Of a DNA stretch of 64,000 bases, positions 1-64,000 are shown piece by piece. The stretch spans positions 67,407 to 131,406 of the forward strand of contig CP011212.1 in the NCBI GenBank assembly GCA_001029715.1. The letters run 5' to 3'. This DNA is from a candidate division TM6 bacterium GW2011_GWF2_28_16. GTDB lineage: Bacteria > Patescibacteriota > Microgenomatia > UBA1400 > PJMF01. A program made the translations under genes and the position numbers. How positions within the stretch are numbered: the stretch's first letter is position 1; the number at the start of each line of letters is the position of its first letter. Under the pieces are notes generated by a model. That model ran no database searches. It had not been told where the DNA came from and saw only the letters and a program-made list of their open reading frames with translations.

Positions 1-1
1 T

Positions 2-2224
2 GAGCAAAAGCAACCACTTTTTCAAGAATTTAGTTTTGTAAATAACGCTAAGAGCCAAATTGAAAAACTAATTGATCAAAAAATCAGAGGTCTTATTGAT
101 CACGATGAAGAGCTAGATTCAATTGCTCCTACGGAGTTAGAGCTAAAGAAGGCTTTGGAAATAAGTAGATTGCAGAGAATTCGCCAAAATAAGAAAAATA
201 AGGTTCAAAAAAAGCTTCAGAAAGCTGAAGTAGACAATGCTTGGGAATTAATTAAAGAGACCGATAAAGAACCAACAGAAGGGCATGAGAGCCAGGCTTT
301 TGATTCGGAACTTGGCAATAGAATTGAAGAGATCTTCTCTACTCAAAGAGGTTTTGATAAATCTAAGCGCCAAGAAGAAAATATTGTTCAAGGTAAAAAA
401 ATTATTAAAAAAAGCAAAAAAAGAAAATTCCTTTTTTGGCTTGGCAGCATTGGTTTTAGCCTTAGTTTTATTTTTTTACTCCTATTCTCTCTTTTCAATT
501 TAAGTCAAAAAACCTTGCAAAACCAACTCTACAACGTAATTAAAAATGGCGGAAATAATATAGAAAAGATTGATAAATCAGTTATTTATGGTCTTTTTAA
601 GTTTCAGCTTGCTCAATATCAAAAAGTTTCATCTGAAGAAAGCCTTAGTGAGGCATTAGATATAAAAAAACTAGCAGATGTCCTCTCAGCTCTTTCAGAA
701 ACTCAGCTGAAATACGAAGAGTCTAGCTATGATTTATATAAAAAAACTCTTGATGGGGGAGTTAAGTTGGAACAATCTTATGAAGATTTAACCAACTCAA
801 TTGATAAAAAAATTGTCGCTCAAAAAGAATTTAACGCCTATTTAATGGCTCTAAATTTAGATCTATATCAAGGGGAAGAGAAAAAAGTCTGGCAAAATAT
901 TCTTGAGGGAAATAAGGCAGCTTTGAGGGATTCCATTCAGGTTCAGCGATTTTTAACTCCGTTTAAAGAATTCATTCTACAGGAGGGAAGAGTCAACGTA
1001 TTAGTTTTATTCCAGGACAGCAATGAACTAAGATCTACGGGCGGATTTTTAACTGAGCTTGCTATTCTGAGCTTTGAAAATGCTTCTTTAATAGACAAAC
1101 AAATTCTTGATGTAAATGATTTAGATATGAGAACCTACGGACATAAAGATTCGAGTCAGGAAATTAAAGATTTATTGGGAGAAAATATTCTTTATTTGCG
1201 CGACAGCAATTGGCAAGTAGATTTCTCAAAGAGTAGCCAAGAGATTAAGTGGTTTGCTGAGCAAGTTAGTGGTTCACAGGTGGATTTAGTTTTAGCAATA
1301 AACAGCAAAACAATTATTAAATTATTGGATTCTCTAAGTGGAGTAGAGTTGGCAAATAATGTTTCAGTTAATGGGGCTAATTATTTGGAGAATCAGGAAA
1401 AAACTGCTTCTTCAGATTATAAGTCTATTAGTGATAAAAAATTTAATTGGCAATTTGTTAGCGCTTTATTCGAAAAGGTTTTTAGTCTGAATAAAGAACA
1501 ATTAATGCTTTTTGAAAAGGTTGCTATTAGCCAACTAGGTGAGCGAGAAATTTTGATACAAAGCGCTGACCAAAACTTGCAGAAAGCCATTGAAGCCAAC
1601 TCGTGGAGTGGAAAAAAAGTGGAACTTGTTTGCCCAGCAGAGTTTAAACAGGATAATTGTTTATTGGACTTTATTTTTCAGGTGGAAAATAATGTGGGGA
1701 TAAACAAAGTGAATCCATATATTAAGGAAACAATTGAACATAATCTTGGAATCAGTGAGCAATTTATTCGTCATAAACGTAAAATCACTTTCGAAAATTT
1801 AGCCAAAAGTGATACTTGGCCTCTAGGGACTTATCGAGATTACTTAAAGTTTTATCTCAACTCTCAAGCTAGTTTGGAAAAAATTGAAATAAATGGTCAA
1901 AAAATAGATGGGTCACGCATTAAAATAATAGATGGAGAAGATGGTAGAGAAATCGCCATTCTTCTAGAAATTCCCAAAGAAAGCAAGTTGGAGTTCACGA
2001 TTATTTATTTAGTTCCCAATCAAGTAAAGGCTCCTTTTTCTTATGTTTTCTTTGATCAAAAACAAGCCGGACTTTTTGATAAAAAGACTAGCTATAATAT
2101 TGTTTTTGATGAAAAGTTCAAACCTCAATTAATTGCTCCTCAGGCTAGCTATCAAGATAAAGTTATTCATTTCAACAATGCCAACTTAGATCACTTTCTT
2201 TTTGCCATTAATTTTAGTGAGTAA
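2..2224 (+). CDS. DUF4012-domain membrane protein (5' end probably outside the window)
   Basis: The frame is open from the window edge, with no stop between nt 2 and 155. The first candidate start is TTG 155 and there is no in-frame ATG nearby. A TM segment (FLFWLGSIGFSLSFIFLLLFSLF) is followed by VLFQDSNELRSTGGF, which matches the DUF4012 core (..N.ELR.TGG.). Confidence 0.7.
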   Translation, partial: EQKQPLFQEFSFVNNAKSQIEKLIDQKIRGLIDHDEELDSIAPTELELKKALEISRLQRIRQNKKNKVQKKLQKAEVDNAWELIKETDKEPTEGHESQAFDSELGNRIEEIFSTQRGFDKSKRQEENIVQGKKIIKKSKKRKFLFWLGSIGFSLSFIFLLLFSLFNLSQKTLQNQLYNVIKNGGNNIEKIDKSVIYGLFKFQLAQYQKVSSEESLSEALDIKKLADVLSALSETQLKYEESSYDLYKKTLDGGVKLEQSYEDLTNSIDKKIVAQKEFNAYLMALNLDLYQGEEKKVWQNILEGNKAALRDSIQVQRFLTPFKEFILQEGRVNVLVLFQDSNELRSTGGFLTELAILSFENASLIDKQILDVNDLDMRTYGHKDSSQEIKDLLGENILYLRDSNWQVDFSKSSQEIKWFAEQVSGSQVDLVLAINSKTIIKLLDSLSGVELANNVSVNGANYLENQEKTASSDYKSISDKKFNWQFVSALFEKVFSLNKEQLMLFEKVAISQLGEREILIQSADQNLQKAIEANSWSGKKVELVCPAEFKQDNCLLDFIFQVENNVGINKVNPYIKETIEHNLGISEQFIRHKRKITFENLAKSDTWPLGTYRDYLKFYLNSQASLEKIEINGQKIDGSRIKIIDGEDGREIAILLEIPKESKLEFTIIYLVPNQVKAPFSYVFFDQKQAGLFDKKTSYNIVFDEKFKPQLIAPQASYQDKVIHFNNANLDHFLFAINFSE

Positions 2225-2410
2225 TTTCCACGTGTTTTATTTGATGCCTAAGATGTTTAGTTTATATCATCGGCATTTTTTATCTTTTCAAGGTTACAAA
2301 AAACTTTTTAGTTTGATACACTTTGTTATTAAAGTTGCCTTAAGCTTTTAAGTCGAGCAAGCGTATGATAGAATGATTGCCTGTAAAGCAGAAAGGCTCC
2401 AGATAAAAAT

Positions 2411-3091
2411 ATGGAAAAAATTAAATTAAACGCCTCAAAAAGGCAAAATAAAAAAACCAATCAATTGCGCAAAGAGGGCATTATCCCAGCTAATATGTAT
2501 CAGGCAGGGAAAGACTCTGTTGCTTTGGAATTAGATAATCTTACTTTTGTAAAATTAAGTCGTCATCTTAATGACAACGCAGTTATTTATTTACAAATTG
2601 CTGATGATAAAAAAGAACTTCCAGTCTTAATAGATGAAGTTCAACATGATGTTTATGGTAAGAATATTCTTCACGTGGTTTTTAGAAAAATTAATCTTGC
2701 CGAAAAAATTAGAGCTGATATTGCTATCGAGCTAGTTGGAGAATTTGATGTTGAAAATGGTGTTTTGGTTTTAGCCAAAGACAGCGTTGAAGTCGAAGCT
2801 CTTCCAACCGATTTGCCAGAGAAATTTGAGGTTGACCAGGGTCAACTCAAAGCTATTGGAGATAAAATTTCTCTAGATTCTTTGGAATTTGATTCAAGCA
2901 AAGTAACCATAATTTTAGGAGAAGACGAAGTAGCTGAAGATATCGCTATTGCCATCGTTCAAGAAAAAGCTGAGGAGATTATAGAAGAAGTGAGTGAAGA
3001 ATTAGTTGAGCCAGAATTAGCTGGTGAGAAGAAAGAGGAGGGAGAAGAGGATAAGGCCGAAACTCCAGCCGAAAAACCTTCAGAAGCTTAA
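2411..3091 (+). CDS. rplY: 50S ribosomal protein L25 / general stress protein Ctc
   Basis: The N-terminal L25 pattern is present (KLNASKRQ...NQLRKEGIIPANMY...VALELD), followed by the beta-barrel region and an acidic E/K-rich tail as in Ctc-type L25. Confidence 0.85.
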   Translation: MEKIKLNASKRQNKKTNQLRKEGIIPANMYQAGKDSVALELDNLTFVKLSRHLNDNAVIYLQIADDKKELPVLIDEVQHDVYGKNILHVVFRKINLAEKIRADIAIELVGEFDVENGVLVLAKDSVEVEALPTDLPEKFEVDQGQLKAIGDKISLDSLEFDSSKVTIILGEDEVAEDIAIAIVQEKAEEIIEEVSEELVEPELAGEKKEEGEEDKAETPAEKPSEA

Positions 3092-3573
3092 TTTTTTTCT
3101 AAGTAATTGATCTGAGGAGCAATTTGTTTAGCTTGCTTAAAATATTCTTTAGTGGGTTGATCTTGATCAAGGGCTTTATTTAATTGACTTAAATTAAGTA
3201 AAAGGCCCAGGCTTTTTATATTTAAGCTTTCCAGTTTTTGCAGTTGTTCTATCTCGATTAGAACTTCATTTTCAGTCATGGTCACAAGCTGGCTTTTTGG
3301 TAGCTCTAGTCCGGTTTTTTCGAAAATTTCTACATGCTGGATCTCAACTTGAGGGGTATTTTTTTGCTTAATTATTAAAAGATTTAAGCCAATGCTAAGA
3401 ATAATGAGAGAGAGCAGACTAATATTTAATAGTTTTTTTGCATTGATTTTTATGAGTAAAAAATTCAGGGCAAAAACAAATAAATTGAAGGCCAGCTTCA
3501 AACAAACCCAAGTCAATTTTAAATAAAATAGAAAGTTATCTAGCACGAGAAAATTATAGCCTATTCTGGCCAA
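3088..3573 (-). CDS. hypothetical membrane protein
   Basis: TTG-initiated ORF with two hydrophobic helices and no recognisable family. It overlaps the valS stop by 13 nt. Confidence 0.35.
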   Translation of the reverse strand: MARIGYNFLVLDNFLFYLKLTWVCLKLAFNLFVFALNFLLIKINAKKLLNISLLSLIILSIGLNLLIIKQKNTPQVEIQHVEIFEKTGLELPKSQLVTMTENEVLIEIEQLQKLESLNIKSLGLLLNLSQLNKALDQDQPTKEYFKQAKQIAPQINYLEKN

Positions 3574-5804
3574 GCACTGCTAGTTAGGATTTTATCTTCA
3601 ACTAAGTTTTCCTTAGCTAGCTCTTGCCAGATAGCTTCAGTAACAAAAGGAATAAATGGGTGAAGGAGTTTCAGGAAAGTTTTTAGTCCATCTAACATTA
3701 AATCTTGATTTATCAATCCTTTTTTTGATTCTTCTATGCATTGATCGCAAAACCAATGCCAAAATTCATTGTAAAGTGTATCAGCAGCTACACCGAGTTG
3801 AAATGATTCTAGATTTTTAGTGACGTCTTTAGTAATTTGTTTTAGTTTTTCTTTAAAAACTTGATCATGGGCACAGTTAATCGGCTGATTTACTTGATTT
3901 TCTTCTCTAGTAATTAGAATAAAGCGACTGGCATTCCAGAGCTTATTACTAAGATTTCTGCCAGCTTTAAAATCTGCATCGCCCACTGATTTGTCTAGTC
4001 CAGCGGAGGAACGAATCACAAGTGCCATTCTGAGCGCGTCAGTGCCATATTTTTCACTGATTTCCATAGGATTGACTACATTGCCCTTACTTTTACTCAT
4101 CTTTAGCCCTTTGGCGTCTCTAATCAGCCCGTGGAGGTAGATGTTTTTAAAAGGAGTTTGACCAGTTTTATAGATACCCATCATGAGCATTCTCATTACC
4201 CAAAACATCAAGATATCATAAGCAGTTTCCATGGTGTTAGTGGGGTAGAATCGTTCGAAATCGCCTGGTTTATTATTTATCAAAGTGACAAAAGGCCACT
4301 GGCTAGAAGAAAACCAAGTGTCAAAAGTGTCGGTTTCTTGAAGGTATCTTTCTCCAGGATTCTCTTGGCTAATCAAATAATTTGCTTCGATTCTGGCGCT
4401 AATGTTTTGCAGTCCAGCTCTAATTTCTTCAATTGAGTTTTCCTTGAGCAAATCTGCTAGTTTTCCAGAAACGCGATTCTTTTCTTGATCAATAAAAGTG
4501 ATTTGAGCATCTAGATTTTTGTCAATTTCATACCAGATGGGTAGGCGAATGCCCCAAACAATTTGTCGGCTAATATTCCAATCTTCGAGGGTTTCTAGCC
4601 AATGACGCAAAATTTTATCATGACCTGCGCCAAAAACTTTGATTTCTCCTTGATCGATTTTCTTAATTACCGAATTGGTTAGACTTTTTACTTTAATATA
4701 AAACTGAGGCAGAGGAAGCGGTTCAATAGGATTACCGCAGCGATAACAAACACTCAGATTATTGTGATAATTTTTATCTATTTTGACGAGTAAGCCTTTT
4801 TCCTCTAGATCTTTGATTACTTGTTCTCTAGCAATAGCAATTTTAAGCCCAGCATATTTGCCAGCGGTAGCCGTTAAGCGACCTTCAAAATCTACAATCT
4901 GTATTGGCTCTGGCAATTCATCTTTATGTCTTTGCCAGGCAGCAAAATCATTAAAGTCGTGATAAGGTGTAATTTTAACTACGCCTGTCCCGAATTTTGG
5001 ATCGACAAAATCGTCAGCGATTACTTTTAATTTGAAATTACCATTTAAGCCTTCAACTTCAATTTCTTGACCAATATATTTTTGGTAGCGCTTGTCGTCT
5101 GGATGAACAGCTAAGCCAGTGTCGCCAAATTTAGTTTCTGGTCTAGTGGTCGCCAAAGTGAAAGGGCCATACTTAATGTAATAAAGCGAAGTGTCTTGTT
5201 CTTTGTGATCAACTTCTAAATTACTAAAAGCAGTGCCACATTTTGGACAAAAATTTACCAAGCGATTGGCTCGATAAACTAAACCGTCTTGATTCATTTT
5301 AATAAAAGTTTCAGTTACAGTTTCGACAATGTCTTTATCGAGGGTAAATTTATAGCGACTCCAGTCAGCGCTGGCGCCTAATTGTTTGATTTGATCAACT
5401 GCAACGGCGGAATTTTCACTCACATAGTCCCAGATCATTTTAAAAAGAGTTTCGCGATCAAAATTAAAGCGACTTTTGCCTTCTTTTTTGAGTTTTTTCT
5501 CGAAAACAAATTGAGTTTCAATGCCTGCATGGTCAGTGCCAGGAATCCAAACAGTGTCCTTACCTTGCATGCGCGCAAAACGAATCATAATGTCCTCAAG
5601 AGTGACGAACATGGCGTGACCGACGTGTAGAGGGTCATTGGCATTAGGAGGAGGCATGATAATTGAAAAACTCTCGTTAGCTTTTTTTGATTTTTTGTTT
5701 AGATTTTGGCTAATTTCGCTGTCGGGGCTGAAGCAATCATGATCGAGCCACATCTTGTAGATTTTGGCTTCATGATCTTTGGCTTGGTATTGTTTATCTA
5801 GCAT
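3561..5804 (-). CDS. valS: valine--tRNA ligase
   Basis: Shows PPPNANDPLHVGHA (HIGH), GTDHAGIETQ and KMSKSKGN (KMSKS). The ORF track starts at TTG 5819, but ATG 5804 (MLDKQYQAKDHEAKIYKMW) is the more plausible start. The protein is short for a ValRS and has no C-terminal coiled coil. Confidence 0.92.
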   Translation of the reverse strand: MLDKQYQAKDHEAKIYKMWLDHDCFSPDSEISQNLNKKSKKANESFSIIMPPPNANDPLHVGHAMFVTLEDIMIRFARMQGKDTVWIPGTDHAGIETQFVFEKKLKKEGKSRFNFDRETLFKMIWDYVSENSAVAVDQIKQLGASADWSRYKFTLDKDIVETVTETFIKMNQDGLVYRANRLVNFCPKCGTAFSNLEVDHKEQDTSLYYIKYGPFTLATTRPETKFGDTGLAVHPDDKRYQKYIGQEIEVEGLNGNFKLKVIADDFVDPKFGTGVVKITPYHDFNDFAAWQRHKDELPEPIQIVDFEGRLTATAGKYAGLKIAIAREQVIKDLEEKGLLVKIDKNYHNNLSVCYRCGNPIEPLPLPQFYIKVKSLTNSVIKKIDQGEIKVFGAGHDKILRHWLETLEDWNISRQIVWGIRLPIWYEIDKNLDAQITFIDQEKNRVSGKLADLLKENSIEEIRAGLQNISARIEANYLISQENPGERYLQETDTFDTWFSSSQWPFVTLINNKPGDFERFYPTNTMETAYDILMFWVMRMLMMGIYKTGQTPFKNIYLHGLIRDAKGLKMSKSKGNVVNPMEISEKYGTDALRMALVIRSSAGLDKSVGDADFKAGRNLSNKLWNASRFILITREENQVNQPINCAHDQVFKEKLKQITKDVTKNLESFQLGVAADTLYNEFWHWFCDQCIEESKKGLINQDLMLDGLKTFLKLLHPFIPFVTEAIWQELAKENLVEDKILTSSAWPE

Positions 5805-5862
5805 AGTTCGATCTGGCAATTATAGCATTCCTCATGAGCCTAAGGTAGAATAGCTTCCAAAT

Positions 5863-6435
5863 ATGCGACAGGTTAATTTAGTTAATGATCAAGATGAAAT
5901 AATTGGGCAAACCGATCTCTTGGATGCTCATAGGGGAGAAGGAAAGAAGCATCAGGCTATTTCTTTATTTTTGTTTCATAAAAAAAGAAATGGCGAATTT
6001 GAACTATTAATTCAACAACGTAGCAATGAAAAAATTGTTGGTGCTTTAGAGTGGGCCAATACAATCTGTGCAAATTTATTACCAGGAGAAAATCATTTAA
6101 CTTGTTTGAAAAGAAGGGTTTTTGAAGAGCTTGGAATTAGATGGCAAGAGGAATGGCCACTAGAAAAAACAATGATTTTTGATTATCAAATTCCTTGCGA
6201 AAATGGTTTTTGTGAAAATGAAATTGATCATATTTTCGTTTCAGTTTTAGATGAAAAGCTGATTTCTAATTTGGAAATTTCACTAAATCCAAAAGAAGTG
6301 GTTGCCACTAGTTGGATTGATTGGAATGATCTCAAACTTAAAAAAGTAGGGGAGAAAAAAATAACTCCTTGGCTTAATCTATTTTTAGATAGCTCAGAAA
6401 TTATTAAAAAAATTGATCGGATGCTCATAAAATGA
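5863..6435 (+). CDS. idi: isopentenyl-diphosphate delta-isomerase, type 1 (Nudix fold)
   Basis: Matches the type-1 IDI layout: HRGEGKKHQAISLFLF.., QQRSNEKI.., WANTICANLLPGE, VFEELGI. Confidence 0.72.
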   Translation: MRQVNLVNDQDEIIGQTDLLDAHRGEGKKHQAISLFLFHKKRNGEFELLIQQRSNEKIVGALEWANTICANLLPGENHLTCLKRRVFEELGIRWQEEWPLEKTMIFDYQIPCENGFCENEIDHIFVSVLDEKLISNLEISLNPKEVVATSWIDWNDLKLKKVGEKKITPWLNLFLDSSEIIKKIDRMLIK

Positions 6436-7109
6436 CAGAAACAAAAAGCTTAGTTCCCAAACATGTAGCTATTATTATGGACGGTAATCGTCGCTGGGCT
6501 CGCCAACAGGGTTTGTCCATAATCAAAGGTCATCGCAAAGTTGCTGAGGAAATGATTGAGCGCCTGGCAGATTTTGCTATTGCCGAGGGAATAGAATATT
6601 TAACTCTTTGGGCTTTTAGTACAGAAAATTGGCAAAGACCAAAAGATGAATTAGATGGAATTATGGCTCTTTTTCGTGAAACCTTCTCTACTAGTGCCAA
6701 AAGACTACATAAAAAAGGAGTTAGAGTGGCTGTAATAGGGGATTTGAATCGTTTTCCAGATGATATTAGAAAAGGCGTGGAATTCTGGGTGGAAGAAACT
6801 AAAGAAAACAATAAGCTAATAGTGACTTTTGCCTTAAATTATGGTGGTAGAGATGATATTAAAAGAGCAGTTAAGCTTGGTGGTGAAGATTTCGAGAATT
6901 TTTTAGATACTAAAAGAGTAATTGATATTCCAGATCCAGATTTTTTGATTCGTCCCGGTGGGGAAAAAAGACTTTCTGGATTTTTAACTTGGCAGACGGT
7001 TTATACAGAATTGTATTTTACTGATGTTCTTATGCCGGACTTTGATGAAAAAGAATTTGCCAAAGCACTAGAAGACTATGCTCAGAGACAAAGAAGATTT
7101 GGGAAATAG
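6432..7109 (+). CDS. uppS: undecaprenyl-diphosphate synthase (cis-prenyltransferase)
   Basis: Shows HVAIIMDGNRRWA, LTLWAFSTENWQRP and LIRPGGEKRLSGFLTWQ. There is a 4-nt overlap with idi. Confidence 0.93.
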   Translation: MTETKSLVPKHVAIIMDGNRRWARQQGLSIIKGHRKVAEEMIERLADFAIAEGIEYLTLWAFSTENWQRPKDELDGIMALFRETFSTSAKRLHKKGVRVAVIGDLNRFPDDIRKGVEFWVEETKENNKLIVTFALNYGGRDDIKRAVKLGGEDFENFLDTKRVIDIPDPDFLIRPGGEKRLSGFLTWQTVYTELYFTDVLMPDFDEKEFAKALEDYAQRQRRFGK

Positions 7110-7135
7110 TCAAGCAATTTATTCTTCAGAAATTA

Positions 7136-7498
7136 TTACCAGTTTTTAGCTGATCCAGGGATGGTGAAGTTTTTAATAACTTCAAGACCGGTAAAATCGG
7201 AAATCAAATTAACGATAATAAATGAGGACAGAGCTAAAATAATACCAACAACTGCCATGGTAATTGTATTTTTAGATTTTTCTGTAGCCTGACTATTGCC
7301 ACCCATGATCATCATGTTAAAGGCTGCGTAGATAATCATTATGAAGCCAGCAATACCGAGAGCAGTCAGTGCAATTGAAAAAACATTGGCCAACATACAT
7401 CCAATTCCCTGTATGGTTGCTGTGCCATTATTAACACATCCTTCACTAATGTCTGACCAGGCTTGGGTTTGTGCGTAGGCTTGTTTGACGATTTGCAT
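7136..7498 (-). CDS. TrbC/VirB2-like T4SS-pilin-family small membrane protein (paralog 1, most divergent)
   Basis: 120 aa with a two-helix hairpin and a loop GGNSQATEKSKNTITMAVVGIIL that aligns with the GGD..K...A...I..A.IGL loop of the six neighbours. Confidence 0.6.
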   Translation of the reverse strand: MQIVKQAYAQTQAWSDISEGCVNNGTATIQGIGCMLANVFSIALTALGIAGFIMIIYAAFNMMIMGGNSQATEKSKNTITMAVVGIILALSSFIIVNLISDFTGLEVIKNFTIPGSAKNW

Positions 7499-7517
7499 TT
7501 ATTTCTAGATTATATAT

Positions 7518-7549
7518 TTAAAAAACCCGCTTTAAAAGCGGGTTTTTTA
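7518..7549. terminator. rho-independent terminator, bidirectional geometry
   Basis: The stem aaaacccgc (7522-7530) pairs with gcgggtttt (7538-7546) for 9 bp, with a 7-nt loop tttaaaa. A/T runs lie on both sides. It sits directly downstream of the minus-strand gene 7570-7977. Confidence 0.8.
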
Positions 7550-7569
7550 TATTTTCCATAAAATAATGA

Positions 7570-7977
7570 TTATTTATTTGGATTATTGATGTCGCCGACA
7601 TTATTGAAAACGTCATTGAAGTCACCAAATCCTAAGAATTGGACAACTAGAGTAACTATAGCGTAAGAAGCAGCTACAATTACCAAGCCAATTACAGCGG
7701 AAGTGAGTTTGTTTCTAGCGCTTTCTGCTTTGGTTTTATCTCCGCCTGAAGTAATCCATTCGATGCCTCCCCAAATCATGTAGGCGAAAACTAAGAGGGC
7801 TGCAACGAGCATAACTACATTCAAGATAGAACTGAACATAGTACCAAAATTATTTGCATATCCCTTACCAGTGGTAATTGGTTGGATGTCAACTTCAGCC
7901 ATGGCCATAGAGGCTGTACTCAACATGGTACCCATAGCGGCTCCGGTAGCGAGGACGATTTTCTTTAATGATTTCAT
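7570..7977 (-). CDS. TrbC/VirB2-like T4SS-pilin-family protein (paralog 2)
   Basis: Has a signal peptide (..STASMAMA/EV) and the core WGGIEWITSGGDKTKAESARNKLTSAVIGLVIVAASYAIV. Confidence 0.75.
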   Translation of the reverse strand: MKSLKKIVLATGAAMGTMLSTASMAMAEVDIQPITTGKGYANNFGTMFSSILNVVMLVAALLVFAYMIWGGIEWITSGGDKTKAESARNKLTSAVIGLVIVAASYAIVTLVVQFLGFGDFNDVFNNVGDINNPNK

Positions 7978-8021
7978 AATTTTTTCCTTTTTAATTACTA
8001 AATTAATTTATTATAAATACG

Positions 8022-8030
8022 ATTATATCA
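8022..8030 (-). promoter_or_regulatory. extended -10 promoter element TGATATAAT for gene 7570-7977
   Basis: The minus strand reads cTTGATATAATcg. An AGGA Shine-Dalgarno lies 7 nt before the ATG at 7977. No properly spaced -35 is present. Confidence 0.45.
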
Positions 8031-8044
8031 AGTTTAGTCAACTT

Positions 8045-8383
8045 TTAATTAAAAGTCAAAACATCTATCCCCAAAAATCCTTCTAAGAGTAAGAAAATTG
8101 CAGTCACGGCGGCTAAAATAATTAGGCCAATAACGGCATTGCCAATTCTACTTCTGGCTTTTTCTAACTTGCCTGAATCACCTGCAGAGGTAATCCACTC
8201 AATTGCTCCCCAGATCAAAAAACCAAAAACTAGCACTGCTGCTAAAGTCATTACTGCGCTCATGATATTGCCAAAAAATAATCCAAAGCCACCATCACTG
8301 GAGTTGGCATATTCAGCACCTTGCAAACCTTGGCTTTGAGCTTCTCCAGCAATGTCTAATGTTAGAGCTATTTGTCTTGTCAT
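8045..8383 (-). CDS. TrbC/VirB2-like T4SS-pilin-family protein (paralog 3)
   Basis: Core WGAIEWITSAGDSGKLEKARSRIGNAVIGLIILAAVTAIF. Confidence 0.75.
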   Translation of the reverse strand: MTRQIALTLDIAGEAQSQGLQGAEYANSSDGGFGLFFGNIMSAVMTLAAVLVFGFLIWGAIEWITSAGDSGKLEKARSRIGNAVIGLIILAAVTAIFLLLEGFLGIDVLTFN

Positions 8384-8395
8384 ATTTTTTCGTTT

Positions 8396-8824
8396 TTAGT
8401 TATAAGTAGGCAGAGTTAATTTTAGTAAATCGAAGTTGTCGCCAAAGAAAATCTTACTAATAAAGCTAAGAATAGTGAAGGAGGCAACTAAAATAATTAA
8501 GCCAATCACGGCATTGGTTATTCTTTTTCTAGCATCTTCGGCTTTTTTACTATCAGAACCAGAGCTAATCCACTCAATTGCTCCCCAGATAAAATAGGCA
8601 ATTACAGCTAGTGCTCCCAAGTTAATACTAACCTTCCATAAATAAACTACGTAGTTAATGAATTTGCTGCCATCGGCGGCGCCAGTGTTCGTGCCTAATT
8701 CTCCAACTACAGGGTTTTCTATGGCAGCGTAAGCATTTGTGGCAAAAAATGAGAACATTACCAAAGAAAATAAACTGACAAAGATGGTGTTTTTATTTAG
8801 TTTCATATTTAAATTAAATATCAT
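8396..8824 (-). CDS. TrbC/VirB2-like T4SS-pilin-family protein (paralog 4)
   Basis: Has a signal peptide (..ATNAYA/AIE) and the core WGAIEWISSGSDSKKAEDARKRITNAVIGLIILVASFTIL. Its start overlaps the stop of paralog 5; ATG 8806 is an alternative start. Confidence 0.75.
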   Translation of the reverse strand: MIFNLNMKLNKNTIFVSLFSLVMFSFFATNAYAAIENPVVGELGTNTGAADGSKFINYVVYLWKVSINLGALAVIAYFIWGAIEWISSGSDSKKAEDARKRITNAVIGLIILVASFTILSFISKIFFGDNFDLLKLTLPTYN

Positions 8825-9180
8825 TTAGCTACGCCTGGAATAATATTTTGAATTAAATCTCCAGGATTTAGGATGTCAACTCCGACTAAACTACCGATCA
8901 GGCCAATAATAGCATAGCTAGCTACGATTAAAATTATGCCCAATGTTCCCCAAATAAATCTATTTTTAGCTTTTTCTACCTTACTACTGTCTCCTCCTGC
9001 AGTCGCCCATTCAAAAGCTGCTAAAAATGAGAAAACCACAAAAAATAAAATAGCTAAAACGGTAATCGCTCCAATAATATCGCTAAGATACAATTCCAAA
9101 GAAGAGACAAAACCCTCATTGGTTAAACTTTCTGGAGCTCTTGCTTCGCTAACTGGTTGTATTGATCCAATGTCTGCCAT
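8821..9180 (-). CDS. TrbC/VirB2-like T4SS-pilin-family protein (paralog 5)
   Basis: Core AAFEWATAGGDSSKVEKAKNRFIWGTLGIILIVASYAII. Confidence 0.7.
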   Translation of the reverse strand: MADIGSIQPVSEARAPESLTNEGFVSSLELYLSDIIGAITVLAILFFVVFSFLAAFEWATAGGDSSKVEKAKNRFIWGTLGIILIVASYAIIGLIGSLVGVDILNPGDLIQNIIPGVAK

Positions 9181-9181
9181 A

Positions 9182-9649
9182 TTAAGTACCTATCACTGTT
9201 GGTATTTGCGGATTAATAATATACGTTGCATCTCCAAAAACGAGCAAACTAATTACGCCAATAATTGTATATGCTGCAACAATCAGAAGCAGTCCGGTTA
9301 CGCTGAGTGATAATTTTTCGCCAATCTTGGCATAAGCCCCACTATCACCATTGGAAGAAACATAAGTAAAGCCTGCAAAGACAAAATTAAACATCACCCA
9401 AATTCCAGCAATAATCGAGGCAAACTTGATCATGTTAGAGATGAAAATAAGTAGGCCAATGCTGTTTGTTCCGTTAGACGCACTTTCGGCCTGTGTATTT
9501 AATTCTGCAACTCCTGCTGGTGCGTCAATTTTACCAAAGACACCCTCTGTTAGATTAGGAGTAGGAGTTACTGTTTGAGCAACAGCTAATTGATTGCTTG
9601 AAAATAAGAGCGCAAGGGTAAAAAGTAGACTTAAAAGAATTTTTTTCAT
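9182..9649 (-). CDS. TrbC/VirB2-like T4SS-pilin-family protein (paralog 6)
   Basis: Has a signal peptide (..NQLAVA/QT) and the core FAGFTYVSSNGDSGAYAKIGEKLSLSVTGLLLIVAAYTII. Confidence 0.65.
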   Translation of the reverse strand: MKKILLSLLFTLALLFSSNQLAVAQTVTPTPNLTEGVFGKIDAPAGVAELNTQAESASNGTNSIGLLIFISNMIKFASIIAGIWVMFNFVFAGFTYVSSNGDSGAYAKIGEKLSLSVTGLLLIVAAYTIIGVISLLVFGDATYIINPQIPTVIGT

Positions 9650-9679
9650 TTTATATTTTGATTATAAACCATTTATCTA

Positions 9680-10099
9680 TTAAAAACCCATATTAATGCC
9701 GGTTAGAAGTTGAATGATTTGCATAATCCAGTAAGCTGCAAACATAATAATAAAGCCAAGTACAGCAGAAGTCATGGTGGTTTTGGCTTTTTCCGCATCT
9801 TTTCCACCTCCTTGAATCATTGCAAATCCAGCGCCGACAATCATGACAAATAGAACTAAGCCCGCGCCGACAAAGAGTACTTTGACAATTAAATTTAGCA
9901 TGTCATCGGTACTATTAAAAACATCCTTGACTGGCGTGCCGTCTTTGAGAATGAGTTTCTCTCCCAGAGAAATTTCAACTTCTTCTACTTGTGCTGAGCT
10001 AGTAGCCCCAACGGCTAAAGCTAGAGGCGTTTTTATAAAAGAAAAATTAAAGACAAAAGCCGAGAAAAGAAGTAAAAATAATAAAAATTTGTTCTTCAT
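9680..10099 (-). CDS. TrbC/VirB2-like T4SS-pilin-family protein (paralog 7)
   Basis: Has a signal peptide and the core GAGFAMIQGGGKDAEKAKTTMTSAVLGFIIMFAAYWIM. Confidence 0.65.
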   Translation of the reverse strand: MKNKFLLFLLLFSAFVFNFSFIKTPLALAVGATSSAQVEEVEISLGEKLILKDGTPVKDVFNSTDDMLNLIVKVLFVGAGLVLFVMIVGAGFAMIQGGGKDAEKAKTTMTSAVLGFIIMFAAYWIMQIIQLLTGINMGF

Positions 10100-10139
10100 T
10101 GAAAATTATTATATTAGCTATATCGATATGTTTCTAGTG

Positions 10140-10145
10140 TAAAAT
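10140..10145 (+). promoter_or_regulatory. -10-like TAAAAT placed 7 nt before the sigma-factor ATG (possible leaderless transcript)
   Basis: The sequence is gtgTAAAATagagctaATG. There is no Shine-Dalgarno between the element and the start codon. Confidence 0.3.
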
Positions 10146-10152
10146 AGAGCTA

Positions 10153-10713
10153 ATGCAAGATTTAACTCGTTTTGTTGGTTTCGACAATGAAGCAATTTTA
10201 GTGGAAGCCTTAAAGAATGGTAATGAATTGGCTGTCGAGTATTGGTTTAAAAAATATCGTCTTAAACTGAAAAAAATTGCTATTTTAAAAGTTCCTAGTC
10301 AAACGCAAGCTGCGGAAATTGTTCAAGAAACTTTCATTAATTGTCTACAAACCCTTAATTTATTTAAAGGTAATTCTTCACTTTTAACTTGGATGCAAAG
10401 CGTTATGCGTCATGAAATTGCTGACTTTTATCGCAAACGTTACGCAAAGAAATTTATTCAAACCATTCCTCTGAGTGATTTTCTTCTTGAACAGAACTAT
10501 AAAGATGCGGCGTCATCTGCAGAATTAGTAAGTCTGGTGCTTAAGAAAATGCTAAAAGAAAATCGAGAATTATTATTAAAAAAATATGTGGATTGTAAAA
10601 AAGTTAAAGATATTGCTTTCGAGATGGGTAATACCAGCAAAGCAGTTGAATCAAATTTGTTTAGAGCAAGACAAGAATTCAAGGCTTTGTGGTTAGAATT
10701 AGAAACAAAATGA
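10153..10713 (+). CDS. ECF-type RNA polymerase sigma-70 family factor
   Basis: Region 2 is recognisable (QETFINCLQTL..F....SLLTWMQSVMRHEIADFYRKR), as is the region 4 HTH (VKDIAFEMGNTSKAVESNLFRARQEFK). Confidence 0.85.
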   Translation: MQDLTRFVGFDNEAILVEALKNGNELAVEYWFKKYRLKLKKIAILKVPSQTQAAEIVQETFINCLQTLNLFKGNSSLLTWMQSVMRHEIADFYRKRYAKKFIQTIPLSDFLLEQNYKDAASSAELVSLVLKKMLKENRELLLKKYVDCKKVKDIAFEMGNTSKAVESNLFRARQEFKALWLELETK

Positions 10714-10904
10714 TAGAAAATAATTTTTTAAAGTTACTTAAAGATACTGCCAAAGAACAGAGTTATTTGGGTCAGGAAAAGCTAATTCCAGATCAACTAA
10801 GTGATCTGGCTAATTTTGTTGCCAATCATTTATGGCAAACGGCTTTGTTTTTAGCCTTTTTATCGACGATTTTATTAAATTTTTTAGCCACAATTAGACC
10901 ATGA
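10710..10904 (+). CDS. small single-pass membrane protein, candidate anti-sigma factor
   Basis: An ATGA overlap with the sigma gene stop indicates translational coupling. There is a C-terminal TM (LWQTALFLAFLSTILLNFL). The call rests on position only. Confidence 0.4.
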   Translation: MIENNFLKLLKDTAKEQSYLGQEKLIPDQLSDLANFVANHLWQTALFLAFLSTILLNFLATIRP

Positions 10905-11221
10905 AACATAAACAAAATAAATTTCTAATGATTTTTGACTCAATCATTTATTCCAGCGGACAAATGTTCCTTGGTTTGCTTTTGCATCCTTACCGCAGTA
11001 CTCAGCTTTTAGTTAAGAACAAGCTTTTATTACCATTTATTTTTTATCCTTTTTTAATTGCTTCCTTTTTTTATTTATTTATGCGAATTGATTTGATTTT
11101 GGGTTTTTACCAGAGTAACTTTTTCTTTAAATTTGCTTATCAAACGTTTTTATTCTTTTGTTTTTATTGGCAGATAGCTCTTTTTTATCTATGGTTTCGT
11201 TTTAGCAGGGTTTTTAATTAA
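10901..11221 (+). CDS. hypothetical multi-pass membrane protein
   Basis: Three hydrophobic segments and a 4-nt overlap with the upstream gene. No family recognised. Confidence 0.4.
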   Translation: MKHKQNKFLMIFDSIIYSSGQMFLGLLLHPYRSTQLLVKNKLLLPFIFYPFLIASFFYLFMRIDLILGFYQSNFFFKFAYQTFLFFCFYWQIALFYLWFRFSRVFN

Positions 11222-11222
11222 A

Positions 11223-12305
11223 ATGTTAATTAAATCTTTAGCTCTCCAAAATTTTCGCAATTTTTCTTTGATTAATTTCAGTTTTGAAAAAACTAATCTA
11301 ATTTTTGGCGAGAATGGCATTGGCAAGACCTCAATTATCGAAGCAATTTATTTATTGGCGAGTGCCGATAGCTTTAGAGCTGGTAAAGTCGAAGAAATGA
11401 TTCGTTTGGAAGCAGATTTGGGAAGAGTTCAGGGCTTAATTGATTTAGAGGGTCTCGGTGATGAAGAAAGTGAAGAACTAAAATTAGAAGCAATGCTGAC
11501 AAGAGGGATGGTTCAAGGAAAAAAAACTCAATATCGTTTATTTTCTGTTAACGATATTAGGCGTAGAAAAAAAGATTTTTTAGCTTTTTTTAAAGCAGTG
11601 GTTTTTAGACCAGAAGACCTACGCTTAGTAGAAGGTTCACCATCAAGAAGACGTAGTTTTTTAGATACAGCTTTAATAATGATTTCTGATGAATATCGAT
11701 CCGCTTTATCTAGATACGAGCAAACTCTAAAACGTAGAAATAGATTGTTACAAAAAGTTAATGAAGGCAAAGAGGGCCGAGAGACTCTTAATTTTTGGAA
11801 TACAAATTTAGTTAAAAATGGTGAATTTCTCCAAGCTCAGAGATCGAACCTAATTGATTTTATTAGCGAAGTGGTTTTTCCTTTTGAACTCAACATTGAA
11901 TATATTCCCTCTATAATTTCTGAAAAAAAGTTGCTAGAGCACTTAGATAAAGAGATTTTTCTTGGACACACTTTAATCGGGCCACATAAAGATGATTTTT
12001 TACTTAAGTTTTCACAGGAAGAAAAAGGTATTGATGACCTTAGTCTTTTGGCTTATGGCTCTAGAGGACAGCAACGACTGGGTGTTTTATGGCTTAAAAT
12101 AGCTGAATTACAGTTTTTGACTGATAAAATTGGTTACCAACCAGTGCTTTTGCTTGATGATATTTTGTCAGAGCTTGATATACACAGCAAAGATATGGTA
12201 CTCGATTTATTATCAAATTATCAGACTATTTTGACGACAGCAGACGCTGATGTTCTAGCAGACCTGCGTAGTCGAGTAAAAGATTTGAATCTAATTATCT
12301 TGTAA
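11223..12305 (+). CDS. recF: DNA replication/repair protein RecF
   Basis: Shows LALQNFRNF.., a Walker A (GENGIGKTSIIEAIYLLA), the signature region GSRGQQR and a Walker B (LLLDDILSELD). Confidence 0.92.
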   Translation: MLIKSLALQNFRNFSLINFSFEKTNLIFGENGIGKTSIIEAIYLLASADSFRAGKVEEMIRLEADLGRVQGLIDLEGLGDEESEELKLEAMLTRGMVQGKKTQYRLFSVNDIRRRKKDFLAFFKAVVFRPEDLRLVEGSPSRRRSFLDTALIMISDEYRSALSRYEQTLKRRNRLLQKVNEGKEGRETLNFWNTNLVKNGEFLQAQRSNLIDFISEVVFPFELNIEYIPSIISEKKLLEHLDKEIFLGHTLIGPHKDDFLLKFSQEEKGIDDLSLLAYGSRGQQRLGVLWLKIAELQFLTDKIGYQPVLLLDDILSELDIHSKDMVLDLLSNYQTILTTADADVLADLRSRVKDLNLIIL

Positions 12306-13122
12306 TTTGTTTGCGGGTTATTTCTAACTCTTGCCACAAAACTTCTGGAATTATTTCTACTAGATCACTACTATTGAAAAAAGTTCCCTGTTTTTTGTAA
12401 AGTTCTTCAGCTGATTTTTTATTAATGTAGCTGGCGACCAAGCAGCTCTCCAAGGCTTCACTTTTACAATAAAATGCGGCTAAAAGACCAGCTAAAACAT
12501 CCCCCGTGCCACCTTTAGTCATGCCGGCATTGCCACCCTCAACTTCAATTTCCTCTGGATTTTGAGGCTTAAAGATTTTATCAGTTTGTCCTTTGAGTAA
12601 ACAAAAACAATTAGCTTGATAATTTACCTCGTTAAATAAATTGTTTTTTTTTTGCAATAGCACCATCTCCTGATGATGTGGAGTAATGATATGATTTTTG
12701 TTTAGCAATTTTACGTCAAGCATTTGCAATGCTCCGGCGTCAATAACCCATTTTTTATTTGGATATTTTTTTAGCAAATTATTAATCAATCTCTTAGTAT
12801 AAAAAGACCGATCCATGCCTGGGCCAATCAAAACAGCATCAGCCTCGTCAATATAATTTTTGATTTGTTTGCGACTAATAACGATGCCATTCCAGAATTT
12901 TTCTTTTGCCTCATTGATCAATTTATTATTACTTGGAACTGAAGAGTAAAAAACCATGTCAACGATTTTACTTGCAATATCTAAGCTCCACTTACTGGCA
13001 GCATGAAATAATTCACTACCACCGATAATTAGCAATTTACCATTTTGGCCTTTATGAGAATTACTTTTTGGCAAAGAGAGTTGCGCAAGGGCAAGCTCTA
13101 GAGCTTGTATTTTTTTATTCAT
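12295..13122 (-). CDS. nnrD: ADP-dependent NAD(P)H-hydrate dehydratase (YjeF C-terminal family)
   Basis: Shows HKGQNGKLLIIGGS..FHAASKWS and GNAGMTKGGTGDVLAGLLAAF. Confidence 0.85.
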   Translation of the reverse strand: MNKKIQALELALAQLSLPKSNSHKGQNGKLLIIGGSELFHAASKWSLDIASKIVDMVFYSSVPSNNKLINEAKEKFWNGIVISRKQIKNYIDEADAVLIGPGMDRSFYTKRLINNLLKKYPNKKWVIDAGALQMLDVKLLNKNHIITPHHQEMVLLQKKNNLFNEVNYQANCFCLLKGQTDKIFKPQNPEEIEVEGGNAGMTKGGTGDVLAGLLAAFYCKSEALESCLVASYINKKSAEELYKKQGTFFNSSDLVEIIPEVLWQELEITRKQITR

Positions 13123-13237
13123 CTATTTGATTCTAACTTATTCTTTAGTTTTTGAGGACTTAGCTTTTATTCTGCTTTTATTGTAGATTATGCAAGAATC
13201 TTCCCAAAACCAACAAACTAGTTTAAAATCACACTAA

Positions 13238-14329
13238 ATGTATCAACCGAAGTTTAAGATTACCAATCACTTACTTGCCTACATTTCTTCCATTGAATCC
13301 GCCAAAGCCCTAATCGATCATTCTGCTCTCGTTCCTTCTTGGGAAGCAAAGTTTCGTGATGAAGCAATGATGAGGAGTGTCCATTTTGGTACTCACATCG
13401 AGGGAAATGAACTTAGTGCTGATCAAGCTGGCAAAGTTGTTCAGTTAAAAAATACCAGCAATCCGCAAATAGTGGTTGATCAAACTGGGATTATTGCTAG
13501 AGATAGAGATATTCAAGAAGTAATTAATTATCGCAACGTAATTGCTTGGATTGATCAGCGCCCAATTAAAAAATCTGGCGAAGATCTTAATTTAGAAACT
13601 CTAATGAGTTTACATAAATTAACCATGCAAAAACTCTTACCAGAGGAACAAATTGCTGTTTTTCGTGAAAAACAAGTCATCGTCAGAGGAGCGGCTAGTG
13701 GAAGCGTGGTTTTTCGTCCACCGGTTTCAGTAGAAGTGCCATTCTTAATTGAAGATTTCTTCACTTGGTTAAATAGTCCAGAAGCTTTAGAACTGCATCC
13801 GGTTTTTAGAGCTGCTATTACTCATTACAGCTTGGTTTATATTCATCCTTTTGTTGAAGGCAATGGTCGAGTGGCCAGGGCTTTTGCTACTTTTGTGCTT
13901 TACAGCTCTGGTTACGATTTTAAGCGTTTTTTTTCAATTGAAGAATATTTTGACAGCGATGTTGAAGCTTATTATCAGGCTCTTTTATCAGCTCAACAGA
14001 GCAGTGATAAAGACCTAACATACTTTTTGGAATATTTTGCTTATGGTTTGGCTTTGGAAATCGACAAGGTTAAACAAAAAGTTTTAAAGCTTTCTCAAGA
14101 TCTGAAAATCCAGCGTGAACTTGGTCAACAAGTAGCTTTATCTGAACGTCAGATCATTATTTTAGAAATTCTACAGAATCAGGGGCAGATGACGTCTGAT
14201 GATGCTCAAAAAGCTTTGCCCAATGTTTCTGTCGATACGATTTTGCGCGACTTAAAAGATTTAATCAGTAAAGGTGTGGTACAAAAACGAGGTGTCACTA
14301 AGGGTGTGAGTTACACTTTAATTAACTAA
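13238..14329 (+). CDS. Fic family protein (AMPylase-type) with C-terminal winged-helix domain
   Basis: The Fic motif HPFVEGNGRVARAF (HxFx[D/E]GNGR) is present. There is an N-terminal Fic_N-like ..THIEGN.. helix and a C-terminal HTH-like tail (ILRDLKDLISKGVVQKRG). Confidence 0.88.
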   Translation: MYQPKFKITNHLLAYISSIESAKALIDHSALVPSWEAKFRDEAMMRSVHFGTHIEGNELSADQAGKVVQLKNTSNPQIVVDQTGIIARDRDIQEVINYRNVIAWIDQRPIKKSGEDLNLETLMSLHKLTMQKLLPEEQIAVFREKQVIVRGAASGSVVFRPPVSVEVPFLIEDFFTWLNSPEALELHPVFRAAITHYSLVYIHPFVEGNGRVARAFATFVLYSSGYDFKRFFSIEEYFDSDVEAYYQALLSAQQSSDKDLTYFLEYFAYGLALEIDKVKQKVLKLSQDLKIQRELGQQVALSERQIIILEILQNQGQMTSDDAQKALPNVSVDTILRDLKDLISKGVVQKRGVTKGVSYTLIN

Positions 14330-14346
14330 GCTGTTAAAATGGTCTT

Positions 14347-16206
14347 ATGTTTTTCAGAGATTTTTCTATTTATTTGCAGAAAATTGAGGCAGTTTCTGCT
14401 CGTTTGAGCATTACTGCTATTTTAGCTGATCTTTTTAAGGATCTATCAGTTGGCCAGCAAGATCCAGACGAAATTGTTTTAGCCACTTATCTAATGCAGG
14501 GGAGTTTAGTACCCTCTTATTTATCTTTAGAATTTCAAATGTCAGAAAAAATGTTGATTAAAACTTTGGCAAGAGTTCAGGGCAAAGATAATAATTTTAA
14601 ATCAAACAATTCAGATAATCTTTTTGCAGAAGTGGATCAAAATTTATTTGAGGATCATTCTGTTTTAGAGAAAAAGTTGAGTGTCGAATATAAAAAAATA
14701 GGTGACATTGGTGAACTTTTTGAAAAAGTTTTAACCGAATTTTCATCTGATAAAACTTTGAGTGAGCAGCTTTCAATCACTCAAGTCCATCAATTCTTAA
14801 GTGAACTGGCCACTACTTCTGGACTCGGCTCTCAGGACAAAAAAATTGAATTACTTGCCAATTTACTACAAAAATTAGATCCTCTTTCTGCTCGGTACAT
14901 CAGTCGTATTATTTTAAGCAAAATGCGTCTTGGTTTTTCGACTATGACTCTGATAGATTCACTTTCTTTCGTCAAAAATAATGATAAAAGTGATAGCGCC
15001 AACTTAGAAAGAGCTTTTTTTAAAAAAGCAGATTTAGGTAAGTTGGCTAAGGCTTATTTATTAGATCATAGAGACTTAAATAGTGATGAATTATTGAAAA
15101 CTTATCAAGTGGAACTGGGTGTTCCAGTTTTGCCTGTGCTTTGTCAACGTCTCAATAGCGCTCAAGAAATTATTGAAAAAATGGGTGAAGTGCTTGCAGA
15201 GCCAAAATATGATGGTTTGAGAGTGCAGATTCATATCAACAAGGAAAAATTTGCTGACAGTGGTTTGCTTTATAAAGCTTTTACTAGAAATTTAGAAGAT
15301 GTTACTCATATGTTTCCAGAGTTGGCGGAGGTGGCCTCGGCATTAAAGGTCAAAAATTGCATTTTAGACACTGAGGCAATTGGAATAGATAAAAAAACCG
15401 GCAAGTTTTTATCTTTTCAAGAAACAATTCAGCGTAAGCGTAAACACGACATCTCAGCCAAAGCTCTAGAGGTGCCAATTTGTTTTTATGCTTTTGATTT
15501 GCTTTTGTTAGATGATCAGGTTTTGATTGATCGAGATTTGCTGGCTAGAAAAGCCAAATTAAATGAAGTTTTGAAAGATTCGGAATTTATCAAAAAAACT
15601 GAATATTCTCTGATTAGTGATCCGAGTGAATTAAAATCTTTTCATGAGCAACAACTTAATTTGGGTTTAGAGGGTGCCGTCATGAAACAGGGGAGTTCAG
15701 CCTATATTTCTGGTAGAAAATCTTGGCGTTGGGTCAAAATTAAAGAAGAAGAAGGTAGTCAAGGTAAACTCTCTGATACCATTGATTGCTTGATGCTGGG
15801 TTATTACCTTGGCAAAGGTAAAAGACAAGTTTTTGGAATAGGCGCTTTATTAGTGGGAGTTCTGGATAAAGACAAAGATGGCAATTTAGTGGTTAGATCT
15901 CTTTCCAAAATTGGAACTGGTTTGACTGATGAGCAGTTTCGTGAAGTTAAAAACTTAGCGGATAAATATCCAAGTAAAGATAATCAAAAACCAACTTTGT
16001 ATGATGTCGATAAAAATTTATTTCCTGATGTTTGGCTTGAGCCGCGTTTGGTTTTAGAAATTGCTGCTGATGAAATTAGCAAATCGCCAATTCACTCTGC
16101 AGGAGTAGCTTTGCGTTTTCCAAGATTAGTTCAAATTCGTTACGATAAAAGTTTCGAAAATGCTACTACTCTTGAGGAGTTGTCTTCAATTCATATTGCT
16201 GGCTAA
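14347..16206 (+). CDS. ATP-dependent DNA ligase, Lig1/archaeal type with N-terminal DNA-binding domain
   Basis: Shows the adenylation motif I AEPKYDGLRVQIH (KxDG), motif EGAVMK, and motif V/VI WVKIK .. LRFPR. Confidence 0.88.
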   Translation: MFFRDFSIYLQKIEAVSARLSITAILADLFKDLSVGQQDPDEIVLATYLMQGSLVPSYLSLEFQMSEKMLIKTLARVQGKDNNFKSNNSDNLFAEVDQNLFEDHSVLEKKLSVEYKKIGDIGELFEKVLTEFSSDKTLSEQLSITQVHQFLSELATTSGLGSQDKKIELLANLLQKLDPLSARYISRIILSKMRLGFSTMTLIDSLSFVKNNDKSDSANLERAFFKKADLGKLAKAYLLDHRDLNSDELLKTYQVELGVPVLPVLCQRLNSAQEIIEKMGEVLAEPKYDGLRVQIHINKEKFADSGLLYKAFTRNLEDVTHMFPELAEVASALKVKNCILDTEAIGIDKKTGKFLSFQETIQRKRKHDISAKALEVPICFYAFDLLLLDDQVLIDRDLLARKAKLNEVLKDSEFIKKTEYSLISDPSELKSFHEQQLNLGLEGAVMKQGSSAYISGRKSWRWVKIKEEEGSQGKLSDTIDCLMLGYYLGKGKRQVFGIGALLVGVLDKDKDGNLVVRSLSKIGTGLTDEQFREVKNLADKYPSKDNQKPTLYDVDKNLFPDVWLEPRLVLEIAADEISKSPIHSAGVALRFPRLVQIRYDKSFENATTLEELSSIHIAG

Positions 16207-16218
16207 TTCTGCCAACCA

Positions 16219-17325
16219 TTAGTTGAGAAGTCTGTCTATTTCTTTAAGCAAAATATTGATTGAATTTTGATTGTAAGCCTTAAGTTTTTTGATGTTTTTT
16301 GTAAAATCACTGATTTTCTCTGGATTCTCAATCAATTCTGCTAATTCTTTATTGGCTTTTTTGGCATTTTCTTCGACGATACCAATTTTAAAATCTCTAA
16401 TAATATCGAGATTACCATCTTCTTGACCATGGATGTGAGTAATAGCAAAAAACGGTTTTTCACAAGCCACGCTTTCAAATAAAGTATTTGGTCCAGCCTT
16501 ACCAACGATTAGATCGGCTGCCTGCATGTAGAGATGTAGCTCACTTGTATGATAAAGGGGAATAATTTCAGCCTTAGAAGAACTAAATTTGTCAAAACTC
16601 TGTTTGATACCAAGCATATTGTTATAAAGAAATTTATTTTTACCGCAGCTAATAATAAAGTTAACTTTTTGTTCACAGTTAATAATTGTTGGTAAAATTT
16701 TTAGAATAGCATTGGAACCCTCTGATCCAGAAACAATTAAAAAGGTCAAATCATTGCTAATTTTTAATTTTTTTCTAATTGTTTTTCGATCGTAATTATT
16801 TTCAAATTTACTTCTGATAAACCAGCCAGCCTTTTTCATATTTTTGTTTTTGTATTGTTTTACAAGATAATCATCAAAAACAAAATTGGAGTCAGCTTTT
16901 TCTGAAATTGTCAAAGAATGAACCGTTTTTGGATCAGTAACAATATTGATGAAAGGAATACCTTTTTGTTGAAATTTTTCTAGAATGGGATTACATTCAA
17001 AATAAGTACTTATACATAGGTTAATTTTATTTTTTTTGATAAAATCTGTTATTTCTTTATCGTAGTTCATTAAAAAATAAGCATCCGCCAATTTTCTAGC
17101 ACTCTTATCTTTTTGTGTTATTTTGGAGCTCCAATGAAAAGAAGAACCAATTGAAGTGGGGTTTATTTTAAATAAGTAGTCATAAGTTAAGTCCAACGCG
17201 CTTCGTTTGATAAAAAAGATTTTAATTGAATATTTATTTTTAGCATTTTCTTCAATTTTTTCTGCAATTGCCTTGGCTATGCTTTCGTGACCGTAGATGC
17301 TAGTAAAGATTCCAATGGTTTTCAT
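16219..17325 (-). CDS. glycosyltransferase, MGDG-synthase / GT28 (MurG-like C-terminal) family; probable glycolipid synthase
   Basis: The N-terminus is GIFTSIYGHESIA... The C-terminal GT-B block reads LIVSGSEGS ... ADLIVGKAGPNTLFESVACEKPF. Confidence 0.65.
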   Translation of the reverse strand: MKTIGIFTSIYGHESIAKAIAEKIEENAKNKYSIKIFFIKRSALDLTYDYLFKINPTSIGSSFHWSSKITQKDKSARKLADAYFLMNYDKEITDFIKKNKINLCISTYFECNPILEKFQQKGIPFINIVTDPKTVHSLTISEKADSNFVFDDYLVKQYKNKNMKKAGWFIRSKFENNYDRKTIRKKLKISNDLTFLIVSGSEGSNAILKILPTIINCEQKVNFIISCGKNKFLYNNMLGIKQSFDKFSSSKAEIIPLYHTSELHLYMQAADLIVGKAGPNTLFESVACEKPFFAITHIHGQEDGNLDIIRDFKIGIVEENAKKANKELAELIENPEKISDFTKNIKKLKAYNQNSINILLKEIDRLLN

Positions 17326-17347
17326 GATCTGGCTATTATATACTTTA

Positions 17348-17509
17348 TTAAAACTTCACGCTTTGACGAGTCACGGCAGACTAAAATTATTGGTGAAACA
17401 AATTAACAATCTTTGTCTGCCTCGGAGAAGTCGCTGTTTATAAACAATTATTTAGAGTTAAGCTGTTTCCCAGCTCCTTCTAGGGACTCTTTAAAGCGTG
17501 AAGTTTTAA
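17348..17509 (+). other. 162-nt element closed by a 25-bp inverted repeat (structured RNA or MITE-like element)
   Basis: 17348-17372 (ttaaaacttcacgctttgacgagtc) pairs with 17485-17509 as 23 Watson-Crick pairs, 1 G-U (plus sense) and 1 mismatch. Inner hairpins are ggcagac/gtctgcc (17375-81/17415-21) and agctg/cagct (17461-65/17471-75). It lies in the divergent spacer between the GT28-like gene and pth. Confidence 0.4.
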
Positions 17510-17526
17510 AATTTGGATAAATTGAT

Positions 17527-18081
17527 ATGAAAATAATCATGGGTCTTGGTAATCCGGGCAAAGAATATGAGCAGACTAGGCACAATGCTGGTTTTGCCCT
17601 GATTGATTATTTAGTAAAAAAATTCTCCCTCAGTCTTAAATTTGACAAGAAATTTAACGTGGAATACGTCAAAGCCGAAATTATTCAAAATGGAGTGGCT
17701 CAGGATATTTGCTTGATCAAGTCTATGACGTTTATGAATAGATCTGGTATAGCCTTAAGAGCTTTTTTAGATTATTTTTATCCAGAAATGCTTGAGGAAG
17801 ACGAGGGGAATCATTTGATCATTGCTCATGATGATCTCGATTTAGAATTAGGTCAATTTAAGCTTCAAAAAGGCAAGGGCCCAAAAATTCATAATGGCCT
17901 TGCTTCAATTTATGAAAATCTTAGACATAAGAATTTTTGGCATTTACGTCTCGGCGTAGATTCTAGAGCTGGCAATCGCAATATTGATCCGAGTAATTAT
18001 GTTTTGATGAAGCTAAATCAAGAAGAGAAAACCAGTTTAGAAAAGGTTATCATTGAGGTTTCAAGTTTACTTTTTAGTTGA
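17527..18081 (+). CDS. pth: peptidyl-tRNA hydrolase
   Basis: Shows MGLGNPGKEYEQTRHNAGF and the later ..HDDLDL..G.... block. Confidence 0.93.
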   Translation: MKIIMGLGNPGKEYEQTRHNAGFALIDYLVKKFSLSLKFDKKFNVEYVKAEIIQNGVAQDICLIKSMTFMNRSGIALRAFLDYFYPEMLEEDEGNHLIIAHDDLDLELGQFKLQKGKGPKIHNGLASIYENLRHKNFWHLRLGVDSRAGNRNIDPSNYVLMKLNQEEKTSLEKVIIEVSSLLFS

Positions 18082-18100
18082 GTTTTTATATTAAAGTCCT

Positions 18101-19303
18101 ATGCCCATCCTTCATTTAAATTTTCAAAAAACCAAAAATCTTAAATATATTTATGCAATTCGTCTTGTTCGTGAATTTGCCAATCAACTAATGGTTTTCT
18201 TTTTACCACTTTATTTTTTTAACATTCGTTTTTCCTTCATGAGCCATTTCGACCTATCTCCCCTGCAAGAAGGAATTTTTAACGTAATGATTGTTTTGTT
18301 GTTAACTCGGTTAGTTGCTTTATTTTCTGCCATTCCAATCGCCAAAATACTTAATAAATACGGTATTCGTCATGGTTTTTTGATGGGACATTTGCTGTAT
18401 TCTTTGTTTGTTCTATGTCTTTATCTTTCCAAAGCCAATCCTTATTTAGTTTTAACGGCTGCGATAATTGATGGTTTCCAAATTAATTTCTTTTGGAACA
18501 GTTATTATTATTCTATTAGTCGTAACAGCGACCAAGCAAAAATGGGTGCAAATCTAGGTGCTGTGAATTTTTTACTTCACTTACTAGCAATGATCGCTCC
18601 TGCTTTAGGTGGTTTAATTATTGTGACCTTAGGATATCAGACTTTGTTTTTACTTGGTTTAGTGATTATTCTTAGTGGAGTAATTTTTTCAATTTTACTC
18701 AACAATGTTAAAGTAAAAGATAAAATCTCCTTCAAAGAATTTTTAACTTGGCTTAAAGAGCCTGGATTTAAACGCCTGGCAGTAAGTTTTGCTGGAAAAT
18801 ATTTTAATGATGCTTCTGTTAGTTTGTGGGCACTTTATATGTTCATTTTGCTTGGTAGTACTGAGGGAGTTGGTTATTTATATAGCTTGTCTTTGCTTTT
18901 AGCTTTGCTTGTGAGCTATACGGCTGGTTCTTTTATAGATAAGCACAAAAATCGCAAACAATTCTTTATTTCTGGTGGATTTTTATCGATTTTTTGGGCT
19001 TTGAGGGGCTTTGTTGTTGGCATTTGGTCAATTACTATTTTAAATGCAGTCGACAGACTAACCTCAAGTTTTCACTGGTTATTTTTTGATCGTAGCTGGA
19101 TTCTGCGAGGCAAAGGTCGTGAAGCCCTTTCCTATTTTGTTTATCGAGAAATGATCTATTCTTTTGCAGCCATAGTTTTTTGGCTTATAGTGGCAATTTT
19201 ATTTTATTTCTTTGTTTTTGCTTGGAAGAGTTTGTTTATTGTTGCCGGAATGGGTGTTCTTTTAACTTTGCTAGTCAAAGAGCATCAAGGAGAAAGCAAT
19301 TAA
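18101..19303 (+). CDS. MFS-type transporter
   Basis: 400 aa with roughly 12 hydrophobic helices split by a central loop. Specificity is unknown. Confidence 0.6.
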   Translation: MPILHLNFQKTKNLKYIYAIRLVREFANQLMVFFLPLYFFNIRFSFMSHFDLSPLQEGIFNVMIVLLLTRLVALFSAIPIAKILNKYGIRHGFLMGHLLYSLFVLCLYLSKANPYLVLTAAIIDGFQINFFWNSYYYSISRNSDQAKMGANLGAVNFLLHLLAMIAPALGGLIIVTLGYQTLFLLGLVIILSGVIFSILLNNVKVKDKISFKEFLTWLKEPGFKRLAVSFAGKYFNDASVSLWALYMFILLGSTEGVGYLYSLSLLLALLVSYTAGSFIDKHKNRKQFFISGGFLSIFWALRGFVVGIWSITILNAVDRLTSSFHWLFFDRSWILRGKGREALSYFVYREMIYSFAAIVFWLIVAILFYFFVFAWKSLFIVAGMGVLLTLLVKEHQGESN

Positions 19304-20337
19304 AATTTCCTGGAAAAATTATATTCAAGAATTTCTTTTAAAAGGAGATTCATCTCTTTAGGCTCTATTTCTGCGATTTCAACTTGAGCTTTTTTCTTAA
19401 ATTGATTAAGTAATTTTTCAATTTTTGTTTGGGCGAATTGTCTAAAAAGATTTTGAATTTTGATGATTTCTTCTTTGCTAAGATTTTTTTGTCCATATTT
19501 TGCCATTAAAAACTCTTTTTCTGATGGAGGAATTTCCTCTAGTAGAGTTAAATAGAAAAGTGTCTTCTTACCCTCTCTAATATCAGAGGCAAAACTTTTG
19601 CCAGAAAGCTCTTCCGGAGTAAAAATGCTGATAGAATCATCCACTATTTGGAAGATTAAGCCGAGCTTTTCACCGATTTTTTCAAGTTGTGTGATTTCCT
19701 CATCTTTTAATTCATTGATTAGTCCAGCTAATTTCAATGGAAGAGAAAAAGTATAGCGAGCTGTTTTGAAAAGATACATTTCTAAGACTTCATCAAAACT
19801 TGGAAGTTCTTTTTGCGAGGTAATTTTGCTATCTAACATTTCTGCAAAATTAGTTTTAATGATTTCTTCTGAAATAGTTGGAAGAATATTTGTTTCTCTT
19901 AATAAAGAAATAGCTAGGAAATTTGCAATGTTGGCAAGGCAAATCGCTTGGTTTTGCCCATATTCTTTAGGATTCTGATAGTTTTCTCTTTCAGCATCCA
20001 ATTCATATTGATACCAAATTGAATTTTGACCACGGCGCTTCTTATCTTGGTCAATAATATCGTCATGGATGAGTAGGCTTGAGTGAATTAATTCTAATGC
20101 GGCGGCAATCTTTAGAAGTTTTTTTTGTTCTGTTTGATATTTTTTTTCATCAAGAGATTTGACGGCAAGTAAAAAAAGTCCGCCGCGCACAGTTTTACCA
20201 CTGATTACAAAATCTTTAATTTTGCTAAAAGCATCTTTCACCAAGCTTTGTTTTTCAAATTTCTTTTCTTCCTCAGAAAGAAAAGAGAGTAGAAAATTAT
20301 CAATGAGTTGTTTTTCTTCTTGTAATTTTTCTATCAT
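19300..20337 (-). CDS. polyprenyl diphosphate synthase (trans-IPPS, FPP/GGPP synthase family)
   Basis: The first Asp-rich motif is LIHDDIIDQDKKRRG. The second motif region is FQIVDDSISIF (DDxxS rather than DDxxD), followed by GKSFASDIREGKKTL. Confidence 0.82.
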   Translation of the reverse strand: MIEKLQEEKQLIDNFLLSFLSEEEKKFEKQSLVKDAFSKIKDFVISGKTVRGGLFLLAVKSLDEKKYQTEQKKLLKIAAALELIHSSLLIHDDIIDQDKKRRGQNSIWYQYELDAERENYQNPKEYGQNQAICLANIANFLAISLLRETNILPTISEEIIKTNFAEMLDSKITSQKELPSFDEVLEMYLFKTARYTFSLPLKLAGLINELKDEEITQLEKIGEKLGLIFQIVDDSISIFTPEELSGKSFASDIREGKKTLFYLTLLEEIPPSEKEFLMAKYGQKNLSKEEIIKIQNLFRQFAQTKIEKLLNQFKKKAQVEIAEIEPKEMNLLLKEILEYNFSRKF

Positions 20338-21011
20338 TTTAAGATTTTTTCTATTGTTGCTTCTGCCAAAATAGCCATGGAATCAAAAATTTCTGTTCCA
20401 GCATATATTGGAGTTAATAGTTGCAGATCAGTGCAAGCTAAAACAACATGTTTAATATCTTTCTTTGCAAATTTCTGAATAATTTTAATTAACTCAGTCT
20501 GATCTTTTTCACTGTATCTACTGCGAACTAAATTGTTAATTAGTTGGCCAATTTTCTCCTGATCTTTTTCTATGGGTAAATGAATTTTAATATCTTTTAA
20601 ATTGTACAAATTTGTCTTGATGGTTGGATTTGTTGCCAATAAAGCGATCTCTTTAATATCTCTTTTTTTAAGAAATTTCTCTGTTTCTTCAACAATGCTT
20701 AAAACTGGGATTTTAACAACTTGACGCACAGCATCAATGGCTAAGTGTACGGAATTGCAGGGAATCACAATAAAGTCTGCGCCGCCATTCTCCAATCTTT
20801 TAGCTGCATCTTGGAGATATGGAATATATTTTTCAAATCCCTGAGCTTTAGTAATAAAATCTTGTTCAAGCTGATATTCTAGAGGAATGCTCCAGATCAG
20901 CACAGGTGGTCTCTTTTTTTTATTTTTTTCAAAACTAGAAAAAATCAGTTTTAAATAAAATTCAGCCGTAGTTTCTGGTCCCAATCCACCAATGATTCCC
21001 GTAGTCTGCAT
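20334..21011 (-). CDS. aspartate/glutamate racemase family protein
   Basis: Shows GIIGGLGPETTAEFY, ..IVIPCNSVH.. and ..VVLACTDL.., which supply the two catalytic Cys contexts. Confidence 0.8.
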   Translation of the reverse strand: MQTTGIIGGLGPETTAEFYLKLIFSSFEKNKKKRPPVLIWSIPLEYQLEQDFITKAQGFEKYIPYLQDAAKRLENGGADFIVIPCNSVHLAIDAVRQVVKIPVLSIVEETEKFLKKRDIKEIALLATNPTIKTNLYNLKDIKIHLPIEKDQEKIGQLINNLVRSRYSEKDQTELIKIIQKFAKKDIKHVVLACTDLQLLTPIYAGTEIFDSMAILAEATIEKILK

Positions 21012-21099
21012 AGCTTGTCTATTTTATAACTAAAAAATCCAGATTGCCATGTAAATTCTTTGCATGATTTTTTTTGTTTTTTACGACTATTAGAGTGTA

Positions 21100-22278
21100 A
21101 TGTCATTTTTTAAGAAAAATATTCAAATGCAAAATGATGAGCAAGCAATTGCTTCTCGTCAAGAAGACTTGCTAAAGAATTGGAAAAAGGCTGATTTTAA
21201 GCAGCTTTTTTCTATCAACAAAGCACTGAGCAAAGCCAACCAATGCAATTGTGAAAATATGATTGGCGCAGTTACTTTACCGGTTGGTTTGGCTGGTCCA
21301 GTTAAAGTTATTTTAGAAGACAGCGAAACTGAATATTTTGTGCCCCTAGCAACTAGTGAGGGCGCTTTAGTTGCTAGCGTAAATAGGGGTTTAAAAGCAA
21401 TTAATCAAGCTGGCGGAGCTCAAGTTTTTGTCAAAAATGTTGGCATGACTAGAGCTCCAGTTTTTGCTTTTGAAAATGGCAAAGAAGCTTTTGCTTTTGC
21501 TACTTATTTGGAAGAAGCCAAAACTTTGGCGGAAATAAAAAAGATTACTGAACTAAGCAGCGATCACCTCCATTTTAAAAATCTCCAGAGTTTTGTCAGA
21601 GGTCGTAATGTCTATGTACGTTTTAGTTTCTTCACTGATCAAGCCATGGGCATGAACATGGTTACCCTTGCCCTTCAGAAATTGTGGGAAGAATTTTTGA
21701 GTAATTATCAGGGTATAAAAATGTTGGCTTTATCTAGTAATGTTTGTACTGATAAAAAATCTTCATTTATCAATCAATTACTTGGTAGAGGCTATAGTGC
21801 TCAGGCTGAGGTTTTTTTAAGTGAAGCAATTTTGGAAAATATTCTAAAAACTAGTTCTAAGGCTTTGTTTAAAACCCATCAAAGCAAAAATCAAATTGGT
21901 TCAAATCTAGCCGGGACTTTTTCTAACAATATGCAATTTGCCAATGTGGTGGCAGCTTTTTATATGGCTACTGGTCAAGATTTGGCTCATATCACTGAGG
22001 CAAGTCAAGGTAATACAATCGTCGAGGAAACTGAAGAAAAAGGCCTTTATTTTGCAGTTAACTTACCAGATTTGCCGCTTGGCAGTGTTGGTGGTGGAAC
22101 TAACTTGCCCGCTCAAAAAGAGTTGCGCAACTTAATTCATCAAAGTAACGAAGACCTAGGCTCAGTGCAACTAGTTAGTATTTTAGCGACTGGCGTTTTG
22201 GCAGCGGAAATTTCTGGTTTGGCAGCTCTTAGTAGTAATAGCCTAGCCCAGGCCCACCAAAGATTGGCAAGAAAATGA
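21100..22278 (+). CDS. hydroxymethylglutaryl-CoA reductase, class I (archaeal/eukaryal type catalytic domain)
   Basis: Shows ENMIGAVTLPVGLAGPV, TSEGALVASVNRG, DQAMGMNMV and GGGTNLP. Confidence 0.88.
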   Translation: MSFFKKNIQMQNDEQAIASRQEDLLKNWKKADFKQLFSINKALSKANQCNCENMIGAVTLPVGLAGPVKVILEDSETEYFVPLATSEGALVASVNRGLKAINQAGGAQVFVKNVGMTRAPVFAFENGKEAFAFATYLEEAKTLAEIKKITELSSDHLHFKNLQSFVRGRNVYVRFSFFTDQAMGMNMVTLALQKLWEEFLSNYQGIKMLALSSNVCTDKKSSFINQLLGRGYSAQAEVFLSEAILENILKTSSKALFKTHQSKNQIGSNLAGTFSNNMQFANVVAAFYMATGQDLAHITEASQGNTIVEETEEKGLYFAVNLPDLPLGSVGGGTNLPAQKELRNLIHQSNEDLGSVQLVSILATGVLAAEISGLAALSSNSLAQAHQRLARK

Positions 22279-23345
22279 AAACAAATCAAGTCGGCATAGT
22301 TGCCTATGGTGCAGCTATTCCAAGACACAAGGTTTCCACTAATATTATTGCTCAAAGTCAGGGTAAAAATGCTGATGTGGCTAAATCTTTGGGTGTTTTT
22401 TCAAAAACTATTCCAAGTTTAGATGAAGATACAGTGACTCTTTCTACAGAAGCAGGCAAAATTGCTTTGGATAGATTTTTATTAAATAAGGGCGCAGTCA
22501 AAAATATCGAAACTCTTTTTATTGGTAGCGAAAGTCATCCTTATGCTGTCAAACCATCTGGCACAGTAGTCAAAGAAGCTCTTGGTTTAAGCAACTATTT
22601 AAGTATGGCTGATCTACAATTCGCTTGCAAAGCTGGTTCTCAGTCTCTGCAAATCGCTGCAGCTTATGTTCAGGCAAAAATGGTTAAAAATGCCATGGCA
22701 ATTGGTGCAGATACTGCCCAAGCTCGTCCTGGAGATGCTCTAGAATATACTGCGGCGGCGGGCGCCGCCGCCTTCATCCTTGGTCATGAAGCGAATAGCG
22801 ATCAATTATTAGCTCGCTTATCAGCCACTAAATCAGTAGCAACTGATACGCCAGATTTTTGGCGCAAACCAAAAGAATCTTATCCGCAACATTTTGGCAG
22901 ATTTACTGGCGAGCCGGCTTATTTCAAGCATGTTTTGATGGCCAGTAGTGCGCTTCTTGCAGAAACAAAGTTGAAGCCAGCAGAAATTGATTTCTGCGTT
23001 TTTCATACGCCAAATGCCAAGTTTCCAGAGCAAGCCGCTAAAATACTTGGATTTACCAAAGAGCAATTAGCTCCATCTCTAGTCGTTAAAGAAATTGGTA
23101 ACACTTATGCCGCTGCTTCACTTTTAGCTCTAACTGCAGTTCTTGATGTCGCTCATGCTAGTGCTAAAATTTTGGTTTGTTCTTATGGTTCTGGTTCGGG
23201 GGCTGATGCTTTTTTGTTTGAAACAACTAAGAATTTGGAAACACAGAGAGTAAAGTATAAAAAAACTCTAGCAGCCCAAATTGCTGCTTTGGAAGCAATT
23301 GATGCTGAAACTTATCAAAAAATGAGGACTGACAATGAACATTAA
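22275..23345 (+). CDS. hydroxymethylglutaryl-CoA synthase (archaeal-type, short form)
   Basis: Shows GIVAYGAAIPRHKV, ..GSESHPYAVKP.. and FACKAGSQSL (catalytic Cys context), then HTPNAKFP. There is a 4-nt overlap with the HMGR gene. Confidence 0.85.
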   Translation: MKTNQVGIVAYGAAIPRHKVSTNIIAQSQGKNADVAKSLGVFSKTIPSLDEDTVTLSTEAGKIALDRFLLNKGAVKNIETLFIGSESHPYAVKPSGTVVKEALGLSNYLSMADLQFACKAGSQSLQIAAAYVQAKMVKNAMAIGADTAQARPGDALEYTAAAGAAAFILGHEANSDQLLARLSATKSVATDTPDFWRKPKESYPQHFGRFTGEPAYFKHVLMASSALLAETKLKPAEIDFCVFHTPNAKFPEQAAKILGFTKEQLAPSLVVKEIGNTYAAASLLALTAVLDVAHASAKILVCSYGSGSGADAFLFETTKNLETQRVKYKKTLAAQIAALEAIDAETYQKMRTDNEH

Positions 23346-24444
23346 AGTAATTGGCAATTACATTGGTAAATTTGCTGAGCTTTGGGAACAGAGCTTAACT
23401 GATTTGATTAAAGAAGGAGTAGAGGGCGTTTTAGCTGATGCGCAAATTGATCCAAAATCAATTGATGCGATTTTTGTAGCCAATAAAGCTAGTGGTAGTT
23501 TTAATAATCAACGTCATTTAGGTGCTTTAGTGAGTGAGCAATTTGCTCATTTTCCTCCAGCAATGCGCATTGAGGGCGCTTGTGCTTCGGGTGGTTTAGC
23601 TATGCTAGCTGCGGAGCAAGCCTTACTCAGCGGTGTTTATAAAACAGTTTTAGTGCTCGGAGTAGAGAAAATGACTGATGTCTCTGGTTCGGAAACAGCA
23701 GCTATTTTAGCGACTGCAGCTAGTCGAGAGAAAGAATATGGCTCTACTTTCCCAGCCCTCTATGCGATTTTGGCCAATTATCACATGAATAAATACGGCA
23801 CTACCAGAGAGCAGTTATCTAGTGTAGTGGTTAAGAACCACTTACACGCCTTCGATAATCCTAAAGCCCAGTTTCATAAGAAATTTACTTTAGAAGATGT
23901 TGCCAATTCTGCCATGGTCGCTTCGCCTTTGCGCTTGTTAGATTGTTCACCAATTAGCGATGGAGTAGCTGCCGTCATTCTTAGCAGTAAACCTTCTTCT
24001 CGCAAAGCTAAAATTCTTGGTTTTGGACATGGCCAAGATACTTTGGCACTTGCCGATCGCCAAGATTTAGGCAGATTGGCTGCGACAGAAAAAGCAGCCA
24101 AACAAGCGTTCTTAATGGCCAAATTGAGTCAGACAGACATTCAAGTGGCAGAAGTTCATGATTGTTTCAGTATTGCTGAAATTTTGGCAGTGGAAGACTT
24201 AGGCTTCTTTGCCAAAGGAAAAGCCGCCGCCGCCATTGCTAAAGGCAAAGCTACTTACGGTGGGCAAATAGTTATCAATCCTTCCGGCGGCCTCAAAGCT
24301 TGTGGGCATCCAGTTGGAGCGACCGGAGTGAAGCAAATTGCTTTTTTGGCTAATTTAATTGAAAAAGGAAAATTTGAACGAGTTCTAGCTCATAATGTTG
24401 GCGGCAGTGGAGCAACCGCGGCTGTAAATATTTTAGGAATATAA
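23335..24444 (+). CDS. acetyl-CoA acetyltransferase (archaeal-type thiolase)
   Basis: Shows RIEGACASGGLA (active-site Cys), ..EVHDCFSIAE.. and NPSGGLKACGHPVGATG. Confidence 0.85.
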   Translation: MNIKVIGNYIGKFAELWEQSLTDLIKEGVEGVLADAQIDPKSIDAIFVANKASGSFNNQRHLGALVSEQFAHFPPAMRIEGACASGGLAMLAAEQALLSGVYKTVLVLGVEKMTDVSGSETAAILATAASREKEYGSTFPALYAILANYHMNKYGTTREQLSSVVVKNHLHAFDNPKAQFHKKFTLEDVANSAMVASPLRLLDCSPISDGVAAVILSSKPSSRKAKILGFGHGQDTLALADRQDLGRLAATEKAAKQAFLMAKLSQTDIQVAEVHDCFSIAEILAVEDLGFFAKGKAAAAIAKGKATYGGQIVINPSGGLKACGHPVGATGVKQIAFLANLIEKGKFERVLAHNVGGSGATAAVNILGI

Positions 24445-24446
24445 AT

Positions 24447-24740
24447 ATGAATATAACGGAGTATTGGCGCTCAAACAAACAATGGTCTAAATATCTTGGC
24501 AAAAAAGCCAAGGTTTTAGCTGTTTCATTGATGGAAGTGGCGGCTTCAGATCAAACTGCGCTTTTGCCTTATTCTTATTTGCTCCTAGATTTAGAGAAAA
24601 GTAAAATTTCTTTGATGGGTGCTGCTCATCAAGAATTTAAAATTGGTGATGAGGTAGAAATTGTTTTGCGCAAAATTAAAAAAGAGGCTCAGGAAGAGAT
24701 AATCGTTTATGGTCTCAAAGCGGAAAAAATTTATGTCTAG
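24447..24740 (+). CDS. DUF35-type OB-fold protein lacking the N-terminal zinc ribbon (thiolase/HMGS partner)
   Basis: 97 aa with no Cys. The pattern G..AKVLAVS..........LPYSYLLLDLE...ISLMG.......IGDEVEIVLRK resembles the DUF35 OB-fold. It occupies the same position as the archaeal thiolase-HMGS-DUF35 triad. Confidence 0.55.
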   Translation: MNITEYWRSNKQWSKYLGKKAKVLAVSLMEVAASDQTALLPYSYLLLDLEKSKISLMGAAHQEFKIGDEVEIVLRKIKKEAQEEIIVYGLKAEKIYV

Positions 24741-25599
24741 TTTTTACAGTGGCAAAGTTATTTTAAGTGGGGAACATAGCGTGGTTTATGGCTATCAGGC
24801 TGTTCTGGCGAGCTTGGATTTAGGAATTTCTTGTATTGCTAAAGAAGGCTCTTTGAGTCATGAGCAAAAAAGTGATCTATATCTACAGCACATTCTAGAG
24901 ATGTTTTCTAAGCTTGCACAAATTAAAGAAATTCAGTTAGCACTTAAAATTAAATCGAATTTGCCTCAAAAATCAGGTCTTGGTTCTTCAGCGGCTTTTG
25001 CAGCAGCAGTTTTTTCAGAGTTGGCAGATTTTTATAATTATTCACTCAACCAAGATCGCCTCTACAAATTGGTTTTAGAAGCAGAAAATTTTATTCATGG
25101 TCGTTCCAGCGGAGCTGATCCAGCGATTGTTGTTTATGGTGGCTTAATTGCTTTTAGTCAAGGTAAAGTAGAGCATTTGCCAGATTTAGCCTTGGCAAAG
25201 AAAAGTTTTTTCTTAATTGATTCTGGAATTGCTGATGAATCCACTGGTGAAATGGTGGCTAAAGTTGCTGCTAATAAGTCTAGCCGGCCATTTATAGATG
25301 AAATTGGCGGAATTAGTCAAAAAATGATAGTTGATTTAAAGAATAGTTTCTTCAATCCTCAACTTTTGAATGAAAATCAAGCACTTTTAGAAGAAATTGG
25401 CATAATTGCTGATTCAGTGAAAGACACTATTCGCCAATTACAAAAGTTAGGTGCTTTTTGTAAAATTACTGGAGCAGGCGGACTGAAGAGTGGCTCTGGT
25501 TTTATTTTAGCTTTTCACCAAAATGAAGCAAACTTTGAGCAAAATTTAAAAAATATGGGTTTGAGTTTTTTCAAAACCCAACTAGGAAATACGAAATGA
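24733..25599 (+). CDS. GHMP kinase, mevalonate-kinase-like (paralog 1)
   Basis: Shows GKVILSGEHSVVYG (motif I) and QKSGLGSSAAFAAAV (motif II), then KITGAGG. ATG 24733 (MSSFYSGK..) is preferred over the longer 24709 start. Confidence 0.8.
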   Translation: MSSFYSGKVILSGEHSVVYGYQAVLASLDLGISCIAKEGSLSHEQKSDLYLQHILEMFSKLAQIKEIQLALKIKSNLPQKSGLGSSAAFAAAVFSELADFYNYSLNQDRLYKLVLEAENFIHGRSSGADPAIVVYGGLIAFSQGKVEHLPDLALAKKSFFLIDSGIADESTGEMVAKVAANKSSRPFIDEIGGISQKMIVDLKNSFFNPQLLNENQALLEEIGIIADSVKDTIRQLQKLGAFCKITGAGGLKSGSGFILAFHQNEANFEQNLKNMGLSFFKTQLGNTK

Positions 25600-26585
25600 A
25601 AAAAGTGAAGACTTCTGCCCCAGGAAAATTGATGCTTTTTGGTGAACATAGTGTGGTTTTTGGTCATCCTTGTATTGTGACTGCCGTTGATCGTCGTTTA
25701 TCAATTACTGTTGAGGAAAATGGCGAAGAAGTTTTTATTTTAGATGCGCCAGATTTGGGTTTACGAGCTTATTCTAAGCGAATTTGTGATCTTGGTAATA
25801 AAGATTTGCCAAAAGAAGTTAGCTTTATCGAAACTTGCTATAAGCTATTTTTGGAGAAATACCCACAACAAAAAACTATTCATGTTTATAGCAAGAATGA
25901 ATTCAAATCTTCTTATGGTCTTGGTTCAAGTAGTGCTAGCACAGTGGCTTTTGCTAAAGCTTTAAGTGAGTTTTATGAAGTGCCAATGAATAATGATCAG
26001 TTGTTCGATTTGGCTTATCAGACTGTTTTAGAAGTGCAGGGTGTGGCTTCTGGTTTTGACATTGCAGCTGCAATTTGGGGTGGAACGATTTATTACATCA
26101 CTCCTCATGGCAAACTTAGTAAACATAAAACTGTCGAACCAATCAAAATCAAAAACTTGCCTTTGTTAGTTGCCTATACTGGTATTAAAGCTGATACTGC
26201 CACCTTAATTCGAATGGTGCAAAATTTGCACAGTGAAAACAAAGGAACAGTTAATCACATTTTTACCGATATTACTCTTTTGGTAGAACAGGCTAAAAAG
26301 ACTCTTCAACAGCAAGACTGGCCACATCTTGGCTTATTAATGGATGAGAACCAAGCTTTACTACGTAAATTGCAAATTAGTAGCATTGAGCTAGAGAATC
26401 TCATCGCTGCTGGCAAAAGTGCCGGAGCAATGGGAGCCAAGCTCTCTGGAGCTGGAGGCGGTGATTGTATGTTAGCTTTAGTTGATGAAGCTGAGAAAAA
26501 AGCCGTTGCTCAAGAAATTACCAAGGCTGGTGGTAAAATTATTGAGGTGGAGATGAATGCGGAGGGCGTACGTTTGGAAAACTAA
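25596..26585 (+). CDS. GHMP kinase, mevalonate/phosphomevalonate kinase (paralog 2)
   Basis: Shows APGKLMLFGEHSVVFG, SSYGLGSSSASTVAFA and KLSGAGGGDCMLAL. There is a 4-nt overlap with paralog 1. Confidence 0.8.
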   Translation: MKKVKTSAPGKLMLFGEHSVVFGHPCIVTAVDRRLSITVEENGEEVFILDAPDLGLRAYSKRICDLGNKDLPKEVSFIETCYKLFLEKYPQQKTIHVYSKNEFKSSYGLGSSSASTVAFAKALSEFYEVPMNNDQLFDLAYQTVLEVQGVASGFDIAAAIWGGTIYYITPHGKLSKHKTVEPIKIKNLPLLVAYTGIKADTATLIRMVQNLHSENKGTVNHIFTDITLLVEQAKKTLQQQDWPHLGLLMDENQALLRKLQISSIELENLIAAGKSAGAMGAKLSGAGGGDCMLALVDEAEKKAVAQEITKAGGKIIEVEMNAEGVRLEN

Positions 26586-26694
26586 GTTTCGAGCCAGAGA
26601 TCGCTTGAATAAATACATTTTTTCACGCGCTCAAATGTCTCTAAACTTAGTTTTCCAAAACGTACTTTATTTAATTAAGCAAATTGAAAAAAAT

Positions 26695-27693
26695 ATGAAA
26701 AAAACAACGGTTCAAGCAGGTAGTGATATCGCTTTTGTTAAGTATTGGGGCAAAAAGGATAAAATCCTACGTTTACCAAGCAATGGTAGTATTTCCATGA
26801 TTTTAGATTCTTTGCAGAGCAAAACTACTGTCGAGTTTTTGCCAAATTTAGCTAAGGATGAGATCATAATAGGTGGCGAAGTTGAAGAGGGAGAGGCTTC
26901 TCGTGCCATTAAACATTTGGACAGAATTAGAACTTTAGCCAAAGAAAAAGGATTGATAGATAAAGATATTTTTGCTAAAGTCGTTTCGGAGAATAATTTT
27001 CCCAAGAGCACTGGTCTTTCTAGCTCTGGTTCTGGTTTTGCTGCTTTGACCATGGCTGCCACTAAGGCTATTGGTTTAGATCTTTCAGAAAAAGAATTGT
27101 CTATTTTAGCCAGGCAAGGATCTGGCTCTGCCTGTCGCTGTGTTTGTGGTGGTTTTGTTGAGTGGTTAGATGGTGAAACTTCTGAAGAATCTTATGCACA
27201 AAGCTTTGCTAAGTCAGAAGATTTTGATATTAGAGATTTAGTGGCGATTGTTTCAGAAGATAAAAAGAATTTAAGCTCAAGTGATGGACATGATTTAGCA
27301 GAAAGCAGTTTGTTTTTTAAGGCTCGTCAAGAAAAAATTGATACCAAGTTAGCAGCTGTCAAAAGAGCAATTTTACAAAAAGACTTTGAAACCCTAGGTG
27401 AAATAGTAGAAGCCGAGGCTTTAGAGTTTCACTCAATTTTATTAACCAGTCAGCCAACTATCTTGTTGTTTTATCCGGGAACGATTGAGGTGATGCAGGC
27501 TGTTCGTCAATTGCGTAAGACTGGTGTGCCAGTTTATTTCACTATTAATACCGGCTTCAATGTCCACATTTTGACTTTACCTCAATATGAGAAACAGGTA
27601 GCTGCTGTTTTGCAAAATTTACCAAGTGTGCAGAAAATTATTATCTCAGGAGCAGGTAATCAGCCAGAATATTTAGAAAAACATTTGTTTTAA
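26695..27693 (+). CDS. mvaD: diphosphomevalonate decarboxylase
   Basis: Shows SDIAFVKYWGKKD, PKSTGLSSSGSGFAAL and GSGSACR. ATG 26695 (MKKTTVQAG..) is preferred; the 46-codon upstream extension in the ORF track has no homology-like content. Confidence 0.85.
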   Translation: MKKTTVQAGSDIAFVKYWGKKDKILRLPSNGSISMILDSLQSKTTVEFLPNLAKDEIIIGGEVEEGEASRAIKHLDRIRTLAKEKGLIDKDIFAKVVSENNFPKSTGLSSSGSGFAALTMAATKAIGLDLSEKELSILARQGSGSACRCVCGGFVEWLDGETSEESYAQSFAKSEDFDIRDLVAIVSEDKKNLSSSDGHDLAESSLFFKARQEKIDTKLAAVKRAILQKDFETLGEIVEAEALEFHSILLTSQPTILLFYPGTIEVMQAVRQLRKTGVPVYFTINTGFNVHILTLPQYEKQVAAVLQNLPSVQKIIISGAGNQPEYLEKHLF

Positions 27694-28109
27694 AAACTTG
27701 GTGTCGAACTGCGACTGGCTTCGTATTGCTTAACTACTTCTTGGCAGTAAATATATTTGCCATATTCAAAAGCTTTTTCAGAAATATTTTGCTCGCCATT
27801 TTCGTCAACTCTGACGGCCTCTTGGACAAATTCTTGAGCAACTCCACCAGCCTCTTTGGCTTTTTCTGTCAAAATCTTAATTTGTGAAACACCATTTTCA
27901 CCTAAATTTTTAAAGTCTTCTTGCTTGAAATCAATTTGATCAAATTCAATTTCTTTATCTTTTTGCCAGGGAAGAGTGATACTTTTTGGGAGGCCTTCTT
28001 CTATTTTGGAAAAAATTTCATTATTAAGCCAACCTTTGTTTTTGGCAAATTTATAGGCAAAAACAACTAGAGCTATGGCGATAATAATGGTAAACAATTT
28101 GCGAAGCAT
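27690..28109 (-). CDS. hypothetical N-terminally anchored protein
   Basis: 139 aa with an N-terminal TM (LFTIIIAIALVVFAY) and no recognisable family. Its start codon lies inside a 9-bp hairpin (28104-28129). Confidence 0.5.
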   Translation of the reverse strand: MLRKLFTIIIAIALVVFAYKFAKNKGWLNNEIFSKIEEGLPKSITLPWQKDKEIEFDQIDFKQEDFKNLGENGVSQIKILTEKAKEAGGVAQEFVQEAVRVDENGEQNISEKAFEYGKYIYCQEVVKQYEASRSSTPSF

Positions 28110-28187
28110 GCTTTTATTTTAGCATGCTTTAAGGAGCGGCTGTGCACCCTGCGGGTACTACCCAGGTTTGCTTTGCAAACTTGGCGG

Positions 28188-28261
28188 TGCGTGTGCTAGG
28201 ACTCGAACCTAGAACCGCCAAGGTATAAGCTTGGAGCTCTAACCAATTGAGCTACACACGC
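28188..28261 (-). tRNA. tRNA-Ile, anticodon UAU
   Basis: The minus-strand sequence folds into a clean 74-nt cloverleaf: acceptor GCGTGTG/CACACGC, D arm GCTC-AATTGGTTA-GAGC, anticodon stem CCAAG/CTTGG with loop C-T-TAT-A-C, variable CGGTT, T arm CTAGG-TTCGAGT-CCTAG, discriminator A. CCA is not encoded. Confidence 0.88.
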
Positions 28262-28303
28262 GTTGATTTGTGTCAGGGGTAGATTTTACTAAATTTATTG
28301 ACT

Positions 28304-29287
28304 TTATAGAAGTAGTAGCAAGAGTGCGCCAACGCCTAGGGCTCCAAGGCCAGCTTTAATGTAGTTCATCCAATCAGCTGGGCCACTTTCAGTAGGAACG
28401 TTGATTGGGCGCACGATGGTGGTTTCACCATTTGCTAATTTGCATTGACTATCTGTAGGATTGACGTCGAGGCGACATTGACCGCTGTAACAAATATGAC
28501 TAATGTTGCTACAGTCAGCATTGGCATTACAAGTTTCGTTGCAGCCAACAGTGGTAATAACGGTGGTAACAGATGGAGTTGGAGTGCTGGTAGCGGTCAC
28601 AGTAGTAGTTGGAGTTACGGTTGTAGTTACAGTAGTGGTTGGAGTAACAGTTGTAGTAACGGTTGGAGTAACAGTTACGGTTGCTTCACAACAAGTTGTG
28701 CTACTAGGATCGGCGACACATTCATCGAGATAATCTTCATCTGCACAGTATTTAACAATGTTTCCATCGCCATCAGTATCTGAAGTAGAAATACAAACAT
28801 AACCATCTTCGCAGTCATCGCTGTTGGTACAGTCTTTTTCACCACAAGAAAGCAAGTTTTCTTCTGGAGCGGTGCAACAAGAGTCAGTGTTTGGATCATC
28901 TATACAGGCTGTTTTATAATCTTCATCTGCACAATATTTATTGCCATTGTCGGCCTCAATACAAATTAAATTACTGCTACAGTCATCGTCACTTTCGCAA
29001 CCACTCAAACCACAGGTAATTTTATCTGGTTCTGTAACTGTAAATTCAAGAGTACAAGTTTGAGTTTTTTCAATATAAGCAGCTGGCTGAGATTGAGGGG
29101 CAGTTGGGGCGACTGGAGTAGTGTCTTGTTTTTGCGTAATTAAGAAAACACTAACTGCGCCACCAACAAAAATTAGTAGACCCAGCAACATAGCGATCAC
29201 TTTAAAATCGCCTTTTTTCTTCAGAGCAGTTTGTCCTTGCTTTGATTTTACGTAGGTCGCTGGTGTTTCAATTTGTTCTATGTTCAT
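28304..29287 (-). CDS. Cys-rich surface protein with N-terminal signal anchor, T/V/P repeat stalk and C-terminal hydrophobic anchor
   Basis: The TM is FKVIAMLLGLLIFVGGAVSVFLI. Two roughly 50-aa modules (CG..(G/D)C..(D/S)DDC.....C......YCADEDY...C..DP.....CC) are followed by (TVTPTTTV)n, a third degenerate module, and the terminal GLGALGVGALLLLLL. Confidence 0.7.
   Translation of the reverse strand: MNIEQIETPATYVKSKQGQTALKKKGDFKVIAMLLGLLIFVGGAVSVFLITQKQDTTPVAPTAPQSQPAAYIEKTQTCTLEFTVTEPDKITCGLSGCESDDDCSSNLICIEADNGNKYCADEDYKTACIDDPNTDSCCTAPEENLLSCGEKDCTNSDDCEDGYVCISTSDTDGDGNIVKYCADEDYLDECVADPSSTTCCEATVTVTPTVTTTVTPTTTVTTTVTPTTTVTATSTPTPSVTTVITTVGCNETCNANADCSNISHICYSGQCRLDVNPTDSQCKLANGETTIVRPINVPTESGPADWMNYIKAGLGALGVGALLLLLL
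28590..28684. repeat. imperfect ~24-nt tandem repeat inside the CDS, encoding (TVTPTTTV)n
   Basis: Repeating units such as ggttggagtaacagttgtagtaac are visible on the plus strand. The wider T/V/P-coding tract spans about 28549-28686. Confidence 0.7.
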
Positions 29288-29291
29288 TATT

Positions 29292-30683
29292 TTAATTCAC
29301 ATTATCTATCATTGTGCTTGGTGAATTATCCACCATTTCCCAAACTTGGCATTCCGTTCCCCAGCAAATACGACCCTGGACAACGTAATCTCCAAAGCTT
29401 GAAATGGTGTAGGAATCAGATACATTTTTAGCAATTGCGCCACTAGTGTCAGTTAGATCTATCCAAGAGCTCATGCCTGGAGCCCAGATTCTAAATTCAT
29501 AATTAAAGTCAACTCCTTGGTTGCCGACAGCAGTGCAACGGAAGCGCACCTCATCTCCGTCCTTGAGACTATCATCATCGTTTGCTTCCATAGTATTGTT
29601 ATTAGCATCTAGCATATCTATGCTGGCACAAACTGGCATAGCCTGGCTTTCACAACAATTGGCAGTGCTTGGATCAGCTGCGCAAAACAATTGATTTTCT
29701 CCTTTGGCACAAATACCAGTCGATTGAGAGTCGACTGTTACTGTTTGACAAGTAAGACCATTTTGACAGTCAGAATTTTGAGTACAACCAATCACTCCGC
29801 AGGCTAAAAGTTCTGGAGGTGTAGTAGGAGTTGGAGTAGGTGTTCTATTTGGAGGATTAGTTGGAGTAGGGGTTGGTGTGGCGCAATCTGAACAATCAGC
29901 TCCAGCATCACCGCATAAAGCATCACAACTTGAGGCACTGCCTATCACCCACCAGCCAGCGCTACATTGGCAACGCATTAAGCCAGATTCTTCACAGTTT
30001 TCGATTACTGAAGTATTTGGATTGTCGCACCAATCTCCGCCCATGGATTGTTCTGTGCACGGATCTTGATCGGTAACGTAACCGCACATGGTATCGCCAT
30101 TGGCGATTATTCTACAGGTAGTACTAACACATGGTCCACCAGCTACGAGTCTATGCAGATTTGGACCGCAGGCCGCCACAGTTGTGGTTGGAGTAACGGT
30201 CGAACCACCCGTGGGTGTACAGGCACCATCAATTACACGATAGCCAGTAATACATCTTCCACTAGTACCATTACAATATGGATCTCCTTCCATACACATC
30301 TCACTGGCTTGTTGGCGGTTGTCTTGATTTTGTCTGCTAAGTATATAACTAGAAAAAACCCCAACTACCAAGAAAAAAACTATAAGTAAGCCAGCCAATT
30401 TATTATTTGATTTCTTTTTCACTTGAAAAGATGGTTTTTGATCAGTTGAAAGTGGATTTTGAATAGAAACAGTTTCAGCACCTGACTTAACTGCCTCTTT
30501 GAGAGGTTCATTATCTGTAATTGTATTACCGCGATATTCTGGTATTTCTGGTTCTTTAGCAAGATCATTCCAAGGGGAATCAATTTTTTCTGGTTCTTTA
30601 ACAAAGTTATCGGAAGAATCCTCTGCCTTGTCTATCTGGCTTTTTTTATATTTAGCTGGTATAAAATCTCTAGGATTATTCAT
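29292..30683 (-). CDS. Cys-rich surface protein (signal anchor, PT-linker, shared Cys module, C-terminal beta-rich domain)
   Basis: About 95 aa of cytoplasmic N-terminus precede the TM LAGLLIVFFLVVGVFSSYIL. Then come a Cys-rich region, a PTPTPTPTNPPNRTPTPTPTTPP linker, and the module CGVIGCTQNSDCQNGLTC...FCAADPSTANCC shared with the neighbouring gene. Confidence 0.7.
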   Translation of the reverse strand: MNNPRDFIPAKYKKSQIDKAEDSSDNFVKEPEKIDSPWNDLAKEPEIPEYRGNTITDNEPLKEAVKSGAETVSIQNPLSTDQKPSFQVKKKSNNKLAGLLIVFFLVVGVFSSYILSRQNQDNRQQASEMCMEGDPYCNGTSGRCITGYRVIDGACTPTGGSTVTPTTTVAACGPNLHRLVAGGPCVSTTCRIIANGDTMCGYVTDQDPCTEQSMGGDWCDNPNTSVIENCEESGLMRCQCSAGWWVIGSASSCDALCGDAGADCSDCATPTPTPTNPPNRTPTPTPTTPPELLACGVIGCTQNSDCQNGLTCQTVTVDSQSTGICAKGENQLFCAADPSTANCCESQAMPVCASIDMLDANNNTMEANDDDSLKDGDEVRFRCTAVGNQGVDFNYEFRIWAPGMSSWIDLTDTSGAIAKNVSDSYTISSFGDYVVQGRICWGTECQVWEMVDNSPSTMIDNVN

Positions 30684-30787
30684 TATTAGACAAAGAAAAT
30701 ACTTCTTCTTTTAAGAATAACCTATTTATAATTGTCTTTGCAAGAGGATATTAGTGTGTTATCTTGCGATTTTAGAGATCATCAACA

Positions 30788-31588
30788 ATGAAATTTTTAA
30801 AATTAAATACAAAACAAAGATATTGGCTAGATTTTATTCTTGTGATGACGCAAAAGGAGATAAAGGCAAGGTATAAGAGAACTTTTTTAGGTCTTTTGTG
30901 GGTAATTTTTAATCCATTCTTGCAGATGCTAATAATTGGTTTGATTTTTCAATTTTTTGTTCCTATGCAAATTGAGAATTATTTTCTTTATCTTTTTGCT
31001 GGTCTTTTACCTTGGAATTTCTTTTCAATGGCGCTTTTGCGCGCGACACCTCTTTTAGTGCAGGAAAGATCTTTGATTCAAAAAGCTGCTTTTCCTAGAG
31101 AATTAATGGTTGTGGCAGTGGTCATGGCAAATTTATTTCATACTTTAGTGGCTAGTTCAGTATTTTTGCTATTTTTAGCTTTTCTAAAGACGAGTTTTTT
31201 TGCTGGTGTCCTATTTTTTATATCTAGCTTTTTCTTAATCTTTTTAATACTTATCTTTTTATTATTTTTTACTTTGGCGACTTGTTTAGTTATTTCTGCA
31301 TTATATGTAAAGATAAGAGATTTAATTTTCATTATCCAACTTTCAATTCAATTGCTATTTTATGCTGTGCCAGTTATCTATAGTCTAGAGATGTTACCGG
31401 AATTTTTTAGAAATCTACTTTATCTAAATCCATTGGTTAGCTATATTGAGGTTTTTAGAGCGGCTGCTTTAAATAGTGTTTTCAATTATAAAATGGCAAT
31501 TTATGCCGGTCTTTTTTCCATTTTTTTTCTATTTTTTGCTCTGCAATTTTTTCGAAAAGAAAGCAAAAATTTTGATGATTGGTTTTAA
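30788..31588 (+). CDS. ABC-2 type transporter permease (Wzm/TagG-like)
   Basis: 266 aa with six TM helices. The N-terminal cytoplasmic helix EIKARYKRTFLGLLWVIFNP is typical of ABC-2 polysaccharide/teichoic-acid exporters. Confidence 0.82.
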   Translation: MKFLKLNTKQRYWLDFILVMTQKEIKARYKRTFLGLLWVIFNPFLQMLIIGLIFQFFVPMQIENYFLYLFAGLLPWNFFSMALLRATPLLVQERSLIQKAAFPRELMVVAVVMANLFHTLVASSVFLLFLAFLKTSFFAGVLFFISSFFLIFLILIFLLFFTLATCLVISALYVKIRDLIFIIQLSIQLLFYAVPVIYSLEMLPEFFRNLLYLNPLVSYIEVFRAAALNSVFNYKMAIYAGLFSIFFLFFALQFFRKESKNFDDWF

Positions 31589-31596
31589 ATTTTAAA

Positions 31597-32649
31597 ATGA
31601 AAAACAGTAAAAATAAAAAAATAGCTATAAATATAGAAAACGCTAGTAAACGCTATTTCTTGCGATCTGCAAAAGCTAAGAAAAAAGAAACTTTTTTTGC
31701 CTTAAAAGATATAAATATAAAAATATTTAAGGGAGAAAAAGTAGCTATTCTTGGTGACAATGGGGCTGGCAAGACTACTTTGCTCAAAGTAATGACTGGA
31801 ATAGCAGAACCAACTTGTGGGAAAGTGAATAGTATTGGTAAGCTTGTTTCCTTAATTGATATCACGGCTGGTTTTCATCCTGAGTTTTCAGGTCGTGAAA
31901 ATATTTATTTCAATGGCATTCTTTTAGGAATGAATCTTTCTTCAATTAAAAAATTAGAGCAAGAAATAATTAATTTTTCAGGTATAGAAAAATTTATAGA
32001 TCAAGCTCTTTATACCTATTCTTCAGGTATGGTTTTGCGGCTTGGTTTTTCTATTGCTATTCACAGCGATCCAGATATTTTAATTTTGGATGAGGAGGTG
32101 GTGGTGGGAGATCAGGATTTTCAGAAAAAGGCCTATGATGAAATTGAGAAGATTTTTGCTGAAGGTAAAACCATTGTTGTTTGTAGTCATGTTTTACCTT
32201 TACTGAGTAGACTTTGTGAGCGCTTCATCTGGCTAGATAAAGGCAAAGTAAAAATGGATGGAGGTAAAGAGGTTGTTATTGAATATAAAAAGAATCGAAG
32301 TAAATTGGATATAGAAAAAATTGGCAAGATTAAAAATGAAAAAAAATTTTTTCAATTTCTGCAATCTTTGCCAATCGGAGAGAGGTTTATTGTAGAAGCA
32401 GTCAGTGGCAGTATGGAGCCACTTATCTTAAAGGGCGATGAGGTAAGAGTTGAAAGGTGTTCACTTAAAAATATAAGAGTTGGCAACATAATTGCTTATT
32501 GGAGCGATGAATTTAAAAATATCATTGTTCATAGAATTTATAAGAAAAGCTCTAAGGGGATTTTCTTGACTAGAGGAGATAGTAACTATATTGTAGATGA
32601 GATGCCAGTCACAGAAGATATTTTTTTAGGTAAAGTTATTAATTTTTAA
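31597..32649 (+). CDS. ABC transporter ATP-binding protein (Wzt/TagH-like) fused to a C-terminal S24/S26-superfamily (SipW/Sec11-type) peptidase domain
   Basis: The NBD shows Walker A GDNGAGKTTL, TagH-like AGFHPEFSGRENIY, signature YSSGM and Walker B ILILDE. The C-terminal roughly 95 aa show SGSMEPLILKGDEV, IIVHRIY and TRGDSNYIVDE. No hydrophobic segment lies between the domains. ATG 31597 is preferred over 31579. Confidence 0.8.
   Translation: MKNSKNKKIAINIENASKRYFLRSAKAKKKETFFALKDINIKIFKGEKVAILGDNGAGKTTLLKVMTGIAEPTCGKVNSIGKLVSLIDITAGFHPEFSGRENIYFNGILLGMNLSSIKKLEQEIINFSGIEKFIDQALYTYSSGMVLRLGFSIAIHSDPDILILDEEVVVGDQDFQKKAYDEIEKIFAEGKTIVVCSHVLPLLSRLCERFIWLDKGKVKMDGGKEVVIEYKKNRSKLDIEKIGKIKNEKKFFQFLQSLPIGERFIVEAVSGSMEPLILKGDEVRVERCSLKNIRVGNIIAYWSDEFKNIIVHRIYKKSSKGIFLTRGDSNYIVDEMPVTEDIFLGKVINF
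32350..32646 (+). other. peptidase-like domain of the ABC ATPase (candidate Ser at nt 32410-32412 in SGSMEP, candidate His at 32530-32532 in VHRI)
   Basis: The box order SGSMEP - GD - VHR - GDSN..D matches the conserved boxes B, C, D and E of ER/archaeal-type signal peptidases (S26B). Confidence 0.6.
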
Positions 32650-32934
32650 ATGAGGATAAATATGAAAATATTATATATTCGAGACAATGATCTTTATTTT
32701 AAGGAGGAAGACGGCAAAATATTGGTTTTAAAAAAGAACAAAAAAGAAATTGTGGAATTAAATGAGGTTGGCTCTTTGATTTGGAAAGCTTTGAAGACGA
32801 AGAAGTCTATTGATGCTTTGGTGAAAAAAATAAATTCAGCTTTTGAGGGGGCAGATTCTAAGGAGGTAAAAAAAGATGTTGAGGAGTTTATTCTCAAGTG
32901 TTTAAAAGATTCAATAATAGAAAAAATAAATTAG
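32650..32934 (+). CDS. PqqD-family protein (RiPP recognition element-like)
   Basis: 94 aa with the pattern ..DGKILVLKKNKKEIVELNEVGSLIWKAL..KKSIDALVKKINSAFE....EVKKDVEEFILKCLKDSII. This is the typical PqqD/RRE layout of a beta-strand region followed by a winged helix. Its start abuts the upstream stop. Confidence 0.75.
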   Translation: MRINMKILYIRDNDLYFKEEDGKILVLKKNKKEIVELNEVGSLIWKALKTKKSIDALVKKINSAFEGADSKEVKKDVEEFILKCLKDSIIEKIN

Positions 32935-32938
32935 AGTT

Positions 32939-33922
32939 ATGAAAAAAATTAGCAGACAAGAGTTTGATTATTTAATTAAAAAAAGAAAGCTTGAAGATCC
33001 AAAGAAAATTAAAGCTTTTGAAAAAATACTAAAAGATGAGCGCGGTTATGTTTTCAAAATGCCTAAAAGAGGTTCGAATGTTATTTTAATGGCTTCTGGT
33101 GGACTTGATTCAATGGTTGTTTGGGGAATTTTAATGAAAGAATATGGCTTGAATGTTTATCCGATTACTTTTGACAGAGGTGAAAAAAAAAGAAACAGGG
33201 AATTTGCTGCTTTTAAATATTTTGATAAATTTTATCAGAAAAAATTTCCTAAAAATTATAGAAAATTTTTAGATTTAGACGTAGGACAAGATCAGATTTC
33301 AATAAAAATTGAAGACGGTGTCAAAGATCTACGAGAAGAAACATTATTAAATAATTTTAGAGATGACTTAATGTTTTTTAACCCCTCTTTAGGTGTTTTT
33401 ACTATCTTGCCACTTTTTGCACGTAGTTATGCCATGTATCTAAATGCAATTAAAGGTCTAAAAATTAATACTATTTTTTGTGCCGTCACAGCCAATGATG
33501 GGGAATTAATTGCTCATCAAACCTTAACTTCATTGAGGTCTATTATGTGCAACATGTGTGTTTCAATCAAAGATTATTCTTGGCAGTTTTTGTCAATTTG
33601 TTTAGAGCCAGAAATTAATTCTTTTATAAAGAAATCAGATCTTGTTAAGTGGGGAGAAGATAATAGTTTACCACTAGAAAAATCTTGGAGTTGTTACCAT
33701 GCGAAAAAGTATCAATGTGGTGGAGATAACTGTATTGCTTGTGAAGCGAGAAGAAAAGCATATTTAGAGGCAAAAATAGAAGATAGAACTATTTATAAAA
33801 GCCTTGCAGATCAGGAGATCCTAATTAAAAAAGCGAAAAAAACTTTAAGAAAGTATCTTTCTAGAACAAAAAAGAACTTAATAAACACAGTTAAACGTTT
33901 TTTTGAAGATACGATAAGATAG
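32939..33922 (+). CDS. QueC-like PP-loop ATP pyrophosphatase (divergent, with ~45-aa N-terminal extension)
   Basis: The PP-loop is VILMASGGLDSMVVW, followed by ITFDRGEK (QueC: FDYGQR). The C-terminal four-Cys cluster SCYHAKKYQCGGDNCIACEARR sits at the position of the QueC zinc site. Confidence 0.7.
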   Translation: MKKISRQEFDYLIKKRKLEDPKKIKAFEKILKDERGYVFKMPKRGSNVILMASGGLDSMVVWGILMKEYGLNVYPITFDRGEKKRNREFAAFKYFDKFYQKKFPKNYRKFLDLDVGQDQISIKIEDGVKDLREETLLNNFRDDLMFFNPSLGVFTILPLFARSYAMYLNAIKGLKINTIFCAVTANDGELIAHQTLTSLRSIMCNMCVSIKDYSWQFLSICLEPEINSFIKKSDLVKWGEDNSLPLEKSWSCYHAKKYQCGGDNCIACEARRKAYLEAKIEDRTIYKSLADQEILIKKAKKTLRKYLSRTKKNLINTVKRFFEDTIR

Positions 33923-33964
33923 AACTATCAAGGGGAAATCTAAGAATGCTGTTTAGAACTAAAT

Positions 33965-34033
33965 TTATTCAGCTACTACTAAGATAGCTTTTAGATCAAT
34001 AATTCTAAGTTGAGGTTTTTTATATTTTTGCAT
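33965..34033 (-). CDS. un-called 22-codon ORF MQKYKKPQLRIIDLKAILVVAE; candidate RiPP precursor / leader-like peptide
   Basis: Hand-translated from the minus strand. Y4-x-x-P7-x-L9 matches the YxxPxL leader motif bound by PqqD-like RREs. A TTGACA-17-TAACAT promoter ends 9 nt before the ATG. There is no Shine-Dalgarno, and the ORF is very short. Confidence 0.35.
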   Translation of the reverse strand: MQKYKKPQLRIIDLKAILVVAE

Positions 34034-34042
34034 TGTAATTTA

Positions 34043-34071
34043 ATGTTAGATAATTTTTAAGTTGTTGTCAA
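34043..34071 (-). promoter_or_regulatory. sigma-70-type promoter TTGACA-17 nt-TAACAT upstream of the 22-codon ORF
   Basis: On the minus strand, -35 TTGACA is at 34071-34066 and contains the TGA stop of the methyltransferase gene. The spacer is 17 nt and -10 TAACAT is at 34048-34043. The ATG is at 34033. Confidence 0.45.
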
Positions 34072-34784
34072 CGATTAGATTGCTTTTGAATTATGCCCAG
34101 TCCAGAGCCTAAATAATTTACTTCAATCTTATTTTTGTTTGTTTTTTCTTCCCAAAGTTTCCAGACTCCGTATTTTCCTTCTGGCAAAGTTTCTTTTATA
34201 GAAATATCGTGCAGAAGCATAAGACCTCCTTCATGGAGCATCGGCCAGAAGAGTTTAAAATCTGTTTTTATTCCTTCATAGGAATGGTCTCCGTCTATAT
34301 AGATATATTCATAGCTCATGTTTTTATATTTTTTGGCAAATTTTTGCGTAGTTGTTACAAATAGTTGGATATTATTTTCTAAGCCAAAATTTTTGAAATG
34401 ATCTTTGCCTTCTTGAGTTTTCCAAAAACCTTTTCCGGTCCATGAGCTTTTACCTTCTTTTTTTATTTCATCGCCAAATCCCGCATCAACAAAGTCGACT
34501 TTGCCAAAACCATTGTCATGACAAGCTTGAGCTAGAACAGCTGGTATATATCCATATCGGGATCCAATGCAAAGAATTTTCTTTGCTTTTATTTGTCTGA
34601 GTAGGCCATAGTGAATCCAACCATATCCTAGGTCAGCATTTTTGATATTGGATTCGTGTCCAAATTCATCTGCTTCAAAAAAATTCATTAATTCGGTAAT
34701 TCTTAAATCATTGGAGAGCTTTTTACTTTTTTCTTGCTGATGGAATATTAAATATTTTAAGATTTTTGTTTTGATTCCAAACAT
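34068..34784 (-). CDS. class I SAM-dependent methyltransferase (CmcI / Methyltransf_24-like)
   Basis: Shows ILCIGSRYGYIP (a degenerate G-rich motif I) and YIYIDGDHSYEGIKTDFKLFWPMLHEGGLMLLHDI. Confidence 0.7.
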   Translation of the reverse strand: MFGIKTKILKYLIFHQQEKSKKLSNDLRITELMNFFEADEFGHESNIKNADLGYGWIHYGLLRQIKAKKILCIGSRYGYIPAVLAQACHDNGFGKVDFVDAGFGDEIKKEGKSSWTGKGFWKTQEGKDHFKNFGLENNIQLFVTTTQKFAKKYKNMSYEYIYIDGDHSYEGIKTDFKLFWPMLHEGGLMLLHDISIKETLPEGKYGVWKLWEEKTNKNKIEVNYLGSGLGIIQKQSNR

Positions 34785-34789
34785 AGGTT

Positions 34790-35917
34790 TTAATTCTTTA
34801 AAATTTCGCTAATTTTTTTAATTTTATTATACCAACTATTTTCAATGGCTAATTGTCTAGCCTCTTTTCCATTTTTTTCAATCCAGCTATTTTTTTCAAT
34901 TGTTTCTATATGCTTTTTCCATTCTTGAGCATTTTTTCCTATTTTAATGAATTTTTTGAATTTATTATCAGTTAGTTCTTTTATTTCTGTAGAAATTATT
35001 GGTTTTTCAAAATAAAGATACTCAAAAGTTTTCATTGGATAGCAATTAGCATTAAATGGATAACTGACGTCATAGGGTATTATGCAGAGGTCAAATTGAG
35101 ATATTAATTGAGGAATTTTATCTTTTTTTTGAGATTCAATTTTTTTTACATTGGAGAAAGATAAAAATTTTTTAATTCGTTTTCTTTTATTTTCTTTTAT
35201 TTTTAAGTCTCTTTTAATTGGTCCAATAAAAGTGAAATTAGTTTCTGGCATTAACTTGACTAAATTTATCATTAGATCGTAGTCAATGCGGTCGCTTATG
35301 GCTCCAATAAAACCAACGTTTATTTTCTTCTTCTTTGAGAATTTTATGGGCGATTTTTCAAACATTTGCAAATCAAAGCCCTGAGACACTAAATGAAGCT
35401 TTTTTTTATTATATTTTGCCACTTCTTTTTTTAGGGTCTTTGAATTAACAAAAATATAGTTTGCTTTATCTAAATTTGTTTTATATTTTTTGAAATCAAA
35501 CCAATCAACTATATCTAAGATCAGCTCTCTTTTTTTCAAGTTATGCTTTTCTATTTCCACTGTAAGATCAAAGATCCACTCATATGTTTTTTTATTTATC
35601 GATAGAAAGAAAATAATAAACTCAGTAATAAAATAATTAATTTTGTTATTTAGTTTTGAAAATAAATCTTTTGTAAAGAGAAATTTAATTTTCTTTGGAA
35701 AAAAGTAAAAATATTTATAATAAAAAATGTCATTTTTTTTACTTAATAAAAAGAATTCTTGTTGAAAAAGCTTTTTCCAACTCAAGGAGAAATTTTTTTC
35801 AATAACTAAGACTTTATTATTATTTTGTGTTAAGATCCGAATAGTTTGTAATATGAAATCGCAAATTTCTTGAGGATTTTCATGAGTGGGAACAATAATA
35901 AAACTATTTCTAAGCAT
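34790..35917 (-). CDS. glycosyltransferase, GT-B fold (GT1/GT4-like)
   Basis: The C-terminal half reads INVGFIGAISDRIDYDLMINLVKLMPETNFTFIGPI ... IIPY......NANCYPMKTFEYL...KPIIST. Confidence 0.65.
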   Translation of the reverse strand: MLRNSFIIVPTHENPQEICDFILQTIRILTQNNNKVLVIEKNFSLSWKKLFQQEFFLLSKKNDIFYYKYFYFFPKKIKFLFTKDLFSKLNNKINYFITEFIIFFLSINKKTYEWIFDLTVEIEKHNLKKRELILDIVDWFDFKKYKTNLDKANYIFVNSKTLKKEVAKYNKKKLHLVSQGFDLQMFEKSPIKFSKKKKINVGFIGAISDRIDYDLMINLVKLMPETNFTFIGPIKRDLKIKENKRKRIKKFLSFSNVKKIESQKKDKIPQLISQFDLCIIPYDVSYPFNANCYPMKTFEYLYFEKPIISTEIKELTDNKFKKFIKIGKNAQEWKKHIETIEKNSWIEKNGKEARQLAIENSWYNKIKKISEILKN

Positions 35918-37435
35918 CGACTATATATTAGCAAAGTTTTTGATTTATTTTTTATCAAAAAAAATGCTTTTTCTAAACAAGAAAAAATTTCTATACTTAT
36001 ATCTATTTTGTTTTTAGTTTCAGTTTTCTTCATTCCAAACAATAAATTTTTATTCATGGTTACTGCAACTTACATACTTTCTTTATTTATCGTGAACAAG
36101 TCAATTTATGAAACCGTCTTTTATGCTTTTTTACCACTGAGTTTAGTTTTAGTTGGTCAAGGTTATTCTTATATTGCTATTCCTGGTGAAGCAATAAAAT
36201 CAGAGGGCTATGAAGAGGGAAAAATTTTAAATTATTTTTTTTCTCCATTTATTGTTTTGTTGATTTTAATTAGTTTTTTATTTTTTGTTAATTTAACTCA
36301 AAAACTTTTTAGAAAAAAATCTTTTATTAAATTTAAGCCATTTATTATTTCTTTTTTATTCTTTTTTCTTTTTTCTTTTTTTTCTGCAATTAGCAATGAT
36401 TCTTTTCCAAAATTGTCCTTTCTTTACTTTTTAAATGATTTTCTATTTTTTATTTCTTGTTTTTTTATTGCGCTGTTTATTTCAGATAGCAAGGAAAAAA
36501 CAAATAAAATGAATTTGATTCTATTAAATTTGATAATTTTATCTGTTTTTTTAGGGATGGTTGTGATTTTTCAATTTATAAACAAATCACCCTTAGGAAT
36601 AATAGCTGAAATGAGCCACGAAGTCCCATTTTTTGGAGGTGGAGCAGATGAAGACAGTTCTTTATTTAGACCGATAGGAATTTTTACTCACGCTAATATT
36701 CTGGCTAACTATTTAAGCAATTTATTTTTTTCTATATTTTTATTGAAAGCTTATTTAATAGAAAAAAAAGAATTACTCATTAATAAAAAGTTTATCAATA
36801 TTGGATTGCTTCTCATTTTTATTTCTATATTCTCAACTCTCTCAAGAGCAGTTTATTTAGCTTTGTTTTTATCAGCATTGATTTATGTGTTTATTTTTAG
36901 AAAAGAAATATCCGCAAGCGGTAAGAAAATAGTTAAAAAAATATTGAAAGTTAAATATTTAATTTTTCTTTTACCTTTGATGTGGAATGTAGCTGTAAGA
37001 ATAATTTACAGTTTCAATAGCTTTTATCAAGAGGGAGGGGTTGGAGTTCGGGAAAAACTAACTATAGAGAGCTTAGCTCTTTTAAGAAGAAATTTTTTTT
37101 ATGGAGTGGGAACTGGCATGTTTATCCCATCTTTGTTTAGGGAAAATCCCATTGGAATCATAAGCGAATTTCCGGAGTCAGTTCATAATGGTATTTTATT
37201 AAATTTAATTGAAAATGGGTTTCTTTCTTTTTTCTTCTTTTTGATGGTTTATTTTTTATTTTTCAAAGCTTTAATAGCTTTAAAAGCTAATAAGAAAATC
37301 ATCGTAATTTCTTTTCTAGCAATTTTTTCCCAATTAGTAATAAGTTTCTTTCATCCATTCACAAACACCGTTACTCTATATACTTTTATTATGATTTTGA
37401 TAATATATGATCTATATGCAATTGAAAAAAAATAA
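35870..37435 (+). CDS. O-antigen ligase/polymerase-like (Wzy_C family) membrane protein
   Basis: Polytopic, with LSRAVYLALFLSALIY and ESVHNGILLNLIENGFLSF (a WaaL/Wzy-type loop and motif). The start is uncertain because the ORF overlaps the divergent gene's 5' end. Confidence 0.65.
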   Translation: MRIFMSGNNNKTISKHRLYISKVFDLFFIKKNAFSKQEKISILISILFLVSVFFIPNNKFLFMVTATYILSLFIVNKSIYETVFYAFLPLSLVLVGQGYSYIAIPGEAIKSEGYEEGKILNYFFSPFIVLLILISFLFFVNLTQKLFRKKSFIKFKPFIISFLFFFLFSFFSAISNDSFPKLSFLYFLNDFLFFISCFFIALFISDSKEKTNKMNLILLNLIILSVFLGMVVIFQFINKSPLGIIAEMSHEVPFFGGGADEDSSLFRPIGIFTHANILANYLSNLFFSIFLLKAYLIEKKELLINKKFINIGLLLIFISIFSTLSRAVYLALFLSALIYVFIFRKEISASGKKIVKKILKVKYLIFLLPLMWNVAVRIIYSFNSFYQEGGVGVREKLTIESLALLRRNFFYGVGTGMFIPSLFRENPIGIISEFPESVHNGILLNLIENGFLSFFFFLMVYFLFFKALIALKANKKIIVISFLAIFSQLVISFFHPFTNTVTLYTFIMILIIYDLYAIEKK

Positions 37436-38294
37436 AATTTTAAAGTGGCTAAAGTCTTTTGACAAGATAGATATTATTGGCATTGTTTTCTTTTTTTTGA
37501 TTCTATTTAGTTCTGCATTATTTCTTTTAAGAAGGTCTGAATATGTGTACATTACCATAAGAGTTACCAAAGAAGACAGCCTTCATAATCAATGGTGGGT
37601 TCAGCCGTCTAATTGGTATTTGAAAAATTTAACTGATGGCCTGGAAGATAAAGACCTAATGGGGAAAGTTAATGCGAGATTAGAAAATATGTATTTTTAT
37701 CCAAGAAATGAATCGGTTCAAGATATATTTATAGTTTTAAAATTAGAGGCAACATACAATAAGAGATCAAATCAATATTCATATAAGGGCTTACCTCTTT
37801 TAATGGGCAGCTATCAAAAAATTGAACTAGGAGGAAATTCAATAAGAGGAATGGTTCAAGATCTTAGCTTAGACCCTCCGGTTAGAAAGATGAAATCTTT
37901 TAGGGTTAAAGTCGAGTTAGAGGCTGAAAATAATAGATCTGCTTTTACCAATGCAAATATCGAATATCGTGGAATTGATAATTTTTTGGCAGATCCGATC
38001 AAAGTAGGACTAGTTTCTTATGACAGCGAAAAAGAAGAAATTGTTAAAGTAATTGATGTAAAAAAATCTCCTTCTTATAAAATTTTTATTTCTCCTTTGA
38101 CCAATAAATTAGTCAGTGCCTATGATCCAGATAGACAAAAAGTAGAAATGGAGATGATAGTTAAGCAAGCTGAGGTTTTTGATGGCACTTATTTATACAG
38201 AGAAGATTTGGTAATTGCTTTGGGAGAGGTAATTCCTCTTTATTTTGATTCTCTAACCTTAAACGCAACTGTCACAGGTATAGAGGAGCTCTAG
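37407..38294 (+). CDS. N-terminally anchored protein, DUF4330-like
   Basis: The N-terminus is KWLKSFDKIDIIGIVFFFLILFSSALFLL, followed by a soluble beta-rich domain. The family assignment is tentative. Confidence 0.4.
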   Translation: MIYMQLKKNKILKWLKSFDKIDIIGIVFFFLILFSSALFLLRRSEYVYITIRVTKEDSLHNQWWVQPSNWYLKNLTDGLEDKDLMGKVNARLENMYFYPRNESVQDIFIVLKLEATYNKRSNQYSYKGLPLLMGSYQKIELGGNSIRGMVQDLSLDPPVRKMKSFRVKVELEAENNRSAFTNANIEYRGIDNFLADPIKVGLVSYDSEKEEIVKVIDVKKSPSYKIFISPLTNKLVSAYDPDRQKVEMEMIVKQAEVFDGTYLYREDLVIALGEVIPLYFDSLTLNATVTGIEEL

Positions 38295-38301
38295 AGTTTT
38301 T

Positions 38302-39774
38302 TTATTGGCAATTCCATTTTTCTATTGTTTGTAGCTCGTGCTCCAAAAAACAATTTTCATTTAAAATTTTTCGAACTTCTTCTTTGTTTTTTAAATTATC
38401 TTGATATTCTTTTTCTAGATAAAGTTTTTTTGATTTCAATAGGCTCTCTAAACTACTGAGATTGTTGAGATAAATTCTATTGGTAACTTCGCTATTTTTA
38501 TTTTCATTAGACTTAATATATGTTGAATCATTTTCCATAGTATTAATGCTTAGAGTGTCTAGAAGAATACTTTCTGGAAAATATAAACTTAGCTCATTTC
38601 TTTCTTTGGTGAGATATTCAATTTTTTCTAATCTTTGTTTTGAATAAATACTTTTTAAGTTTGATAAGTTTTGAGGAATCCAAATAATAAACATCAGGAG
38701 AATTATCAAAAAAATATTGTTTTTTTTGATAAATATTTTTTTCACATAAAAAACAAAAAATATGATGTAAAGAATATGCGCTCTTGGAATCAAAACTGAT
38801 ACGTTTGGAAAAATTGTTCCAATTTTATAAATAGATGACAATATTGGAGATAGCAATGAGTAGCTCAAGGTAATTATAAATGGAGTGCTTACTAGCAACG
38901 CTATTTCTTTATTTTTTTTGAGGGTTTTGCTTTTTATGATTTTGGAAGTTATAAAAATTGTTATTAATATGAATATTAAAATTGTTAAAAATTTATTTTT
39001 AAAAATATTAATTCCAATGTTTTCTAAATAAAAACTGCTCAAATTTAAAAGAGTGGGCTTTTTTATCCAATCAATATTATTAAACTGCTGATAATTTTTA
39101 TAAGCACTGATAAGTAAAAATTCAAAAAAATAAATAAGTAGAAAACTTAGATATTGGATTATCTTTTTATTTTTATATAGTAGATAAGAAATTAATGTGA
39201 CCGCTAATACTATAAAACTATAGTCAACATAAATTCCCAGAACTGTTGATAAAATTAGCAAGAATAATGTTTTTTTATTTTTATTATTTAGATAGAGGTC
39301 AAATAAGATAATACTGGTACTACCAATAAAAATTAATAAGCTATACATTCTCAGTTGCCATGATTGTTGAATTATAAGAGGATGAAAACTTATTAAAGTC
39401 GCAAGCAAAACAGCAGAAAAAAAGTCTTTTCTAGTTTTTAATTTATAAAAAGATAAAAATATTATTGCTAGAACTTGAAAAACTAGAGAAGATAAAATTC
39501 TTAAAAATGTTAAATCTCTAGTAAAGAAAAGCAAAAATTTTAGATACAAATAATATCCCCCAGGATGTACATCCTGATTGAAATTAATAGCCATTTCTTT
39601 GAAATTGTATCTTTGAGTAAAAAACAAGGAATATTTTTCATCCAGCCACAGCGGTTGTGTTTTGATCGTGTATAATTTGATTATTATTCCAGACAGAATT
39701 ATAAGAAAAAGAATTATCTTTTCCTTTTTCTGAGGAATGCTATTTATATAAGTTTTAATAGATTTAAGTTTCAT
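38302..39774 (-). CDS. GT-C fold membrane glycosyltransferase (ArnT/PMT, GT39/GT83-like)
   Basis: About 12 TM helices, with the early loop PLWLDEKYSLFF carrying a D-E motif typical of GT-C enzymes. ATG 39774 (MKLKSIKTY..) is preferred over 39828. Confidence 0.6.
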   Translation of the reverse strand: MKLKSIKTYINSIPQKKEKIILFLIILSGIIIKLYTIKTQPLWLDEKYSLFFTQRYNFKEMAINFNQDVHPGGYYLYLKFLLFFTRDLTFLRILSSLVFQVLAIIFLSFYKLKTRKDFFSAVLLATLISFHPLIIQQSWQLRMYSLLIFIGSTSIILFDLYLNNKNKKTLFLLILSTVLGIYVDYSFIVLAVTLISYLLYKNKKIIQYLSFLLIYFFEFLLISAYKNYQQFNNIDWIKKPTLLNLSSFYLENIGINIFKNKFLTILIFILITIFITSKIIKSKTLKKNKEIALLVSTPFIITLSYSLLSPILSSIYKIGTIFPNVSVLIPRAHILYIIFFVFYVKKIFIKKNNIFLIILLMFIIWIPQNLSNLKSIYSKQRLEKIEYLTKERNELSLYFPESILLDTLSINTMENDSTYIKSNENKNSEVTNRIYLNNLSSLESLLKSKKLYLEKEYQDNLKNKEEVRKILNENCFLEHELQTIEKWNCQ

Positions 39775-40678
39775 GGATAAAAAAGTTTCAGTAGTCATTG
39801 TAACAAAAAATAGACAGAATGATCTCACTCATTGCCTCGGTTCACTCCTATCTCAATCCATTGTTTTAGACCAGTTGATTTTAATCGATAATAACTCAAC
39901 TGATAAAACAAAAGAAATTTTCTCTAACTTTGCTAAGAATAGCCAGATACCATGTAAATATGTTTTAGAAAAAAGAAAAGGATATCCTACCGTCTACAAT
40001 CGAGGTTTAAAAGAAGCTAAAAACACTTGGGTGGCATTTATTGATGATGATTGCGTAGCAGATGTTGATTGGTACATGAATATTAAAAAAAGAGTAAATA
40101 AAGAACGCGATGTTAATTTAGCTGCTATTCTTGGTTTTTCAGACACTTATTATCAAACAGATATTTTTTCTTTAGCCACCAATTTCTTTGATTTAATCTG
40201 GAAAAAATCAGGAAGCATTGGAGGAAAAGTAAGAGATTTCGAAATCCTTGATAACAAAAACATTGTTTACAATAAAAACTTTTTAATTAAAAACAAGTTA
40301 AGCTTTGATGAATCTAGAGTAAGGTTTTTCAATGGAGCTAGTGAAGATTGTGATTTAGGTAGACAAATATTTGAAACTAAAAAAGCTGTGGCTATTTATG
40401 ATAGATCAATCAAAATTTGGCATAAAGATCCGGTGAATTTTTCTTGGTTTGTAAAAAAATATTTATCTTCCATTAGTGCTTACTCTTATTATCTAAGTAA
40501 GTGGGGAAATGAATCCCACAATTTAGTTAAAAATAAAATTAACTTTAAAAAAGAACTCATTCTTTTTATTAAGCACCACAGAATTAAATCTTTTAAAAAA
40601 ATAGCTTTATATATTTTGATATATTTTCATGTGGTGCTAGATTATTTCTTTCTCTTGTTTTATAAATCTAAACACTGA
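39773..40678 (+). CDS. glycosyltransferase family 2 (copy A)
   Basis: Shows VSVVIVTKNRQNDLTHCLGSLLSQS, ILIDNNSTD and AFIDDDC (DxD). Confidence 0.85.
   Translation: MDKKVSVVIVTKNRQNDLTHCLGSLLSQSIVLDQLILIDNNSTDKTKEIFSNFAKNSQIPCKYVLEKRKGYPTVYNRGLKEAKNTWVAFIDDDCVADVDWYMNIKKRVNKERDVNLAAILGFSDTYYQTDIFSLATNFFDLIWKKSGSIGGKVRDFEILDNKNIVYNKNFLIKNKLSFDESRVRFFNGASEDCDLGRQIFETKKAVAIYDRSIKIWHKDPVNFSWFVKKYLSSISAYSYYLSKWGNESHNLVKNKINFKKELILFIKHHRIKSFKKIALYILIYFHVVLDYFFLLFYKSKH
39818..40074. repeat. 257-bp block, 100% identical to 41883-42139
   Basis: Compared base by base by eye. Covers the N-terminal halves of the two GT2 genes. Confidence 0.9.
40234..40361. repeat. 128-bp block, 100% identical to 42302-42429
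   Basis: Compared by eye. The offset is 2068 nt versus 2065 nt for block 1, and the blocks are separated by strongly diverged sequence. Confidence 0.88.
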
Positions 40679-40680
40679 TT

Positions 40681-41841
40681 ATGAAAAAATTTCTATTTAT
40701 TTCAGAAACATATCCGTCTGGATTGACTGGCACCAGTGTTAAGACGAGAAACACTATCCAGCATTTGCTGAAATTAGGTCATAAGGTTGATGTAGCCTGT
40801 ATAAGTTTTGACACCTTGGTTAAAAAAGAACTCAAGCATAAAAATTTTAGAGCATTTGCTATCCGTGAAAAAGGAATAAGACGTTTTCGTATAGGTTGGT
40901 TTTGGCGTGTTTTTGAAATTATTTTTACCTATAAACCCTTTATTGTGAGTTCTATTTTTAATAAAAAAGTGCAAATGGTTTTTGATGCGCTCGGAGAAGA
41001 GTACGACAGAGTCTTTTTTGATGGTTTTGCTACTCTTCAATATGCTAGAAAGAAAGATGCTAGATATATTTACATAGATGATGAAGATATAACCTACTTG
41101 ATGAAAAGAAGAGTTGATCAGGAATCAAATATTTTTCTAAAAATATTTTTATATACAGAGTTCCTGAGATCCTTGTTTTTTGAAAAAATAAAGCTCTCTT
41201 ATATGGATCAGGTTTGGGCGATCGCTAAAGAAGATCAGAAACGTTTAAAAACTCTTAGTCCTTCAAAAACTTTATTGATGCCAACTTTAATTGAAGAACA
41301 AAAAAACTGTTTTTCTAAAAAATCTAAAGACTTTATTTTTGTGGGAACTTTAAGTTGGAGGGAAAATTATTTGGGTTTAAGGTGGTTTATTAAAAACTGT
41401 TGGTCTGAAATTTCAAATGATTTTCCAGATTCAAAATTATTAATAGTTGGTCAACAAGGAGATGATAGCTGGGAAAAACTGATTAAAAATTATAAAAACA
41501 TCAAGTTGCTTGGGTTCGTAGACGAGCTAGATTCTGTTTTCAAAAAATCCGCCATCGCTATTTCACCTGTTTTTGTAAATGTTGGGATTAAAATTAAGGT
41601 TTTAACTTATTTGTCTTATGGAATTCCAACAATCTCTACAAAGATATCAACCGGAGGAATGGCAAGTACAAACGGTATTTATTTAGCAAATAAAAATAAT
41701 TTTGCTAAAAAAACTAAAGAACTTTTTAAAAAATCAGATCTGAGATTAAAACTATCCAAAGAAGGTTGGGAAAATATCAAAAAGAACCATTCAAACTCTG
41801 CTTTAGATTTGTTTTTTTCAAAAAGTAAGATTTTTGATTAA
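40681..41841 (+). CDS. glycosyltransferase family 4 (GT-B)
   Basis: Shows FIFVGTLSWRENYLGLRWFI..., KLLIVGQ and the C-terminal ..SPVFVNVGIKIKVLTYLSYGIPTIST. Confidence 0.75.
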   Translation: MKKFLFISETYPSGLTGTSVKTRNTIQHLLKLGHKVDVACISFDTLVKKELKHKNFRAFAIREKGIRRFRIGWFWRVFEIIFTYKPFIVSSIFNKKVQMVFDALGEEYDRVFFDGFATLQYARKKDARYIYIDDEDITYLMKRRVDQESNIFLKIFLYTEFLRSLFFEKIKLSYMDQVWAIAKEDQKRLKTLSPSKTLLMPTLIEEQKNCFSKKSKDFIFVGTLSWRENYLGLRWFIKNCWSEISNDFPDSKLLIVGQQGDDSWEKLIKNYKNIKLLGFVDELDSVFKKSAIAISPVFVNVGIKIKVLTYLSYGIPTISTKISTGGMASTNGIYLANKNNFAKKTKELFKKSDLRLKLSKEGWENIKKNHSNSALDLFFSKSKIFD

Positions 41842-41843
41842 TT

Positions 41844-42746
41844 ATGAAAATTTCTGTTGTTATAGTTAGTAAAAATAGGAGTAATGATCTCACTCATTGC
41901 CTCGGTTCACTCCTATCTCAATCCATTGTTTTAGACCAGTTGATTTTAATCGATAATAACTCAACTGATAAAACAAAAGAAATTTTCTCTAACTTTGCTA
42001 AGAATAGCCAGATACCATGTAAATATGTTTTAGAAAAAAGAAAAGGATATCCTACCGTCTACAATCGAGGTTTAAAAGAAGCTAAAAACACTTGGGTGGC
42101 ATTTATTGATGATGATTGCGTAGCAGATGTTGATTGGTATGAGAGTATTAAAAAAGAACTTTTATCTCTAGATATAAATACTGAAATAGTAGCAATTTTA
42201 GGAAATTCTCAAACTTATTATAAAAATAATCTCTTTTCTCTTTTAACCCTCTTCAAAGATAAAATTTGGAAAGGATCTAAAATTAAGAAAAATAAGGTTT
42301 TAGATTTCGAAATCCTTGATAACAAAAACATTGTTTACAATAAAAACTTTTTAATTAAAAACAAGTTAAGCTTTGATGAATCTAGAGTAAGGTTTTTCAA
42401 TGGAGCTAGTGAAGATTGTGATTTAGGTATGCAAATATTTGAGAAAAAAGGCAAAGCAAAATATTTACCGGAAATGTTAGTTTTTCATAAGGATCCTCAT
42501 AGCTCTTTTCAGTTTTATAGAAAAATATATTTTTCAACTCTTGGTCATATCAAATATGAGGAAAAGTGGAGCAATTTTAGAAAAAACAACTTAGCAATTA
42601 ATCATGATTTTAATTTTTTTCGCTTCACAATGAGTTTTATGAATGAAAATAAGCTTTCATTTTTACAGAAAGTACTTTTTGCTGTTAACTTATTATTGAT
42701 GGCTTTTTTATTAAAAGGAATTAAATTTTATGTCAAAAGTTTTTAA
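41844..42746 (+). CDS. glycosyltransferase family 2 (copy B, mosaic paralog of 39773-40678)
   Basis: Carries the same GT2 motifs and shares two perfectly identical nucleotide blocks with copy A. Confidence 0.85.
   Translation: MKISVVIVSKNRSNDLTHCLGSLLSQSIVLDQLILIDNNSTDKTKEIFSNFAKNSQIPCKYVLEKRKGYPTVYNRGLKEAKNTWVAFIDDDCVADVDWYESIKKELLSLDINTEIVAILGNSQTYYKNNLFSLLTLFKDKIWKGSKIKKNKVLDFEILDNKNIVYNKNFLIKNKLSFDESRVRFFNGASEDCDLGMQIFEKKGKAKYLPEMLVFHKDPHSSFQFYRKIYFSTLGHIKYEEKWSNFRKNNLAINHDFNFFRFTMSFMNENKLSFLQKVLFAVNLLLMAFLLKGIKFYVKSF
41883..42139. repeat. 257-bp block identical to 39818-40074
   Basis: See the partner block. Confidence 0.9.
42302..42429. repeat. 128-bp block identical to 40234-40361
   Basis: See the partner block. 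Confidence 0.88.
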
Positions 42747-43713
42747 TAAAATTTTAGTAACAGGAGGAGCTGGTTTTATAGGTTCTCATCTTGTTACTCG
42801 TTTATTAAAAGATGGATATGAAGTTACATTAATAGATGACCTATCTAGGGGTAATATTAAATTTTTAGATTTTTTAAAAGAAAAACCAAAATTTTTAAAA
42901 ATGGATTTAAGCAAAGAGGAGGGTTTACTTAAAGTTTTTGAAGGGCATGATCTAGTTTTTAACTTAGCAGCTCTTAATACTGGGGTAGATTATGATGAAG
43001 GTAGAACTCAGCTCATGTTTGAAAATAATATGCTTTTACAAATGATTCCTCTTCGTGTGGCTGCCAAAACTAAATCAATAAAAAAGTTTATTCAAATTAG
43101 CTCAGCCTCAGTTTATTCTAGAGAAGTTATGAACAAGGTTCCATGTATCAAAGAAGAGTCAGACACTAATAATCCAGAGCCTTCAAAGCTGGGTTATGCC
43201 CTCGCCAAAAAAATGGGAGAAAATTTGGCTTCTTGGTATGCGTCTAACAGTAAGCTAGAAACAATTTCTGCAAGATTTATTAATGTTTTTGGAGAGAATG
43301 ACCACTATGATCAACTTGGGCATTTCATTCCTATGATGATTAGAAAAATTATTGAAGCAGAAAAAAAAGTTGAGGTTTTTGGTAGTGGTAATCAAAGCAG
43401 ATCTTTTGTTTACGTAGAAGACGTAGCTGATGCTCTTTTATTGCTTGCAAAAAAGGGCAAGAACGGAGAAATCTATAACGTAGATGCCAACCAGGAGAAA
43501 ACAGTTAAAGAAGTTGTTTCGATGATCAAAAAATATCTAAAAAAAGATTTACAAGTAAATTTTGATCTTAGCAAGCCAGAGGGTTCAAAAAGAAGAATGC
43601 TGGATAGTAGTAAGCTGAGAAGCTTGGGTTGGAAACCAAAGACATCTTTTGCTCTGGCTCTTAAAAAAACAATTAAAGATATTAATGAAAGAATAAAAAG
43701 TGAAAACTCTTAA
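42730..43713 (+). CDS. NAD-dependent nucleotide-sugar epimerase/dehydratase (SDR family)
   Basis: Shows ILVTGGAGFIGSHL (Rossmann fold) and YALAKKMGE (the YxxxK catalytic pair). Confidence 0.85.
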   Translation: MSKVFNKILVTGGAGFIGSHLVTRLLKDGYEVTLIDDLSRGNIKFLDFLKEKPKFLKMDLSKEEGLLKVFEGHDLVFNLAALNTGVDYDEGRTQLMFENNMLLQMIPLRVAAKTKSIKKFIQISSASVYSREVMNKVPCIKEESDTNNPEPSKLGYALAKKMGENLASWYASNSKLETISARFINVFGENDHYDQLGHFIPMMIRKIIEAEKKVEVFGSGNQSRSFVYVEDVADALLLLAKKGKNGEIYNVDANQEKTVKEVVSMIKKYLKKDLQVNFDLSKPEGSKRRMLDSSKLRSLGWKPKTSFALALKKTIKDINERIKSENS

Positions 43714-44422
43714 AATCTTTGACCAGAGAGTTGATTCTTTGTCTTTTAAAGAATGTTTTAAGCTAACTAAACTAGCGGTTTCTTCTAAAGAGAAGAAGCT
43801 GTTTTTTGCATTGAACATTCATATCTTAAATTTGCTTTCAAAAGACAAAACTTTTAAAAACAAACATAAAAAAATAGCAAGCGTTATATTTTCAGATGGT
43901 TTGCCACTCGTCATTTTGTCGAGATTAAAATCTGTCAGTAAGGAAAAAATTATAGAAAGAATTAGTGGAACAGATCTTGTTGAAAAAATTTTAGAGGATA
44001 AGTCATTAAAAGTTTTTATTTTGGGAAGTGATGAAAAAACCTTGGAAGTTTTACAGAAAAAGTATAAGAATATAACTGGTTTTTATTCTCCGCCTTACAG
44101 TAATAATTGGTCTAATAAAGAAAATTTAAAAATTATTGAAAAAATAAAAACTTCTAAAGCCAATGTTTTATTAATTGGAGTTGGCCCATTAAAACAAGAG
44201 AAATGGCTGTTAAAATATTTTGATCAAATAGAAAATTTATATGTTGGAATAGGTGTAGGGTCAGCTTTTGATATTCTTTCTGGAAAAACACCTCGAGCTC
44301 CAAAATTGTTTAGAAATTTTTCTTTAGAATGGTTGTGGAGATTGATTCTTGAACCAAGGCGCTTATTTAGACGTTATTTTGATGATTCTAAATTTTTATT
44401 CAAGCTTTTTTTCCATTATTAA
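43700..44422 (+). CDS. WecG/TagA/CpsF family glycosyltransferase (GT26)
   Basis: GTG start. Shows FSDGLPLV, ..GVGPLKQEKW.. and SLEWLWRLILEPRRLFRRY. Confidence 0.82.
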   Translation: MKTLKIFDQRVDSLSFKECFKLTKLAVSSKEKKLFFALNIHILNLLSKDKTFKNKHKKIASVIFSDGLPLVILSRLKSVSKEKIIERISGTDLVEKILEDKSLKVFILGSDEKTLEVLQKKYKNITGFYSPPYSNNWSNKENLKIIEKIKTSKANVLLIGVGPLKQEKWLLKYFDQIENLYVGIGVGSAFDILSGKTPRAPKLFRNFSLEWLWRLILEPRRLFRRYFDDSKFLFKLFFHY

Positions 44423-45868
44423 AAAGTTATCGTTTTCATATAAAAAATTAAAATTATTCTCTAGATCCAAATAGAAATCATCTTTGCTCTTTTGCCAAAC
44501 GATAATTCCAAACTGAAGATTGGGATTTAAAGCAACTTTTTCATAGTAATGATGAGAGCTTGTTTTTTCATCAGAAAAATTATTGTCTGTAAAATAAAAA
44601 AATGGTTGATCGAGCCAGAGATTATTTTTAGATGAATAAAAATATGAGGTTTTCTTATCAACTTTGTTTTGTTTGATTTTATTGAAATGATCAAGCAAGT
44701 CATACAAATCTTTTTTATTTAAGACAACATCTCTATTCATGTCTTTATAAATGATGGACATTTGTTGAAAGTTGAAAATAAAAATTGACCCTAAAGAAAA
44801 TAAAATAAAAATTAGGTAAATTCTTATCTTATATTCATTTTTCAACCAAGAAAAAATTGAGATGATGGAAGAAGAAACAAGTGGAAGAGAGAGAGCTATT
44901 GGAAGCAGTAAGTATCGATTTGCTTCCCACTCCATAGTTCCAAAATACACTTGTGCAACTAAAATAATGAAAAAATAGATTGCCAATCCCCAGGCTATTA
45001 TTTGGTTTTTTTTGTTTTGTTTTTTGCTTATGAGTAAATTAATAAGAAGGCTAACTATAAAAACATTGTTAACGTTTTGTTTTAGTTTTCTCCACCAAGC
45101 CATAAAGCTACTTGAGATATTGTAATAATTTCTGTTTGCGTATTTTTGTGCGGTGTCATTTTTTTCATTAAAGAAAAAGAGACTTTCTCCATAAATTAAA
45201 TAATTATTTATCATCCAGTAAATTGGAAAAGAAGTACTTAGTAGCAAATAAATAATTTTTTCTACAGAACTTATTTTTTTGTCCAGAACAATAAGAAGAT
45301 AAATAAATGGTAATACAAGCCAAGCTTCAAATCTGATTCCTTGAGAAATGTTTAGAAATAAAATCCCCAGTAGATAATTTGGCTTTTTTTTCAAAAAAAA
45401 GCAGAGAGCAGTGATAAAGAAAAAAATAAAAACAGGCTCTGAAAGAGTTTGAGCCGCCATGATAATTCTCATTGGCAACAATAAATAGAGAAGACTAGCT
45501 AAAATTGCAGTTTTTTTATCTTTATTGATTAAATAACTGTAGATAAATATAACTACGATACTGAGTAAATTTATTATAAGAGTAATTACTCTAGGAGAGA
45601 TATATGCTGTTTTTAAGTAAAAAGAACTGCTTAGAATGACGAAGTGTAGTGGCAACCATGTTCCAATGTATTTTTGATAAAGAACACCATCTTTATAGTT
45701 TGCAAAAGCAATGTTAAATCTTGCGTATGCATCTGGTTCAGCAATCATTGGATTTCTTAGATCTTCTAGTGATATAAAGAAAGCAATAATTATCAAAATA
45801 ACTAATGCAAAATAATATTTATCAGTCTTGTTTAGAACTTGTTTAATTTTTATGAAAAATTTACTCAT
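44396..45868 (-). CDS. polytopic membrane protein, GT-C-like glycosyltransferase
   Basis: 490 aa with more than 10 TM helices and an early loop with EPDAYARF. The family assignment is tentative. Confidence 0.45.
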   Translation of the reverse strand: MSKFFIKIKQVLNKTDKYYFALVILIIIAFFISLEDLRNPMIAEPDAYARFNIAFANYKDGVLYQKYIGTWLPLHFVILSSSFYLKTAYISPRVITLIINLLSIVVIFIYSYLINKDKKTAILASLLYLLLPMRIIMAAQTLSEPVFIFFFITALCFFLKKKPNYLLGILFLNISQGIRFEAWLVLPFIYLLIVLDKKISSVEKIIYLLLSTSFPIYWMINNYLIYGESLFFFNEKNDTAQKYANRNYYNISSSFMAWWRKLKQNVNNVFIVSLLINLLISKKQNKKNQIIAWGLAIYFFIILVAQVYFGTMEWEANRYLLLPIALSLPLVSSSIISIFSWLKNEYKIRIYLIFILFSLGSIFIFNFQQMSIIYKDMNRDVVLNKKDLYDLLDHFNKIKQNKVDKKTSYFYSSKNNLWLDQPFFYFTDNNFSDEKTSSHHYYEKVALNPNLQFGIIVWQKSKDDFYLDLENNFNFLYENDNFLIMEKKLE

Positions 45869-46730
45869 AGGATATGGATATTGGGGTAAAAAGATTGAAT
45901 CAGTGTTACTTAATTATGGTGAATTATGCATCTTTGACAAGAATAACAAAATTTCTCCATGCCTGTCTACAGCACTAGAAGACTTACTAGATGACAAACT
46001 AATTGAAAATTGTTTCATTGCTACTCCTGAAGATACCCATTTTGAATTAGTGAAAGAATGTCTTTTGAAAAATAAAAATGTTTTTGTAGAAAAACCATTA
46101 ACTTTAAAAGAATCTGAAGCTAAAAAATTGATTGATTTGGCAAAGAAAAAAAAGAAACTTCTTTTTATAGATTCTATTTTTTTATATGATCCATTTTTCA
46201 ATGAATTGAAAAAAATGGTACAGCTAGGAAAAATTGGAAATATAAATAAAATAGAATCAATTAGATTTAGTGTTGGATTTGATAAAAAAAATATCTCAGT
46301 CACCGATGACCTAGCAACGCATGATTTTTACATTTTTGAAAAACTTTTATCTCAAAAAATAAATCTGAAATCAATTAAAACAGATCTAAAAAATAATTTT
46401 CAGGAGGCTTTTGCTAATTATGAATCCGAAAATGGAGTTCAAATGGAATCCATTTATAGTTGGATCAGAAAAAATCCGCAAAGAAAAATGACTGTTTACG
46501 GAACAGAAGGAAAAATTATTTGGGACAAGAACTTTGATTATTTAAAAATAGAAAAAGCAACAGGTCTAGAAAAAAAATATATTAAGGAAGAGCTCAAGTC
46601 TCCTTTGGAAAAAATGATTGATGATTATTTTTCTTTACGCAGTAGCAAAGAAAAATTTCCAGATCTTCTTAGTCACCAAAGGTATGTTTGCATGCTAGAA
46701 TGTTTAAGAAATGAATGTACCCCTTTTTGA
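45852..46730 (+). CDS. Gfo/Idh/MocA family oxidoreductase (sugar dehydrogenase)
   Basis: Shows LLIGYGYWGKK (Rossmann fold) and ATPEDTHFELVKECLLKNKNVFVEKPL. ATG 45852 is preferred. Confidence 0.78.
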   Translation: MKNLLIGYGYWGKKIESVLLNYGELCIFDKNNKISPCLSTALEDLLDDKLIENCFIATPEDTHFELVKECLLKNKNVFVEKPLTLKESEAKKLIDLAKKKKKLLFIDSIFLYDPFFNELKKMVQLGKIGNINKIESIRFSVGFDKKNISVTDDLATHDFYIFEKLLSQKINLKSIKTDLKNNFQEAFANYESENGVQMESIYSWIRKNPQRKMTVYGTEGKIIWDKNFDYLKIEKATGLEKKYIKEELKSPLEKMIDDYFSLRSSKEKFPDLLSHQRYVCMLECLRNECTPF

Positions 46731-47835
46731 TCTTAAAAGACAAAACCAAAAATTAAAAAAAGAATTTCTCAAATCAATATCCATAGCAATTGATGAGAGT
46801 GAATTTGTCCACGGTGAAGCTATAAAAGAATTTGAAAAAAATTTTGCAAATTATTGCAATAGTAAATATTGTTTGGCTGTAAATTCTGGAACGACGGCTT
46901 TAATTCTCGCTCTTAAAGCAATAGGGGTTAGCAGTGGTGATGAGATTATTACCACTCCATGTACCTTTTCAGCAACATCAGATGCGGTCGTTTGGCTTAA
47001 TGCCAAACCAGTTTTTGTGGATGTTGATGAAAAAACAGGCAATATAGATCCCTCAAAAATAGAAGCTAGAGTTAACAAGAAAACAAAAGCAATCTTAGTT
47101 GTTCATTTGTATGGCATTCCTTGTGAGATGGATGAAATAAATAGAATAGCAAAAAAACATAAACTTAAAGTGGTAGAAGATGCTTCTCATGCTCATGGAT
47201 CTGAATATAAAGGTAGGAAGGTGGGAGGCTTAGCGGATATTTCTTGTTTTTCTGCTTATCCATCAAAAACATTAGGTTCTTTTGGTAATGCAGGGATGAT
47301 TGTTTCCAATAATAAAAAATTTATGGAAAAAGCTAGAGAGTTTGCTGACAATGGTGTTTTTGATCCGAAGAAAAAATATTTTCACAACCTTTGTGGAATT
47401 AATGGCTTAATCAATAATTTTCAGGCCATTTCATTGATATTAAAGTTAAAAGAAATTGATTCAGTTATAAATAAAAGGTTAAAAATAGCAAAAACTTATA
47501 ATCAGCAATTACAAGAGTTAGGTCTTAAGGGAATGTTCTGGGACGATAAAAAGATTAAGCCGTCTTTGTATGTTTATAGTTTTCAATATAAAGATAGAGA
47601 TAAATTAAGAGAATTTTTAACGAGCAGGGGTGTAGGCAACTCAGTTTACTATCCAATTCCTTTACATTTACAAAAATCGTTTTTACCTTTGTCTTATAAA
47701 AAAGGCGATTTTCCGATAGCAGAAAGATTTTTTAAACAAACAATTAGCCTGCCTTTGTATTCTGGTTTGTCAAAGAAAGAGGTAGACTATGTTCTCAGCT
47801 CTCTTGTAACTTTTTTTAAAAAACAATATCATTAA
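46711..47835 (+). CDS. DegT/DnrJ/EryC1/StrS family sugar aminotransferase (PLP-dependent)
   Basis: Shows AVNSGTTALILALKA, VEDASHAHGSEYKGRKVG and SAYPSKTLGSFGNAGM (PLP-Lys context). Confidence 0.88.
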   Translation: MNVPLFDLKRQNQKLKKEFLKSISIAIDESEFVHGEAIKEFEKNFANYCNSKYCLAVNSGTTALILALKAIGVSSGDEIITTPCTFSATSDAVVWLNAKPVFVDVDEKTGNIDPSKIEARVNKKTKAILVVHLYGIPCEMDEINRIAKKHKLKVVEDASHAHGSEYKGRKVGGLADISCFSAYPSKTLGSFGNAGMIVSNNKKFMEKAREFADNGVFDPKKKYFHNLCGINGLINNFQAISLILKLKEIDSVINKRLKIAKTYNQQLQELGLKGMFWDDKKIKPSLYVYSFQYKDRDKLREFLTSRGVGNSVYYPIPLHLQKSFLPLSYKKGDFPIAERFFKQTISLPLYSGLSKKEVDYVLSSLVTFFKKQYH

Positions 47836-47838
47836 CTT

Positions 47839-50139
47839 ATGATATTGGCTCTCGTTATTAGCCTGCTTTTCTTATTTTTAATTTTGCTTGGTGATAACCA
47901 ATTTGGAGCTTATGTTATTTTTATTGCATCTGGATTGTTGTTATTTCTCTCTCCAAAGCTCTTATCTAGGAAAAAAATAAGTATTTTTTTCTCTAGAAAA
48001 GATCTTGTATTTTTATTTTTATTAATTCTTATATTTTTAACGATTTCCAGCCTTAGCTTGATTTATACGATTAGTTTGCCACATTCAATCAATCGTTTAA
48101 TAACTTTAATTTTTTCATTTTTAATTTTCTTCTTCTTTCTATTTATAAAAGATAAGTATATTGAAAAAGAAAATCTTCTTTTAATGTTTAATTTGTTAAT
48201 TGTTTCACTTGGTTTGCTAGTTCTAATATTAACTATTTTCCCTGGAATTGGTGAATTTTTACCAGGGATGAATTTAATCTTTCTCAGTTATGGGCATAAT
48301 CATTTTGCAGCATTTTTATTATTGATTTTACCGCTATTTTATTGGCAATTATTAAGTCGCAAGAGCGGGTTTCATCTTTTTATTTTTATTTTTTCTTATT
48401 TTTTAATACTTATCAGTTTCGCTAGAGTAGTTATTCTATTAGCAGTAGTGGAATTTCTTCTTCTTTTGTTTGTTTCTAAAGATTCATTTATATCTTTAAA
48501 AGCTAGCTTTAAGAAAATAATTACTATTACAATTACTTTTCTTTCTTTCTTTCTATTATTAATGGCTATTTTTAGTTTTTCTAATTTGTTTAAGTTGAAT
48601 TCCGTGTGCAACTCCGATTTAAAAGTAATTTGTAAAGATATTTCTAACGAAGGTAGAAAAACATATTGGACGAATTCTATTCTTATATTTAAAGAAAACA
48701 TTATAAATGGAACTGGATTGAATACTTACTCTTTAGAAAATCAGAAATATATACACTATGGAGATACTGCGACGAGTTATCCTCATAATGAGTTTTTACA
48801 AATGTTTTCAGATCTTGGAATTGTAGGCGGGTTTTCTTTTTTGATCCTAATGTATTATCTTTTATATTTATCTTTTAAGATTATTAAAAAAACAGAAAAA
48901 AAATCAATAAATAGATTTTTATTTGTAGGATTAATTTTTACTTATCTAAATTCTTTTTTTGATTTCGATTGGCAATTTGTTTCAATATATTCATTAACAC
49001 TAATCTTTTTTTCTCTTATTTTAAGACAAGCTTTAAAAGATGATCTTTTGAGTAAAGAGAAGGTTAGCTTCAGTTACCTTTTTTCTAGTTTTTACTATTT
49101 TTTAAATATACCTTTATTTTTAGTTACTTTGCTTATAGTGAGCAGTAATCTTTTGGGTTTTTTTGGAAAAGATGATTTAGCTTTTAGAGTTTATCCTTAT
49201 TCTTTTTATCAAAAATTTGTGTTTTTAAAGAGTGAGCTTTTGTCTGGTAACGACAGAAAAAAACTGGAGAATCTTTACAGAAATGATCCATTTTTTTTGA
49301 TTCAAAGTTCTAGGTCGAAAACTTTTGAAGAAAAATTAAATTCTTATACAAAAGCATTTGAGAAATATCCTTTGTCTATTTCCACTAAAGATTTTTCATT
49401 ATTTATTGAAAACGAATGTTTGAATGAAGATAATTACATAAAATCAAAAGAACTTTTGTTTAGAATGGTTAATTTTATTGTTGAAGAACAGAATAAAGGA
49501 TTTCCAGTGTCCGACGATATAAAAAATGATGTGGGAAATTATTTAGTATCTTTAGGCAACATTGCTTATAAAGAAAGGAACTTGATTTATTTAGGAGAAA
49601 TATATCATGAATATTCTAGGATTTTTATCCAGTTCCCAAAAGGATATAATCCTTCGTTTTTATCCGATGAAGTTGAGTTGACACATGCATCTTTTTTATT
49701 TTCTATGGGAGAATTCAATCCTTTTTTGTTTAGAGATCAAACTGAGAAATTCATTGAATTTTACAGAAATACTGCGGAAGAACTTTTAGTTTATGGAAGG
49801 TCTGAAGAAGCATATGAACTATATTCAAGAATGTTGCCGATTTTTAGGAGAGAAGGTACCTGGTTTGGAGATATTTCAGATTTTGTCTTAAAAGAGACTT
49901 CATCAAAAGTAAAAAAGAAAAATGCTGATTTAGATCTCTATTTATCTAATTTTATGAATTTTTATTTTCAAAATGAAGATCTTTATTGGAATTATTTTTT
50001 TAAAAAAGAATTGTCTTTTGATCTTGTAAATTTAGCTAATGATGTTTATTTAGAAAATGAACCTTTAGCTCTTAAATATTATTCTTTTGCCCATACTTTA
50101 GATGAGTGGAGCCTTTTAGATAATGGAATCAACATTTAA
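47839..50139 (+). CDS. O-antigen ligase-like (Wzy_C) membrane protein with large C-terminal helical-repeat domain
   Basis: The N-terminal roughly 430 aa are polytopic and carry SYPHNEFLQMFSDLGIVGG (WaaL/Wzy motif). The C-terminal roughly 330 aa are soluble and look like TPR-type helical repeats. Confidence 0.65.
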   Translation: MILALVISLLFLFLILLGDNQFGAYVIFIASGLLLFLSPKLLSRKKISIFFSRKDLVFLFLLILIFLTISSLSLIYTISLPHSINRLITLIFSFLIFFFFLFIKDKYIEKENLLLMFNLLIVSLGLLVLILTIFPGIGEFLPGMNLIFLSYGHNHFAAFLLLILPLFYWQLLSRKSGFHLFIFIFSYFLILISFARVVILLAVVEFLLLLFVSKDSFISLKASFKKIITITITFLSFFLLLMAIFSFSNLFKLNSVCNSDLKVICKDISNEGRKTYWTNSILIFKENIINGTGLNTYSLENQKYIHYGDTATSYPHNEFLQMFSDLGIVGGFSFLILMYYLLYLSFKIIKKTEKKSINRFLFVGLIFTYLNSFFDFDWQFVSIYSLTLIFFSLILRQALKDDLLSKEKVSFSYLFSSFYYFLNIPLFLVTLLIVSSNLLGFFGKDDLAFRVYPYSFYQKFVFLKSELLSGNDRKKLENLYRNDPFFLIQSSRSKTFEEKLNSYTKAFEKYPLSISTKDFSLFIENECLNEDNYIKSKELLFRMVNFIVEEQNKGFPVSDDIKNDVGNYLVSLGNIAYKERNLIYLGEIYHEYSRIFIQFPKGYNPSFLSDEVELTHASFLFSMGEFNPFLFRDQTEKFIEFYRNTAEELLVYGRSEEAYELYSRMLPIFRREGTWFGDISDFVLKETSSKVKKKNADLDLYLSNFMNFYFQNEDLYWNYFFKKELSFDLVNLANDVYLENEPLALKYYSFAHTLDEWSLLDNGINI

Positions 50140-51431
50140 TTTTTTAATACCTCCACCCCAGGTAACTTCTCTCCACCCAAGAACTCCAAAGCAGCTCCTC
50201 CAGCAGTTGAGACATGGGTAAAACGGTCTCTCAGCCCACAAGCATTAATTAGAGCATTGGTTTCACCTCCACCGCAAACTGTGGTAGCTGGTGAGTCAGT
50301 AGTATTGTTAGCGATATTTTTAGCAAGAGCGCGACTGCCTTTGGCAAAAAGAGGATTTTCAAAAACACCCATTGGGCCATTAAAGAAAATCGTTCTAGCC
50401 TTAGAAAGTAAAAGTTTATATAAATCGGTAGTTTTTCTACCGATGTCTAAGTATTGCAAGTCTAAGTCATTTTCAGTGTCGGCGACATCTTTTAATAATT
50501 CCAGGTTTACAACTTCTTTTTCATTGCTGATATCTTGATTTTTAGCAGCCAGCACATCGATTGGCATAATCACTTTTGGTAGTGGCAAATTTTTACCATT
50601 TTCTTCGACGTTGATCATGGTTCTTTCTGTCTTGTGTTCATCAAGAATTTCTTTGGCAATTCTGACGTTTGCCTCAGCATTTTTACCCATAAAAGATTTG
50701 TGAACCTCAATACCATTAGCTTTTAAGAAAGCGTTGGCGATGCCACCACCTACCAAAACTAGGTCTGCCAGAGCAGAAAGATTTTTTACAGCTGAGACTT
50801 TATCATCAATTTTGGCTCCACCGAGTACAACGATGAAAGGGCGCTGAGCTTTTTCTAGAATTTTACTTAGGATTTTTATTTCTGCAGAAAGATCAAAGCC
50901 GGCAAAACTAGGTAATAACTTAGCCAAGCCAACTACAGAAGCATGGGCTCTGTGCGAAGCAGAAAAAGCTTCATTAATGAAAACTTCAGCACCAGTGTCT
51001 TTGATAATATTTTTAGCAAAATCAGGCTCATTGGCTTCTTCTTCTGGATGGAAACGTAAGTTTTCGAGTAGCAAGACTTCGCCTTTTTGTAATGAGAGAG
51101 TTTTTTGAGCAACTTCTTCACCAATGCAGTCATGGGCAAAAGTTGTATTCAAGCCTAAATTTTTATTTAAATAGCTAGCTACTGGACTAAGACTAAATTC
51201 TTTGCTTACTTTTCCATCTGGTCGGCCTAAGTGAGAAATTAAGATAATTTTGGCGCCATGCTCCTTCAAAAAAAGAATTGTCTCTAAAGCACTTCTAATG
51301 CGTTGATCGTCAGAGACTAGATACTTAAAATCTTCACCCTGAGCGACTTTTTTAAGAGGAACATTAAAGTCCACTCTAACTAATACTGTTTTGTCTTGGA
51401 TGTCTGAGACTTTAGGAGTGTGAATGATCAT
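50136..51431 (-). CDS. pgk: phosphoglycerate kinase
   Basis: Shows VLVRVDFNVPL, ILISHLGRP and the C-terminal STAGGAALEFLGG. ATG 51431 is preferred over TTG 51446. Confidence 0.93.
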   Translation of the reverse strand: MIIHTPKVSDIQDKTVLVRVDFNVPLKKVAQGEDFKYLVSDDQRIRSALETILFLKEHGAKIILISHLGRPDGKVSKEFSLSPVASYLNKNLGLNTTFAHDCIGEEVAQKTLSLQKGEVLLLENLRFHPEEEANEPDFAKNIIKDTGAEVFINEAFSASHRAHASVVGLAKLLPSFAGFDLSAEIKILSKILEKAQRPFIVVLGGAKIDDKVSAVKNLSALADLVLVGGGIANAFLKANGIEVHKSFMGKNAEANVRIAKEILDEHKTERTMINVEENGKNLPLPKVIMPIDVLAAKNQDISNEKEVVNLELLKDVADTENDLDLQYLDIGRKTTDLYKLLLSKARTIFFNGPMGVFENPLFAKGSRALAKNIANNTTDSPATTVCGGGETNALINACGLRDRFTHVSTAGGAALEFLGGEKLPGVEVLKN

Positions 51432-51481
51432 ATTGTTATGATACAATCTCGCAATCCAAAAAGAAAGGAAATATTTTTGCT

Positions 51482-52594
51482 ATGACTGATAAAACGGTCA
51501 AGAAATTACAAACTATGGAGGAACTCTTAACTGCTAACGCAGGTAAGCTAGTGATCCCAAAAAAAGGTGACACCATTTCTGGAGTCATTGTTGAAAAAAA
51601 TAAAAAGAGTTTAATCATTGATTTAGGCTCTAAAACTGAAGGCATTGTTGCCGAAAAAGAATTCGAATTTGCCGTCGATTTTGTCAAAGAACTCAAAGAA
51701 GGTGACGAGGTTAAAGCAATTGTTATCTCAACTGATAATGATAAGGGTCAAGTCGTTCTATCTCTCAAAGGCGCTGCTTCGGATGCCAAATGGGAATATT
51801 TCGAAGAGGCTATGGAGAAGGATCAAGAAATTAAGGCTACCGGTATCGAAATGAATCGTGGTGGCTTAATTATCTTAGTCAATGGCATTCGTGCTTTTGT
51901 ACCTTCCAGCCAATTTAGTCGTAAATACATGGGTAAAATCCAAAATCTTAAAGGTGTTGATTTTCCAGTCAAAGCTATCGAAGTCGATCGCGAGAAAAAT
52001 CGTTTGATTTTCTCAGAGAGACACGTTAGTGAAGCTAAAGAATTAGCCCAAAAAGATTTGGCAGTTGCTAGTGTTGAAGAAGGCAAAATCTACGATGGCG
52101 TCGTTTCCGGAGTAATGCATTTTGGTTTATTTGTCACTGTTGAAGTTCCTGTCAAAGATTCAGAAAAAAAAGATAGTATTGGCTATGTTGAAGGTTTGAT
52201 TCATATCTCAGAAATTTCTTGGGAAAAAGTCAATCATCCAAAGGATTATCACAAAGTTGGTGATCGCATTAAGGTTAAAGTTTTGGGGATTGATGAAAAA
52301 ACCAATAAACTTAATCTTTCTATCAAGCAATTAGATGCTGATCCATGGGAGAGTATTGAAGAGCGCTATGGTGTTGGCACCACCTTTACTGGTGAAGTCA
52401 CTCGTGTAGAAGCTTTCGGTGCTTTTATCAATGTTGAAAAAGGTGTCGATGCTTTAATCCATGCCTCCAAACTTGAGGGACATGATCTCCAAGTTGGTGA
52501 AAAAGTTACGGTTAACGTTGAAAACGTTGTGCCAGAACAGCGTCGTATGAGTTTATCTATTATTGATACTTCTACACCAATTGCTTACAAGTAA
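51482..52594 (+). CDS. rpsA: 30S ribosomal protein S1 (four S1 domains)
   Basis: Repeated S1 OB-fold motifs are present (G..ISGVIV, G..Y.GVVSGVMHFGLFV, TGEVTRVEAFGAFINV). An AAGGAA Shine-Dalgarno lies upstream. Confidence 0.88.
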   Translation: MTDKTVKKLQTMEELLTANAGKLVIPKKGDTISGVIVEKNKKSLIIDLGSKTEGIVAEKEFEFAVDFVKELKEGDEVKAIVISTDNDKGQVVLSLKGAASDAKWEYFEEAMEKDQEIKATGIEMNRGGLIILVNGIRAFVPSSQFSRKYMGKIQNLKGVDFPVKAIEVDREKNRLIFSERHVSEAKELAQKDLAVASVEEGKIYDGVVSGVMHFGLFVTVEVPVKDSEKKDSIGYVEGLIHISEISWEKVNHPKDYHKVGDRIKVKVLGIDEKTNKLNLSIKQLDADPWESIEERYGVGTTFTGEVTRVEAFGAFINVEKGVDALIHASKLEGHDLQVGEKVTVNVENVVPEQRRMSLSIIDTSTPIAYK

Positions 52595-52613
52595 AATCTT
52601 TTAAGAAATAATG

Positions 52614-52646
52614 AAGAGCGCCTTTTTAAGGCGCTCTTTTATTTTT
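52614..52646. terminator. rho-independent terminator between convergent rpsA and the sugar-transferase gene
   Basis: aagagcgcc (52614-22) pairs with ggcgctctt (52630-38) as a 9-bp GC-rich stem with loop tttttaa, followed by ttatttttg. Confidence 0.85.
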
Positions 52647-52647
52647 G

Positions 52648-53310
52648 TTAACTAAATAAATTATTAATCTGTTTCAAGATTATTTTAAGAATGATCAAAG
52701 CTTGATCTTTAGTGTTCATTCTTAAACTTTCTTTTTCAAGTTTCTTCCAATAAGCAAAAGATCTATTGTGTGCTGAATCAGCTGCCCAAAGCGAAAAGAC
52801 TCCTGGTTTGACGCTATGTCTCCATTCGTACCAATTAGGATCAATTTTTTTAAGCGCCGTAGCCTCTATAGTGGGGAGAGGTCTTGGTCCAATGAGGCTC
52901 ATCTCACCTTTTAGAATATTAAGCAGTTGAGGAATTTCATCTAGACCAGAGCGAGATAAGAACTTTCCAACTTTGACTATAAGCGGCTTTTTAAAGCCGA
53001 ATATTCTGATTTCTTTTTTAAGAAAACGGGGGTCTTCTGCAATTTTAAACATTGGATTTGGAGCCTCATTTTTGCTTAGATATTTTTTTCTATTTGATTG
53101 AGCGTTTTTTTTCATGCTACGCAATTTATATAAGATAAATTTTTGTCCGTTTTTGCCGATTCTTTCTTGCTTGAAGATAATAGGCTGGCCAATAAAAAAC
53201 ATTAAAAAAGGATAAGCTAAAATTGTGAATGGAACAGCTACAAGCAGTGCTAAAACAGCAGTAATAAGGTCAAAAGCTCTTTTTTTATTAAACATAAAAG
53301 TGTCTCCCAT
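52648..53310 (-). CDS. polyprenyl-phosphate sugar-phosphate transferase (bacterial sugar transferase, WbaP C-terminal / PglC-like)
   Basis: Shows KRAFDLITAVLALLV, PIIFKQERIGKNGQKFILYKLRSM and LDEIPQLLNILKGEMSLIGPRP. Confidence 0.9.
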   Translation of the reverse strand: MGDTFMFNKKRAFDLITAVLALLVAVPFTILAYPFLMFFIGQPIIFKQERIGKNGQKFILYKLRSMKKNAQSNRKKYLSKNEAPNPMFKIAEDPRFLKKEIRIFGFKKPLIVKVGKFLSRSGLDEIPQLLNILKGEMSLIGPRPLPTIEATALKKIDPNWYEWRHSVKPGVFSLWAADSAHNRSFAYWKKLEKESLRMNTKDQALIILKIILKQINNLFS

Positions 53311-53359
53311 TCTAACCGCAAAAAACTAAAAAACCAGACGTTAAACTGTCTTTTTTCTA

Positions 53360-53525
53360 TAGCCTTTTCGAGTGGTAAAAATCACAATTTCTTCACATCT
53401 ATTTATTCATTTTTGTATGTTAGAGCTTCACTCAAGTAGGCAAAGCTACTATCGTAAATCTCTGCCTTCAAAAATAAATAAATATATGCGAAGTTATCAG
53501 TAATTTTTACCACCCGAAAAGGCTA
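53360..53525 (-). ncRNA. candidate ~166-nt rod-shaped structured RNA (6S-like sRNA or 5' leader of the sugar-transferase gene)
   Basis: The outer stem 53360-82/53503-25 is 23 bp and the inner stem 53391-414/53470-93 is 24 bp. There are 4 non-Watson-Crick positions. Three of them are A/C in plus sense and therefore G-U in minus sense. The apical part has agag/ctct and agtag/ctact helices separated by two internal loops. A minus-strand TATTAT lies about 11 nt upstream. Confidence 0.45.
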
Positions 53526-53532
53526 CTGCAAG

Positions 53533-53541
53533 TGATATAAT
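53533..53541 (+). promoter_or_regulatory. extended -10 promoter TGATATAAT, 6 nt upstream of the ATG at 53548 (leaderless geometry)
   Basis: The sequence is agTGaTATAATacgcctATG. The hexamer is at 53536-53541, and a start site about 7 nt downstream coincides with the A of the ATG. Confidence 0.45.
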
Positions 53542-53547
53542 ACGCCT

Positions 53548-53715
53548 ATGGCAAAACAAAGAATGATTGTTACAGACGACCAACTATTAATCGACATGGA
53601 TCTATTATTTAATGCGATTCGCGAAGCCAAAGGTAATTGGCAGCAAGTCGAACAAGAAATGAAGCAATATTTAGCTGCTGTTCAAGGCATGACCAACGAA
53701 GCTAACGAAGAATAA
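53548..53715 (+). CDS. un-called 55-aa acidic helical protein
   Basis: Hand-translated: MAKQRMIVTDDQLLIDMDLLFNAIREAKGNWQQVEQEMKQYLAAVQGMTNEANEE. It fills an otherwise empty 450-nt gap and has a promoter directly upstream. Confidence 0.45.
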   Translation: MAKQRMIVTDDQLLIDMDLLFNAIREAKGNWQQVEQEMKQYLAAVQGMTNEANEE

Positions 53716-53768
53716 GCTCGCCTCATTTTTTATAATCTGTTTTCTGCCCTAAACAAGAAGGTAGTTTA

Positions 53769-54452
53769 ATGTCAGACAAAAATAATCAAGAAAATCTCAC
53801 TCCAGAAGTTGTCAAAGTTCCTTTGGTAATTGCCTGCGGTGATGAGGGTGTACAAATCAACGTCGGTCGTCGCTTGGCTTTTTTAGGCGCAGGCTTGAAA
53901 TTAGAGGGTTTTGATAAGGTTTTAGTAGCTGTGCGTAAAATGCTTGAATCCTACAGCGATCAATCAGATCGTCAATTGCGTTTAGTTGCCAGTGAAGAAA
54001 ATTCTTATGTCAAGGAAGTTTTAGGTCTCAATGATTTTGATGAAGCTAATGCTAGCATGCAACAGCATTTACAGGCTTTATCAGATAAAGAAAACTTGCT
54101 TTATGTCGGAATTTTGCCTTTTGCCGATCCTTTAGAACTAAAACATGGGATCAAAGGTCACATGGTTCGTCCTCGCAATATTCATATTGCTAATAAAATT
54201 TGCTTTACCTTGTCAGGTGGTGAAACTACTTACAACCTTGGTCAATATTTGATCTCAGCTGATTGGTTGGCTTTTGCCGATAAAGATTTAGTCAAGTCAG
54301 TCATAGATACTCAGGTTAAATTTTACGAAAAATTAGCCAAGAGACCTTTGAAGTTTGTGATTGAAGAAGCAGGAGATCTGCCAAGCGAGATAGTTGCGAA
54401 GAATAAAACCATTCTATTTAGCTTAGGTTATAATTTCTCTTTAGATGTCTAA
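53769..54452 (+). CDS. hypothetical protein
   Basis: 227 aa, soluble, with no recognisable motif. It overlaps the next gene by 8 nt. Confidence 0.55.
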   Translation: MSDKNNQENLTPEVVKVPLVIACGDEGVQINVGRRLAFLGAGLKLEGFDKVLVAVRKMLESYSDQSDRQLRLVASEENSYVKEVLGLNDFDEANASMQQHLQALSDKENLLYVGILPFADPLELKHGIKGHMVRPRNIHIANKICFTLSGGETTYNLGQYLISADWLAFADKDLVKSVIDTQVKFYEKLAKRPLKFVIEEAGDLPSEIVAKNKTILFSLGYNFSLDV

Positions 54453-54807
54453 ATCTAAATCATCAAATCAAGCCATTTCTTTATTTAGTGAATTTGAAGA
54501 TGCTAAACCAGCCCAGGAGAGAAAACGTCAACAAACAGAATTTACCTCGACTAAAGATTTGCTTGTTAAATATCAAGTCAATGAAACAAATAAGCATATT
54601 TCTCACGAATTTCAAAGCTTTGGTTGCCATTTGGCAGAAGCCTTAGCAGACAAGCGTCACACCTCGTTGTATATTAAGTTAGCCAAAACAGTTTCGCGTG
54701 GTCTTTTAGAACGAGCTTTAAGTTTTGTAACTGATTCAACTGCAGATAATAAAGCCAAGCTTTTCATGTGGAAGTTGGAGCAATTAAAAAAAGCTAAATC
54801 GACTTAA
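54445..54807 (+). CDS. hypothetical protein (basic, helical)
   Basis: 120 aa. The C-terminal half (SLYIKLAKTVSRGLLERALSFV...NKAKLFMWKLEQLKK) looks like an HTH or helical bundle. No family assigned. Confidence 0.5.
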   Translation: MSKSKSSNQAISLFSEFEDAKPAQERKRQQTEFTSTKDLLVKYQVNETNKHISHEFQSFGCHLAEALADKRHTSLYIKLAKTVSRGLLERALSFVTDSTADNKAKLFMWKLEQLKKAKST

Positions 54808-54809
54808 TT

Positions 54810-55970
54810 ATGAAACACTGGACAACTAAATTACTAATTTTTTTCCTTTTTCTTCTAGTTTTAGTTTCTGCTTATAATTATTTTAAGAAACCTTTCTTTA
54901 AAAGTTCAGATGTTGTTTCTGAAGATTTGAGTCCTACTCCGACACCAACTCCGAGTAAAGCTCCTAAGAAAGAATTAAATAGTAAAGAGAAAGTTTCTCA
55001 ACTATTAGCAATTCCAGTCGACATTAATGAACTAGATGAAGATAGTAGTGCTAGTGCCAAAATCTTGCGTTTTATTGAGGACAATGATCCTGGCTTTGTC
55101 TTATATTTTGGTGAAAAAATTTCTACAGAGTCAGCTGCTTTAGCCACGATTAAGATTAATGGTCTTTTTACTGAAAAAGATTATTTGCCACTTATTGCAG
55201 TTGACCACGAAGGTGGTCTAGTCCAGCGTTTAAGTGGAGAAGGTTTCACCAAGCTAGATTCTTGGCAAAAAATAGTTAGTACTTACTCAGTAACTCAGCA
55301 AAAAGCTATTTTTAATCAATCAGCTCGAGAACTGGAGTCAGCTGGAATCAACATTGTTTTTGCTCCGGTAGTTGACTTAGCTTCAAACAGTGCAGTTCTT
55401 AAAACAAGAGCTGCCAGCGATTCTGAAGAGACTTACTTTGCTACCAGTAATTTTATTTATGCTTTTTCTCAAAATGGAGTTATGCCAGTCATTAAACACT
55501 TTCCTGGTATAGGTTCTATAAGCAAAGATCCTCACAATGCAGTCTCCACAATTAGTTTGAGTAAAGACGATACGGCAATTTTTAGTAAGATTTTAGATAA
55601 ATTCAACAACATCGGAGTAATGACCACTCACGTGCGTTTGGAAAATAAATTGTCTGGAGAGATTTGTAGTTTAAGTGAAGAGTGCTTGGCTCAGTTTAAG
55701 CAGTCTTATCCAAAAGTTTTGCTTTTCACTGACGATCTAACAATGAAAGCAGCCAGAGCTCAAGAATCTGGAGAAGGAGAAAGGGATATTTCTGAAGTAG
55801 CAATTGAAGCAGTCAAAGCAGGGAATAATGTTTTAGTTTTTGGCAGAGGAATTGATTCCTCCGTACTTGAAAAAATTATTTATGCTTTACAACAAGAATA
55901 TGATGACTCAGAAAGCTTTAGAGCAAAGGTAGATAATTCAGTAGAGAAGATTTTAAGCCTAAAGAAATGA
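54810..55970 (+). CDS. glycoside hydrolase family 3 N-terminal domain protein (NagZ-like beta-N-acetylhexosaminidase), membrane-anchored
   Basis: An N-terminal TM is followed by AVDHEGGLVQRL, KHFPGIGS and TDDLTM. Confidence 0.82.
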   Translation: MKHWTTKLLIFFLFLLVLVSAYNYFKKPFFKSSDVVSEDLSPTPTPTPSKAPKKELNSKEKVSQLLAIPVDINELDEDSSASAKILRFIEDNDPGFVLYFGEKISTESAALATIKINGLFTEKDYLPLIAVDHEGGLVQRLSGEGFTKLDSWQKIVSTYSVTQQKAIFNQSARELESAGINIVFAPVVDLASNSAVLKTRAASDSEETYFATSNFIYAFSQNGVMPVIKHFPGIGSISKDPHNAVSTISLSKDDTAIFSKILDKFNNIGVMTTHVRLENKLSGEICSLSEECLAQFKQSYPKVLLFTDDLTMKAARAQESGEGERDISEVAIEAVKAGNNVLVFGRGIDSSVLEKIIYALQQEYDDSESFRAKVDNSVEKILSLKK

Positions 55971-56473
55971 AGCAAATTTTTACCAAGAAACAAATCGTTT
56001 TTAAACTCATTTTTTCTTTTTTATTTTTGATTTCTTTAGTAATTTTTTATAAAGCTTGGCAAAATGTTAGTACCTTAATTGCTTTTGTTCTAGCTTATTC
56101 AGTTGCTGTTTTTTTACTCTATTTAGATGAACAATTTTTGTATAAGTTTTATGTAGAAAAGATTGATAATGGAGAGGAAAGATCTTCGCATTTTCCAGCA
56201 CTCGCTAGCCGAAACTTCTTCTTTATTTTAATGTTACCTTTTCTAAGTATTTTTGTTTTAACTTCATCAGGAAGTGTTTTAGGGATTGCTTTGATTTTGG
56301 CAATTAACTTTTATTTATTAATTGAAGTGTGGCAATTACGTGATGAATTTTTACTTTTCAAAGATCGTTTTCTAGCACTTTCAAAAATAAAAACTAACAG
56401 CAGAATGGTTCGTAAAATTTCTTGGATTGCTTTATTTTACTTTGTTTTTTTGCTAATCATTTTATATTTTTAA
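55967..56473 (+). CDS. hypothetical multi-pass membrane protein
   Basis: 168 aa with 4-5 hydrophobic helices and a 4-nt overlap with the GH3 gene. Confidence 0.5.
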   Translation: MKQIFTKKQIVFKLIFSFLFLISLVIFYKAWQNVSTLIAFVLAYSVAVFLLYLDEQFLYKFYVEKIDNGEERSSHFPALASRNFFFILMLPFLSIFVLTSSGSVLGIALILAINFYLLIEVWQLRDEFLLFKDRFLALSKIKTNSRMVRKISWIALFYFVFLLIILYF

Positions 56474-56474
56474 T

Positions 56475-56972
56475 ATGAAAAAGGTTTTTTTTATTTTTGC
56501 TCTATTTAGTCTTTTTATTTTTTCCATTTATTTTTTCTATCGAAGCTATGCTTTTATTTTTTTTGTAAAAGATAGACAAGTAATTAAGCTAGTTTTAAAA
56601 GAGAATTTTTTTGCTAGTAAAGAAAAGGAACTTTTAGTTGAAGTAGTTAGAACCAAACAGAGTACCACGGAGGGTCTTTCTAATCGTAAAAGTTTAGAAA
56701 GTGTAAACGGTCAAAAGATCGACGGTCTTCTTTTTATTTTTCCAGAGAAAACAGTTCGTCGATTTTGGATGAAAGAAATGCTATTTAATATTGACATCTG
56801 TTGGCTAAACAACTTGGATTTTCTTTCCTGTCAGAGATCAGCTCAGCTTCCTTCACCAGGTGAAGACTTAAAAATTTATAGCTCCAATTCAGACTCTAAT
56901 GTAGTTCTAGAAACCAACCCAAATCGATTGAGCGATGATGATCTCAAACTAAAGCTCTTCTTCCAGTGGTAA
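56475..56972 (+). CDS. DUF192 domain protein
   Basis: A signal/TM segment is followed by TEGLSNRKSL...DGLLFIFPEK..RRFWMKEMLFNIDICWL, matching the DUF192 core (GLM.R..L....GMLF.F......FWMKNT..PLDI). Confidence 0.7.
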   Translation: MKKVFFIFALFSLFIFSIYFFYRSYAFIFFVKDRQVIKLVLKENFFASKEKELLVEVVRTKQSTTEGLSNRKSLESVNGQKIDGLLFIFPEKTVRRFWMKEMLFNIDICWLNNLDFLSCQRSAQLPSPGEDLKIYSSNSDSNVVLETNPNRLSDDDLKLKLFFQW

Positions 56973-57685
56973 AGAAAAAACGTTATGATAAATGCGTGAC
57001 AAATAATCACTCCTTACAGAGGATGTTTTCTAGTTCTGATCCAGGCAAATATCCAACTATTGGTAGGTTTTTGCCGTCGGCCACCAAGCAACAGGCTGTT
57101 TTTCCTGCAGCAAGCAAGAAGGCAGATGATCAAAAGGAAGATAAAAATGATTTAGATTTACTTGATCAATTAGTAAGTCAGACTATTTTAAGTCGTGTTG
57201 ATACTTCGTCAGTTGCTCAAGCTCCTCAGGTTTCAAGCCAGACAACTGCTCGCGCCAAAGAGTTTTTAGCTAATCAGGTAGTTACAGAGTCGCCTATTGT
57301 AAACGCAGAAATTAATACCGAGGCAACTGCTGAATCTACTTCTGAGTCCGCTATCGAGTCTGCTCCTGAAGTTACAGTGACTCCAGAAATGGCAGAACTT
57401 TCCAAAGAATTAAAAGAAGTTTCTAGTGAAACTAAAGAGCAACGTGAGCAAGCGGCGATTAAAGAAAAACAACAAGAGATCAATAATTTAGCTGCAACAG
57501 TCACTACTCCCGTGGCAGTTTCAGATAAACCAGTGGTGGTTTTGCCAATTACAGCAAAAAGTAAAGAAGAGGCAAAATTTAAGAGTACTAAATATAGTGT
57601 AAAGTGGTTGGTGGAATGGTGTGTAAAAGTTGCTAAAATGTTTTCTGGAGCAGTAATTTATAAAGAAGAAATAGCAGATGAATGA
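56966..57685 (+). CDS. hypothetical protein with S/T/E/A-rich low-complexity centre
   Basis: GTG start, with ATG 57023 as an alternative. There is an 8-nt overlap with the downstream ATPase gene. No family recognised. Confidence 0.45.
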   Translation: MVKKKRYDKCVTNNHSLQRMFSSSDPGKYPTIGRFLPSATKQQAVFPAASKKADDQKEDKNDLDLLDQLVSQTILSRVDTSSVAQAPQVSSQTTARAKEFLANQVVTESPIVNAEINTEATAESTSESAIESAPEVTVTPEMAELSKELKEVSSETKEQREQAAIKEKQQEINNLAATVTTPVAVSDKPVVVLPITAKSKEEAKFKSTKYSVKWLVEWCVKVAKMFSGAVIYKEEIADE

Positions 57686-60020
57686 ACAAAGCCAAAATCT
57701 ACTATCAAATTTAAATAGTTTTTTTATTACCTTTTTTTTATGGATTGGTTTGCTGGTTTTAATAGTTCTAATAGTTTTATTAATTGCTTCTTTGATTAAG
57801 AACCAGCGTCGAGAAAATTACGTACTGAATTTCGTTACTCTCCTTGTAAAGTTGCCAAAGGGTAATGAGATTAAAATTGATGCTGCAGAGCAAATGTTTG
57901 CCGGACTTTATTCGCTTAAGAAAGAAGGTTTTTTCTCTTTTCTTAAACCAGAAGACACCATCAGTTTTGAAATAGTAGGTATGAAAGAAGATATTGCTTT
58001 TTATGTGACTTGTCACAAAGCAATTCGCGATTTTGTAGAAAAACAAGTTAATGGTGCTTATCCATTGGCTGAAATTAGTGAAATGGATGAGGTCAATATT
58101 TTTAATGAAAAAGGTCGAGTAGCTTTTGCCCCGATTAAACTAGAAAAAGCTAATTTTTATCCAATTAAAACTTACAAAGATCTCCCAACTGATGGCTTAT
58201 CTTTGATTACTTCTGCTATGTCAAAAATGAGTGATGGTGAGGGCGCAACCTTGCAAATTTTAATGAGACCAGAGGGGAAACGTTGGCAAACGAGCGGTCA
58301 GAAATACAATCAAAAAGAAAAAAAGCGCGAATCAGATCCAGATAAAGCTAACTACACTCACGATCCAAAAGAAGTTGAAGCAGTTAATAACAAAGTTGGT
58401 AAATCAGGTTTTAGAGTTTCAATTCGAGCGGTAGTGTCAGCACAAAATGCAACTACAGCGCAATCCAATCTCAATAATATCGTTGGTGCTTTTTCGCAGT
58501 TCAGTTCTACTTATAACAAATTCAAAAAACCTAATTTTTTACTTTTCAAACATTTATTCATGATTGATTTTATTTATCGCTACATGCCGATTTTTAATGC
58601 CAATACAATGATTCTGAATACTGAGGAATTAGCCACAGTCATGCATTTTCCAAATAAAACTGTCGAGACGCATCACATTCGCAAGTTGACTGCTAAAAAT
58701 GCTCCAGCTCCAAACAAGATTCCTACTTCTGGCTTGTTTATGGGTAAATCGATCTATCGTGGCGAAGAAAGAGATATTTATGCAGGTCTCAATGATCGCC
58801 GTCGTCACACCTACATCATTGGTAAAACTGGTACTGGTAAGTCAGAATTTCTTAAGGACATGGTTTTACAAGATATAGAGGCTGGGCATGGTGTAGCAGT
58901 CATCGATCCTCACGGTGATTTAGTTGATGATGTTTTGCAATTAATGCCTCCAGAAAGAGCTGAGGATGTGATCTATTTCAATCCTTCTGATTTGACTAGA
59001 CCGCTTGGACTCAACATTATGGAAGCCGAGACAGAAGAGCAAATGCACTTTGTAGCGAGTTCCATTATTGGCTTAATGTATAAGCTCTATGATCCTCACC
59101 ACACTGGTATCGTCGGTCCTCGTTTTGAGCACGCTATTCGTAATGCCATGTTAACCATTATGTGCAAGCCTGGTAGTACCTTTATTGAAATGGTGCGTGT
59201 TTTAACCGATGCAAAATTTGTTGAAGAATATTTGCCATTAATTAAAGATGGTATGGTTAAGCGTTATTGGACCGATCAGATTGCCAATACCAGTGATTTC
59301 CATAAGTCAGAGGTAATGGATTACATTGTTTCTAAGTTTGGCAAATTCGTGACCAATAAAACCATGCGCAATATCATTGGTCAGCCTGTTAGTTCTTTTG
59401 ATTTTCGCAAAGCCATGGATGAAAAGAAAATTGTGCTTTGTAATTTATCTAAAGGTATTTTAGGCGAAGAAGATGCTAAATTTCTTGGTTTGATTTTGGT
59501 ACCAAAAATTCTGGCTGCCGCCATGAGTCGTCAGAATGTTCCCATGGAGCAACGTCCTGACTTCTTTCTCTATGTTGATGAGTTTCAGAACTTTGCTACT
59601 GAAGATTTTGCAGCTATTCTTTCTGAGGCTCGTAAATATCGCTTAAATTTAATTGTTGCTAACCAGTTTATTGGTCAGATTGATGAAGAAATCAAAAATG
59701 CTGTTTTTGGTAACGTTGGCACAATGGTTTCTTTCCGCGTTGGTGTAACTGACGCTAACTTCTTACAACATGAGTTTGCCCCAACTTTCTCTGAAAATGA
59801 TTTAACCAACGTAGAAAAATACCATGCTTATATTAAGACAATCGTTGATAATGAGCCAGTTTCAGCTTTCAGCATGTCTCTCTATAAGGATATTAAAGCT
59901 CAGGAAGCCAGAATGAATCCTAAATTAGCTGAAATGATTAAGCAGCTTTCACGTCTTAAATATGGCAAAGATAAAGAATTGGTGGAGGCAGAAATTAATC
60001 AAAGAGCGAGGTTACTCTGA
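57678..60020 (+). CDS. T4SS coupling-protein-like AAA ATPase (VirD4/TraD/TrwB-type DNA-binding-domain family), N-terminal TM
   Basis: The TM is FFITFFLWIGLLVLIVLIVLLIASLI. Walker A is IIGKTGTGKSEF, followed by VIDPHGDL. Walker B is FLYVDEFQNFAT, followed by ARKYRLNLIVANQ. Confidence 0.68.
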   Translation: MNEQSQNLLSNLNSFFITFFLWIGLLVLIVLIVLLIASLIKNQRRENYVLNFVTLLVKLPKGNEIKIDAAEQMFAGLYSLKKEGFFSFLKPEDTISFEIVGMKEDIAFYVTCHKAIRDFVEKQVNGAYPLAEISEMDEVNIFNEKGRVAFAPIKLEKANFYPIKTYKDLPTDGLSLITSAMSKMSDGEGATLQILMRPEGKRWQTSGQKYNQKEKKRESDPDKANYTHDPKEVEAVNNKVGKSGFRVSIRAVVSAQNATTAQSNLNNIVGAFSQFSSTYNKFKKPNFLLFKHLFMIDFIYRYMPIFNANTMILNTEELATVMHFPNKTVETHHIRKLTAKNAPAPNKIPTSGLFMGKSIYRGEERDIYAGLNDRRRHTYIIGKTGTGKSEFLKDMVLQDIEAGHGVAVIDPHGDLVDDVLQLMPPERAEDVIYFNPSDLTRPLGLNIMEAETEEQMHFVASSIIGLMYKLYDPHHTGIVGPRFEHAIRNAMLTIMCKPGSTFIEMVRVLTDAKFVEEYLPLIKDGMVKRYWTDQIANTSDFHKSEVMDYIVSKFGKFVTNKTMRNIIGQPVSSFDFRKAMDEKKIVLCNLSKGILGEEDAKFLGLILVPKILAAAMSRQNVPMEQRPDFFLYVDEFQNFATEDFAAILSEARKYRLNLIVANQFIGQIDEEIKNAVFGNVGTMVSFRVGVTDANFLQHEFAPTFSENDLTNVEKYHAYIKTIVDNEPVSAFSMSLYKDIKAQEARMNPKLAEMIKQLSRLKYGKDKELVEAEINQRARLL

Positions 60021-60023
60021 GGT

Positions 60024-61094
60024 ATGGAATTTCCAGAAGAAATTACTAAAGAAAAATTATCAATTGGGTGTGGGAAAAAATACTTCAACCTATTATTAAT
60101 ATTTGTATCTTTGTTATTTTCTTTAATTTTATTTGAGTTTTACTTAAGAATAATAAAATATCCATATCAGGGTTGTGAAGAAGTTCAGTTAGCCAGCGAG
60201 TCTTGGTTGGGAGAATTTAATAAAGCAACTGGCTGGTCTTACAAGAAATCATTTTCTTATTATGAGGATAATGGTAAGTTTGAATATCATTTTGATAAAA
60301 ATGGCATTAGGGTTGAGAGTGAGAACTATGAAATAAATCATGATAAAAAAATAATAGCTTTCATTGGAGATTCTGTTACTTTTGGAGAAGAGTTGTCTTT
60401 TAAAGATACTTTTCCTGCCAAAATAGGAGAATTACTTGGTGAAGAATTTGAAATTGTAAATTTAGGAGTTCAGGGTTTTGGAACAAGCCAGTCAATGATT
60501 CATTTGAAAAATTTAATCTCTGAAATCAGGCCTGATTTCGTTGTTTATACTTTTATTCCAGATCATATTAATAGAGATATTAATTATGATAGGAGAATTC
60601 ACGTTAAATGTCTTGATTTTAATGGTACTAAGCCTGTTTTTAGAATTGTTGATGGGCAATTAAAGCAAATTAGAAAACCAAAGCTATATAAAACAGTTGA
60701 TAGATTTAAACTTGCTCTATTTTTAGATGATATTTATCAAATTAGTAAAGAAAGAGAACAAATTGAGAGTGGAGATGCAGAAAAAATAACAAAAGAGATT
60801 ATTAATCAGATATCTGAGCTTGTAAGAAATAATGGTGCACAAGATTATTACATATACTACGACAATGTATATGACACCAGCATTTATAGTTATAATGATT
60901 ATCTTGTTAAATATATTTTTGATGGTGATAAAGAAGATAAAGTTTTTAATTTTACTAATTGGGCAATAGATTCTCAAACAAAGGGAAAAAAATATTATGT
61001 TAACGATGAGGATGACTACCATCCTAATGCAAGTTTGTCAGCAGAAATAGCTAAGGGCTTTTTTAATAAATTTAAAGATCATTTTCTTGATTAA
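60024..61094 (+). CDS. SGNH/GDSL hydrolase family protein, membrane-anchored
   Basis: A TM is followed by block I IAFIGDSVTFGEE, then GVQGFGT and a C-terminal DDYHPN (DxxH). Confidence 0.72.
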   Translation: MEFPEEITKEKLSIGCGKKYFNLLLIFVSLLFSLILFEFYLRIIKYPYQGCEEVQLASESWLGEFNKATGWSYKKSFSYYEDNGKFEYHFDKNGIRVESENYEINHDKKIIAFIGDSVTFGEELSFKDTFPAKIGELLGEEFEIVNLGVQGFGTSQSMIHLKNLISEIRPDFVVYTFIPDHINRDINYDRRIHVKCLDFNGTKPVFRIVDGQLKQIRKPKLYKTVDRFKLALFLDDIYQISKEREQIESGDAEKITKEIINQISELVRNNGAQDYYIYYDNVYDTSIYSYNDYLVKYIFDGDKEDKVFNFTNWAIDSQTKGKKYYVNDEDDYHPNASLSAEIAKGFFNKFKDHFLD

Positions 61095-62613
61095 TGTTAA
61101 GTTTTTGAGTTAAGAAATCAAATATGTATTCTGCAAGCAATTGTTGTCCATAATTACTTAAATGAACAAAGTCCCACCAAAGTAATCCCGTAGAATCCTT
61201 TTCTTTTAGAAATTCGTTAGTATCTATAAGATAGACATCATTTTCTTTAGAAATTTTCTTCATTATTGAGTGAAATTGATTTTCAATTCCTTTTTCGTAT
61301 GAATTCGCCTCTAGCATTAAAATTGTTTTAATATTGTTTTTTTTATTTATTTCAATGAACTTTTCAATATTTTTTTTGAAAATTGCTTTGTCTATTTCAT
61401 ATGAAAAATCATTGCTAGATAGATTTATGAATACTATTTTAGGATTTAATTGAATCCACTTTTCTTGATAAAGATCAATTAGTTCTACACTGGTTAAACC
61501 AGATATCCCAGTGTTAACAATATTGATCTTTTTTTTAAAATTAATAATCATTGGTTCTGATTCGGTAGCTTCTTTGGGAGTTTCGATTAGGTTTTTATTA
61601 AGTCTTTCTTCTAGAATAGCCGTAAATGTTTTTTTATATTCAGAGGCACCAGTTCCCTCTGTTTGAGAAGAGCCAATAAACATGATCTTTTGTTCTTCAT
61701 CATGTACGTAAGCATTCATTATTTCGTTTGATATTTTTTCAGTGATATTTTCTATATATTCTTCTTCCTTATTTTTTAAATTATTCAAACCAAAATTTAT
61801 ACTTGGATAATTTCCAACAAAAAAGAAGACAAGATAAAAGTAGTAAATTATTAAGGATATATTAATAGAGATTAAAATTAAAATTAATTTGTCAAAATAA
61901 CTAATTAATATTATAGAGATTATAATTAATGAGAATAAGGATACGAAGAATGGCCAGCTCAGGTGATTTTTGTTTGAAAAATTTTCTTTAAAGATGATTT
62001 TGTTTCCTGTCCTCAATGAAACATTGTCTACTAAACTTTTATGATACGAACCTTTAAAGCCGATTTTAGAAGATTCTTTATCAACGGATACTTCACAGGT
62101 AAACAATTTTTTATTTATTTCTAAGTTTATAAAATTTTCCTTAAAAGTAATTTTGGCATGATTCCACTTACCTACATTTATTCTTAAATTTTCAATTGAA
62201 TTATTAGACAAAAATTTGCCATTTTCGTCAATTTTTAAACAAGAATTTTGTTTAGGATCATCAGCAATTTTTATACTATGCTTATAATTGTCTTTTATAA
62301 ATAAATGGACTATTAGATAGGCCTCTTTTTCAATAAAAAAATCAAACTCCATCTGCTCATAGTTATATTCTGTTTTTGTAATTACCTCTTGAAATCCGTG
62401 CCAAGCTGATAAATCTAAACGCTCAAAGTTAAGTGTTTGCGTTTGAGTGAGAAACTGTTCTGCACCCATTATATCTAACTCTAGTTTTGATTTTTCACTG
62501 TCCCAAGTGTTGCCTTTTTCTAGGGTATTATTGCTGAGTAGATGTATTTTATTAATAATTCCTGATATTAGAATAATTAAAATCAAAGTTGCCAATTTCC
62601 TCTTTATTTTCAT
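61072..62613 (-). CDS. membrane protein with N-terminal beta-sandwich-like domain and C-terminal SGNH-hydrolase-like domain
   Basis: The C-terminal part shows IMFIGSSQTEGTG, GISGLTS and WWDFVHLS (DxxH). Mid-protein TM helices are present. ATG 62613 (MKIKRKLATL..) is preferred over TTG 62637. Confidence 0.6.
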   Translation of the reverse strand: MKIKRKLATLILIILISGIINKIHLLSNNTLEKGNTWDSEKSKLELDIMGAEQFLTQTQTLNFERLDLSAWHGFQEVITKTEYNYEQMEFDFFIEKEAYLIVHLFIKDNYKHSIKIADDPKQNSCLKIDENGKFLSNNSIENLRINVGKWNHAKITFKENFINLEINKKLFTCEVSVDKESSKIGFKGSYHKSLVDNVSLRTGNKIIFKENFSNKNHLSWPFFVSLFSLIIISIILISYFDKLILILISINISLIIYYFYLVFFFVGNYPSINFGLNNLKNKEEEYIENITEKISNEIMNAYVHDEEQKIMFIGSSQTEGTGASEYKKTFTAILEERLNKNLIETPKEATESEPMIINFKKKINIVNTGISGLTSVELIDLYQEKWIQLNPKIVFINLSSNDFSYEIDKAIFKKNIEKFIEINKKNNIKTILMLEANSYEKGIENQFHSIMKKISKENDVYLIDTNEFLKEKDSTGLLWWDFVHLSNYGQQLLAEYIFDFLTQKLNINQENDL

Positions 62614-62629
62614 TTTTTTTAAATAGTGC

Positions 62630-62773
62630 TCAAACAAGCATGTAAATAAATGGACTTATTGGAGAAGTTGTTGAAAAAGCAATTAATAGGGCAAAGATAA
62701 TAAATAAGATTATTGGAGGAATTAACCACCATTTTTTATTTTTCATCAAGTACTCTGCGATTTCTTTAAACAT
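62630..62773 (-). CDS. un-called 47-aa DUF5989-like small membrane protein
   Basis: Hand-translated: MFKEIAEYLMKNKKWWLIPPIILFIIFALLIAFSTTSPISPFIYMLV. The ..KKWWL.P.I......LL......S...PFIY.. pattern and the position right after a carbamoyltransferase match the known DUF5989 context. Confidence 0.6.
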   Translation of the reverse strand: MFKEIAEYLMKNKKWWLIPPIILFIIFALLIAFSTTSPISPFIYMLV

Positions 62774-62777
62774 ATTT

Positions 62778-64000
62778 TTATTTTCCTTTTTTAACCATAT
62801 AGTTGTCTATAACTAGATAGTCAATATCTGTTGTTAAAAAGCAATTAATAGCATCTTTAGGAGTACAAACTATCGGTTCACCTTTTACATTGAAAGAGGT
62901 ATTAATAATAATTGGTATTTTAGTTTTTTTCTTGTAACTTTTAACTAAGTCATAGTATTTTGGATTATCTTCTCTAATTAGTGTTTCTAGTCTTCCACTA
63001 TTATCGACATGGACAACGGCTGGAACTTCTTTAATTCCTTTTTCTTTAAATGGATAAACCATAAGCATCCATCTTGCTGACGGTGATATGTATTCATCTG
63101 TTTTGAAATATTTTTTTGTTTCTTCTTCTAGAATCACTGGGGCAAAAGGTCTAAACATTTCTCTTTTTTTAACTTTTTCATTAATAATATCTCTCATTTT
63201 TGTAGTGGTAGCAGATGCAAGAATGCTTCTATTGCCTAAAGCTCTTGGGCCCCATTCCATTCTTCCTTGAAACCATCCAATTACTTTTTTATTTTTTATT
63301 AAAGCAGCTGTTTTATCGATCAACTCTTGATCATTTTCTATAAATTTATATTTTAATTTATATTTTTTAAGTTCTTTTTCAACTTGATACCACTTGTATT
63401 CTGGACCAAGATAAGGGTGAAATTTTTCTTTATTTGTGAGTTTGCCTGTTAATCTAGTGTAGCTGTAAAGAGCAGCCCCCATTGCTGCTCCAGCATCACT
63501 TGGATCTGGAGGAATGAATATTTTTTTAAAAGGAGTATTGCTTAATATCTTTCCATTTAAAACAGAATTAAGAGCAACGCCACCAGCTAAGCATAGATTT
63601 TTATTTTTATGATTTTTGTAAGTTTGATTTAAAATATTAAAGACTACCTCTTCTAGTTTTAATTGTAGAGCGGCAGCAATATCTTCGTGGTATTTTTTAA
63701 CAATTTCGTCTTTTTTTCTAGCTGGATGACCCAGGAGTTTAGACATTTTTTTAGAAGGCATTTCTTTTGACCAGTCAAAGTCAAAATAATCCATATTTAA
63801 CTGAAAACTACCGTCTGAAAAAACTTCAACAATTTGATCAAATTTTTCTTTATATATATCAGGGTTTCCGTAAGCAGCTAAACCCATAACCTTATATTCG
63901 CTATCATTAGCGCTAAAACCAAGATAAGTCGTAAGAGTACTATAGAGTAGTCCAAGGGAATGCGGAAAATTAATTTGTTTCTCTATTTTTATTTTTTTAC
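62778..64000 (-). CDS. carbamoyltransferase (NodU/CmcH family), 5' end beyond the window
   Basis: Shows MGLAAYG, GGVALNS and NTSFNVKGEPIVCTP. The frame stays open upstream of the ORF-track ATG (...HSLGLLYSTLTTYLGFSANDSEYKV-MGLAAYG) to nt 64000. Confidence 0.88.
   Translation of the reverse strand, partial: KKIKIEKQINFPHSLGLLYSTLTTYLGFSANDSEYKVMGLAAYGNPDIYKEKFDQIVEVFSDGSFQLNMDYFDFDWSKEMPSKKMSKLLGHPARKKDEIVKKYHEDIAAALQLKLEEVVFNILNQTYKNHKNKNLCLAGGVALNSVLNGKILSNTPFKKIFIPPDPSDAGAAMGAALYSYTRLTGKLTNKEKFHPYLGPEYKWYQVEKELKKYKLKYKFIENDQELIDKTAALIKNKKVIGWFQGRMEWGPRALGNRSILASATTTKMRDIINEKVKKREMFRPFAPVILEEETKKYFKTDEYISPSARWMLMVYPFKEKGIKEVPAVVHVDNSGRLETLIREDNPKYYDLVKSYKKKTKIPIIINTSFNVKGEPIVCTPKDAINCFLTTDIDYLVIDNYMVKKGK

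Follow-up and report, generated by a model that had tools for sequence, protein, structure and literature searches.

A conserved 22-codon reading frame beside QueC-like and PqqD-family genes: candidate for a new class of RiPPs in Patescibacteria

Is a reading frame of only 22 codons, in an AT-rich genome (33% GC), a gene, and if so, what is made from it? The question arises in a stretch of 64,000 nucleotides (the window) from a groundwater candidate-phyla bacterium. The initial annotation had pointed out an uncalled 22-codon ORF, and the ORF is present as described. Both the ORF listing and a direct reading place it at 33965..34033 on the minus strand, with an ATG start at 34033 and a TAA stop at 33965. 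Its minus-strand codons, ATG CAA AAA TAT AAA AAA CCT CAA CTT AGA ATT ATT GAT CTA AAA GCT ATC TTA GTA GTA GCT GAA TAA, encode the 22-aa peptide MQKYKKPQLRIIDLKAILVVAE. The peptide has an N-terminal MxKYxxP motif, a 16-residue block free of indels that starts at Y4, and a variable three-residue tail (VAE). No gene is called at this position in any of the 10 assemblies that hold the locus. Ten peptides of the family had no Pfam or NCBIfam match when searched up to E 10. A 37-aa gene has been called at the equivalent position of the P0008 locus.

The peptide gene has its own conserved promoter. The −35 hexamer TTGACA (34066..34071, minus strand) overlaps the TGA stop codon of the methyltransferase gene (34070-34068). 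The −10 hexamer TAACAT (34043..34048, minus strand) follows after 17 nt and leaves 9 nt (34042-34034) to the ATG. These elements lie where the initial annotation had placed them, and the promoter, with the near-leaderless geometry that it described, is conserved in relatives. In the relative with an 87%-identical QueC-like protein, both hexamers are unchanged and 6 of the 17 spacer bases are changed. The −35 TTGACA is kept in loci L011, L012, and L045 despite spacer variation, and 14 of 18 family members are preceded by TTGAC[AC]. No Shine–Dalgarno sequence was observed ahead of the ATG of the window peptide, so its transcript is probably leaderless or close to it. Where relatives have a longer 5′ region, GGAGG ribosome-binding sites are present instead.

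Taken alone, neither the promoter nor the YxxP-type motif is above chance. Within 8 kb, 35 promoter-like sites were found, compared with 36.2 ± 5.8 in shuffled sequence, and three of the sites score 10/12. Six short ORFs across the window carry Y..P.[LIVMF]. Motif and promoter had originally been put forward as arguments that the ORF is not noise. That argument fails for each feature by itself, but the gene is real by conservation; the significance of the ORF comes from the comparative data. The suggested search for small homologous ORFs was carried out. In about 19 distinct loci, among which QueC identity ranges from 87% down to about 30%, it located peptides of 20–29 aa (one of 42 aa) encoded next to QueC-like/PqqD genes. 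The placement of the peptide gene varies: relative to the QueC-like gene it can be convergent or divergent, and it can also lie between the QueC and PqqD genes or immediately upstream of the latter. When the window peptide alone was searched with phmmer against 22,219 six-frame segments (624 kb), the top nine distinct matches were QueC/PqqD-adjacent small ORFs. A peptide HMM, for which noise begins at an E-value of about 0.9, recovered four loci outside the training set (E 4e-9 to 2e-5), each adjoining a QueC-like gene. The proposed dN/dS check gave values of 0.1–0.26 in four of the five computable peptide pairs. The peptide gene is under purifying selection. Judged from these comparisons, the ORF is a genuine, conserved, and never-annotated gene.

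The pattern of conservation within the peptide is specific. The N-terminus carries the [Y/W]xxP motif to which discrete PqqD recognition elements of the lasso type bind. Y and P are the sole invariant residues among 13 aligned members, and experiments have shown these two residues to be necessary for binding to the recognition element (PMC13381572). The 16 residues counted from Y contain no indel across the family. Beyond this block there are 1–5 variable residues, and among the closest relatives the changes are concentrated in the last four residues. The leader motif YxxPxL had been recognized from Y4, P7, and L9. All three are present and the Tyr and Pro hold throughout, but the Leu is not conserved; other members have L, H, D, S, I, or A at the equivalent position. 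Asp or Glu is absent after the motif in 6 of 19 members, which rules out a Glu side chain as a universal modification site. A universal Lys acceptor is ruled out as well, as only the K before the Tyr qualifies.

Downstream of the peptide gene, on the opposite strand, is a gene for a QueC-family PP-loop ATP pyrophosphatase of 327 aa (32939..33922, plus strand; PF06508, E 2.7e-14). It is followed in the direction of the peptide's reading by the gene for a PqqD-family discrete RiPP recognition element of 94 aa (32650..32934, plus strand; PF05402, E 1.2e-11). The initial annotation had stressed the closeness of the PqqD gene. The peptide is indeed genetically tied to PqqD, but the QueC-like gene between them is no mere spacer. 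It is the most constant neighbor of the peptide gene and adjoins it in nearly every locus. The QueC-like protein has an SGGLDS loop and four conserved cysteines, that is, the SGGxDS loop and Zn-binding Cys cluster of QueC proteins; S53-G54-G55-x-D57 and C252, C260, C265, and C268 are invariant in 23 sequences. Its nearest solved structure is Cap9. In addition, it has an N-terminal helical region, a disordered insert (residues 119–153), and a long C-terminal helix. We presume it to be the primary modifying enzyme. The best NCBIfam match of the PqqD protein is the lasso PqqD chaperone model (29.9 bits, below the cutoff of 80). Its best sequence match among solved structures is LppB (9x8z_B, E 0.0024), followed by the lasso B1 proteins. 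It is presumed to bind the KYxxP motif.

The next gene (31579..32649, plus strand; PF00005 with a weak S24 match) encodes a Wzt/TagH-like ABC ATPase that carries a C-terminal archaeal/ER-type signal peptidase I domain at about residues 258–354 (nt 32350-32640, plus strand). The archaeal signal peptidase I model TIGR02228 matches residues 268–354 with 69.3 bits, above its cutoff of 51.85. The domain aligns to SEC11A over the SGSMEP, VHR, and GD(S/N)N motifs, and the Ser/His/Asp motifs are kept in both fused and stand-alone forms. It is presumably a leader peptidase coupled to export. The membrane partner of this ATPase–peptidase is an ABC-2 type permease of the Wzm/KpsM kind (30788..31588, plus strand; PF01061, E 1.5e-15; NCBIfam Wzm/RfbD-like match), which co-occurs in related loci. 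Directly upstream of the peptide gene and on the same strand, as had been observed initially, is a gene for a Methyltransf_24 SAM-dependent methyltransferase (34068..34784, minus strand; PF13578, E 5e-18). It belongs to the conserved gene set and is present in 18 of 28 loci, distant ones included. A sequence search gave no solved relative for it; the protein is presumed to be a tailoring enzyme. An amino-acid decarboxylase gene is found in most related loci and is absent from the window.

The peptide, PqqD, QueC-like protein, and S26 peptidase are linked by neighborhood, by shared presence and absence, and by natural fusions. Peptide, PqqD, and S26 domain are jointly present in 14 loci. All three are missing from loci L015 and L016, where the ABC ATPase has no peptidase domain and the QueC-like, methyltransferase, decarboxylase, and ABC-2 genes are retained. 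Thus, the QueC-like enzyme family need not always act on this peptide. In locus L013, the QueC, PqqD, and peptide genes each occur twice, and the genes for the peptidase-ABC, the methyltransferase, and the decarboxylase once. A C-terminal PqqD domain is present in 38 of 44 long members of the QueC-like family, and Pfam confirmed the QueC–PqqD fusion in all seven that were tested. P0053 is a fusion of QueC with an S24/S26 peptidase.

We consider it probable that the 22-aa peptide is a very short precursor (or scaffold) of an undescribed RiPP pathway with a QueC-family enzyme, a PqqD protein, and an exporter-fused signal peptidase. In such a pathway, the peptide gene's own promoter would give rise to a leaderless or nearly leaderless mRNA, from which the peptide would be translated. 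The discrete PqqD is predicted to bind the N-terminal K-Y-x-x-P as an added β-strand, like the lasso B1 and LppB proteins, and would present the remaining peptide to the QueC-family PP-loop enzyme. This enzyme may then adenylate a carboxylate with ATP and convert it to an amide, or further to a nitrile. The most likely site would be the C-terminal tail, because the α-carboxylate is the sole reactive group common to all members outside the binding motif. The nucleophile could be an amine from the amino-acid decarboxylase of the related loci, and the Methyltransf_24 enzyme may tailor the product. Finally, the signal-peptidase-I-like domain on the Wzt/TagH-like ATPase would cut the peptide as it is handed over to the ABC-2 exporter. 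By analogy with LppA, this cleavage would fall 16 residues past the Tyr and leave VAE. Several observations count against this proposal: the canonical QueC substrate-binding motif is lost in the QueC-like protein, the tail past the conserved block is a single residue (S or T) in three members, no universal side chain exists outside the motif, the QueC-like gene occurs in L015 and L016 with no peptide, PqqD, or peptidase, and the exporter is of a glycopolymer type in a neighborhood rich in glycosyltransferases.

The QueC-like enzyme shares its fold, ATP-binding loop, and four-Cys site with canonical QueC, the preQ0 synthase. It differs in substrate motif and in context. Canonical FDYGQRH aligns to FDRGEKR, so that the YxQxHxxE substrate motif is broken and its essential Tyr (as defined with the other QueC motifs in PMC13329287) is replaced; this test covered YxQxHxxE and not VPxRN or YPDC. 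The protein scores 35.3 bits against TIGR00364 (cutoff 150.3), and no queuosine genes are present in the gene context. With Cap9 (type IV CBASS) and QatC it shares the PP-loop SGGxDS and the Zn-binding Cys cluster; in this comparison too, it does not conserve the deazaguanine-binding motif. A precedent for a QueC fold that couples an adenylated carboxylate to a polypeptide amine is given by Cap9. Unlike Cap9 and QatC, the enzyme here is paired with a recognition element, has a 22-aa peptide as its predicted substrate, and carries the extra helical regions and the disordered insert. An anti-phage Qat/CBASS system is excluded, as PADLOC gave a generic QueC match only, with no partner genes and no system; the match to the QatC model is at E 5e-4 (19 bits, cutoff 280). 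PQQ biosynthesis is excluded as well: the window cluster has no radical-SAM gene, the peptide has no E-x3-Y, and the PqqD protein scores 29 bits against TIGR03859 (cutoff 46). For the peptidase, the peptidase-containing ABC transporters offer a comparison. These bacteriocin exporters carry a C39 cysteine peptidase at the N-terminus of a half-transporter. Both arrangements fuse a leader peptidase (here a presumed one) to an ABC export machine and so couple, or here would couple, cleavage with export. Here, however, it is an S26 serine peptidase on the soluble ATPase subunit of a Wzt/TagH-like ABC-2 system, and the peptide has no double-glycine leader.

Four other explanations were weighed. The first is that the ORF is open by chance, or that it marks a conserved non-coding element between convergent genes, for instance a terminator or a regulatory RNA. 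It is very short, lies in AT-rich DNA, has a motif and a promoter that are each at chance level, and is predicted by no gene caller. Against this, it is the amino acids that are conserved, encoded by differing codons, between loci whose QueC proteins are only 30–60% identical and in varied positions and orientations. The length is constant, start and stop codons are retained, synonymous changes exceed the expectation for neutral drift, and relatives have ribosome-binding sites. That the site is a structured RNA or a terminator instead of a gene is rejected, with no Rfam match and an unremarkable RNA fold (z = −1.0). This explanation can be practically dismissed. The peptide could also be a canonical lasso precursor, with a B1-bound leader, B2 cleavage, and an Asn-synthetase-like cyclase that forms a threaded lariat. 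As in lasso systems such as those of fusilassin (TfuA/TfuB1) and of TbiA/TbiB1, a leader of the type [Y/W]xxPx[L/V/I/F/A], fitted by Y4/P7/L9, occurs with a discrete PqqD gene close by, and binding is predicted. The N-terminus of the peptide, KKYxxPQLxK[VI], is close to the TfuA leader, and the only PDB sequence match of the peptide profile is the fusilassin leader KKKYTAPQLAKV, which at E 0.14 is suggestive only. An ABC exporter is present, and the overall logic is shared, with a leader protease and a recognition element alongside a carboxylate-activating, ATP-dependent enzyme of the PP-loop superfamily. The decisive parts are different. There is no Asn-synthetase-type (PF00733) cyclase, the QueC-type enzyme with its Zn Cys4 site being the sole SGGxDS protein of the window. 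Pfam searches gave no transglutaminase-like B2 cysteine protease among the neighbors, where the only protease-like domain is of the serine S26/S24 type. The PqqD protein misses the cutoff of the lasso model by a wide margin. The absence of a Thr at position −2, already raised as a caveat in the initial annotation, is borne out across the family; there are at most 12 residues after the motif and only the few variable ones past the block, far too short a tail for a threaded lariat. No 7–9-residue ring acceptor is present, and the six members without Asp or Glu could not form the isopeptide bond. The lasso-type reading offered initially thus does not stand, and we regard a lasso precursor as extremely unlikely.

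Among described systems, the closest is the linear polyphosphorylated peptide (LPP) family of Bacillota (LppA/LppB/LppS; Popov et al., Nat Commun 2026, PMC13381572), with a QueC-like ATP pyrophosphatase here in place of the kinase. In that family, a recognition element and a SipW-type leader peptidase have been shown by experiment to act on a YxxP leader (PMC13381572). The window has the same combination at the level of sequence: a PqqD-type discrete element whose nearest solved relative is LppB and whose binding to the YxxP leader is predicted, and a signal peptidase I of the archaeal/SipW type that keeps the Ser/His/Asp active-site motifs, here as a domain fused to the transporter ATPase. 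Both kinds of cluster lie within polysaccharide loci (PMC13381572), and the part of LppA that runs from the Tyr to the cleavage site measures 16 residues, as does the indel-free block here. Genes of the NTP_transf_5 type occur only in distant branches of the QueC-like family. Actual membership in the LPP family is nevertheless refuted by gene content and is very unlikely. Domain searches of the window cluster gave no HprK-like kinase, NTP transferase, or MsbA-like pump; a QueC-family PP-loop ATPase takes the place of the kinase and an ABC-2 Wzm/Wzt-type exporter that of the pump. The peptides are 20–29 aa long in contrast to 35–200 aa in LPP precursors, they differ from YxxPxVLxHQxIxFETxxS past YxxP, a conserved Ser at core position 3 is missing from their tail, and the hosts are Patescibacteria. 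The remaining explanation is that the peptide is real, recognized by PqqD, and cut by the signal peptidase, while the QueC-like enzyme, methyltransferase, and decarboxylase act on a cell-envelope glycopolymer or on a small molecule that leaves by the same Wzm/Wzt-like transporter; the peptide would then be exported in linear, perhaps glycosylated, form, or would serve that glycan system as an accessory or regulatory factor. The transporter matches Wzt/RfbE and TagH exporters best, genes for glycosyltransferases, Wzy_C, and epimerases surround the locus, and glycosyltransferase, Wzy_C, and sulfotransferase genes recur in distant loci. Some neighboring genes may serve a glycan and not the peptide. 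Loci L015 and L016 have the QueC-like, methyltransferase, decarboxylase, and ABC-2 genes with neither peptide nor PqqD, and PF06508 is known to include a branch of PP-loop sugar amidotransferases, WbpG among them (PMC13329287). Arguing the other way, the QueC–PqqD and QueC–peptidase fusions tie the enzyme to peptide-handling parts, as does the near-constant adjacency of peptide and QueC-like genes, and L013 duplicates QueC, PqqD, and peptide together, but not the transporter, methyltransferase, or decarboxylase. We consider a glycan or small-molecule substrate rather unlikely.

The RiPP pathway with a QueC-family enzyme is the explanation that we prefer. A more specific version of it is possible, and we put it forward only tentatively: the system may be the first RiPP class defined by a QueC-family ATP pyrophosphatase. 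Nearly the whole peptide would then be leader or scaffold, and the last 1–5 residues, with the C-terminal carboxylate, would become a small amide or nitrile that is cut off by the exporter-borne signal peptidase. The logic would be like that of mycofactocin, PQQ, or pearlins. The product might end on, or act together with, the cell-surface glycan of Patescibacteria. A literature search for QueC with PqqD or with RiPPs gave nothing relevant and no paper on the combination, and neither PqqD nor RiPPs come up in a 2026 survey of PF06508. We describe the system as a candidate for a new class of RiPPs in Patescibacteria.

The QueC fold has a known role in queuosine synthesis; a second one, in anti-phage protein modification, has been known since 2025. 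If the proposal is true, the maturation of a ribosomal peptide guided by a recognition element would be a third and new role for this fold. To our knowledge, signal-peptidase-type leader peptidases were not described in RiPP pathways until 2026; the peptidase here would be a second, independent case, fused to an exporter ATPase. The locus also points to a blind spot of annotation, since precursors of 20–29 aa are invisible to standard pipelines and to the databases derived from them. With five or six genes and a 22-aa peptide, the system is small enough to be tractable by heterologous expression and mass spectrometry. Patescibacteria have very small genomes and few recognized biosynthetic clusters. 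A conserved peptide-modification system beside envelope-glycan genes would point to an overlooked chemistry of the cell surface or of interactions in these bacteria.

The small ORF occupies 33965..34033 on the reverse strand and reads from ATG through 22 codons to TAA (product MQKYKKPQLRIIDLKAILVVAE), exactly as the initial annotation had described it. The promoter elements claimed for it are also present in the sequence: a -35 hexamer TTGACA (34071-34066) and, after a 17-nt spacer, a -10 hexamer TAACAT (34048-34043), both on the reverse strand, the latter ending 9 nt before the ATG. The ORF does follow a Methyltransf_24 gene on the same strand (34068-34784), the stop codon of which is overlapped by the -35 hexamer. 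Four forward-strand genes converge on it: an ABC-2 permease (30788-31588), a Wzt/TagH-like ABC ATPase (31579-32649), a PqqD-family protein (32650-32934) and a QueC-like protein of the PP-loop ATP pyrophosphatase type (32939-33922; PF06508). The PqqD assignment was borne out (PF05402, E 1.2e-11). The pattern Y..P.[LIVMF] also turns up in six other short ORFs of the window, and promoter-like sites number 35, compared with 36.2 in shuffled sequence. By themselves, the motif and promoter of the ORF do not exceed chance. The identical locus occurs in ten assemblies, and the ORF is absent from the gene calls of all ten. In the region of the ORF, Rfam gave no match and the RNA fold is unremarkable.

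The initial annotation had called for conservation and dN/dS to be checked among relatives, and both spoke for the ORF. Related loci (L-numbers) were gathered through homologues of the QueC-like protein. Wherever a related locus encodes PqqD, a homologous small ORF nearly always adjoins that gene, and 19 distinct peptides, the window member included, were found beside QueC-like/PqqD genes. The others are MQKYKKPQLKVIDLKAILIVSE (L011), MQKYKKPQLKIIDLKAILVEIE (L045), MKKYIKPRLKKVILKALLARSE and MKKQLKKYVKPELKKNKVKINFAFAASK (L013a and L013b, the two peptide genes of L013), MKKQVKKYSKPELTKNKVKINFAFAIAK (L061), MKKYNKPVLKKAKIKISLAVAEAI (L021), MKKYNKPVLKKAKVKISIAAVEMN (L022), MKKYEAPKHKTIGIEALLFTTG (L014), MKKYEAPRDKKITLKVVLAETP (L018), MKHYTAPAHKPIALKVVLVS (L019), MKKYSAPKHKRIAIKVVLAS (L059), (M)KRYIAPKHRKIALKVVLVT (L060), MKKYHKPQDKRTKIKVVLYEIY (L062), MKYIVPQDIRVEILAVLVQED (L020), MKKKYTTPSSKRAKIKALLAVAE (L046), MKKKSQVKAVKYQKPSDTRSKITVMLVET (L051), MKKRLKKKYSRPKIKKVSPKIFLLTSS (L048) and a 42-aa peptide (L063). 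The small ORF may be convergent with or divergent from the QueC-like gene, between the QueC-like and PqqD genes, or directly upstream of PqqD. Because gene order and orientation vary in this way, the linkage is not inherited synteny. When 22,219 six-frame segments were searched by phmmer with the window peptide as sole query, family ORFs took the first nine places among the distinct hits. An HMM of 12 members recovers four later-fetched loci at E 4e-9 to 2e-5, with noise from about E 0.9. Only Y and P are invariant. The 16-residue block starting at the Tyr has no indels in any member; the tail behind it is variable and 1-5 residues long, except in the 42-aa member, where it has 15. Differences between close relatives are concentrated in the last four positions. 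Of five gene pairs for which dN/dS was computable, four gave 0.1-0.26, and only the closest, L011 and L045, was higher, at 1.1. The small ORF is almost certainly a real, unannotated gene. At the P0008 locus, the calls of one metagenome gene caller do include a 37-aa gene that overlaps the 3' end of the QueC-like gene from the other strand, where L013 has its small ORF; upstream of this 37-aa gene come a FemAB-like gene and a PLP decarboxylase.

Expression signals are also retained. In a relative with an 87%-identical QueC-like protein, TTGACA and TAACAT are both unchanged, despite 6 differences in the 17-nt spacer and 3 in the 9 nt preceding the ATG. TTGAC[AC] lies upstream of 14 of 18 family members. 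The near-leaderless geometry is found in the window clade, L013a and L018; in members with longer 5' regions (L014, L019, L048, L059, L060 and L062), a strong ribosome-binding site of the GGAGG type precedes the start codon by 5-9 nt.

The C-terminal 90-100 residues of the ABC ATPase pass the NCBIfam model TIGR02228 for archaeal-type signal peptidase I (69.3 bits; cutoff 51.85). This domain aligns with the human SEC11A catalytic subunit at SGSMEP (Ser), VHR (His) and GD(S/N)N (Asp), motifs kept in seven fused and four stand-alone versions in related loci. The QueC-like protein retains the SGGxDS loop and four Cys; the canonical substrate motif FDYGQRH (roles of these motifs: PMC13329287) is replaced by FDRGEKR. 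Its family comprises about 246 representatives at 50% identity among 1.84 billion proteins (profile E <= 1e-30). One member, P0076 (481 aa), additionally carries a fused NTP pyrophosphatase domain of the Ham1p-like (ITPase) type; this might point to a substrate derived from a nucleotide in its branch of the family.

Peptide, PqqD and peptidase domain are jointly present in 14 loci; L015 and L016 have none of the three, and the ABC ATPase there likewise comes without a peptidase domain. L013 has two each of the QueC-like, PqqD and peptide genes and one each of the peptidase-ABC, methyltransferase and decarboxylase genes, which marks the first three as the specificity-setting trio. Peptide subtypes parallel PqqD subtypes, consistent with co-diversification. 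Of the 44 family members with a length of at least 390 aa, 38 carry a PqqD domain at the C-terminus; all seven QueC-PqqD fusions tested score above the Pfam gathering threshold, and one member is a QueC-S24/S26 peptidase fusion. Methyltransf_24 is nearly universal among related loci. Most also encode an amino-acid decarboxylase, either PF00282 or an unrelated Orn/DAP/Arg type (L015, L046 and L059); the window has none. In L015, a radical-SAM/SPASM pair precedes the QueC-like gene and another SPASM enzyme is encoded behind the ABC genes (4906-6921 and 10023-11018), with three small genes (77-110 aa) upstream.

The lasso-type reading held only for the leader. The N-terminal motif is that bound by discrete lasso recognition elements, and the only PDB sequence hit of the family profile is the fusilassin leader KKKYTAPQLAKV. 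A lasso precursor is ruled out, however, by the lack of a cyclase, a B2 protease, Thr at -2 and a ring acceptor. The closest described system is the linear polyphosphorylated peptide (LPP) RiPP family (PMC13381572, May 2026). Its parts are YxxP leaders, LppB as discrete recognition element and, as leader peptidase, LppS, a signal peptidase of the SipW type with Ser/His/Asp; the clusters lie inside polysaccharide loci. Experiments showed that binding depends on YxxP, and the recognition element is required to present the cleavage site, 16 residues after the Tyr (PMC13381572). Among proteins of solved structure, LppB matches the window PqqD best by sequence (E 0.0024). The defining genes of LPP, however, encode an HprK-like kinase, an NTP transferase and an MsbA-type pump; its precursors measure 35-200 aa, and reports of it come only from Bacillota (PMC13381572). 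None of these features applies here. NTP_transf_5 genes in distant QueC-like branches, some fused to the peptidase, hint at shared ancestry of parts. Single proteins joining an S24/S26-like peptidase region to NTP_transf_5 adjoin QueC-PqqD fusion genes in L023 (9290-10618, +) and L025 (9178-10353, +), and this transferase type occurs in paeninodin-like lasso and LPP clusters.

Several neighbouring genes deserve mention. Three genes (139, 327 and 463 aa; 27690-30683, -) without Pfam or NCBIfam match adjoin the ABC-2 transporter; the largest of their products (463 aa) is rich in Cys and Pro and has an anchor-like segment at its N-terminus. Counterparts recur by the same system in relatives only 31-65% identical (L013 2609-5619, L021 51-1181, L022 1-2603, L061 26-1156 and the peptide- and PqqD-free L016, 8752-12256), and the set may be a further component or target. 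Just upstream of the locus, Pfam labels mark mevalonate-pathway genes (21100-27693, +): HMG-CoA synthase-like, thiolase and three GHMP-kinase/diphosphomevalonate-decarboxylase-like genes. Two paralogous family-2 glycosyltransferase genes (39773-40678 and 41844-42746, +) share an identical stretch, seen as the same 16-aa out-of-frame ORF MISLIASVHSYLNPLF (39819-39869 and 41884-41934). A Wzy_C gene (O-antigen ligase/O-oligosaccharyltransferase family; 35870-37435, +) recurs near the system in distant loci (L011, L024, L046, L059 and L062). Ser or Thr is the last residue of several peptides, so the exported peptide might conceivably be glycosylated.

The main rival explanation assigns the enzymes to a glycan and leaves only PqqD and the peptidase to work on the peptide. 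It draws on the module of QueC, methyltransferase, decarboxylase and ABC-2 transporter, which occurs without the peptide module in L015 and L016, and on the glycopolymer-type transporter and neighbourhood; both count against a peptide pathway. The natural QueC fusion proteins, on the other hand, argue against this rival. Our literature search found no paper linking the QueC family to RiPPs or PqqD. The Cap9 study showed that the QueC fold can couple an adenylated carboxylate to a polypeptide amine.

We propose that PqqD binds K-Y-x-x-P and that the QueC-like enzyme would activate a carboxylate with ATP, forming an amide (or nitrile) on the peptide. The site is probably the C-terminal tail, most simply the alpha-carboxylate, because six members have no acidic side chain and there is no universal Lys outside the motif. 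The amine might come from the decarboxylase, the methyltransferase would tailor the product, and the peptidase domain would cut the peptide during export; if the LPP register holds, the cut would fall after V19 and release VAE. The peptide is very probably the substrate of an undescribed pathway of recognition element, QueC-family enzyme and S26 peptidase, and we regard the pathway as stated here as fairly likely. Further repurposed enzymes of such a kind were predicted by the Cap9 study.

Follow-up and report, generated by a model that had tools for sequence, protein, structure and literature searches.

How can two genes of one operon be identical letter for letter over two internal blocks and strongly diverged between and after them? 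The question is posed by GT2a and GT2b, two predicted family-2 glycosyltransferase genes that lie on either side of a GT4-type glycosyltransferase gene in the window, that is, in the whole 64-kb stretch of DNA analyzed here. The window is identical to a UBA MAG contig, and both of its GT2 proteins recur unchanged on the 853-kb contig of GW2011_GWF2_28_16, where GT2b is AKM81049.1. The bacterium belongs to the Patescibacteria (CPR), and GT2a and GT2b form an old pair of tandem paralogs in one of its operons, a conserved one for cell-surface glycan that runs in the order GT2a, GT4, GT2b, epimerase, WecG/TagA (Table 1). The assignment to family 2 follows PF00535 scores of 86.1 and 82.5 bits in the two genes, against a Pfam cut-off of 23.3, and Rfam and tRNA scans returned nothing bearing on the locus. 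The answer put forward here, which we regard as very probable, is that the duplication is old and that two internal segments of the pair have undergone recurrent gene conversion in this species-level lineage.

Table 1. Features of the GT2a-GT4-GT2b locus, in coordinates of the window
Feature	Position	Strand	Length	Basis	Remarks
GT2a, predicted family-2 glycosyltransferase	39773..40678	+	301 aa	ORF, PF00535 E=3.5e-24	GT-A fold
Block 1 in GT2a	39818..40074	+	257 nt (aa 16-101)	exact, maximal	nucleotide-binding subdomain and DDD motif (predicted)
a-type middle segment	40075..40233	+	159 nt (aa 102-153)		not homogenized in the window
Block 2 in GT2a	40234..40361	+	128 nt (aa 154-197)	exact, maximal	N163/E191/D192/D194
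GT4-type glycosyltransferase	40681..41841	+	386 aa	ORF, PF13692 and PF00534	unique gene between the repeats
GT2b, predicted family-2 glycosyltransferase	41844..42746	+	300 aa	ORF, PF00535 E=4.2e-23	old paralog of GT2a
Block 1 in GT2b	41883..42139	+	257 nt	exact, maximal match to 39818-40074	
b-type middle segment	42140..42301	+	162 nt		a-type middle instead in assembly variant L001/P0114
Block 2 in GT2b	42302..42429	+	128 nt	exact, maximal	recipient of recent a-to-b conversion
NAD-dependent sugar epimerase/dehydratase	42730-43713	+		ORF, Pfam	overlaps GT2b
WecG/TagA-family transferase	43700-44422	+		ORF, Pfam	overlaps the epimerase gene

Two identical blocks in a diverged gene pair

The original prediction had described perfectly matching blocks of 257 and 128 bp, set in strongly diverged DNA and protein and repeated about 2.07 kb apart around the GT4 gene, and each part of this description proved accurate. 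String comparison shows both blocks to be exact and maximal, with flanking bases that differ on either side, and their copies are spaced by 2065 nt (block 1) and 2068 nt (block 2); the '100%' identity might nonetheless stand for about 98-99%, as bubble-popping in short-read assembly may have erased a few differences. Around the blocks, nucleotide identity between GT2a and GT2b is 47-69%. In a codon alignment it amounts to 69% over the first 39 aligned nt (77% in amino acids), 57% between the blocks (44%) and 49% in the C-terminal third (30%). The full alignment contains 247 differences in 891 aligned nt, and the longest identical runs measure 257, 128 and, next, 10 nt, while shuffling the variable sites 100,000 times in a Sawyer-type test produced a maximum identical run of 52 nt. 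Where the amino acid is conserved, moreover, the two genes use the same codon in 83 of 84 cases in block 1 and in all 42 in block 2, as against a same-column codon identity of 60-82% in the a/b pairs of related species. Searched for repeats from end to end, the window yielded no long ones besides these two blocks.

An old duplication

The order GT2a-GT4-GT2b-epimerase-WecG is kept in three related species (L008, L009 and L010/L011/L013) and is seen also in more distant relatives, and wherever a relative has both GT2 genes, the GT4 gene lies between them. Across the species with the conserved three-gene order, the GT4 proteins are 56-69% identical. In a tree of the middle and C-terminal segments from four species, the a-copies come together with 93% bootstrap support and the b-copies with 80%. 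In these unshared segments GT2a is placed among the a-type orthologs from L008, L009 and L010, and the b-copies of the window, L008 and L009 form a group at 99%. Amino-acid identities in the middle segments follow the same division, with the a-type middle at 52-54% to a-orthologs versus 38% to b-orthologs, and the b-type middle at 62-63% to b-orthologs versus 46-48% to a-orthologs. Because the trees of the unshared segments group by copy and the gene order is conserved, the paralogs are older than the species split, and the duplication predates the separation from the three related species. The original prediction had contrasted recent conversion with a simple old duplication; the two in fact go together, the pair being old, with a gene order shared by these three species, and the conversion recent.

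The trees of the two blocks are discordant with those of the unshared segments, as in them the a- and b-copies of the window pair with each other at 100% (block 1) and 96% (block 2) bootstrap. Identical blocks were sought between the GT2 pairs of nine related loci and none was found, the longest exact match being one of 38 nt in L008. Within the related species the a/b pairs show 47-53% amino-acid identity and longest exact nucleotide matches of 17-38 nt, and their nucleotide identity peaks at the block motifs, where it reaches up to 88%. Uniformly diverged paralogs in relatives had been named beforehand as evidence against conversion. They are indeed found in the more distant relatives, yet they support conversion, since they date the identical blocks as the work of conversion specific to this lineage. 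Codon identity in L008 and L009 was also examined against ortholog comparisons for older conversion, and the contrast was not decisive. A weak older trace of homogenization is seen in L010.

Strains in different conversion states

A scan of a genome collection with the GT4 gene returned a single 2-kb contig, from a strain (MM) that is 96% identical to the window overall, and a scan of a metagenome collection with GT2b brought up distant relatives for the most part and only one close contig (L012), with no population series of the window strain. The DNA of MM and of a further strain, S3, consists of contig ends plus one 1-kb contig. In the 131 nt at the 3' end of block 1, the a- and b-copies show no difference in the window and a single one in MM, whereas the two a-copies of these strains differ from each other at eight positions and the two b-copies at seven. 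Judged from these sequences, paralogs of the same genome are thus closer in block 1 than orthologs from different genomes, as expected of concerted evolution. As to the direction of conversion, the diagnostic amino-acid sites of this block give a mixed signal, comprising nine a-type, four b-type and five other states.

Block 2 has a different history. In MM the two copies differ at 25 of 128 positions, GT2b being unconverted there, and the window differs from MM at 3/128 positions in the a-copy and at 26/128 in the b-copy. Since the a-copy of the window is close to that of MM and its b-copy is far from the MM b-copy, GT2a was copied into GT2b in this block after the two strains had split. In S3, block 2 of GT2b is converted over about 104 nt only, a shorter tract: its first 104 nt show no difference from MM GT2a, and its last 24 nt show three differences from MM GT2a and four from MM GT2b. 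Discordant segment trees, concerted evolution between strains and strain-specific tract ends together argue that conversion is recurrent and ongoing, and they uphold the earlier attribution of the patchwork identity to gene conversion.

Location of the blocks in the protein fold

The AlphaFold2 model of GT2a (pLDDT 95.3) has a GT-A fold, and its best PDB matches are K4CP, WrtF, AvpGT, TarP and SpsA, with Foldseek E-values of about 1e-12 for K4CP, SpsA and TarP. In the model, a strand at residues 86-91 leads into D91-D92-D93. The family alignment has invariant columns at D91 and D93 and a nearly invariant one at D92, and in block 2 N163 and D192 are invariant and E191 and D194 nearly invariant. 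Given the GT-A model (pLDDT 95) and these invariant columns, block 1 is predicted to be the Rossmann-like nucleotide-binding subdomain, DDD motif included. The expectation of a conserved N-terminal and a variable C-terminal half is therefore borne out for block 1, the nucleotide-binding/DxD part, but not for block 2, which lies in the second half. These enzymes consist of conserved cores and variable modules, two of each, and conversion is confined to the cores, namely the donor-binding/DxD one and the one that surrounds the invariant acidic residues.

The chondroitin polymerase K4CP (2z86/2z87), SpsA (1h7q), TarP (6h1j) and WrtF (9omh) have the same fold as GT2a and GT2b, and share with them an N-terminal nucleotide-binding subdomain, a DxD motif and a conserved acidic residue in the second half. 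On the other hand, sequence identity to these structures is only 13-25%, and the C-terminal 80 residues of GT2a and GT2b are long helices that do not occur in that form in any of the four.

A model of recurrent gene conversion

In the model proposed here, non-reciprocal homologous recombination between copies 2.07 kb apart overwrites the two segments again and again. Block 1 would have been homogenized already in the common ancestor of the window strain and MM, and re-homogenized since, as both copies within each strain carry that strain's own substitutions. Block 2 would have been converted from GT2a to GT2b only after these strains had split. The middle segment and the C-terminal helices remain a-specific or b-specific. 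Presumably, conversion begins in motifs where the paralogs retain an identity sufficient for recombination and halts where identity falls off sharply at the edges of the blocks; also, or instead, selection may purge tracts reaching into the modules presumed to set acceptor specificity. The two enzymes would thereby share their donor-binding and catalytic cores and differ in the modules on the acceptor side. Rather than serving as a regulatory device, conversion most likely accompanies recombination as a by-product.

Alternative explanations

The alternative that fares best takes the blocks as homology arms by which the 52-residue middle, presumed to face the acceptor, is swapped between both transferases. 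It rests on a hybrid protein of 299 aa (P0114), a GT2b with an a-type middle that is carried by four contigs from JGI and ENA assemblies, contigs that otherwise match the window exactly; the corresponding assembly (L001) departs from the window in 73 alignment columns over 20.9 kb, every one of them inside 42140-42301. If the hybrid were a real and common allele of the aquifer population, cells of one CPR strain would differ in their surface glycan via cassette-like swapping of modules between paralogs. We hold this to be improbable, though worth stating. The 544-nt identical tract of one assembly variant could reflect either one more genuine conversion or an erroneous assembly path. The P0114 hybrid is the sole structural variant seen, and a path swap during assembly would look the same.

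We think it decidedly unlikely that the locus is a recombinational device for glycan variation, one that deletes or amplifies GT4 along with a hybrid GT2 gene, or exchanges GT2 modules, so that surface glycans would differ among the cells of a population. The geometry is suitable, since the 257-nt and 128-nt direct repeats on either side of GT4 are adequate substrates for homologous recombination, and both the P0114 contigs and the gonococcal lgt locus (PMC2191774 and PMC2192810) might be cited in its favor. A hybrid of this kind, however, is the typical error of a de Bruijn-graph assembler faced with alternative middles between shared blocks. The contigs of the window strain, of its sister strains MM and S3 and of the three related species, a small sample, contain no deletion of GT4, no GT2a/b fusion by the epimerase gene and no tandem amplification, contrary to what the original prediction had envisaged, and the three-gene order is conserved in spite of the divergence among the GT4 proteins. 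Nor does the locus have phase-variable simple repeats: the longest homopolymer in the genes measures 7 nt, which is background for an AT-rich genome (the window holds 132 A/T runs of 7 nt and 40 of 8 nt), and no tract of the phase-variation type was found. With no GT4 variants in the contigs and no slippage tracts, nothing points to the surface-sugar switch that had been suggested.

Weaker again, and in our judgment very unlikely, is the notion that the blocks owe their apparent identity to an artefact of assembly, whether repeat collapse or a chimeric path between strain variants. All of the data are short-read metagenome assemblies, contigs of several of them end inside the blocks, and one assembly family (L001) arranges the same pieces differently. 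Two contigs (L003 and L004) end 77 and 118 nt inside block 1 of GT2b, and over all the assemblies other than that of the window contigs end 55, 77, 118 and 141 nt from block edges, distances that are typical assembly word sizes. Contig breaks at such places fit a true repeat, as this is how short-read graph assemblies behave. The same mosaic, moreover, was obtained by different groups and assemblers, including in the 853-kb contig; collapse cannot create a-type and b-type middles or a unique GT4 gene between the copies; and two other strains, from unrelated datasets, have the same blocks with substitutions and tract ends of their own, a pattern that no artefact would generate.

Hardly any weight can be given to explanations without conversion, which would build on the coincidence of the blocks with the family's most conserved motifs and with the identity peak in related species: we reject extreme purifying selection, which at the protein level leaves synonymous sites free, on the codon identities, and recent partial duplication of GT2a with replacement of the other GT2b segments on the segment comparisons, in which the b-copies of other species prove to be the orthologs of the 5' end, middle and C-terminus of GT2b. 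In MM, moreover, block 2 of GT2b is still of the unconverted b-type.

Significance

Gene conversion between bacterial paralogs is already well established, and this case leaves general knowledge of it unchanged. What it provides is a clean natural example from the Patescibacteria/CPR, with an old gene pair, two short tracts and three strains in three tract states, and it shows that reduced genomes of this kind have active homologous recombination between nearby repeats. The parts of the two GT2 enzymes can be sorted as well: the cores for donor binding and catalysis are interchangeable, whereas the middle loop region and the helices at the C-terminus are kept distinct, a map that may be of use for engineering or for the assignment of specificity. 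Finally, it carries a warning for metagenomics: such blocks break or misroute short-read assemblies, and since they allow a wrong assembly path, hybrid genes in MAGs need read support before they are trusted.

Comparison with known systems

The arrangement of the locus recalls the lgtA-B-C-D-E cluster of N. gonorrhoeae and N. meningitidis (Gotschlich 1994, PMC2191774; Erwin et al. 1996, PMC2192810). According to these papers, genes one and two of the cluster are homologs of genes four and five, with the third transferase gene in between, and gonococcal strain 15253 has only lgtA and lgtE; a further source (PMC2192423) has glycan variation in Neisseria running through poly-G tracts. Both loci specify surface glycans, both place homologous transferase genes on either side of another, and the geometry of both permits recombination between repeats. 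The lgt locus, however, varies between strains, whereas GT2a-GT4-GT2b is without deletion variant or slippage tract, and we make no claim that it belongs to the same class.

A closer parallel is found in the mtrA-1/mtrA-2 genes of methanogens, operon-internal paralogs with domain-limited concerted evolution (Wang et al. 2015, PMC4632066); recurrent concerted evolution in prokaryotes has since been surveyed (Wang & Chen 2018, PMC6053082). As in mtrA-1/mtrA-2, an ancient duplication within one operon has left two genes of which one part is homogenized by recurrent conversion and another is kept distinct, and paralogs of the same genome are more alike than orthologs across genomes. Unlike those genes, the pair described here encodes GT2 glycosyltransferases of a CPR bacterium, and its tracts are short (about 100-260 nt) and two in number, split by a diverged segment. 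Homogenization of mtrA is described as having lasted for very long periods, whereas that of the GT2 genes is limited to one species-level lineage, with the weak older trace in L010, and the differences between strains in the ends of the GT2 tracts are, in contrast to mtrA, directly visible.

Shared blocks of the two glycosyltransferase genes

The original prediction described two family-2 glycosyltransferase genes, GT2a and GT2b, flanking a GT4-type gene and sharing two identical blocks bordered by diverged sequence. Direct string comparison bears out this description, and no other repeat of comparable length is found within the 64-kb window. The stretch separating the blocks (the middle) is 159 nt long in GT2a but 162 nt long in GT2b, which accounts for copy spacings of 2065 nt (block 1) and 2068 nt (block 2). 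Codon alignment of the sequence outside the blocks gives a nucleotide identity of 69% for the 5' end, 57% for the middle and 49% for the C-terminal third. The 891 aligned nucleotides hold 247 differences, and the longest identical runs measure 257, 128 and then 10 nt. When the variable sites were shuffled 100,000 times, identical runs never exceeded 52 nt. At conserved amino acids the same codon is used in 83 of 84 cases in block 1 and in 42 of 42 in block 2.

Table. Features of the glycosyltransferase locus and its surroundings (window coordinates; residues of GT2a)
Feature	Position	Strand	Size and match	Residues	Content
tRNA-Ile	28186-28261	-			anticodon TAT (UAU)
ORF	28304-29287	-	327 aa, no Pfam match
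ORF	29292-30683	-	463 aa, no Pfam match
Surface-polysaccharide cluster	30788-53310
GT2a	39773-40678	+	301 aa, PF00535 (Pfam)
GT4-type transferase	40681-41841	+	386 aa, PF13692/PF00534 (Pfam)
GT2b	41844-42746	+	300 aa, PF00535 (Pfam)
Block 1	39818-40074 = 41883-42139	+	257 nt, maximal exact match	16-101	first helix to just beyond DDD motif; nucleotide-sugar-binding subdomain
Middle, unshared				102-153	helix, long strand, long helix
Block 2	40234-40361 = 42302-42429	+	128 nt, maximal exact match	154-197	strand 163-167, then helices
C-terminus, unshared				198-301	strand, then long helices

Modelled with AlphaFold2 on an alignment of 54 sequences, GT2a shows a GT-A fold (mean pLDDT 95.3), and its best matches among solved structures are the chondroitin polymerase K4CP, WrtF, AvpGT, TarP and SpsA (E about 1e-12). 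Within the DDD motif of block 1, D91 and D93 are invariant and D92 nearly so; in block 2, N163 and D192 are invariant, and E191 and D194 nearly invariant. By comparison with GT-A enzymes of known structure, block 2 probably contains the catalytic base, and the unshared parts plausibly set acceptor choice or membrane association.

The GT2 pair lies within a large surface-polysaccharide cluster that also encodes an ABC-2 permease and ATPase, two proteins with Wzy_C domains (521 and 766 aa), large membrane proteins of 508 and 490 aa that lack Pfam matches (for the second of these, the counterpart in L009, a related species, has a weak PMT match), a GFO/IDH/MocA oxidoreductase, a DegT aminotransferase and a Bac_transf initiating transferase. 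Adjoining its ABC-2 transporter genes are two neighbouring ORFs with 12/18-nt periodic repeats at 28587-28682 and related copies at 29839 and 30178, which probably encode low-complexity surface proteins. The sole tRNA gene in the window is a tRNA-Ile reading UAU, unlike the lysidine-modified CAU tRNA that decodes AUA in most bacteria.

Reality of the repeat

The window sequence is identical to a contig of the MAG GCA_003543755.1, and an 853,053-nt contig labelled 'candidate division TM6 bacterium GW2011_GWF2_28_16' encodes both GT2 proteins without a single residue change (AKM81047.1, AKM81049.1). Close relatives carry the label Patescibacteria or Pacebacteria. Assembly collapse can be dismissed as the source of the repeat, since it cannot create a unique GT4 gene or two clearly different middles; hence, the repeat is real. 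In other assemblies of the same strain, contigs L003 and L004 end 77 and 118 nt inside GT2b block 1, and L006 begins within GT2a block 2, 55 nt short of its end. A true repeat should break de Bruijn-graph assemblies at just such distances, which reflect the word size. Assembler smoothing could affect only the last ~1% of block identity.

Gene conversion over an old duplication

A protein search returned many contigs with two members of this GT2 family. In three related species (L008, L009 and L010/L011/L013) the gene order is Wzy-like, unknown gene, membrane protein (minus strand), GT2a, GT4, GT2b, epimerase and WecG, with GT4 proteins 69%, 69% and 56% identical, respectively, to that of the window. 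Their a and b copies share 47-53% amino acid identity, and the longest exact nucleotide matches between them reach 38, 17 and 17 nt. More distant relatives carry a single GT2 gene ahead of GT4, or two adjoining GT2 genes. Over the first 15 residues, as well as in the middle and at the C-terminus, the window GT2a is nearer the a-orthologs and GT2b nearer the b-orthologs, and neighbour-joining of the middle and C-terminal columns clusters the four a-copies with 93% bootstrap and the four b-copies with 80%. In the blocks, by the same method, the two window copies are instead mutual nearest neighbours (100% in block 1, 96% in block 2). Such disagreement among segment trees is the pattern classically left by gene conversion superimposed on an old duplication, and the GT2a/GT2b duplication is old.

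The 38-nt match of L008 (6247-6284 and 8309-8346) covers the DxD motif, where its close relative L009 has only 17 nt, and may represent a very short conversion tract. The L010 copies are somewhat more alike in block 1 (70% of amino acids, about 74% of nucleotides; bootstrap only 50%), at most a faint sign of a separate, older conversion event.

Recurrent exchange in sister strains

The sister strain MM, 96% identical to the window in overall DNA, is sampled by two contigs: L007 carries GT2a from nt 154 onwards, GT4 and the first part of GT2b, and L012 carries GT2b from residue 56 onwards.

Table. Nucleotide differences between copies in the window strain and MM
Comparison	Block 1 (3' 131 nt)	Block 2 (128 nt)
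Window a vs window b	0	0
MM a vs MM b	1	25
Window a vs MM a	8	3
Window b vs MM b	7	26

In block 1, both strains carry substitutions of their own that are common to both copies; together with the discordant trees, they uphold the core of the original prediction, namely conversion between the paralogs. The two MM copies of block 2 are not homogenised, and hence GT2b block 2 of the window was overwritten from GT2a after the strains split. Conversion between GT2a and GT2b is thus both recurrent and recent. A third strain, S3, is known from a single 1065-nt contig of an unrelated run (L093). The first 104 nt of block 2 in its GT2b show 0 differences from MM GT2a and 22 from MM GT2b, and the last 24 nt are mixed (3 and 4 differences, respectively), so that the tract in S3 stops short of where it ends in the window. 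All three strains share the sharp 3' edge of block 1. The C-terminal segment differs between window and MM at 28/293 nt in GT2b (42430-42746 against L012) and at 4/317 nt in GT2a (40362-40678 against L007), which suggests relaxed or diversifying selection on GT2b.

Against more distant species, the block 2 protein of the window and MM is b-like, which implies an older b-to-a conversion preceding the recent a-to-b event. The diagnostic residues of block 1 (9 a-type, 4 b-type and 5 novel states) fit two-way exchange over time. The MAG contig L007 (2092 nt, GT2a block 1 to GT2b block 1) starts 141 nt before the lone MM a/b difference and ends 141 nt past the last distinguishing base on the 5' side. 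Taken as a k=141 assembly, these ends give a perfect MM block 1 repeat of ~261 nt, which places its start ~12 nt upstream of the block 1 start in the window, and the MM N-terminal peptides P0111 and P0112, both reading NRSNDL, are consistent with this. The ends of L007 overlap by 21 nt, which gives it a circular appearance, but the contig is simply the repeat unit of the k=141 graph and offers no evidence of an excised circle.

Structural variation and mechanism

The further proposal that recombination between the repeats could delete or amplify GT4, and so generate glycan variation, finds no backing. Contigs of the window strain, MM, S3 and the related species include no GT4 deletion, no GT2a/b fusion adjoining the epimerase and no tandem amplification; slippage-prone tracts were not found, and the GT2a-GT4-GT2b order is stable across long divergence. 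The sole structural variant is a 224-kb scaffold (L001/L092). Over 20.9 kb it departs from the window sequence only at 42140-42301, where an a-type middle takes over; this yields a single 544-nt identical tract and a 299-aa GT2b (P0114; L001 12072-12971), which four contigs of JGI and ENA assemblies carry. This hybrid could be a genuine further conversion, with the two blocks as homology arms, but it could equally be a wrong graph path between two shared blocks with alternative middles. The swap runs in the same direction in all four contigs, with no reciprocal GT2a hybrid seen, which favours a real allele; a 544-nt perfect repeat should be more difficult rather than simpler to assemble through, which favours a path error.

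The best-supported mechanism is RecA-type non-reciprocal recombination between same-orientation copies 2.07 kb apart. The tracts sit where unconverted paralogs of other species are most alike (up to 88% nucleotide identity in 60-nt windows), and conversion would start at such high-identity sites, for instance the DxD motif with its 38-nt match in L008. A block once made identical would become a better recombination substrate, and the neighbouring sequence, ~57% identical, would block tract extension and thereby produce the sharp 3' edge of block 1. Selection against tracts entering a- or b-specific modules may add to this edge effect.

Comparison with known systems

In the gonococcal lgt locus, genes 1 and 2 are homologous to 4 and 5, with a third transferase gene in between; one strain keeps only lgtA and lgtE (PMC2191774, PMC2192810). 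The GT2a-GT4-GT2b geometry resembles this locus, but the variation that defines lgt was not found in contigs of the window strain, MM, S3 or the related species. Concerted evolution has been surveyed across prokaryotes (PMC6053082), and the pattern seen here matches that of mtrA-1/mtrA-2, operon-internal paralogs in which it is likewise restricted to domains (PMC4632066). The GT2a/GT2b mosaic is real, and it provides a fresh example of this known process rather than a novel kind of system.
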